Assembly (NCBI GenBank): GCA_016708955.1
Contig: JADJES010000003.1
Coordinates: 192,720 to 224,719, forward strand
Length of the DNA: 32,000 bases
Source of the DNA: Nitrosomonas sp.
Lineage (GTDB): Bacteria > Pseudomonadota > Gammaproteobacteria > Burkholderiales > Nitrosomonadaceae
Direction: 5' to 3'
This document shows positions 1-32,000 of this stretch, in pieces. A program made the translations under genes and the position numbers. Under the pieces are notes generated by a model. It searched no databases. It was given only the letters and a program-made list of their open reading frames with translations, and had not been told where the DNA came from. How positions within the stretch are numbered: position 1 is the first letter of the stretch; each line of letters starts with the position of its first letter.

Positions 1-639
1 GTTGTGACCGCAACGCAGATGATGGAATCGATGATTACTAATCCAATTCCAACGCGTGCTGAAGTATCGGATGTCGCTAATGCGGTGTTGGATGGTACCG
101 ATGCGGTCATGCTGTCGGCAGAATCGGCGGCGGGTGAATATCCGGTGGAGGCGGTAGAGGCCATGGCACGCGTGTGTCTGGAGGCCGAAAAAGAATATTT
201 GGTCAGTCATGACAAGCGGATGGCAAATACAAGTCCGGGCACGATTGAAGAAGCGATTGCCCGTGCCACCATGTTCACCGCCAGCGGGCTGCAGATTCGC
301 GCGATTGCTGCTTTAACGCAGAGCGGTGTGACGGCATTGCTCATGTCGCGGAGAAGTTCCAAAGTGCCTATTTTTGCGCTGAGTCCCAATGAAGAAACGC
401 GTCGCAGAGTGACGCTATTCAGAGGCGTTTACCCGGTGGAATTTGGCGAAGGGCTTAATGATCCGGAGATTATTCTCAATCTGGCTGAAGAAGAATTGCT
501 ACAGCGCGGTGTCGTGCGAAATGGTGATATCATGGTGATGACGATTGGTGAGCCGGTAGGTAAGTCAGGCGGCACCAATACGATAAAGATTATCAAAGTC
601 GGCGAGTGGAAATTAAGACAAGGTGTGGATGCCACGTAA
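1..639 (+). CDS. pyk: Pyruvate kinase, C-terminal part (5' end lies outside the window)
   Basis: The reading frame is open from base 1 with no start in the window. The translation ([44 protein letters not shown]...) matches the conserved pyruvate kinase A-domain/C-domain region. Stop at 637-639. Confidence 0.9.
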
Positions 640-765
640 ACTGACGGGCATGCATCCCGGTCTGGAATAACGATAGCAACGGTGAAAAGAATCAAATTTT
701 TTAAAAGAACAAGCGTTTGTACTAAATCAGGATCACATTAAGATAATTTTTTGAAGGAGAATTAA

Positions 766-1830
766 ATGGCACTCGTATCATTAAGACAACTACTCGATCA
801 CGCTGCAGAAAATGGCTATGGCTTACCTGCTTTTAACGTTAACAATCTGGAACAAATCCAGGCGATCATGCAGGCGGCTGATGAATGCAATAGCCCGGTC
901 ATTATGCAGGGTTCTGCAGGTGCGAGGAAATATGCCGGTGAAGCATTTTTACGTCATCTCATTGAAGCAGCCGTTGAGTCCTATCCGCATATACCGATTG
1001 TCATGCATCAGGATCATGGCGCTTCACCATCGGTTTGCGTCAATGCAATCCGTAGCGGTTTCTCAAGCGTCATGATGGACGGCTCATTGCAAGCAGATGC
1101 CAAAACACCTTCCACCTACGAATACAACGTCAATGTTACAGCGGATGTTGTCAATATTGCGCATTCAGTCGGTGTTTCCGTTGAAGGTGAGCTGGGTTGC
1201 CTGGGTTCGTTGGAATCCGGCATGGGAGAAGCAGAAGATGGACATGGCGCAGAAGGTGTGTTGTCTCATGATCAATTGCTGACCGATCCGGAAGAAGCTG
1301 CCGACTTTGTGCGCAAAACCGGTGTGGATGCCTTGGCGATCGCCATTGGAACTTCCCACGGCGCCTACAAATTTACGCGTAAACCAACGGGCGATATTCT
1401 GGCCATTCAACGCATCAAAGAGATCCATCAACGTATTCCCAATACCCATCTGGTGATGCACGGCTCCAGCTCAGTGCCACAAGAATGGCTGGATATCATC
1501 CGTCAATACGGTGGTGATATCAAAGAAACCTACGGCGTACCGGTGGAAGAAATCCAGCAAGGGATTAAGTATGGCGTGCGCAAAGTTAATATCGACACCG
1601 ACATCCGCCTAGCCATGACCGGCGCAATCCGCCGCAGCCTGGAAAAAGACAAAAGCAATTTTGATCCGCGCAAATTCCTGAAAGAAGCCACTGCAGCCGC
1701 TAAAGACATTTGCAAAGCGCGCTTTGAAGCCTTCGGCTGTGCCGGACAGGCTGGTAAAATCAAACCGATTTCTCTGGAAAGTATGGCGAATCGCTATGCA
1801 AAAGGCGAGTTGAACGCCATTATCAAGTAA
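766..1830 (+). CDS. fba: Fructose-1,6-bisphosphate aldolase, class II (Calvin-cycle/CbbA-type, 354 aa)
   Basis: Full-length ORF with GAAGGAG RBS 6-7 nt upstream of the ATG. The translation has the class II FBA hallmarks ([36 protein letters not shown]). Confidence 0.93.
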
Positions 1831-1856
1831 ATCAAACGAGCATATTATTCAATAAG

Positions 1857-1895
1857 CCTATGATTGATCGTGTGGCTTGCATTATCAATCATAGG
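1857..1895. repeat. Perfect 12-bp inverted repeat (hairpin) downstream of fba
   Basis: CCTATGATTGAT (1857-1868) and its exact reverse complement ATCAATCATAGG (1884-1895) flank a 15-nt loop, 27 nt after the fba stop. No U-tract follows, so it is not a canonical intrinsic terminator. Confidence 0.4.
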
Positions 1896-1937
1896 ATTCA
1901 GATCAGAAAGTTGCCGTAGTGTTTCCTATCTTCGCAC

Positions 1938-2779
1938 ATGCCTAGCGCAACAATCAAAATATTCCTGGTTCACGGAGATCCCAAGCGGCTTCGTACTGCG
2001 GAACTGTCGAACTGGACTGGAAAGGCTGTTGCCGGTCCCAGAAGTGAGTTTGAAGGTGTTTTTTCCCGTAAGGAATCAGGCAGTTCTGGAATTTATTTCC
2101 TAACGGGCACTGACCCAGAGTCCGGAAAACCAGCAATCTATGTCGGCGAAGCTGAGAGCATTCGTGATCGAATCAAAGCGCACTTGGAAAAAGATTTCTG
2201 GAATCAAATCATCTTTTTTATCAGCAAAGACGAGAACTTAACTAAGGCGCACATACGCTATCTTGAAGGAAAGCTATAGAGCAGGCGCGCAAATCCGGGC
2301 GAGCCATGGTCACAAACGGTCAAAGTAGCGGAGCACGATTGCCAGAATCCGACAGAGAGGATATGGAAATATTTCTGGAGAAAATCAACCAGCTATTACC
2401 TGTTCTAGGAGTCGAGCTGCTAGTGCCAGCTGCAGCAAAAGCCGTGGCCGAATCAGAACACAAGGAACTGTTCTGCGAGATAAAGGGAGTCAGAGCCGAG
2501 GGCCGTTTGGCGCCAAATGGCTTTGTAGTACTCAAGGATTCCCACGCGGTTCTAATCGACCGTGCCTCATCGGTAAAATGGCCTTGGGTAAAGAATATGC
2601 GACAGCGTCTAAAAGACGAAGGTGTATTGGAGACAAAAGGCGATTCTTTGGTGTTCACGAGTGATGCAGAGTTCACTAGCCCGAGTTCAGCGGCAGCGGT
2701 GATTCATGGCGGACATAATGGCCTTACCGCATGGAAGGACAAAAGCGGGAAAACTCTTAAGGAAATAGAATCTATATAA
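1938..2779 (+). pseudogene. GIY-YIG nuclease-like / DUF4357 protein, split by a frameshift near 2274-2279
   Basis: ORF 1938-2279 carries a GIY-YIG-like N-terminus (GIYFLTG...AIYVGEAESIRDRIKAH) and stops at TAG 2277-2279. Reading from 2276 in the adjacent frame (ATA GAG CAG GCG CGC AAA TCC GGG CGA GCC ATG) joins seamlessly to ORF 2306-2779 (...YLEGKL|IEQARKSGRAMVTNGQ...). The C-terminus of that second ORF (FTSPSSAAAVIHGGHNGLTAWKD) resembles the DUF4357 domain, which normally sits in the same polypeptide. Confidence 0.7.
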
Positions 2780-2863
2780 CCAATCATTGCACGGAACGCT
2801 GATCGATAAAGGCTCGCAGGTTATTTAAATGCTAAATTTGCGGTGTACTGTCAAAAATTAAGA

Positions 2864-3136
2864 TTAATTCTCGGGAGGAACGTAACCCACCGGTTTTTCC
2901 GCGCCCGAACCAAAAAAGTGCGCTTCCAATTGTTCAGCCAAATATTTACGTGCTTTGATATCCGAAAGATTCAGGCGATTCTCGTTGACCAGCATGGTTT
3001 GGTGCTCGATCCATTGATGCCACGCTTCTTTGGAAACATTTTCAAAAATACATTTGCCCAGTTCGCCGGGATAGGTTTGAAAATCCAGTCCTTCGGCTTC
3101 GCGGCCTAGTTTGATGCATTTAACCATTCTTGTCAT
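2864..3136 (-). CDS. yggX: Fe(2+)-trafficking / oxidative-damage protection protein YggX (90 aa)
   Basis: The translation [56 protein letters not shown] matches the YggX family over its full length. Confidence 0.85.
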
Positions 3137-3246
3137 TTGTGCTCCAGATCAGTCAACAAAGATAATCGGTAAGAAAAAGCCGACATTATGAAAGGTTCAC
3201 CTTAATCAGTAAACCATCGATGTGAATTTAAGTGATTCCGGTCGAA

Positions 3247-4590
3247 TCACAAGTGTTTGATCAGTACCTTCGAGCGGCGTCGGTAATTGTATAAATTCTG
3301 TTTGGCTTTGGGCAATTCAGCCGGCGTGGCTTCGGTGAAGCCGTGTTCAATGAACCAATGCGTGGCATGCGTTGTGAGCACAAATAGTTTGCGAATGTTC
3401 TGGGCAATAGTTTGGCTTTCGATATGTTTGAGCAAACGGTTGCCGTACCCCAAATCACGATAATCCGGGCGGATTGCCAAGCAGGCGAGTTCGCAGGCGT
3501 GTTCTTCAGGAAACGGGTACAGCGCAGCGCAACCCAGGATGACACCGTCATGTTCGAAAACCGTAAAACGATCAATTTCAATTTCCAGTAATTCACGATT
3601 ACGTCTCACCAGAATGCCTTCAGTTTCCAGCGGTTCAATCAGTTGCAGAATACCGCCGACATCTTCTATTCGGGCTTTTCTAAGTGCTTGCAATGTTTCC
3701 TGCGAGATCATCCAGCCGATGCCATCGTGCGTGAAAAGCTCTTGCAGGATGGCACCATCGCCGTGGCGGCTGATTAGATGTGTTCGTGTGACATGCGTTT
3801 CACAGGCCTTGATTGCACAGCGTAGCGATGAGCGGATTTCGTCGGAGAGTAAAGCGCTGGTTGCCGCTGCTTTGTTTTCGAGTAACGATTTACTTTCTGC
3901 GACAGTGAGTTCTCGCGAGAGTGCTTCAGGATTGTTGGCGGAGGTTGCTGCGGTATCCAGGGTATCCAGAAGAAAAATCAGCTTCTCGGCACTGAGAGCA
4001 ATCGCGACTTCGGTAACCACATTTTCCATCGTGAGATTAAAAATCTCACCGGTCGGTGAATAGCCCAGTGGTGAAATCAACACGACATCGTTTTGTTCCA
4101 AGCGAGCATGGATAGCTTGCGCATTTATCTTGCGCACTTTTCCGGTATGCATCAAATCGATACCCTGAATAACACCGTACGGACAAGCCGTGACAAAATT
4201 TCCGCTACTTACGTGGATGGAAGCATTGGCCATCGGTGAGTTGGGTAAACCCAGCGAGAGCAATGCGGCAATTTCATGATGCACGCGTCCTACCGATTCT
4301 TTGACACATTGTAGTGCGGCGGAGTCGGTAACACGCATGCCCATGACCGACTGCGTTTCCAATTGCGATTCATCCAGACGTAATTGGATTTGCGGGCGTG
4401 CGCCGTGGACAAGTACCAATCTGACGCCGAGGCTGGCGAGTAAATTGATATCGTGAATAAAGCTGACAAATTTTGCATCGGTGACCATTTCGCCACTAAA
4501 ACCAATGACGAAGGTTTTACCCCTGAATGCGTTGACGTAAGGCGCAACGGAGCGGAACCAGGAAACAAAATCAGTGGTGGTGTTATTCAT
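3247..4590 (-). CDS. argA: Amino-acid N-acetyltransferase (N-acetylglutamate synthase), 447 aa
   Basis: It has an N-terminal amino-acid kinase fold (FVIGFSGE...LVLVHGARPQI) and a C-terminal GNAT domain (ACLAIRPDYRDLGYGNRLL). Length and architecture are typical of ArgA. Confidence 0.9.
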   Translation of the reverse strand: MNNTTTDFVSWFRSVAPYVNAFRGKTFVIGFSGEMVTDAKFVSFIHDINLLASLGVRLVLVHGARPQIQLRLDESQLETQSVMGMRVTDSAALQCVKESVGRVHHEIAALLSLGLPNSPMANASIHVSSGNFVTACPYGVIQGIDLMHTGKVRKINAQAIHARLEQNDVVLISPLGYSPTGEIFNLTMENVVTEVAIALSAEKLIFLLDTLDTAATSANNPEALSRELTVAESKSLLENKAAATSALLSDEIRSSLRCAIKACETHVTRTHLISRHGDGAILQELFTHDGIGWMISQETLQALRKARIEDVGGILQLIEPLETEGILVRRNRELLEIEIDRFTVFEHDGVILGCAALYPFPEEHACELACLAIRPDYRDLGYGNRLLKHIESQTIAQNIRKLFVLTTHATHWFIEHGFTEATPAELPKAKQNLYNYRRRSKVLIKHL

Positions 4591-4631
4591 TGTCAGTCAA
4601 GATTCAATTTATTCATTGTCTGCTTTTTCAC

Positions 4632-5378
4632 TCAGTAGTCACCCCACAGGGTTTGCAATGCGGAAATGGCCGCTAAAGCGGCGCTTTCTGTGCGCAATAT
4701 GCGTTTCCCCAACCGTACCGGAATGAAGCCGGTATGTAAAATTGCAATTTCTTCTTCCTGCGTGAATCCGCCTTCAGGTCCAATCACTAGCGCTATGTGC
4801 GCACTGACAGGTGGTTGGGGTATGTTTTTTAAACTTTCTGTTGCTGTCGTGGAAAGCATGAAACTTAGATCGTGCGCTGATTGGGTGGTTTTCTTTTGAC
4901 TTAACCATTCTGGCAGCGAAATCAAAGGCAATATCTGCGGTAAATGATTCCGGCCGCATTGCTCACACGCTGAAATAATGATTTTCTGCCAGTGTTGCAG
5001 GCGCTTGGAAGAACGCTCGTCGGAAAGATGCACAATGCTACGGACAGTCGAAACCGGCTGTATGCATGTCACGCCCAATTCCACTGCTTTCTGTATGATC
5101 CAATCCATTTTTTCATTAACACATATGGCTTGCGCAAGTGTTATATTAAGGGGCGATTCACAGTCCATGTCATGATAGGCATCAATCAAAACCGTGGTAT
5201 TTGATTTACTGACATTTTCGATGTGTGCAGAAAATTCACCGCCATGACCATTAAATAACGTGATTGCATCCCCTTTTTTTAGCCGCAATACCCGCGCAGC
5301 ATGATGTTTGTTCTCGACGGAAAGCTCAATGAGTTGTCCAATGGCAATTTCCGCCGGGTGATAGAAACGAGCATGCAT
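4632..5378 (-). CDS. rsmE: 16S rRNA (uracil1498-N3)-methyltransferase RsmE (248 aa)
   Basis: The translation starts MHARFYHP...HHAARVLRLKKGD and ends with the SPOUT motif VIGPEGGFTQEE...LGKRILRTESAALAA, typical of RsmE. Confidence 0.88.
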   Translation of the reverse strand: MHARFYHPAEIAIGQLIELSVENKHHAARVLRLKKGDAITLFNGHGGEFSAHIENVSKSNTTVLIDAYHDMDCESPLNITLAQAICVNEKMDWIIQKAVELGVTCIQPVSTVRSIVHLSDERSSKRLQHWQKIIISACEQCGRNHLPQILPLISLPEWLSQKKTTQSAHDLSFMLSTTATESLKNIPQPPVSAHIALVIGPEGGFTQEEEIAILHTGFIPVRLGKRILRTESAALAAISALQTLWGDY

Positions 5379-5514
5379 GATTGGGTTGGGTCTGGGTAAG
5401 TAACAATTTCAATAATGGACTCATGCTAATATAGCACGATAAGTATTCAGCATTGTCTGAGCATTACGCTGAAAAGAAATTTTCTGAAATATCATCGAAA
5501 GCAGGAGACAGGAT

Positions 5515-6072
5515 ATGGCAAGTCTGGAAACACCGGTATGTAATTTTGGCTGGAAAGCGATTGATTTTGATTTGTTGGGCGTTGATGGTAAGCGATATAA
5601 CCTGGCTTCCGCGAAAGGGGAAAACGGATTGCTGGTGATGTTTATCTGCAATCATTGCCCGTATGTGAAAGCCGTACAGGATCGCATTATTCGGGATGTG
5701 AATGAATTGAAGCCGCATGGTATGAATGCGATTGCGATCATGTCGAATGATCCAGCCGATTATCCGGAGGATTCGTTTGAAAATATGGCATTAATTGCCA
5801 AAAAATTAAATTATCCATTTCCTTACGTCTGGGATGAAACCCAGGAAATTGCTAAGCGATATGGCGCGGTGTGCACGCCTGATTTTTTTGGATTCAATAG
5901 TAAACTGGAGCTGCAATATCGCGGACGTCTGGATGCATCGCGGAAAGAAGCGGCACCGGCCGATGTGCGCCGCGATCTGTTTGAAGCCATGCTGCAGGTT
6001 GCCAAAACAGGTCGTGGCCCGGAAAATCAAATCCCCAGTATCGGATGCTCGATCAAGTGGCGTACGGAGTAA
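5515..6072 (+). CDS. Thioredoxin-fold (AhpC/TSA-like) thiol-disulfide oxidoreductase family protein, 185 aa
   Basis: AGGAGA RBS upstream of the ATG. The translation has a CxxC-type motif (FICNHCPYV) in a thioredoxin-like context. The specific function cannot be determined from sequence. Confidence 0.7.
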   Translation: MASLETPVCNFGWKAIDFDLLGVDGKRYNLASAKGENGLLVMFICNHCPYVKAVQDRIIRDVNELKPHGMNAIAIMSNDPADYPEDSFENMALIAKKLNYPFPYVWDETQEIAKRYGAVCTPDFFGFNSKLELQYRGRLDASRKEAAPADVRRDLFEAMLQVAKTGRGPENQIPSIGCSIKWRTE

Positions 6073-6074
6073 AC

Positions 6075-6863
6075 GTGCTAGAAAAAGTTATCGCGGTTGT
6101 CAGGGAGGTTGCGCAGCAAGTTATTATGCCGCGTTATTTACAAGTGGATCGGCAGATTAAGTCGGATGGCAGTTTTTTCACCGAAGCGGATGTTGCGGCA
6201 CAGAATGCTTTGCTCTACGAGTTACAAAAGATTTATCCGGCTGCTACCATGGGCGAGGAAATGTCAAGACAGGAACAGGAAGAACAGTGGATTCAGGGTA
6301 AAGCCGGATTGTGGAGTGTTGATCCGATTGATGGCACCTCTAATTTTCTGAATGGATTACCTTATTTTGCAATTTCGGTGGCATTGATGGAACAAGGTAG
6401 AGGAGTTCTGGGGGTAATCTATAACCCAGTGGCTGATGAAATGTTTTATGCGACAAAGGGAGGCGGCGCTTTTCTAAATGGAGCAGTATTGCCTATCAAG
6501 AAATATGTGCCCACGTTATCGAGTGCAATGGCAAATGTGGATTTGAAACGACTTGATAGAAAATTTGCGGCAAGAGTTGCTGCCTATCCGCCGTATGCAT
6601 CACAACGGAATTATGGTGCTTGCGCCCTTGAATGGTGTTATACCGCCGCCGGTTATTTTGATTTGTATCTGCATGGCGGGCAGAAACCATGGGACTATGC
6701 GGCAGGCTCACTCATTCTCGAGGAGGCGGGCGGAAAAATGTGCGGCTTTGATCAAGATGATTATTGGGCGGGTTCGCCCTGGCAACGGTCAGTGATTGCG
6801 GCATTGGATCCTGGATTATTCACTCAGTGGCGCGATTGGGTGCGTGAGAATCGGAAGGAATAG
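6075..6863 (+). CDS. Inositol monophosphatase family protein
   Basis: IMPase motifs are present (WSVDPIDGTSNF, WDYAAGSLILEEAGG). The ORF track starts at ATG 6045, overlapping the upstream gene. GTG 6075 sits 6 nt after a GGAG (6065-6068) and just past the upstream stop, so it is preferred. The start is uncertain. Confidence 0.8.
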   Translation: MLEKVIAVVREVAQQVIMPRYLQVDRQIKSDGSFFTEADVAAQNALLYELQKIYPAATMGEEMSRQEQEEQWIQGKAGLWSVDPIDGTSNFLNGLPYFAISVALMEQGRGVLGVIYNPVADEMFYATKGGGAFLNGAVLPIKKYVPTLSSAMANVDLKRLDRKFAARVAAYPPYASQRNYGACALEWCYTAAGYFDLYLHGGQKPWDYAAGSLILEEAGGKMCGFDQDDYWAGSPWQRSVIAALDPGLFTQWRDWVRENRKE

Positions 6864-6872
6864 GTAATTCAA

Positions 6873-8324
6873 TTGAAAATCATCATTCTGGGTGCTGGTC
6901 AGGTGGGTTCATCGGTTGCGGAAAGCTTGGTCAGTGAAGCAAATGACATCACGATGGTCGATATTGATTCGAAGCGATTGGCATTATTGCAGGAACGCTT
7001 GGATTTGCGGACAGTTGTTGGCAATGCATCGCATCCATCCGTATTAGAGAATGCCGGAGCTCATGATGCGGATATGATTCTGGCAGTTACCGAGCACGAC
7101 GAAACGAACTTGGTGGCTTGTAAGCTTGCCGCTTCCTTGTTTAACACACCCACTAAGATTGCACGTATTCGATCGACTGAATATTTGGCGCACCCGGATA
7201 TTTTTTCTACCGAGAATTTCTGTGTCGATTTTGCCATTTCCCCAGAACAGATTCTGACGGAATATATTGAGAAATTGATAGAGTTTCCTGAAGCTTTGCA
7301 GGTGCTCGATTTTGCATCTGGGAAAGTGAGTTTGGTTGCTGTGCGTGCATTACAAGGTGGATCGCTTGTTGGGCAGAAACTACAGGAGTTGCGTAAGCAT
7401 GTTCCGAATGTGGATTCACGTGTGGCAGCTATTTTCCGCAAAGACCGGCCGATTCTTCCCGAAGGAGATACTGTCGTAGAGGCTGAAGATGAAGTTTTTT
7501 TTATTGCTGCCACCGAAGATATCCGAACCGTGATGCGAGAGTTACGGAAAATGGATAAACCAGTTAAGCATGTGATGATCGCTGGGGGTGGGAAAATAGG
7601 CAAACGTCTCGCCGAAACACTGGAAAAAGATTATCAAGTCAAAATTATTGAACACAATTATCAAGCGAGTGAACGTTTAGCAGCAGAACTGAGTAGTGCG
7701 TTGGTATTGCATGGTGACGCAACAGACGAAACATTGCTGGAAAGTGAAAATATCGCCGACATGGATATGTTTTGTGCACTGACGAATGATGAAGAAAATA
7801 ATATTATGTCGGCGCTGTTGGCGAAACGCATGGGTGCGCGTAAAGTTATTGCGCTGATTAATCGTCGTGCCTATGTTGATTTGGTGCAAGGCAGTCGCAT
7901 TGATATTGCTATTTCACCAGCACAGGTTACGATTGGCTCATTGCTCGCTTATGTGCGGCATGGTGATGTGGCTGCGGTACATAGCTTACGTCGTGGCGCA
8001 GCAGAAGCAATGGAATTGGTGGTACATGGCGATGCCAGATCATCCCATGTAGTAGGACGAAAGGTGGAAGAAATAAAGCTGCCTAAAGGTGCCACAATTG
8101 GCGCTATCGTAAGAGGATTACCTAAATCTGAAGGGACATTTGGTGAGAATCTGAGTGCGGAGCATGATAAGGCTGCGCATCATTCGGATAACAATATACG
8201 AGTCATTATTGCACATCATGACACGATCATTGAACAAGAGGACCATGTGATCTTATTTGTGATCAATAGAAAGATGATCCGTGAAGTGGAAAAATTGTTT
8301 CAAGTCAATGTTGGTTTTCTGTAA
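6873..8324 (+). CDS. trkA: Trk potassium uptake system NAD-binding subunit TrkA (483 aa, TTG start)
   Basis: MKIIILGAGQVG Rossmann motif at the N-terminus, a second RCK/NAD module (VMIAGGGKIGKRLA) and TrkA-C domains. The TTG start is preceded by GGAAGGA. Confidence 0.9.
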   Translation: MKIIILGAGQVGSSVAESLVSEANDITMVDIDSKRLALLQERLDLRTVVGNASHPSVLENAGAHDADMILAVTEHDETNLVACKLAASLFNTPTKIARIRSTEYLAHPDIFSTENFCVDFAISPEQILTEYIEKLIEFPEALQVLDFASGKVSLVAVRALQGGSLVGQKLQELRKHVPNVDSRVAAIFRKDRPILPEGDTVVEAEDEVFFIAATEDIRTVMRELRKMDKPVKHVMIAGGGKIGKRLAETLEKDYQVKIIEHNYQASERLAAELSSALVLHGDATDETLLESENIADMDMFCALTNDEENNIMSALLAKRMGARKVIALINRRAYVDLVQGSRIDIAISPAQVTIGSLLAYVRHGDVAAVHSLRRGAAEAMELVVHGDARSSHVVGRKVEEIKLPKGATIGAIVRGLPKSEGTFGENLSAEHDKAAHHSDNNIRVIIAHHDTIIEQEDHVILFVINRKMIREVEKLFQVNVGFL

Positions 8325-8336
8325 ACAAGAAATAGC

Positions 8337-9794
8337 ATGAGTCGGCTTTTTGTTGTTGTTAATGTACTGGGTAAGATGGTGCTGATATTCGGGCTTACGA
8401 TGTTAATTCCGCTGGGTTTGGCACTGTGGTTCAATGATGAGGCGCGATTTGCTTTTGAAGAATCCATTTTGATTACTATGGGTTGTGGTTTGCTGATGTG
8501 GTTGGCGACACGCCGCTATAAACGTGAATTGCAGACAAGGGATGGATTTTTGCTGGTGGTTCTGGTTTGGACGGTGTTGCCAGCTTTTGCTATGTTACCA
8601 CTGTTATTTTACCTGCCTGATCTTAACCTCAGTAAGGCGTATTTTGAAGCTGCTTCAGGATTAACGGCAACGGGTGGTACCGTGTTGTCGGGATTGGATG
8701 CATTGCCCCCATCTATCAATTTATGGCGCGGTGAATTGGTTTGGCTTGGAGGGATGGGTTTGATCGTTCTGGCAGTAGCAATTTTGCCATTACTGGGAGT
8801 AGGGGGCCGGCAATTGCTCAATGCCGAGATACCCGGACCTATGAAAGAAAACAAGCTCACTCCGCGTATCGCAGAGACTGCCAAGGGGCTGTGGACGATT
8901 TATGCGAGCCTGACTTTGGCTTGTGCTGTAGCGTACCGATGGGCGGGTATGGATTGGTTTGATGCAGTGATGCATGCATTTACGACCTTAGGCTTAGGTG
9001 GTTTTTCTTCTCATGATGCGAGCTATGGTTATTGGGATTCGCCGCTCATAGAATCGGTCGCGATTCTATTTATGCTGATCGCAGGAATAAATTTTGCGAC
9101 GCATTTTCTGGTTTGGCGGGCAAAAAGTTTAATTCCCTATCGTCATGATTCTGAACTTGGTTGGTATGTGATAATCCTCTTATTCAGTTGTATTGGACTG
9201 GCATTCTACTTGTGGTTCGCTGATGTTTACACGGATCCGTTGGTAGCATTACGCTACGCTGCTTTCAATATTGTTTCCGTTGCAACAACTACCGGATATA
9301 GCAATACAGATTACAGCTTATGGCCAATGTTTGTTCCATTATGGATGTTATTTTTATCTGGATTTTGTACCTCTTCAGGTTCTACCGGCGGTGGTATTAA
9401 AATGATACGAGCTCGAATTTTGTATCAGCAGGTTTATCGTGAAATGATCACGATCATGCATCCCAGTGCGGTTATTCCAGCCAAGGTTGGTAGAAGTGTA
9501 GTGGCAAATCGCATTATTCTTGCAGTTCTTGGATTTTTGTTTATTTATGCCGCGAGCATTGTATTGATGACTCTTGCGCTTACGTTTAGTGGATTGGATG
9601 TTATTACAGCCTTTTCTGCAGCAGTGGCTTGTATTAATAATCTAGGACCGGGTCTTGGTGAGATTGGCCCCGCAACTACATATGCATCGCTAACAGATTT
9701 TCAAATATGGATATGTAGTTTTGCCATGTTGCTAGGTAGACTTGAGTTCTTTACAGTATTGGTTATATTTACACCTGCTTTCTGGAGAAAATAG
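8337..9794 (+). CDS. trkH: Trk potassium uptake system membrane subunit TrkH (485 aa)
   Basis: Polytopic membrane protein with TrkH signature segments (LTATGGTVLSG, TTTGYSNTDY, GSTGGGIKMIR). It lies immediately downstream of trkA. Confidence 0.9.
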   Translation: MSRLFVVVNVLGKMVLIFGLTMLIPLGLALWFNDEARFAFEESILITMGCGLLMWLATRRYKRELQTRDGFLLVVLVWTVLPAFAMLPLLFYLPDLNLSKAYFEAASGLTATGGTVLSGLDALPPSINLWRGELVWLGGMGLIVLAVAILPLLGVGGRQLLNAEIPGPMKENKLTPRIAETAKGLWTIYASLTLACAVAYRWAGMDWFDAVMHAFTTLGLGGFSSHDASYGYWDSPLIESVAILFMLIAGINFATHFLVWRAKSLIPYRHDSELGWYVIILLFSCIGLAFYLWFADVYTDPLVALRYAAFNIVSVATTTGYSNTDYSLWPMFVPLWMLFLSGFCTSSGSTGGGIKMIRARILYQQVYREMITIMHPSAVIPAKVGRSVVANRIILAVLGFLFIYAASIVLMTLALTFSGLDVITAFSAAVACINNLGPGLGEIGPATTYASLTDFQIWICSFAMLLGRLEFFTVLVIFTPAFWRK

Positions 9795-9830
9795 AATTAA
9801 TATCTAATTTGAATAATCATAAGGGCGCAG

Positions 9831-10217
9831 ATGGATAATGACGGTGTATTGAAAGGTATCAAGGTCATGATCATTGATGACAGCAATACGATCCGAAGGA
9901 GTGCTGAATTATTTCTGCGACTTGCAGAATGCGAAGTGATTCTGGCAGAAGATGGGTTTGAGGCAATGTCTAAAATTGTTGATAACCAGCCTGATATTAT
10001 TTTTGTTGACATAGCGATGCCGCGACTAGATGGATATCAGGCTTGTATGTTAATAAAGAAAAATCCTATCTATCAATCTATTCCGGTGATTATGTTATCC
10101 AGTAAGGATGGTCTATTTGATAAAGCTCGCGGCAGAATGGCTGGGTCAGATGATTATCTGACCAAACCATTTACCGCTGAGGGTTTATTAAGCATAATAC
10201 GCAACAATATTTTGTAA
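9831..10217 (+). CDS. pilG: Single-domain CheY-like response regulator, PilG-like (128 aa)
   Basis: Receiver domain only. The translation (IIDDSNTIRRSAE...IIFVDIAMPRLDGYQACMLIK...VIMLSSKDGLFDKARGRMAGSDDYLTKPF) closely resembles the PilG twitching-motility regulator as I recall it. No pilH/I/J/chpA genes follow. Confidence 0.75.
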   Translation: MDNDGVLKGIKVMIIDDSNTIRRSAELFLRLAECEVILAEDGFEAMSKIVDNQPDIIFVDIAMPRLDGYQACMLIKKNPIYQSIPVIMLSSKDGLFDKARGRMAGSDDYLTKPFTAEGLLSIIRNNIL

Positions 10218-11520
<1,303 letters not shown>

Positions 11521-11692
11521 TCTAGGCGAGATTACCACTCCTGTCTCGATGGGGCGGGAATGGTAAAGAGATTTAAGTTACTTGCAGTTATGGAAACGAA
11601 TTGTAGTGCGACGGTAACTAGCAACAAAGCAGTATTAGAGGAATCGTCAAGTTTTCATATTTAATATCACACGAAAAAAGAAGGAGGGTCTA

Positions 11693-12517
11693 GTGAGTAG
11701 AACAGACGAAATTATAGCAGCGGCAAAGATGCCGCCAGAAGCAGTCAGGATGTCCAGATATATAGATGCAGTGTATTTTCCAATTCTCTGTATTCTTCTG
11801 GTTGGTACCTTTCACATGCATTTTATGCTACTGGCAGGGGACTGGGATTTTTGGCTTGACTGGAAAGACCGTCAATGGTGGCCTGTTGTAACACCGATTG
11901 TAGGTATCATGTACTGTGCAGCACTGATGTATTACCTGTGGGTAAACTATCGCCTGCCATTTGGCGCGACACTCTGTATCGTATGCCTGTTAGTAGGTGA
12001 ATGGCTGACCCGTTACTGGGGCTTCTACTGGTGGTCACATTACCCAATCAACTTTGTATTGCCATCAACCATGATTCCTGGTGCGCTGATGTTAGATACA
12101 ATTTTGCTGTTGACGGGTAATTGGCTGATTACAGCATTGTTAGGCGGTGGATTCTGGGGATTGTTTTTCTATCCAGGCAACTGGCCGATATTTGGCCCAA
12201 CCCACTTACCAGTGGTTGTAGAAGGTGTATTACTGTCAGTAGCTGACTACACAGGGTTCCTGTATGTACGTACCGGTACACCGGAATATGTACGTTTAAT
12301 TGAACAAGGCTCACTGCGTACGTTCGGTGGACACACCACGGTGATTGCGGCCTTCTTTGGAGCGTTTGTATCCATGCTGATGTTCTGTGTATGGTGGTAC
12401 TTTGGCAAACTGTATTGCACCGCTTTCTACTATGTTAAAGGTGAAAGAGGACGTATCTCTATGAAGAACGACGTAACAGCTTTTGGTGAAAAAGGCTTTG
12501 CACAGGGGATCAAATAA
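11693..12517 (+). CDS. amoA: Ammonia monooxygenase subunit A (274 aa, GTG start)
   Basis: AAGGAGGG RBS upstream of GTG 11693. The translation carries the conserved AmoA core ([31 protein letters not shown]..., [28 protein letters not shown]). Confidence 0.97.
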
Positions 12518-13779
12518 TGAATATAAAAAGCATTTTAAAGCTGGGCGTATTAGGCCTGTATGGAGCTGCGATTGGAGCGGCATCACTGGCGGTGACGCTG
12601 GTAGTAGACGTAGCACCGGCAGCGGCACACGGTGAACGTTCACAAGAACCGTTCTTACGTATGCGTAGTATTCAATGGTACGACTTGAGATGGCAACCAA
12701 AAGTTACCAAAGTCAATGACATTGCTACCATGACAGGAAAGTTTCACTTAGCAGAAGATTGGCCACGTGCAGTAGGTAAGCCAACCCGTGCATTTTTTAA
12801 CGTAGGTAGTCCTAGCCCGGTGTTTGTACGTTTAAGCACCAAGCTGAATGGCGAACCGACCTTCATATCAGGCCCGCTGGAAATTGGACGTGACTATGAA
12901 TTTGAGGTGAAACTGAAAGCAAGGATCCCAGGACGTCATCACATGCACGCGATGGTGAACATCAAGGATGCAGGTCCTATTGCAGGTCCAGCCTCTTGGA
13001 TGAACATCTCAGGAAGTTGGGATGACTTTACCAATCCAATCACCACACTGACAGGTAAAACCATTGATCTGGAGACCTTCAACTTCAGCAATGGTATATT
13101 CTGGCACGTATTATGGTTAAGTTTGGGTTGCATTTGGATTGGCTATTTTGTAGCGAAACCGATGTTCTTGCCACGTAGCCGTGTATTGTTGGCGTATGGT
13201 GACGAACTACTGACATCGCCAACGGACAGGAAGTTTGGACTTGTATTTGCGATCCTGACCTGTGCGATCGTATGGGGAGGCTATCGTTATACAGAAAGCG
13301 TACATCCTTACACAATACCGATCCAAGCTGGTGAATCCAAAGTAGCACCAATGCCGATTGCACCGAACCCAGTTGCAATCAAAGTAACGCATGCTAACTA
13401 TGACGTACCAGGCCGCGCATTACGTGTGACCATGGAAATCACCAACAATGGAGACACTGCGGTCAACATCGGTGAATTCACCACGGCAGGTGTGCGTTTT
13501 GTTAACAAATTGGGACAGCAACACCTGGATCCGGATTATCCAAGAGAACTGGTAGCCACTGGTTTGACCATGGATGACGACAAAGGAATTCAGCCTGGCG
13601 AAACCCGTGAAGTTAATATGGAAGCCAAAGATGCGTTGTGGGAAGTACAACGTTTGATGGCACTGTTGGGTGACCCAGAAAGCCGCTTTGGTGGCTTACT
13701 GATGACTTGGGACCAAGAAGGCAATCGCTATATCAATAGTATTGCTGGCGCAGTTATCCCAGTCTTTACCAAACTATAA
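12517..13779 (+). CDS. amoB: Ammonia monooxygenase subunit B (420 aa)
   Basis: The start ATG overlaps the amoA stop by 1 nt (TAATG at 12515-12519). The protein has a signal peptide, then [19 protein letters not shown] and the cupredoxin-like domains typical of AmoB. Confidence 0.97.
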
Positions 13780-13797
13780 GTTAAGTAAAGCATCAAC

Positions 13798-13844
13798 ACC
13801 GGTACACCACTGTCGAAAGACAGCCGGTGTACCGGTTTTTTATT
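13798..13844 (+). terminator. Rho-independent terminator after amoB
   Basis: ACCGGTACACC (13798-13808) pairs perfectly with GGTGTACCGGT (13826-13836). The stem extends inward through CTGTC/GACAG and is followed by a T6 run at 13836-13841. Confidence 0.85.
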
Positions 13845-13942
13845 AGTAGGAAACAAAGTAAAATTCAGGGTACTACAAAGAGAATGCGGACAATAGAAGA
13901 ACAGGAAAAATTAGAGGCGCTTACCCAAGAGGAGGATTTGTC

Positions 13943-14527
13943 GTGACCAGACAAATAACACAAGCAGGGATTGCAGTCTTTATACTTGTTATGGCACTTT
14001 ACACAAGCACAGCTAGCGCGCATGGCAAAGTAGCCATGGAAGACGACAGCTGTATGCGCCGGATCGGCGAGAACATGATTCACCTCAGCACCTACCAGCC
14101 ACAGGTAAATGAGAGTGGTCATTATTGCACAGACATACCCAAAGCTGGCAGCACTGTACTCGTTATAGATTTAGTAGATCCTGCCTTGCGTGATATGCCA
14201 ATTGGCGTGAAGGTAATCAAAGGCAGCAATGCGAGTGAAGGAGAAACCATCACCAACACACGCCCTGCGTTGTATCAAGATGGTGTCATCAGCATGAGCA
14301 GTGCACTGGACCAAGGGAAATATCTCGTGCAGGTCACAGCAGAAGGAGTGCCGCCACTGCACTATGAGTATCATATGCGAGTGGAAATGATTAATTACGC
14401 AGATGTATTTAGAGCAAGCATAGGGCCAGTAGTCGGCTTATTGCTGACAACAATACTCGGGTATAAGCTCATCAGATCAAGGCGTTTTAGAGACTGGCTA
14501 GCCTCGCGTCGTGCACAGAAAGACTGA
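13943..14527 (+). CDS. amoE: AmoE (orf4) - membrane-anchored periplasmic protein of the amo cluster (194 aa, GTG start)
   Basis: GAGGAGGA RBS 6 nt upstream of the start. It has a signal peptide ending ASAHG and a single C-terminal TM helix. It is a paralogue of the next ORF, and its position directly after amoB matches the known amoCABED order. Confidence 0.8.
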   Translation: MTRQITQAGIAVFILVMALYTSTASAHGKVAMEDDSCMRRIGENMIHLSTYQPQVNESGHYCTDIPKAGSTVLVIDLVDPALRDMPIGVKVIKGSNASEGETITNTRPALYQDGVISMSSALDQGKYLVQVTAEGVPPLHYEYHMRVEMINYADVFRASIGPVVGLLLTTILGYKLIRSRRFRDWLASRRAQKD

Positions 14528-14593
14528 GAACACGATGACAATTAATAAAAGGGTCATCATAAACTAACCATTTATCGACAGGGAAGACAAACA

Positions 14594-15175
14594 ATGTCAG
14601 AAAGATTAATAGATATAAAGCAAGCAATATTAGTAGGATTATTTGCAGCAAGCATGCTGCTAACAGCGCAGGTACAAGCACATGGTGGCCTGGCTTTGGC
14701 GGAAGATATGTGTGTATTGACAGTAGGACCTTACAGGATGCACTTTACGGGCTATCAACCACTATCACAAGAAGAAGAATTCTGTGAAGACATACCGGAA
14801 GTTGGGAAAACGGTGATAGCACTGGACTATATTCAAGAAGAATTGCGCCCGCTAAAAACGGAAGTTCGAATTATTCGTGACACAGGATCAGAAGAAAATC
14901 TGGACGCGATAACAGTATTTCATTTACCACCGAAGGTATATCCAACAGCATCAATTACTATAGACCATACTTTCCCGGAAAAAGGTAAATTTGTCGGATT
15001 GGTGACAGTAACAGGTGGTGCGCAAGATTATGTATCACGCTTTCCGTTCTCAGTAGGAGAAGGTCGTCCAACACCTAAATCGGCAATAATTGCGCCTATT
15101 GTACTGGTGCTTGCAATTGGCGTTTTCTTCTATATGCGAAGCAAACGCAAATCAGATAATCAAGCTGCAGCTTAA
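14594..15175 (+). CDS. amoD: AmoD (orf5) - paralogue of AmoE (193 aa)
   Basis: It has the same architecture as 13943-14527: signal peptide ending QAHG, shared conserved residues in AEDMCVLTVGPYRMHFTGYQP vs MEDDSCMRRIGENMIHLSTYQP, and a C-terminal TM helix. Confidence 0.8.
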   Translation: MSERLIDIKQAILVGLFAASMLLTAQVQAHGGLALAEDMCVLTVGPYRMHFTGYQPLSQEEEFCEDIPEVGKTVIALDYIQEELRPLKTEVRIIRDTGSEENLDAITVFHLPPKVYPTASITIDHTFPEKGKFVGLVTVTGGAQDYVSRFPFSVGEGRPTPKSAIIAPIVLVLAIGVFFYMRSKRKSDNQAAA

Positions 15176-15193
15176 CAAAGAATATTCCAAACT

Positions 15194-15230
15194 ATGGACA
15201 CAACGAAGCGTGATTGTTGTGTCCATTTCG
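15194..15230. terminator. Hairpin between convergent amoD and dedA (probable terminator)
   Basis: ATGGACACAAC (15194-15204) pairs perfectly with GTTGTGTCCAT (15216-15226) around an 11-nt loop. Only a short TT(T)C tract follows. Confidence 0.5.
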
Positions 15231-15269
15231 TAAATAAATCAATTCAGTAGACAATGCTGTATTAGGAGT

Positions 15270-15872
15270 TTAGCGACTCGAGCGTCGGTGATAATTCCAA
15301 TAGAGTGCAATACCTATCGTGCAACTGACGACTAATGCAATGACGATATCACGTAAATACTCCTTAATCAGCATTTCGTTTTCACCAATAAAGTAACCTA
15401 GCAGTGTCAAAATAATTACCCAGATTCCAGCGCCAAGACCTGTATAGAAGCAAAAAATAGGCAGATTCATTCTTGCCAGGCCAGCGGGTATGGAGATGTA
15501 TTGCCGAATCATAGGGATTAATCGGCCAGTGAATGTGGAAATATGACCATGGCGTGCAAAGAAATCCTCCATTTGCTGTAGGTTGTGTTCTTTGAACATC
15601 ACATATTTACCGTAACGTATCAGAAGTGGGCGGCCCAATTTAATCGCCAAATAGTAGTTGACTAGCGCGCCCAGTAAGCTTCCTAAGATACCGCATAGTA
15701 TTACGGCTATCATATTCATTTCACCTTTTGAAGCCAAATAACCCGCGGGAATCATAATAATTTCACTGGGGAAAGGTATAAAGCTTGATTCAACCAGCAT
15801 AAGCAGGAAAATTCCCGGGTACCCCAAACTACCGACCGTGTTGACAATCCAGTTGATAATTTCTGTTAACAA
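15270..15872 (-). CDS. DedA family inner-membrane protein (200 aa, TTG start)
   Basis: The translation has the DedA/SNARE-associated motifs ([49 protein letters not shown]). Confidence 0.85.
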
Positions 15873-15926
15873 GAGCCTGCCTCACCTTGATTTGATAAAA
15901 AATAGATATTTAGTTGTCAGAAACTT

Positions 15927-16865
15927 TTATACCACTGCGCCATCATTTTCTAGCGGTTTCTTCTCTAACTTAACGAGATCTTCGCGCTTAACGCCTAGAA
16001 GCATAATAATGGAGCTGCCTACCATTATTGAAGAATAGATTCCAAATAGAATGCCGATTGTTAATGCCAGTGAGAAATAGTAAAGCACTTCACCCCCAAA
16101 CAAAAGCATTGCGATAACTACCATCTGAGTGCTGCCATGCGTAATGATTGTGCGTGACATAGTTTGTGTAATGGCATTATCGATCACTTGTGTAATAGAT
16201 GCTCTACGGTGTTTTCTAAAATTTTCTCGAATGCGATCAAAAATGACCACGGACTCATTGACAGAATAACCTAATATGGCCAATACAGCAGCCAATACGG
16301 TAAGTGAGAATTCCCACTGAAAGAATGCAAAACAACCGACGATGATAACGACATCATGCAAGTTAGCGATAATGCCTGCTATACCAAACTTCCATTCAAA
16401 TCGCACAGCCAAATAGGCAACTATGCCTAATGAAACAAATAGTAAGGCCAGCGCACCATTTTCTAATAATTCTGCACCAACTTGCGGGCCTACAAATTCG
16501 ACACGTCTCATTTCTACAGAGGAATCAGCTTGCTTGAGAGCATTCAATACGATTTCAGACAATTGTGCGGTAGAAACTTCAGGTTTAATGGGCAAACGTA
16601 TGAGAACCTCACGGGAAGACCCGAAGTTTTGTACGCTGGCATCAGACATCTCAAGATCAACAAGGATACTTCTGATTTTTCCGAGATCAGCTGTCTGGCT
16701 ATAGCTAACTTCTAGAACCGTACCGCCCGTAAAATCGACGCCAAGATTTAATCCTTTTGTGGCAATGAAGAAAACAGAAAGAATAAATGTTATCAATGAA
16801 ATAACAGCCCCTTGTCGTCTCCAGCTCATGAAGGGGATGTCACGATTAAATCTAAAAAATTCCAT
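15927..16865 (-). CDS. secF: Protein translocase subunit SecF (312 aa)
   Basis: Typical SecF sequence (GLNLGVDFTGGT..., HDVVIIVGCFAFFQWEF, VNESVVIFDRIRENF), downstream of secD. Confidence 0.93.
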   Translation of the reverse strand: MEFFRFNRDIPFMSWRRQGAVISLITFILSVFFIATKGLNLGVDFTGGTVLEVSYSQTADLGKIRSILVDLEMSDASVQNFGSSREVLIRLPIKPEVSTAQLSEIVLNALKQADSSVEMRRVEFVGPQVGAELLENGALALLFVSLGIVAYLAVRFEWKFGIAGIIANLHDVVIIVGCFAFFQWEFSLTVLAAVLAILGYSVNESVVIFDRIRENFRKHRRASITQVIDNAITQTMSRTIITHGSTQMVVIAMLLFGGEVLYYFSLALTIGILFGIYSSIMVGSSIIMLLGVKREDLVKLEKKPLENDGAVV

Positions 16866-16886
16866 ATTTAATTCCTCATAAACCAG

Positions 16887-18971
16887 CTATTGTTGTTTAG
16901 GTTGCTTGACATCAGATTTTTTACGCTTACTTTTGGTTTTAGTAATAGCTTTTTCATCTGGTCTAATTTTTGCATCGTCAACAATGTTATTGGTTTCGGC
17001 TATCTTTTCTACTGGACTGATCGCTTCAGATTGAATATTTACTTTCTTCTGCTCGTTGATTCTTACCTTGCCGCTGGCAGTTGTATCCTCATTAGCTTCA
17101 ACTTCTTCGTGAGAAATGGCTTTGTCGCTGGCCAGACGGTGCTTGGGTATCCAGATTTTTCCGATGGGAATGTGATCCAGTCGGCGCCGGCTTCCGTACA
17201 TCAGATTTACCATACCTCTTGATACAAAGGTTGCAGTAAATACAGAAGTTAAGATACCTAAGCAAAGTACTACCGCAAAACCTTTAACTGGTCCCGAGCC
17301 AAAAGCAAATAAAGCAATACCAGCGATTAAGGTCGTAATATTAGAATCTAAGATCGTGCCAAACGCACGTTCATATCCGGCATGGATCGCGAGTTGCGGA
17401 GAAACACCAGCACGTAACTCATCCCGAATACGTTCATTAATTAGGATATTCGCATCGATAGCCATGCCCACAGTCAACGCCAGCGCAGCCATCCCGGGTA
17501 ATGTCAGTGTGGCTTGCATGATGGATAATAAGCCTACCAATAGCAGCAAATTAAAACTAAGTGCTATTACTGAAATTACACCAAATGCTGTGTAATAGAT
17601 CATGATGAAGATGGCAACAGCAAAGAATCCATAAAGTGTCGAATTGAACCCTCGAGCAATATTATCAGCACCCAAGCTTGGACCAACTGTACGTTCTTCA
17701 ATAATATCCATCGGTGCGGCCAATGCACCTGCACGCAGTAACAATGCAACATCGCGAGCTTCCATACTGGTCATACGCCCGCTGATTTGGACACGCCCGC
17801 CGCCGATTTCTTCACGTATAACTGGTGCTGTGACTACTTCAGTTTGATTTTTCTCAATTAAAAGTATTGCCATTCTTCTACCAACGTTTTCACGCGTTAA
17901 CTGCTTGAAAATACGCGAACCATTGCTATCCAAATTAATATGCACCGCCGGTTGATTATCTTTATCAAAGCCGGGCTGTGCATCGGTAATGCGCTCACCT
18001 GTGAGTAACACCTGTTTCTTGACGAGTATCGGACTACCGCCGCGTTCCTCATAAAGCTCCGTCCCAAATGGAACTTTTCCACGTATGGCAGCGTCGAGAT
18101 CATGTTCGTCATCGACCATACGAATTTCCAGTGTGGCTGTTCGTCCCAGAATATCTTTTGCCTTGGCTGTATCCTGAACGCCCGGTAATTGAACAATGAC
18201 ACGATCCGCTCCAGCTTTCTGAATGATCGGTTCAGCAACACCCAGTTCATTAACTCGATTACGCAGTGTAGTAATATTCTGCATTACGGCTGAATCTTGC
18301 ATGCGCACTTGAGCTTCGGGTTTGATCGCAGCAATGAGGTGATATCTGTTATCGGCTTCCTTTTCAATTAAACCGAGATCAGGGTAATTCGATTTTAATT
18401 CAGCTTCTGCCTTTGCGCGTGCTTCGGTATCACGAAACTTCAAGATGAGTTTTTTATCTTGTTTCTCAAGTCCGGTATATGGGATTCTATTCTCACGTAA
18501 TGTGCTGCGAATATCGGCGCTGTAACGATCCAGTGATTTCTCGAGTGCGCCCTCCATATCAACTTCAAGCATAAAATGCACGCCGCCACGCAAGTCAAGC
18601 CCAAGATACATTGGTAAAGCGCCAAGATTGGTTAACCATTGGGGGGAGTTGGGTAGTAGATTCAGTGCAACAATGTATTCTTTGCCGAGCGTTGATTCCA
18701 AAAGGTCTTTCGCTTTGATTTGTATGTCAGTATCAGTGAAACGTGCTTTGATACTGCCTTCTTCAAGAAAAATTCCAACGGTTTCAATACTGGCTTTTTT
18801 TAATGCGTCTTCGACTCGTTGCAGCAAGGCTGTATCAACATTTGCTGAAACCCGTAACGATGAAATCTGTACTGCGGGAGATTCACCGTAAAAATTAGGT
18901 AATGTGTAAAGCAGTCCGAGTAGAAGCGAAACCGCAATAATCAGATATTTCCAAAGTGCGTAGCGGTTCAT
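16887..18971 (-). CDS. secD: Protein translocase subunit SecD with a ~80-aa K/E-rich C-terminal extension (694 aa)
   Basis: The SecD core is present (LGLDLRGGVHF, TVGPSLGADNI, GMAIDANILINERIRDE). After the last TM helix the ORF continues with a charged low-complexity tail (...EANEDTTASGKVRINEQKK...TKTKSKRKKSDVKQPKQQ). Confidence 0.93.
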   Translation of the reverse strand: MNRYALWKYLIIAVSLLLGLLYTLPNFYGESPAVQISSLRVSANVDTALLQRVEDALKKASIETVGIFLEEGSIKARFTDTDIQIKAKDLLESTLGKEYIVALNLLPNSPQWLTNLGALPMYLGLDLRGGVHFMLEVDMEGALEKSLDRYSADIRSTLRENRIPYTGLEKQDKKLILKFRDTEARAKAEAELKSNYPDLGLIEKEADNRYHLIAAIKPEAQVRMQDSAVMQNITTLRNRVNELGVAEPIIQKAGADRVIVQLPGVQDTAKAKDILGRTATLEIRMVDDEHDLDAAIRGKVPFGTELYEERGGSPILVKKQVLLTGERITDAQPGFDKDNQPAVHINLDSNGSRIFKQLTRENVGRRMAILLIEKNQTEVVTAPVIREEIGGGRVQISGRMTSMEARDVALLLRAGALAAPMDIIEERTVGPSLGADNIARGFNSTLYGFFAVAIFIMIYYTAFGVISVIALSFNLLLLVGLLSIMQATLTLPGMAALALTVGMAIDANILINERIRDELRAGVSPQLAIHAGYERAFGTILDSNITTLIAGIALFAFGSGPVKGFAVVLCLGILTSVFTATFVSRGMVNLMYGSRRRLDHIPIGKIWIPKHRLASDKAISHEEVEANEDTTASGKVRINEQKKVNIQSEAISPVEKIAETNNIVDDAKIRPDEKAITKTKSKRKKSDVKQPKQQ

Positions 18972-19059
18972 GGGTATCAGTTAAGTATCAAATAATAAAA
19001 GGTAAAAAGACATGTAACGGCAGGTACTAAATAATAATTCCCTATGTTACTGTGCGTGA

Positions 19060-19518
19060 TTATTTCTTTTCTGTATTTTTTTCAGCTTCATTATCGTTGT
19101 TATCTGAAGTTTCGATGGTATCTTCAACTTTCTTGGTTTCCGGTGCAGCAGTTGTTTTTATTGTTTTGTTTTTTTGTATTTTGCCTTTGGGTTCAATACT
19201 TTTCAGTGTTCCCTTGGGTAGTAAGGTTTGCACCGAAGATTTAAGCACAGTGACCTCTATGGTAGGAGCAACTTCGATGACCACATAGTTTTCACTGACA
19301 TTAATGATCTGGCCTAATATACCGCCGTTAGTGATGACTTCATCACCTCTTTGCAATGCTTCCACCATCTGTTTTTGTTCTTTTGCACGTTTGGCCTGGG
19401 GGCGGATCAGCAGTAAATAAAAAATGATAAGTATACCGAACATCGGTAACAGGCTCAGCCAGTCTGCGCCAGCTTGCGTTGACGAAGCAGCTTGGGCAAA
19501 TGCGTCATTTATCAGCAT
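19060..19518 (-). CDS. yajC: Preprotein translocase subunit YajC with a charged C-terminal tail (152 aa)
   Basis: The YajC core is present (LLPMFGILIIFYLLLIRPQAKRAKEQKQM...GDEVITNGGILGQI). ATG 19518 is preferred because AAGGGAGAA lies 5 nt upstream. The ORF-track start at 19548 adds 10 aa with no RBS. Confidence 0.85.
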   Translation of the reverse strand: MLINDAFAQAASSTQAGADWLSLLPMFGILIIFYLLLIRPQAKRAKEQKQMVEALQRGDEVITNGGILGQIINVSENYVVIEVAPTIEVTVLKSSVQTLLPKGTLKSIEPKGKIQKNKTIKTTAAPETKKVEDTIETSDNNDNEAEKNTEKK

Positions 19519-19565
19519 AAAATTCTCCCTTTTATTAAAAGGGTACATATTAGCATGATGACCGC

Positions 19566-21682
<2,117 letters not shown>

Positions 21683-21792
21683 GTCACCTATTATACTGGT
21701 GCAACATGATTTCCGCCCATGCAGCTTGCTGTGCTGCAGGTTTTCAGTGATAATTGCGCCTTCTGTTGGTTCAAATGTAAACAGACAGTCTA

Positions 21793-21879
21793 GCCGGGAT
21801 GGCGGAATTGGTAGACGCACGGGACTCAAAATCCCGCGAAGGCGACTTCATGGGGGTTCGATTCCCCCTCCCGGCACCA
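21793..21879 (+). tRNA. tRNA-Leu (anticodon CAA), 87 nt including encoded CCA
   Basis: Cloverleaf folded by hand: acceptor GCCGGGA/TCCCGGC, D arm GCG-GAATTGGTAGA-CGC, anticodon stem CGGGA/TCCCG with loop CTCAAAA, long variable arm, T arm GGGGG-TTCGATT-CCCCC, discriminator A and CCA. Confidence 0.92.
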
Positions 21880-21967
21880 AATTAATGATTTTATAACAAT
21901 AAAATCAGTATCTTGAAAATCTTATAAATCTAAAAAATCATTGGGTGCATTAGAAAAGTGCATACTA

Positions 21968-22159
21968 ATGACATCAAGAACCCCCTCATATATTACAAAG
22001 AATCGTCTTGGGATATATTATTCCCAATACTGTTTGCCAAACATTTTTTTTAAAAATGATGGAGAATCAGTTAAACGAATATTTCGCAAATCTTTACATA
22101 CTCGAAACAGACGAGAAGCACTAAAACAATCTAGAGTTTTGTGGTTAATTATGGATTAA
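21968..22159 (+). pseudogene. N-terminal stub (~63 aa) of a tyrosine-recombinase/phage-type integrase
   Basis: It starts 89 bp after the tRNA-Leu 3' end. The translation (PSYITKNRLGIYYSQYCLPNIF...RIFRKSLHTRNRREALKQSRVL) follows the pattern of integrase N-terminal arm domains (R.G.YY.R..P......SL.T.d..eA). The ORF stops after ~63 aa and no catalytic domain follows. Confidence 0.45.
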
Positions 22160-22189
22160 GTAGGCTGCAAAAAGAAATGAGCCAATTAC

Positions 22190-22520
22190 TCACAGGGAAC
22201 ATAAAAAAGCTATCGGGATGATTGGTTAATTTTTTTTAAAATAACTATCAGTTAACGAATAGACGAATAGTTCATCTATCATCTTATTTAACATAAGATT
22301 TTTTCTATTATCCACAATTTCTGTGGATAACTTTGTGGGTAATCATTCGACCTGAGCAGCTAACTCACATATTTCTAAGGGTTTTCCTTGGATTGCTTAA
22401 TTATCTGACACTTTCATTACATGTGATTTATCATATGGTTATAATTTATTTGCTATATTGAAATGGAGCAGTATAAATTAATTTCTTTATCGTTTCCAAA
22501 CTGTGGATGATTTAGAAAGT
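22190..22520 (+). repeat. DnaA-box/promoter module, copy A
   Basis: Box1 TTATCCACA 22308-22316, N5, box2 TGTGGATAA 22322-22330, CTT, box3 TGTGGGTAA 22334-22342, and box4 TGTGGATGA 22502-22510. The core 22300-22515 aligns with copies B and C, and weaker similarity to B extends upstream to ~22190. Confidence 0.85.
22405..22434 (+). promoter_or_regulatory. Candidate sigma70-type promoter inside repeat copy A
   Basis: -35 CTGACA (22405-22410), 18-nt spacer, -10 TATCAT (22429-22434). The same hexamer positions and spacer length are conserved in copies B and C. It points toward the TPR gene, whose start is 267 nt downstream. Confidence 0.35.
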
Positions 22521-22700
22521 CAAGCAAGAATTATGAAACTGATTGTGACAGTTTGTGTGAAAGGTAGGTACTTCCCGAGTTTTGATTGAGGTGGGTGATT
22601 AAAACCTCATCAAAATTCTAGCGTAGCGAAAAATAAAAGTGGTAAACATTTTTTATCGCATATATTAGCTCAACATTAAGATCAAATAGCCGAGGTCAAA

Positions 22701-24245
22701 ATGGCGATTATTTCTCGTATACCGCATAGCACCATTTTCTGTTTCTTGGCCATATTGTTATGCGGATCTATAACCACGGTTTATTCACAAACTACTGAAC
22801 CAGAAACAGCGCAACAGAAGATTGCATATTCAGAAACTGTTATCGATGAAGTTATTAAAAGAAGCCTGCAGCGTTTGGAAGACAAGGAGCGGAAGAATTA
22901 TGAGCTAGAGCTGGAAGGTCAGCGTAAGAGCATAGATTGGCTTTTCGCATTATTGACGCTTGTGACAGCATTTGTTGCGCTGATTGGTGTAGTGGCGCCG
23001 TTCATGATGTTTCAAAGTAATAGGAAGCAAATGCAGGGAATGCTGGATGAAGTCAAAGAAGTTGCTGAGAAAATTCGATTGCATGAGGAAAGCGCGAAAC
23101 AATCTGCGGATAATACCCAGCAATATGAACATAAGGCTAAAGAGCTGACTGAGAAGTTGGATCATTATAAGAGTGGTCAGTCTTCCAGCAAAATAGAGAG
23201 TCAGGAGATTACTAAGGCGGCAGAACAGATTCAACATGATCCACAATTTGATCCCAAGCCGGGATTACGTGCTGCCGCTGTTGCGGCAAGCATTGAGAAT
23301 CAACCGGAAAAAGCATATAAGCTATGGGAAGCTTTAGCTGAATTAGATCCATCTGATGTTAATGCGTTATTCAACGCAGGTTATTGGGCGCTATATTTAG
23401 CAGATAAATTGAAGGGTAGCGAATCCTCAGAATGGCTTATACGAGCTAGTGACAAATATCAAAAATTAGTAAGTATTCGACCAGATTTTTATGAAGCAGT
23501 GAATAACTGGGGAATAGCGCTGGCTAATCAAGCCAGGGAATTGGCGAAAAGAGATTTACCTGCGGCTCGTGCTTTATGGCATGAAGCCGCTAAGAAATAC
23601 CAGCAGGCTTTAAGCATCAATCAGGATTATCATGAAGCAGAATTTAATTGGGGAAATGCACTGATTGATGAAGCTAAGGAATTGGGAAAAATTAATTTAC
23701 ATAAGGAAGCTCTTGATTTATGGCATAAAGCCAGTGAGAAATACCAGCAAGTTTTAAGACTCAGGCCAGATGATTTTGAAGCAACATATTACTGTGGCGT
23801 TGCATTGACTAATGAAGCTATGGAACTCGCAGAAAGTAACTTGCCAACAGCGCGTAATCTGTGGCATGAAGCTGGCGATAAATACAAGCGGGTATTAGGT
23901 ATGAATCCAGATTATCATAAAGCTGCGGATGACTGGGGATTTGCATTGCTAGAGGAAGCCAATGCTATTGCAGCTACGGATGGTGATCAAGCAAACGAAT
24001 TACGGGGTCGTGCTGAACAGTTATTATTACAACATGCCAAAGCTGTACCAGAAGTGGTGGCTTATAACCTGGCTTGTGTTTACGGACAACGGGGTGATGT
24101 GTCGAATTGTCTGTATTGGTTACAGACCGCGCAATTGCCTAACAAACTTGTATCCTGCGTGCATTTGCAAACGGACGCCGATCTGGATGCGGTACGGAAT
24201 CATCCGGATTTTCAAGCCTGGTTGCAGTCGGTTTGCTCACACTAG
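22701..24245 (+). CDS. Membrane-anchored coiled-coil / TPR-like repeat protein (514 aa)
   Basis: GAGGT RBS 5 nt upstream of the start. The protein has an N-terminal signal-like hydrophobic segment, a second TM segment (WLFALLTLVTAFVALIGVVAPFMMF) and a charged coiled-coil region. Five tandem 47-48-aa TPR-like repeats follow, the best three at 23493-23918. A typical TPR C-terminal cap ends the protein (YNLACVYGQRGD...LDAVRNHPDFQAWL). Confidence 0.75.
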   Translation: MAIISRIPHSTIFCFLAILLCGSITTVYSQTTEPETAQQKIAYSETVIDEVIKRSLQRLEDKERKNYELELEGQRKSIDWLFALLTLVTAFVALIGVVAPFMMFQSNRKQMQGMLDEVKEVAEKIRLHEESAKQSADNTQQYEHKAKELTEKLDHYKSGQSSSKIESQEITKAAEQIQHDPQFDPKPGLRAAAVAASIENQPEKAYKLWEALAELDPSDVNALFNAGYWALYLADKLKGSESSEWLIRASDKYQKLVSIRPDFYEAVNNWGIALANQARELAKRDLPAARALWHEAAKKYQQALSINQDYHEAEFNWGNALIDEAKELGKINLHKEALDLWHKASEKYQQVLRLRPDDFEATYYCGVALTNEAMELAESNLPTARNLWHEAGDKYKRVLGMNPDYHKAADDWGFALLEEANAIAATDGDQANELRGRAEQLLLQHAKAVPEVVAYNLACVYGQRGDVSNCLYWLQTAQLPNKLVSCVHLQTDADLDAVRNHPDFQAWLQSVCSH

Positions 24246-24449
24246 ATTTCAATCAGAATTTCGTTTTTTAATAGTTCGTAGACTAATGAAATTTCCTGAA
24301 TTCGATACGGCAGATGTGATTGATCGTCATGCAGGGATGCTGATGTTGCGGACTGGTAGAGTATTCAACGAGAGTTAAGTCCCCAATTAATAGAGTTGGG
24401 ATGCTTATAAGCTTAAAATATGAAGATTATAAGAGTAAAGGGGGCGATG

Positions 24450-24757
24450 CTGGGAGAACATAAAAGCAATAGTAGCGATTAATCATTTTCCTAAGAAATA
24501 CCATTTCTAAAGTTATCGTCTTATTTGGTATGGGATTTTTCTTATTATCCACATTTTCTGTGGATAACTTTGTGTGTAACTGTTTTATTTGAATAATTAG
24601 CTCTCAGAATTCTAAGGGTTTTCCTTAGATTGATTAAATATTTAACACATTACTTATGTGAAATTTATCATGTAGTTAGGGGATGCTTTTCTGCTTAACC
24701 TGAAATTGTGTTGAGTGATTTCTGTAACCTTCTAAAACTGTGGATTATTTGCTAGGA
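24450..24757 (+). repeat. DnaA-box/promoter module, copy B
   Basis: Box1 TTATCCACA 24545-24553, N5, box2 TGTGGATAA 24559-24567, CTT, box3 TGTGTGTAA 24571-24579, and box4 TGTGGATTA 24739-24747. Confidence 0.85.
24642..24671 (+). promoter_or_regulatory. Candidate sigma70-type promoter inside repeat copy B
   Basis: -35 TTAACA (24642-24647), 18-nt spacer, -10 TATCAT (24666-24671). It faces the 3' end of the convergent minus-strand gene 24798-25313. Confidence 0.3.
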
Positions 24758-24797
24758 AGTTATGGCTATCGAGTTATAAGCCACTGATCTGTTTTGC

Positions 24798-25313
24798 TTA
24801 ATCATCAGAACCGTGCCCATGACCTTTGCCTGGTTTGTAAGATTCAAGTTCAAAGTTCGATGAGCTGCCACGTTCTTTAAGTACAACAGAAAGTAAATCA
24901 CCACCATATTGGAGGCAAGGTATGATTAATTTGTCACCGTCAATAGTGGCATAACATTCACTGAGATCTACTGTGTCAGTAATTGGACAACTGGTAAGAT
25001 CTACTAATGTAACATCGGTTGCAGGACTGGTAGTATTATTATATGTTGTAATAACTGCAGTGCCATTCTTGATTACGATATCAGTTGCTGATGTACTCGC
25101 ACTTAAACCAAGATTACTCAAGCCTGCGTTAGTAAGGCATAAATTTTTAGAACTATCGGTGATGTTTTTTACGATTATCTGAGATCCATCCACGCTGTTA
25201 TCAAGGATGAAGATGGAATTGCCTACCACAGCTACGCTCTCAGCCAGTACACATTGCACTCCCGGTGTAACCAAAACTGTTGCGAATAATATTGATATTA
25301 TATTTCTTCTCAT
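24798..25313 (-). CDS. Hypothetical secreted protein (171 aa)
   Basis: ATG 25313 has GGAAAG 8 nt upstream (the ORF-track TTG at 25319 adds 2 aa). The protein has a signal peptide (MRRNIISILFATVLVTPGVQCVLA), a Ser/Thr/Asn-rich beta-type sequence with 4 Cys, and a GKGHGHGSDD tail. I recognise no family. Confidence 0.55.
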   Translation of the reverse strand: MRRNIISILFATVLVTPGVQCVLAESVAVVGNSIFILDNSVDGSQIIVKNITDSSKNLCLTNAGLSNLGLSASTSATDIVIKNGTAVITTYNNTTSPATDVTLVDLTSCPITDTVDLSECYATIDGDKLIIPCLQYGGDLLSVVLKERGSSSNFELESYKPGKGHGHGSDD

Positions 25314-25906
25314 AAACAAAACTTTCCAGAATGAAGGTTAAATAAATATTAAAGCATACTCCTGTTTCTCCATCTATACAGATTTCGTTTATACGTAGGG
25401 AATTATTCCAATTCGCAATAGAAAGAGAAATAATTCTGTTAGTTTAATGTTTTAAATACAGCATATATTTACATTTCTATCGCAAATATGAATTAGAGGC
25501 TATTTATTGCCGGTTACTCATTTCCTTAATACTTGTTGCGTCTATAATCACAAGCTGACACCATAAGGTAAAACCGGCACCTGGAATAGTTTTCTATCGA
25601 AAGATTAAGATTGTAAATGAGGAAACCCCTGGAAACGATTTGGACCATGATCAAGGTGCTTGTAATCATTAGGCGTATTGTGATGGTTCATATTTTCGAT
25701 GGGTGGTGTGCAGGATTGATGCAAAACGGATGCGTGGCATTTGTTTTCAAGTATTTGCCCAATTACCGATAGATTTTTCGTATATGGAACTAAGGGATTG
25801 CCCAATTTTTGTTCAACCAACCTTAACCCGTTGCGTTTTCACGGCATACGCTAGCCATTAATATGTCTAGATCATACGCGCTGTGGTGTGATCATCTTGT
25901 TCTTCT

Positions 25907-26059
25907 CTATTTTTTTGTCAGAAGCATCATTGCCGAGATGAAAGAGACTAGAAGGCCTAATAATATTGGCGCTAATACTATTTCATCATCAGTCACCACA
26001 AAATATACGGACAGAATCAAGGAAAATACTAGAGAGCCAATCATGCTAATTTTTTTCAT
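25907..26059 (-). CDS. Possible small two-TM membrane peptide (50 aa), below the ORF-track size cutoff
   Basis: Hand translation gives MKKISMIGSLVFSLILSVYFVVTDDEIVLAPILLGLLVSFISAMMLLTKK. This is two hydrophobic helices separated by TDDE, with KK at both ends. AAGGA lies ~9 nt upstream of the ATG. It is antisense to the less convincing track ORF 25863-26081. Confidence 0.3.
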   Translation of the reverse strand: MKKISMIGSLVFSLILSVYFVVTDDEIVLAPILLGLLVSFISAMMLLTKK

Positions 26060-26394
26060 ATCAGAACATCCTTTTTGGTAATTATTTAGTGATTCTAGAA
26101 ATTTTTTCCTAGAACTACCTTAACTTATTGATCTTGAATTACTCTACATTTAATCTGAAGAGTTTAGGTTGCCTGTGGCAACCCTGCCAACAGTATTTTT
26201 CGCATACCGAACACTAGCACACTCTCAACTTCATGGGTTTGCGCTAGATTAATAATCCAGCTCAACAAAGCGTAACGGCTTGGTAGATGAGTAGATCAAA
26301 ATCATCGGCCATAAGCCTCATGATGCCTGGCATATAACTAATGGACTAAGCGAGCATTTTGTTGATGCGCTATTATAAGGATACGGATGCAAGT

Positions 26395-26696
26395 ACATAC
26401 AATAGCAAAAGGAAATGCATGAGTTTCTGAGGCGTTAGTTAGTTCTTTGTTCAGGCAGAAATTTTCTAAAAATCGCCTTATTGATTATCCGTAAATTCTG
26501 TGGATAACTTTGTGGAAAATATCTATATTCACTAGTTAACTACTGGAACAATAAAGTTTAATTCTAGGGCTGATTAATAATTTTACACTTTCATTATGGG
26601 TTATTTATCATTTAGTTAAGTATCTGTTTCATTTCTGTATGAAATTAAGAAATGAATTTTCTATGTTTTGTTGATACTGTGGATAAACAATATCCT
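26395..26696 (+). repeat. DnaA-box/promoter module, copy C
   Basis: Box1 is degenerate, TTATCCGTA 26485-26493. N5, box2 TGTGGATAA 26499-26507, CTT, box3 TGTGGAAAA 26511-26519, and box4 TGTGGATAA 26678-26686. The copy ends 20 bp before the IS target duplication. Confidence 0.8.
26582..26611 (+). promoter_or_regulatory. Candidate sigma70-type promoter inside repeat copy C
   Basis: -35 TTTACA (26582-26587), 18-nt spacer, -10 TATCAT (26606-26611). It points into the IS element and, beyond it, toward the ABC-F gene. Confidence 0.3.
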
Positions 26697-26713
26697 ATAA
26701 CAATGAATCTAGT

Positions 26714-27821
26714 GGTTCATCCGGCAAGTGCGTACTTGTTAGTCAGAAATGCATGTTGAAATAAAGTGAATTAAAGGTTGAAATTATCTCTGATTTTCAA
26801 CGAAGAGGTTTTTTCAACATGTCGACCAGTTTGCTGTATCACGCCTTTGGTATAGTTGGTTATTTTTATCAAAGCACTTGTTTTATTGCGGGTGTCATAG
26901 TTGTTGCAATACAAGCGGATCATTGGCGATTGAGATGTCCGGTATGTAAAAGCCGCGAGATACATTGCCGGGGAAAGTTGGTCTCTGAATAAACGTTATC
27001 GGTTGCCGAAATTGGCCAAGATAAAACGCATTGCGCTGGATGAAATATACCAAGGCAAGAAGCTGGGTTATTTAACGATAGTTCTGGATCTTCAACGTGG
27101 GGCAGTGATTTTTGTTGGCAATGGGAAAGGTGCCGATGCACTGATTCCGTTTTGGAAGCGTTTGAAACGATCGGGTGCACGGATTGAAGCGGTTGCGACC
27201 GACATGGGGCCAGCATACATCAGTGCGGTGCGGGCTAATATCCCAGATGCAACGCTAGTGTTCGATCACTTCCATATTATTAAGCTGTTCAACGAAAAGT
27301 TGACAAAACTGCGTCGTGATCTGCAACGAGAAGCAGAAAATGGGTTGGGCAAACCCGTTTTGAAGGGCATTCGCTGGCTGTTGCTGAAGAACCCTGACAA
27401 CCTGGATGACAAGCGCAATGAACGTCAACGTCTGGACGAAGCATTAAAGCTCAATGAGCCCTTGGCAACGGCCTATTACATGAAAGAAGAGTTACGCAAT
27501 ATCTGGCATCAACCGGATAAACTCTCAGCTCAAAATGCATTGGATGAATGGGTAAAAAAAGCCGCTGCTTCGGATGTCAACATGCTCAAGCAATTCTCTA
27601 AAACTATTGCAGCACACCGCTCAGGTATCCTGGCTTATTTCGATTTTAATGGTTTATCAACCGGGCCGTTGGAAGGTACCAACAACAAGATAAAAACTTT
27701 GCACAAAATGGCCTATGGTTTCAGAGATGTCGAGTTCTTTAAACTCAAAATTATGGCGCTGCATGAAACCAATTATGTCCTTGTCGGTTAAACCCAAAAG
27801 TACGCACTTGCCGGATGAACC
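26714..27821 (+). mobile_element. ISL3-family insertion sequence, internally deleted derivative (1108 bp)
   Basis: Perfect 24-bp terminal inverted repeats: GGTTCATCCGGCAAGTGCGTACTT at 26714-26737 and its reverse complement at 27798-27821. They are flanked by a perfect 8-bp direct repeat AATCTAGT (26706-26713 and 27822-27829). The internal ORFs match ISL3 transposase N- and C-terminal parts. Confidence 0.88.
26819..27791 (+). pseudogene. ISL3-family transposase, disrupted (zinc-finger N-terminus and DDE domain in different frames, middle section missing)
   Basis: 26819-26992 encodes MSTSLLYHAFGIVGYFYQST...LRCPVCKSREIHCRGKLVSE*, the ISL3 N-terminal zinc-finger region. 27003-27791, in another frame, encodes the DDE_Tnp_ISL3 part (RIALDEIYQGKKLGYLTIVLDL..., IEAVATDMGPAYISAV, LEGTNNKIKTLHKMAYGFRD). 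The roughly 100-aa HTH section normally found between them is absent. Confidence 0.8.
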
Positions 27822-28000
27822 AATCTAGTTAAAAACCTTAACGTTATTATGAAAAAATTTGGTGTGTCAGTGTGAAGCTGGAAAAGCAGATTTTGTGTTA
27901 TTACATTTTTAATATGGATAATTGAGCTGTGTAACAACGGTTTGTTTTTGTGTATGGAAAATAAGAGTTATTTTGAATGTTCTATAATTATTAATAGCTT

Positions 28001-29854
28001 ATGCTAAATATTCAGCGATTGATCTATTTACAAGGCGGGATTCCGCTACTCGAAAATTGTGATCTACAGATTTTTGCTAATCAACGTGTCGGCCTGGTCG
28101 GTAAAAACGGTTGTGGTAAGTCTACTTTGTTCCGTTTGGTCCGGGGAGTGATCAAACCGGATAGTGGAGAAGTCAGTCTGCAGCCTGGGAAAACGGTCGC
28201 TTTTGTTGAGCAGGAAATCATCAATTCAAATCAGTCTGCGATTGAGTTTGTGCTTGATGGTGATGTTGAATTACGTCAACTGGAGAAGACCCTGGCCCAA
28301 GCAGAACATGATGCGGCCTGGTTTGAGGCGCAGCATCGTTATGAAGCGATAGATGGTTATACGGCGCAGGCGCGGGCATCGCAACTATTGAATGGATTAG
28401 GTTTTGCGAATCATACGCTGGAGAATCCGGTCAGTCATTTCTCCGGGGGCTGGCGTATGCGTCTAAACCTGGCTCGTGCCTTGATGCATCGTGCTGATTT
28501 ATTATTGCTGGATGAACCAACTAATCACCTGGATCTGGAAGCTATTCTCTGGCTGGAACAATATCTGTCGCGTTATCCGGGTAGTCTGATGGTGGTGTCA
28601 CACGACCGTGAGTTTCTCAATGCCTGCGTTAATCGCATTGCGCATATCAATGAACGGAAAATTGAAGTATACAGCGGTGATTATGATGATTTTGAGCGTG
28701 CTCGCGCTGAACGCCTAACTCAGCATGCTCAGGCTTTTCAGCAACAGCAGAGAAAGATCGCGCACATGGAAGATTTTGTGCGGCGTTTTCGTGCCAAGGC
28801 GACCAAAGCCAAACAAGCGCAAAGTCGTATCAAAGCGCTGGAACGTTTGACGCGCATTGCGCCGGCGCATGTTGAAGATGGGTATTTTGAATTGCAGATT
28901 GAAGCGCCTGAGCGTAGTCCTGATGTTCTACTGCGCGTAAAAGACATGAGCTTTGGTTATGACGATCACTTGTTGTTTCAACATGTTCATCTTATTTTAC
29001 AGGCGGGTGCCCGAATTGCCTTGCTGGGTCCGAATGGCGCAGGGAAATCCACACTAATAAAGCTTCTGGTCGGGGAAATTACTCCTACCTCTGGTACATT
29101 GGAATGGACGCCCAATATCCGTATGGGCTACTTTGCGCAACATCAGCTGGAGAATCTCGATGGTGATGCGACCCCTTTGCAGCATATGCGGCAATTGGCA
29201 CCAAAGCAGACTGAATTGGATTTGCGAAAATTCCTGGGGCGATTTGGCTTGGGGGGGGATAGTGAGGATCGTCCGGTAGCCAGTTTCTCCGGAGGAGAAA
29301 AAAGTCGCCTGGCACTTGCCCTACTAGCATGGCAGAAGCCACACTTACTATTGCTCGATGAACCAACCAATCATTTGGATTTGGAAATGCGCGATGCGTT
29401 AACTTTGGCGTTGGAAGCCTATACCGGCGCGGTGATTCTGGTATCGCATGATCGTAGTCTGGTACGTGCAGTGGCTGATGAATTGTGGTTGGTGGCTGAT
29501 GGTAAAGCACAATTTCTGGATGGTGATCTGGATGATTATAAAAACTGGATAGAAGCGCGTCGTTCTAGTGAAGTTGTAGAGTCACGATCTACTTCACAAA
29601 AAGTGCAATCCAGAACATCTGCAAAACCGAACAAAAAAGTACTGCTTTCCAAGCAATCAAAGCTTGAGGTTGCCCTAACGGTCGCGCAGAAGGAATTGGA
29701 TGAAGTAAGCCGCCAGTTAGCTGATCCGGCTATTTATGCGAGCCGTTCTCGGGATGAGATTGAACGACTCAGTGCAGTTCATTCGACACTCGAAAATAAA
29801 GTGGCCGAATTGGAAGAAAGCTGGCTGGAACTGGAGATGGCGCTGGAAGAGTAA
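28001..29854 (+). CDS. ABC-F family ATPase (two ABC domains plus a C-terminal coiled coil, 617 aa)
   Basis: Two Walker A motifs (GLVGKNGCGKST, LLGPNGAGKST), two LSGG signatures (FSGGWRMR, FSGGEKSR), no TM domain, a PtIM-like interdomain linker and a charged C-terminal helix. It resembles YheS/Uup. No obvious SD lies upstream. A TATAAT at 27983-27988 lies only 12 nt before the ATG. Confidence 0.9.
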   Translation: MLNIQRLIYLQGGIPLLENCDLQIFANQRVGLVGKNGCGKSTLFRLVRGVIKPDSGEVSLQPGKTVAFVEQEIINSNQSAIEFVLDGDVELRQLEKTLAQAEHDAAWFEAQHRYEAIDGYTAQARASQLLNGLGFANHTLENPVSHFSGGWRMRLNLARALMHRADLLLLDEPTNHLDLEAILWLEQYLSRYPGSLMVVSHDREFLNACVNRIAHINERKIEVYSGDYDDFERARAERLTQHAQAFQQQQRKIAHMEDFVRRFRAKATKAKQAQSRIKALERLTRIAPAHVEDGYFELQIEAPERSPDVLLRVKDMSFGYDDHLLFQHVHLILQAGARIALLGPNGAGKSTLIKLLVGEITPTSGTLEWTPNIRMGYFAQHQLENLDGDATPLQHMRQLAPKQTELDLRKFLGRFGLGGDSEDRPVASFSGGEKSRLALALLAWQKPHLLLLDEPTNHLDLEMRDALTLALEAYTGAVILVSHDRSLVRAVADELWLVADGKAQFLDGDLDDYKNWIEARRSSEVVESRSTSQKVQSRTSAKPNKKVLLSKQSKLEVALTVAQKELDEVSRQLADPAIYASRSRDEIERLSAVHSTLENKVAELEESWLELEMALEE

Positions 29855-29901
29855 AACAGATGGTTCTGATCTGGGTTAATTCAGATTAGAGCACATACAA
29901 A

Positions 29902-30225
29902 TTAAACCTGCATATTCATGATTTCTTGATAAGCTGTTACCAGTTTGTTGCGGACTTGTAACATCGATTGAAAGGATACATTGGCTTTTTGCAGTGAAAT
30001 CATTACTTCATGTAAATCAACATTGGATTGGTCACTCACAAATTGTGCACTCAGTTTATCGGCAGTTATCTGGGAGTTATTGACCTGATCTACAGCTGAT
30101 TTAAGCTTTTCGCTAAAATCAACACTCGCTATTTCATCTGTTTCCGATTGCTTTTTTGTACCAGAAGCAAATGCCGAAGCCGCTTGCAATTGCTGCAAAA
30201 TATTATCAATTCCGGGTTTATCCAT
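29902..30225 (-). CDS. fliE: Flagellar hook-basal body complex protein FliE (107 aa)
   Basis: The size and the conserved C-terminus ([39 protein letters not shown]) are typical of FliE. Confidence 0.85.
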
Positions 30226-30324
30226 GATTTACTCCAACACAATTGATTTCAAGTATCTCGCAAAACTTAAAAAACTTCAAATAATTTTATTAAATCAGAT
30301 TCCTAGCGACAGAATCGATGCTTG

Positions 30325-31638
30325 TTAACTCATCAAACGATATTGCTGTAACTTATAACGCAACGTCCTTTCCGAGATTCCTAGCTTTTTAACGGCCAGT
30401 TTCCGGGAGCCATTAACGGCTGCCAGCGTTTCCAAAATATGGTTACGTTCGAGTGTCTTGATATCTTGTGAAGTCGAATCAGCGTTTATAGTATTTATTT
30501 CATGATCAAAATCAGTTTCTTCAGGCAAATTGATATGCTCAGCTTCGATAGTATTTGTAGACAGAATCATGGCGCGTTGCATTACATTCTCCAGTTCTCT
30601 GACATTGCCCGGCCAAGCGTGCTGAGTCAATTTTTCTATTGCAGCTTCGGTCATTCTGCGGAGTGATTGCCCTGTGCCGGCTACTGCTGCTTCCAGGACT
30701 CGCTGCGCCAGCGGCTCAATATCCAATCGCCGTTCACGAAGCGAAGGAATTTCGATTGGGAACACATTGAGCCGGTAATACAGATCTTCACGGAATTGAC
30801 CACTTTTAACCATGGCCATCATGTCACGGTTAGAAGTTGCCAGAACGCGGATATCGAGTTTGATGATCTTATGCCCGCCTACTCTTTCAACTTCTCTTTC
30901 TTGTAAAACACGTAACAATTTTGCTTGTAGCTCCAGAGGCATTTCTGAAATTTCATCGAGTAGTAATGTGCCGCCTTCAGCTTGTTCGAATTTTCCAGGC
31001 TGAGATTGGGCTGCGCCGGTAAAAGCGCCTTTCTCGTAACCAAATAAGGTTGCCTCCAGTAAATTTTCTGGAATAGCTGCACAATTGATGGCGACGAATG
31101 GTTTGGATGCGCGTAATGAATGCTGGTGAATAAAGCGCGCGATTACTTCTTTGCCACAACCGCTTTCACCCGTCAGCATGACTGTTGCCGGAGATTGCGC
31201 AACCCGCTTGGCGAGAGAGAGTAGTGCTCGCGTACGCGGATCTTTTGCAACAATTTTGTCTTCTTGCTCAAGCTCGGATAGTACGTAGCGTTTGATGTGT
31301 GCCAGCAAACTATCTGGGTCAAACGGTTTCAGCAGATAATCGCAGGCACCTGTCTGCATTGCGGCAACTGCTTTTTCGACATCTCCGTAAGCTGTCATCA
31401 GCAACACCGGCAATTCTGGATTGAACGCCTTGATTTTTTTTAACAAAGTGAATCCGTCCATGGGTCTCATCTGCACGTCGCTTACAACCATTCCCGCCTG
31501 AGATTCCTGTAGCGCAGCCATGGCGTCATTGCCATTGGATGCCGCTAATGTTTGATAACCCGCTAGTTTCATGGTGGCACAAATCGCCTCCAGTAAATCC
31601 TTGTCATCCTCTACAACCAAAATGGGTAGCGTATGCAT
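30325..31638 (-). CDS. fleR: Sigma-54-dependent two-component response regulator (FleR/FlrC-like, 437 aa)
   Basis: It has a receiver domain (ILVVEDDKDL...SDVQMRPMDG), an AAA+ sigma54-interaction domain (GESGCGKE, GAFTGA, ELQAKLLRVLQEREVERVGG) and a C-terminal Fis-type HTH. Its position between the kinase and fliE supports the call. Confidence 0.88.
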   Translation of the reverse strand: MHTLPILVVEDDKDLLEAICATMKLAGYQTLAASNGNDAMAALQESQAGMVVSDVQMRPMDGFTLLKKIKAFNPELPVLLMTAYGDVEKAVAAMQTGACDYLLKPFDPDSLLAHIKRYVLSELEQEDKIVAKDPRTRALLSLAKRVAQSPATVMLTGESGCGKEVIARFIHQHSLRASKPFVAINCAAIPENLLEATLFGYEKGAFTGAAQSQPGKFEQAEGGTLLLDEISEMPLELQAKLLRVLQEREVERVGGHKIIKLDIRVLATSNRDMMAMVKSGQFREDLYYRLNVFPIEIPSLRERRLDIEPLAQRVLEAAVAGTGQSLRRMTEAAIEKLTQHAWPGNVRELENVMQRAMILSTNTIEAEHINLPEETDFDHEINTINADSTSQDIKTLERNHILETLAAVNGSRKLAVKKLGISERTLRYKLQQYRLMS

Positions 31639-31642
31639 CGTA

Positions 31643-32000
31643 TTAATCTCCTTTGTTTCTTGGTAGCCGTATCACAAATTCAGTTCCTGTATCTTGCGAT
31701 GAATTAATCTGCACACTACCTCCCATGGACTGTATAACACCTCGAACAATGGCCAAACCTAAGCCGGTGCCTTCTGAGCGTGTTGTAAAAAAGGGCTCGA
31801 ATAATCTTTCTTGCAGTGCCGCATCAATGCCTGGTCCATCATCATGGACACTTAGAACAATATTTTCTTCTTCCAGGTTGCCTGTCAGAATAATTTGATC
31901 TCCCGGGGATGATGCTTGCATGGCATTCTCAAGAAGATTTATCATCGCTCCGCATAATGCTTGACGGTCAGTCATTAGACTTCCAGTTTCACTCAGATCA
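31643..32000 (-). CDS. fleS: Sensor histidine kinase, C-terminal HATPase_c part (FleS/FlrB-like; 5' end outside the window)
   Basis: The frame stays open to the window edge (...DLSETGSLMTDRQAL...). N-box LLENAMQA, G1 HDDGPGI and G2 GTGLGLAIV motifs are present. It ends 4 nt before the regulator gene. Confidence 0.8.
   Translation of the reverse strand, partial: DLSETGSLMTDRQALCGAMINLLENAMQASSPGDQIILTGNLEEENIVLSVHDDGPGIDAALQERLFEPFFTTRSEGTGLGLAIVRGVIQSMGGSVQINSSQDTGTEFVIRLPRNKGD

Follow-up and report, generated by a model that had tools for sequence, protein, structure and literature searches.

The closest described systems are the DARS and datA loci of Escherichia coli. A 5-bp spacing between boxes I and II, with the two boxes oriented head-to-head, is the hallmark of DARS (PMC6868365; PMC5742627). 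The cores of E. coli DARS1 (TTATCCACT-5-TGTGGATAA-3-TGTGTATTA) and DARS2 (TTATTCACC-5-TGTGGATAG-3-TGTGAAGAA), both read from the MG1655 genome with spacers in bp, have the same geometry as the Nitrosomonas modules described here. An earlier note on this DNA had cited DARS as a loose precedent and knew of no described family of this kind. Boxes 1-3 instead form the exact DARS core arrangement (I-5 bp-II head-to-head, II-3 bp-III) and, together with a position-conserved IHF site, this assigns the modules to a known kind of element.

Three direct copies of a module in a low-GC island

The window, the whole 32-kb stretch of DNA analysed, contains a non-coding module of ~250 bp in three direct copies, hereafter called A, B and C, with its blocks at fixed spacing. 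Their cores begin at 22308, 24545 and 26485, which puts them 2237 and 1940 bp apart. All cores consist of box I, 5 bp, an inverted box II, 3 bp and box III, followed by an IHF-consensus-like site 107 bp past box II and a fourth box 179-180 bp past box II. The DnaA and IHF sites are consensus matches, and the DnaA-box consensus is that of E. coli, assumed to be equal in Nitrosomonas.

22190..22530, + strand: module A, whole element, including a ~100-bp upstream segment common to B (alignment, repeat families D2-D4 and D12, nhmmer 219 bits)
22308..22342, + strand: module A DARS-type core, with box I TTATCCACA (22308-16), ATTTC, box II TGTGGATAA (22322-30), CTT and box III TGTGGGTAA (22334-42)
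22429..22441, + strand: module A IHF-like site TATCATATGGTTA, one mismatch to WATCAANNNNTTR, overlapping the TATCAT that the earlier note called a -10 hexamer
22502..22510, + strand: module A box 4 TGTGGATGA, 180 bp from box II and oriented like boxes II and III
24427..24767, + strand: module B, whole element (alignment, repeats, nhmmer 212 bits)
24545..24579, + strand: module B core TTATCCACA-TTTTC-TGTGGATAA-CTT-TGTGTGTAA
24666..24678, + strand: module B IHF-like site TATCATGTAGTTA
24739..24747, + strand: module B box 4 TGTGGATTA, 180 bp after box II
26455..26706, + strand: module C, nearest the ABC-F gene (alignment, nhmmer 190 bits)
26485..26519, + strand: module C core TTATCCGTA-AATTC-TGTGGATAA-CTT-TGTGGAAAA, with a degenerate box I
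26606..26618, + strand: module C IHF-like site TATCATTTAGTTA
26678..26686, + strand: module C box 4 TGTGGATAA, 179 bp after box II

The observation made in the earlier note is confirmed, and its reading as a whole is partly supported. The three direct copies were present where it had placed them, its box 2 to box 4 distances of 180, 180 and 179 bp were reproduced, and no ORF is conserved inside the module. The six perfect boxes it gave (22308, 22322, 24545, 24559, 26499 and 26678) are all and only the perfect TTATCCACA/TGTGGATAA 9-mers in the window, and all lie inside modules; shuffles contained a mean of 0.42 and never six. The claimed four matches per copy are present, except that box 1 of C is degenerate, and the extent given for the module held for the core, with A and B reaching about 100 bp further upstream. 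The composite TTATCCNNA-N5-TGTGGATAA-N3-TGTG had exactly three matches in the window versus 0.00 in shuffles.

Diverged spacers of constant length alternate with conserved blocks in the alignment of the three copies, which has a mean column identity of 69%. Over the 254-nt module alignment, identity is 69% for A versus B and 55% each for A versus C and B versus C; an A/B segment of 165 nt reaches 76%. When folded as single-stranded DNA, A and B each give a hairpin (dG -7.4 kcal/mol, z about -5) whose 9-bp stem is perfect and whose loop is 5 nt long, and C folds weakly (-2.9 kcal/mol). The promoter-like hexamers reported earlier, nTnACA-18-TATCAT, occur at an equal offset in all three copies (22405, 24642 and 26582). 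The IHF-like site, with its one mismatch, doubles as the -10 of a plausible sigma-70 promoter.

The copies had been called dispersed, but in the window all three lie within one low-GC island, between tRNA-Leu (21793-21879) and the ABC-F gene (28001); GC is 35-40% beyond the tRNA-Leu. The array runs in the order module A, TPR gene, module B, 173-aa gene, module C and ABC-F.

21793..21879, + strand: tRNA-Leu(CAA), left edge of the island (ARAGORN and Rfam)
22701..24245, + strand: cargo gene between A and B, whose 514-aa product has TPR repeats and an N-terminal signal/TM-like segment
24298..24357, + strand: Mob_Pre relaxase gene remnant of 20 codons, upstream of module B
24798..25319, - strand: gene for a 173-aa putative secreted protein without a family match, cargo between B and C
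26714..27821, + strand: ISL3-family insertion sequence with a split transposase, between module C and the ABC-F gene
28001..29854, + strand: ABC-F ATPase gene, right edge of the island and conserved neighbour of the resident module

The Mob_Pre remnant was found by tblastn with the L143 protein, itself Mob_Pre by Pfam (residues 67-86, 55% identity, E = 0.002). The insertion sequence has 25-nt perfect inverted repeats at its ends, a DDE_Tnp_ISL3 domain in its transposase, which is probably defective, and a flanking 8-bp duplication, AATCTAGT (26706-13 and 27822-29). Empty-site alleles were seen in L134 and L158.

Copies across Nitrosomonas and a wider proteobacterial family

The same layout was found in 38 Nitrosomonas copies, with 106-107 bp from box II to the IHF-like site and 177-180 bp from box II to box 4, the latter distance lying outside the search pattern used to collect them. 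The conservation score over related copies was 0.87-1.0 in the blocks and 0.68-0.73 between them, bearing out the earlier claim that geometry is kept while spacers drift. Because the pattern used to collect metagenome copies fixes box II and a portion of the IHF site, decayed copies in metagenomes would escape it. Orthologues of module A are present in Is79A3 (L131), L152, L166, L135, L139 and L157. In Is79A3 the module B orthologue precedes the same 173-aa gene, which also comes after B-type modules in L138, L146 and L147; the TPR gene is partly deleted in Is79A3. The A and B orthologues keep their order in Nitrosomonas sp. Is79A3, in agreement with the earlier view that the copies are no recent duplication. 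In the C-type clade ABC-F is always next downstream, and a module precedes the ABC-F orthologue in L159, L156, L146, L151, N. cryotolerans (L205) and CP054180 (L207). Across the sampled Nitrosomonas lineages keeping this synteny, a module lies directly upstream of ABC-F, by tRNA-Leu(CAA).

A looser layout was found in >100 beta- and gammaproteobacterial genomes, often upstream of priA, and an invariant 19-mer in >120 genomes, each once per genome among the matches listed. Among these listed matches, the IHF consensus was located at +105..112 in 57 of 119 analysable loci, where ~0.04 would be expected by chance (our own calculation from the base probabilities of the pattern), and 65 of the 119 have a co-oriented fourth DnaA box at +140..214, mostly at +177..195. 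The element lies upstream of priA at 49-950 bp in 43 of the 120 loci listed, most within 250 bp, with hemE on its other side in 34 of the 120. These three features, the IHF consensus, the fourth box and the priA/hemE setting, argue for a conserved chromosomal element rather than a transposon. The earlier statement that the module is not an IS, MITE, attC site or CRISPR leader is supported, and searches of plasmid and phage collections gave no match to the module.

Least probable of all, even taken jointly, are a chromosomal or vestigial oriC, a small-RNA gene and a MITE. AT-rich DNA with DnaA boxes and an IHF site would suit an oriC, but the boxes number only four, and 13-mer or trio arrays are absent. 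The window carries neither dnaA, dnaN, gidA or rpmH nor a GC-skew switch, in line with the non-origin reading of the earlier note, and the same locus lies 0.33-0.53 Mb into the complete-genome records of Is79A3 and CP054180. The promoter-like site precedes a ~70-nt stretch that could be a small RNA, for which there was no Rfam match, and RNAalifold, run on 15 diverse copies, predicted no conserved pairing. In favour of a MITE is the mutual inversion of box I and box 4, but homology runs upstream of box I into the adjacent gene and target-site duplications are absent.

It is quite unlikely that the module is a DnaA/IHF-controlled promoter, in which DnaA on boxes I-III, together with box 4, would repress or activate an internal sigma-70 promoter into the downstream gene (ABC-F, TPR or other cargo) and couple its expression to the replication cycle. 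The hexamers match 10 of 12 sigma-70 consensus positions at the same place in three copies, A and C are each followed by a gene on their own strand (the TPR gene at 22701 and, with the IS removed, ABC-F), E. coli DARS1 sits in the uvrB promoter region, and the wide-family element falls within the priA upstream region. The TATCAT proposed as a -10 hexamer is indeed there, but it overlaps the IHF consensus that is position-conserved across the wide family, in which the motif, AATCAATGACTTA, is a good IHF site and a poor -10. Moreover, priA lies on the opposite side of the core and reads away from it; module B points at the 3' end of a convergent gene; the genes downstream vary by copy; promoter-like matches in the region are not enriched (16 versus 20.5 expected in shuffles); and a promoter does not need the fixed 180-bp box 4.

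Mobilizable elements at tRNA-Leu(CAA)

In sister strains tRNA-Leu(CAA) is the integration site of mobilizable elements that run from an integrase gene to a Mob_Pre relaxase gene and a gene designated X206. The integrase gene directly adjoins tRNA-Leu in L123-L127, L130 and L131, and L123 and L143 have an intact element separating tRNA-Leu from the module. In 10 copies, always in the same orientation, an X206 gene or remnant lies upstream of the module or, in L123, Mob_Pre lies directly upstream. Extra module copies occur just downstream of mobilizable-element genes with varying cargo behind them, and modules are intact where the neighbouring mobile-element genes have decayed or gone. The cargo-flanking pattern described earlier has its cause in this integration hotspot, with the extra copies tied to Mob_Pre and X206. 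Based upon the hotspot, the tie to element genes and the flanking gene remnants, the window array looks like accreted, decayed insertions: successive element insertions at tRNA-Leu, followed by decay of the element genes, would have left three modules. Because E. coli is harmed by additional DARS copies, three or more copies here call for explanation, and the tie to mobilizable elements could mean a function for the element, not the host.

One such function, which we consider unlikely, is that the module is the mobilizable element's own replication site, either a DnaA-dependent single-strand initiation hairpin or a small DnaA/IHF-dependent origin of the excised circle. In the single-strand version, the box I/box II palindrome would fold on transferred or rolling-circle DNA and rebuild a double-stranded DnaA box. 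On plasmids, DnaA-box hairpins are reported to be priming sites of the 'ABC-primosome' (Masai et al. 1990), and a DARS-like cluster is reported close to the ColE1 origin (Fujimitsu and Katayama 2004). Consistent with this role are the 10 copies preceded in one orientation by X206 or Mob_Pre, the perfect 9-bp stem of A and B and the perfect or near-perfect box I retained in element-linked copies. Integrative elements are also known to require single-strand origins, as does ICEBs1 with its sso (PMC4595007). Against it, the same architecture occurs in chromosomal priA-hemE settings of many genera, one per genome among the matches listed, where box I is often too degenerate for a hairpin. Copy C folds weakly yet is kept beside ABC-F, modules outlast the loss of element genes, and no module was found after the X206 homologues on Polaromonas plasmids. 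Repeated AT-rich 13-mers and DnaA-trio repeats by tandem boxes are lacking, the spacers there vary, and a hairpin leaves the IHF site and the box 4 geometry unexplained.

Module-cargo arrays as direct repeats around unrelated cargo also occur in Is79A3, CP054180 and several metagenome contigs, and what lies downstream differs among modules of one clade and includes restriction-modification and other defence-like genes. These arrays, and a palindromic core superficially like a recombinase site, would suit a recombination or cassette-boundary site, at which a module on a circular intermediate recombines with a resident module, site-specifically or by homology within the invariant ~35-bp core, to give module-cargo-module arrays. 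We regard this as very improbable. Tyrosine-recombinase sites typically have a central spacer of 6-8 bp, and the 5 bp here is shorter. Homology downstream of the modules breaks off at varying positions, the tRNA-targeting integrase is the only recombinase consistently adjacent, and no tRNA 3'-end repeat was found at the modules. The wide chromosomal family, one per genome among the matches listed, favours a DnaA/IHF role, and repeat exchange may be a consequence of repetition rather than a selected function.

A putative DnaA-IHF assembly site

We lean, with measured confidence, towards each module being a DARS2/datA-class site where DnaA and IHF assemble into a nucleoprotein complex, a site that would modulate DnaA activity and would have been multiplied by mobile elements. 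The history of the array rests on comparison; the molecular mechanism we infer. As a non-coding chromosomal locus, the module would tune the activity of the initiator DnaA and not start replication. Two further DnaA molecules would be recruited by DnaA on the high-affinity box II: one to box I, head-to-head over the 5-bp spacer, and one to box III, head-to-tail. Some 107 bp downstream, a sharp bend imposed by IHF would return to the core complex the DnaA on box 4, which is co-oriented with II and III and lies ~73 bp past the IHF site. The predicted outcome is ADP release from ADP-DnaA and regeneration of ATP-DnaA, as the head-to-head geometry does in E. coli DARS. By analogy such reactivation is most likely the activity of the module, with a datA-like outcome, ATP hydrolysis or titration, as the close alternative. 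A DARS-like layout in Nitrosomonas would place this replication-timing control element in another bacterial class than that of E. coli, and would indicate that mobile DNA can multiply it.

Decidedly unlikely as a reading in its own right is a datA-like sink or inactivator, in which IHF-looped DnaA on boxes II, III and 4 would stimulate DnaA-ATP hydrolysis or titrate DnaA and so restrain initiation. Boxes II, III and 4 are co-oriented with the IHF site between them, as in the essential datA boxes (PMC5742627). E. coli datA, when reversed, has a similar looped layout, with a head-to-head pair, 93 bp to an IBS in the same orientation and 69 bp to a further box, and the sign of the effect on DnaA therefore cannot be read from sequence. 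Multiple brakes also seem easier to accommodate than multiple accelerators in a slow-growing nitrifier. However, the datA pair has a 3-bp spacer, versus 5 bp in the modules, and datA box 4 is dispensable.

Among E. coli loci, DARS2 differs from the preferred DnaA-IHF assembly site in its essential Fis sites, since a conserved Fis consensus was sought in the modules and not found. The IHF site has the orientation of IBS2 in E. coli DARS2 and starts 107 bp after box II here versus about 95 bp in E. coli, where the IBS1-2 block was checked against published primers.

Module architecture and comparison with the E. coli DARS loci

The three modules occupy a low-GC island (35-40% GC against ~46% elsewhere) bordered on the left by a tRNA gene and on the right by an ABC-F ATPase gene. 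To the left of the island lie queA, tgt, yajC, secDF and amoCAB, and to its right fliE and a sigma-54 regulator. A TPR protein gene is found in the A-B interval, and the B-C interval contains a gene for a 173-aa secreted-type protein on the opposite strand together with a tiny membrane ORF. The relevant features of the window are as follows.

10711-13779: amoCAB (ammonia monooxygenase) operon, 8 kb upstream of the island
21793-21879: tRNA-Leu(CAA), left border of the island
22190-22530: module A, core from 22308; boxes I-II TTATCCACA-ATTTC-TGTGGATAA, head-to-head, 5-bp spacer; box III TGTGGGTAA
24427-24767: module B, direct copy, core from 24545; boxes I-II TTATCCACA-TTTTC-TGTGGATAA, head-to-head, 5-bp spacer; box III TGTGTGTAA
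26455-26706: module C, direct copy, core from 26485; boxes I-II TTATCCGTA-AATTC-TGTGGATAA, head-to-head, 5-bp spacer; box III TGTGGAAAA
26706-26713 and 27822-27829: copies of the 8-bp duplication AATCTAGT flanking the ISL3-family IS
26714-27821: ISL3-family IS with perfect 25-nt inverted repeats, between module C and the ABC-F gene
28001: ABC-F ATPase gene, right border of the island

The core layout shared by the modules, whose starts are 2237 and 1940 bp apart, is TTATCCACA, 5 bp, TGTGGATAA, 3 bp, TGTGnnnAA. All three copies have TGTGGATAA as box II without a mismatch, and after a CTT spacer comes box III, which points the same way. In each copy an IHF-like sequence, TATCAnnnnGTTA, begins at box II +107 and agrees with the IHF consensus WATCAANNNNTTR at 12 of 13 positions. 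A fourth DnaA box (box 4), oriented like boxes II and III, lies ~73 bp past this site and 180, 180 and 179 bp from box II in A, B and C, respectively. Every one of the six perfect DnaA-box 9-mers in the 32-kb window falls inside a module (shuffled sequences contained 0.42 on average and never reached six), and the composite pattern of boxes 1-3 was matched three times in the window against zero times in the shuffles. The modules have no ORF in common. Their pairwise identity in a 254-nt alignment is 69% for A/B and 55% for each of A/C and B/C, rising to 76% in a 165-nt A/B segment, and the differences are distributed such that nearly invariant blocks alternate with diverged spacers of constant length. 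The earlier note's description of three direct modules was thus borne out by the coordinates, the 9-mer counts relative to shuffles and the distances from box 2 to box 4, and its proposal of selection on geometry is supported by the invariant blocks and fixed-length spacers. Its suggestion that the family was not a described one did not stand. Judged from its sequence, the element is of a known kind, a DARS-type module, and what is new is the taxonomic, copy-number and mobile-element context.

The DARS and datA loci are central to replication timing in E. coli and have been studied almost only in that organism. The core of a DARS site is defined by three DnaA boxes, with the head-to-head arrangement of boxes I and II across 5 bp described as a "prominent feature" of these sites (PMC6868365, PMC5742627). 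In functional terms, a DARS stimulates the release of ADP from ADP-DnaA, and ATP-DnaA and initiation increase in vivo. Modules A, B and C each have the inverted I-II pair across 5 bp, a box III positioned 3 bp downstream of box II and oriented like it, and, in box II, a consensus box of the high-affinity type. For comparison, the E. coli MG1655 sequences were read directly as TTATCCACT-ATTCC-TGTGGATAA-CCA-TGTGTATTA for DARS1 and TTATTCACC-TTTTC-TGTGGATAG-AGT-TGTGAAGAA for DARS2.

The modules and DARS2 have the same I-5-II-3-III spacing and orientations and the same TTC before box II, and both are non-coding loci with a further DnaA box ~180-200 bp off. The IHF-like site of the modules lies, like the IHF site of DARS2, beyond the core and points the same way. 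DARS2 requires its IHF site (IBS1-2) and Fis sites, of which FBS2-3 are essential in E. coli. In that locus IBS1-2 spans ~+79 to +107, an extent confirmed from published translocation primers, and IBS2 starts at ~+95, so that the IHF-like site of the modules lies ~12 bp further from the core. Among seven module copies, the Fis consensus GnnYAnnnnnTRnnC was not matched at any conserved position, which sets the modules apart from DARS2 in this respect. Other differences are that the distal box of the modules is opposite in orientation to E. coli box V, that boxes I-III of the modules are nearer to consensus than those of DARS2, and that the modules are multi-copy, linked to mobile elements and placed among other genomic neighbors. 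DARS1, in the bioD-uvrB intergenic region, has an identical I-5-II-3-III core, a consensus box II and a promoter-containing intergenic setting; it differs in being ~101 bp long with no need for IHF or Fis, whereas in the modules an IHF-like site is conserved and a fourth box is present. Orthology by position to DARS1 (bioD-uvrB) or DARS2 (mutH neighborhood) was ruled out, since the neighbors of the modules are tRNA-Leu, queA/tgt and ABC-F, and those in other beta- and gammaproteobacteria are priA and hemE. In the E. coli locus upstream of mutH (L122, 1456-1490) a second 5-bp head-to-head pair, TTATCCCAG-CTTTC-TGTGGATAA, was seen ~320 bp from the DARS2 core and presumably belongs to the dispensable boxes IV-VI.

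Conservation in Nitrosomonas and in a wider proteobacterial family

A metagenome scan and QueA look-ups together yielded 38 full-length Nitrosomonas copies of the module. TGTG at box III was kept in all 38, the distance from box II to the IHF-like site was 106-107 bp in 37, and the distance from box II to box 4, which lay outside the search pattern, was 177-180 bp in 32. Conservation was 0.87-1.0 in the motif blocks against 0.68-0.73 between them, the values being inflated for box II and for those IHF-site positions that the scan pattern fixed. The modules of eight loci (L133, L141, L143, L144, L145, L150, L137 and L167) form one clade with an extra conserved segment within the ~150-230 bp that follow box 4 (...TTGCTTATCTGTTTTTGTTATCGACCGTAATTAAAATAACTTTAA...).

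Synteny comparisons were recovered through the QueA protein, which in the window is identical to that of one Nitrosomonas MAG and 93% identical to that of Nitrosomonas sp. Is79A3; no record was returned when the ABC-F and TPR proteins of the window were looked up by exact match. The order amoCAB-secDF-yajC-tgt-queA-tRNA-Leu is kept in Is79A3, N. cryotolerans and the complete genome CP054180. Orthologues of A and B occur in matching order in Is79A3, and the array is therefore older than the split between that strain and the window. Immediately upstream of the ABC-F gene there is a module in N. cryotolerans (with three perfect boxes), in CP054180 and in loci L159 and L156, which argues that the ABC-F-proximal position is old in lineages that keep the synteny. 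In the single N. ureae contig examined there was no module near queA. No mobile-element gene remnants were detected in the N. cryotolerans or CP054180 loci. Two of these loci contain more than one module.

CP054180 (locus L207), reverse-complement coordinates 11367-11612 and 18006-18196: two modules between tRNA-Leu and ABC-F, one of them just past the tRNA, bracketing four unrelated genes (TackOD1-domain protein, glycosyltransferase, OEP-like protein, 357-aa protein)
L159 (a more distant Nitrosomonas), 3790-3825 and 4107-4142: tandem modules 313 bp apart between tRNA-Leu and ABC-F, the second with a perfect IHF consensus, AATCAAATAATTA

Beyond Nitrosomonas, the invariant 19-mer TTCTGTGGATAACTTTGTG was found in at least 120 species genomes, with one match per genome among the matches listed; the carriers among these matches were mostly Burkholderiales, Rhodocyclales, Nitrosomonadales and several gammaproteobacterial orders. 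The IHF consensus (typically AATCAATGACTTA) was present at +105..112 in 57 of the 119 analysable loci, for which our own calculation from pattern base probabilities gave a chance expectation of ~0.04. In 65 of the 119 an additional, like-oriented DnaA box was present at +140..214, mostly at +177..195. The priA gene starts 49-950 bp to the left (mostly <250 bp) and reads away in 43 of the 120 loci (L001-L120), and hemE lies to the right in 34 of them (for example L002, at 4779, L019, L056 and L103). A few Firmicutes and Deinococcus matches resemble ordinary origin regions and are without the IHF, fourth-box and priA features. The recurrence of the IHF site, the fourth box and the priA-hemE setting in this family argues that the Nitrosomonas module belongs to a DnaA/IHF element that is conserved on the chromosomes of Beta- and Gammaproteobacteria.

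Published conservation of DARS covers only eight E. coli-proximal gammaproteobacteria, with one review sentence mentioning 'beta- or gamma-' species. A literature search found no description of a priA-hemE DnaA/IHF element, and no paper tying DARS to betaproteobacterial genera, priA-hemE or mobile elements. The architecture itself is searchable, as an I-5-II-3-III core with an IHF site ~105 bp on and a fourth box ~180-190 bp on. It occurs in Nitrosomonas and in at least 100 beta- and gammaproteobacterial genomes (one match each among the matches listed), typically upstream of priA.

Mobile-element association and other candidate identities

Strains whose QueA is identical have an integrative mobilizable element after the tRNA, with the gene order integrase, DUF6387, an HTH gene and a Mob_Pre relaxase. 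At locus L123 a module lies directly after the relaxase and is only ~80% identical to module A, compared with 98% core-genome identity. The element may itself carry the module, or it may abut a resident one. A gene or gene remnant of a family of 206-217-aa proteins, hereafter X206, is found upstream of the module in ten copies, with its 3' end ~140-160 bp away in the copies where this could be placed (L143, L133 and L145). The following X206 instances lie between the Mob_Pre relaxase and the module.

L143, 7887-8507: X206
L133, 282-935: X206
L145: X206
L131, 6654-7121: X206

Against curated families, X206 gave only a sub-threshold TssR match in Pfam (17.5 bits, cut-off 25.7) and no match in NCBIfam or PHROGs. 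Homologues of ~36% identity are encoded on the Polaromonas plasmids pW9NP1 (beside parA) and pH8NP1, and because no module follows them on these two small plasmids, X206 fails to account for the module. Among IMG/VR viral contigs, 34 (L171-L204) carry a perfect DARS-core triple (TTATCCACA-N5-TGTGGATAA-N3-TGTG), in two recurrent sequence groups. At the module distances all 34 lack both an IHF site and a fourth box, and X206 and Mob_Pre are absent from every one of them.

The genes behind the modules vary and include a Type ISP restriction enzyme, hsdM and a large ATPase/radical-SAM block. A 20-codon Mob_Pre remnant is present upstream of module B in the window (E = 0.002), and colinear weak X206 remnants precede the first module in L159 and in L156. 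A 72-aa ORF at 21941-22159 resembled an integrase remnant by eye but had no family match. The TPR gene of the A-B interval has three internal repeats of ~141-144 bp with 64-73% identity (23565-23983), which are repeated TPR units. The simplest history of the array would begin with a resident module beside the ABC-F gene. Mobilizable elements that carried or had captured a copy would then have inserted repeatedly at the neighboring tRNA, and their genes would have decayed with the modules remaining intact.

Direct repeats around unrelated, often defence-type cargo near an integrase also recall integron attC sites and cassette boundaries, and the module could alternatively act as a recombination boundary. 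An alignment of the downstream flanks, however, showed variable breakpoints with no fixed junction after box 4. The modules also differ from attC sites in being ~250-bp repeats of DnaA and IHF motifs, without attC-type imperfect inverted repeats and without intI. A phage-type attP/attR arm was rejected as well: no copy of the tRNA-Leu 3' end occurs in or beside any module in the window or related loci, and the 9-mers are DnaA boxes that recur at non-mobile loci.

The earlier note had set the repeats beside non-origin DnaA-box clusters and had recognised no IS or MITE family in them, and both views held on closer analysis. With respect to oriC, no dnaA, dnaN, gidA or rpmH is present in the window, the cumulative GC skew rises through the region with no switch, and each module has only four boxes with no repeated 13-mers. 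The consensus DnaA boxes, IHF-like site and AT-rich DNA recall oriC and plasmid oriV, and the AT-rich block before box 4 resembles the DUE-R1 arrangement; the modules differ in having no low-affinity box array, 13-mers or DnaA-trios, and in occurring as three tandem copies conserved in this form between species. A plasmid or phage origin was also rejected, as module A had no blastn match in PLSDB or INPHARED. With respect to an IS or MITE, homology does not stop at box I but extends on its upstream side as far as the X206 intergenic region, and no duplications flank the module. The sole nearby IS, the ISL3-family copy, is a separate insertion, with empty-site alleles in L134 and L158. It is probably defective, its transposase being split into 57-aa and 262-aa ORFs. 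The ends of the L124 and L157 contigs hold further copies of this IS.

Candidate function and alternatives

Every functional statement made here rests on sequence architecture and comparative conservation. On that basis we lean, by a small degree, toward the module being a DnaA-IHF site of the DARS2/datA class. DnaA would bind boxes I-III cooperatively, with head-to-head contact between boxes I and II, an IHF-induced bend (U-turn) would fold box 4 back onto the core, and DnaA on box 4 would engage the core complex. Because the core is an exact DARS match, ADP release (reactivation) would be the likelier output.

The alternative within the same class is a datA-like brake. E. coli datA (next to glyVXY/queG) is an IHF-looped DnaA-box cluster with a head-to-head pair beside tRNA genes, and it has its IBS ~90-100 bp from the pair and another box ~70 bp beyond in the same direction; read in reverse, it has the head-to-head pair, 93 bp to the IBS and then 69 bp to a box. 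The activity of datA is the opposite one, DnaA-ATP hydrolysis. Its pair has a 3-bp spacer, compared with 5 bp in the modules, and one member of the pair is dispensable; its essential boxes all point in one direction, with a single IBS between boxes 2 and 3 and without the 3-bp tandem II-III pair. The modules combine both patterns, with boxes II, III and 4 unidirectional around an IHF-like site, as in datA, and a 5-bp I-II pair, as in DARS.

A DnaA/IHF-regulated promoter was also considered. A promoter-like nTnACA-18-TATCAT is found at a constant offset in each of the three copies, but the gene that module B faces is convergent, and family-wide the motif is IHF-like and not -10-like. A structured small RNA was rejected, as Rfam and ARAGORN found only tRNA-Leu in the window and RNAalifold over the putative transcribed part of 15 diverse copies gave 0 pairs.

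A further alternative is a function in element replication, as an origin or through priming from a single-stranded hairpin. The inverted DnaA-box repeat could form such a hairpin, in likeness to the A site of the ABC-primosome and the sso (single-strand origin) of the integrative element ICEBs1, and DnaA-box hairpins of the A site reportedly act as priming sites. As ssDNA, A and B are predicted to fold into a hairpin of -7.4 kcal/mol in which a DnaA box is rebuilt, and modules adjoin relaxase genes that belong to mobilizable elements. Copy C, however, has not kept the hairpin, the wide family is often unable to form it, and this role leaves the geometry of the IHF site and box 4 unexplained.

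With an architecture that can be searched for, control of the DnaA nucleotide cycle by cis-acting DNA outside the enterics becomes directly testable. In Nitrosomonas, a slow-growing nitrifier of environmental importance, the modules are candidate replication-control loci beside the amoCAB-secDF-queA region. The multiplication and movement of the module with mobilizable elements at a tRNA hotspot raises the prospect of mobile DNA tuning, or exploiting, the initiator of its host. In a broader and distinctly more speculative proposal, which we regard as rather doubtful, DARS-type modules would be a backbone part of tRNA-Leu-specific integrative mobilizable elements in Nitrosomonas, and horizontal transfer would alter the host's dosage of DnaA-reactivating (or -inactivating) sites, making initiation control a mobile, copy-number-variable trait. 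Leftover modules would then provide portable homology through which defence and cargo genes are gathered into module-cargo arrays, and the priA-linked element would be a previously unrecognised DARS of Betaproteobacteria.

E. coli datA (L170, NC_000913 4392678-4392927) lies beside tRNA-Gly genes and queG, a gene of the queuosine pathway, and in the window (compared over 21793-22510) the modules lie beside tRNA-Leu and queA/tgt; this resemblance may be a coincidence.
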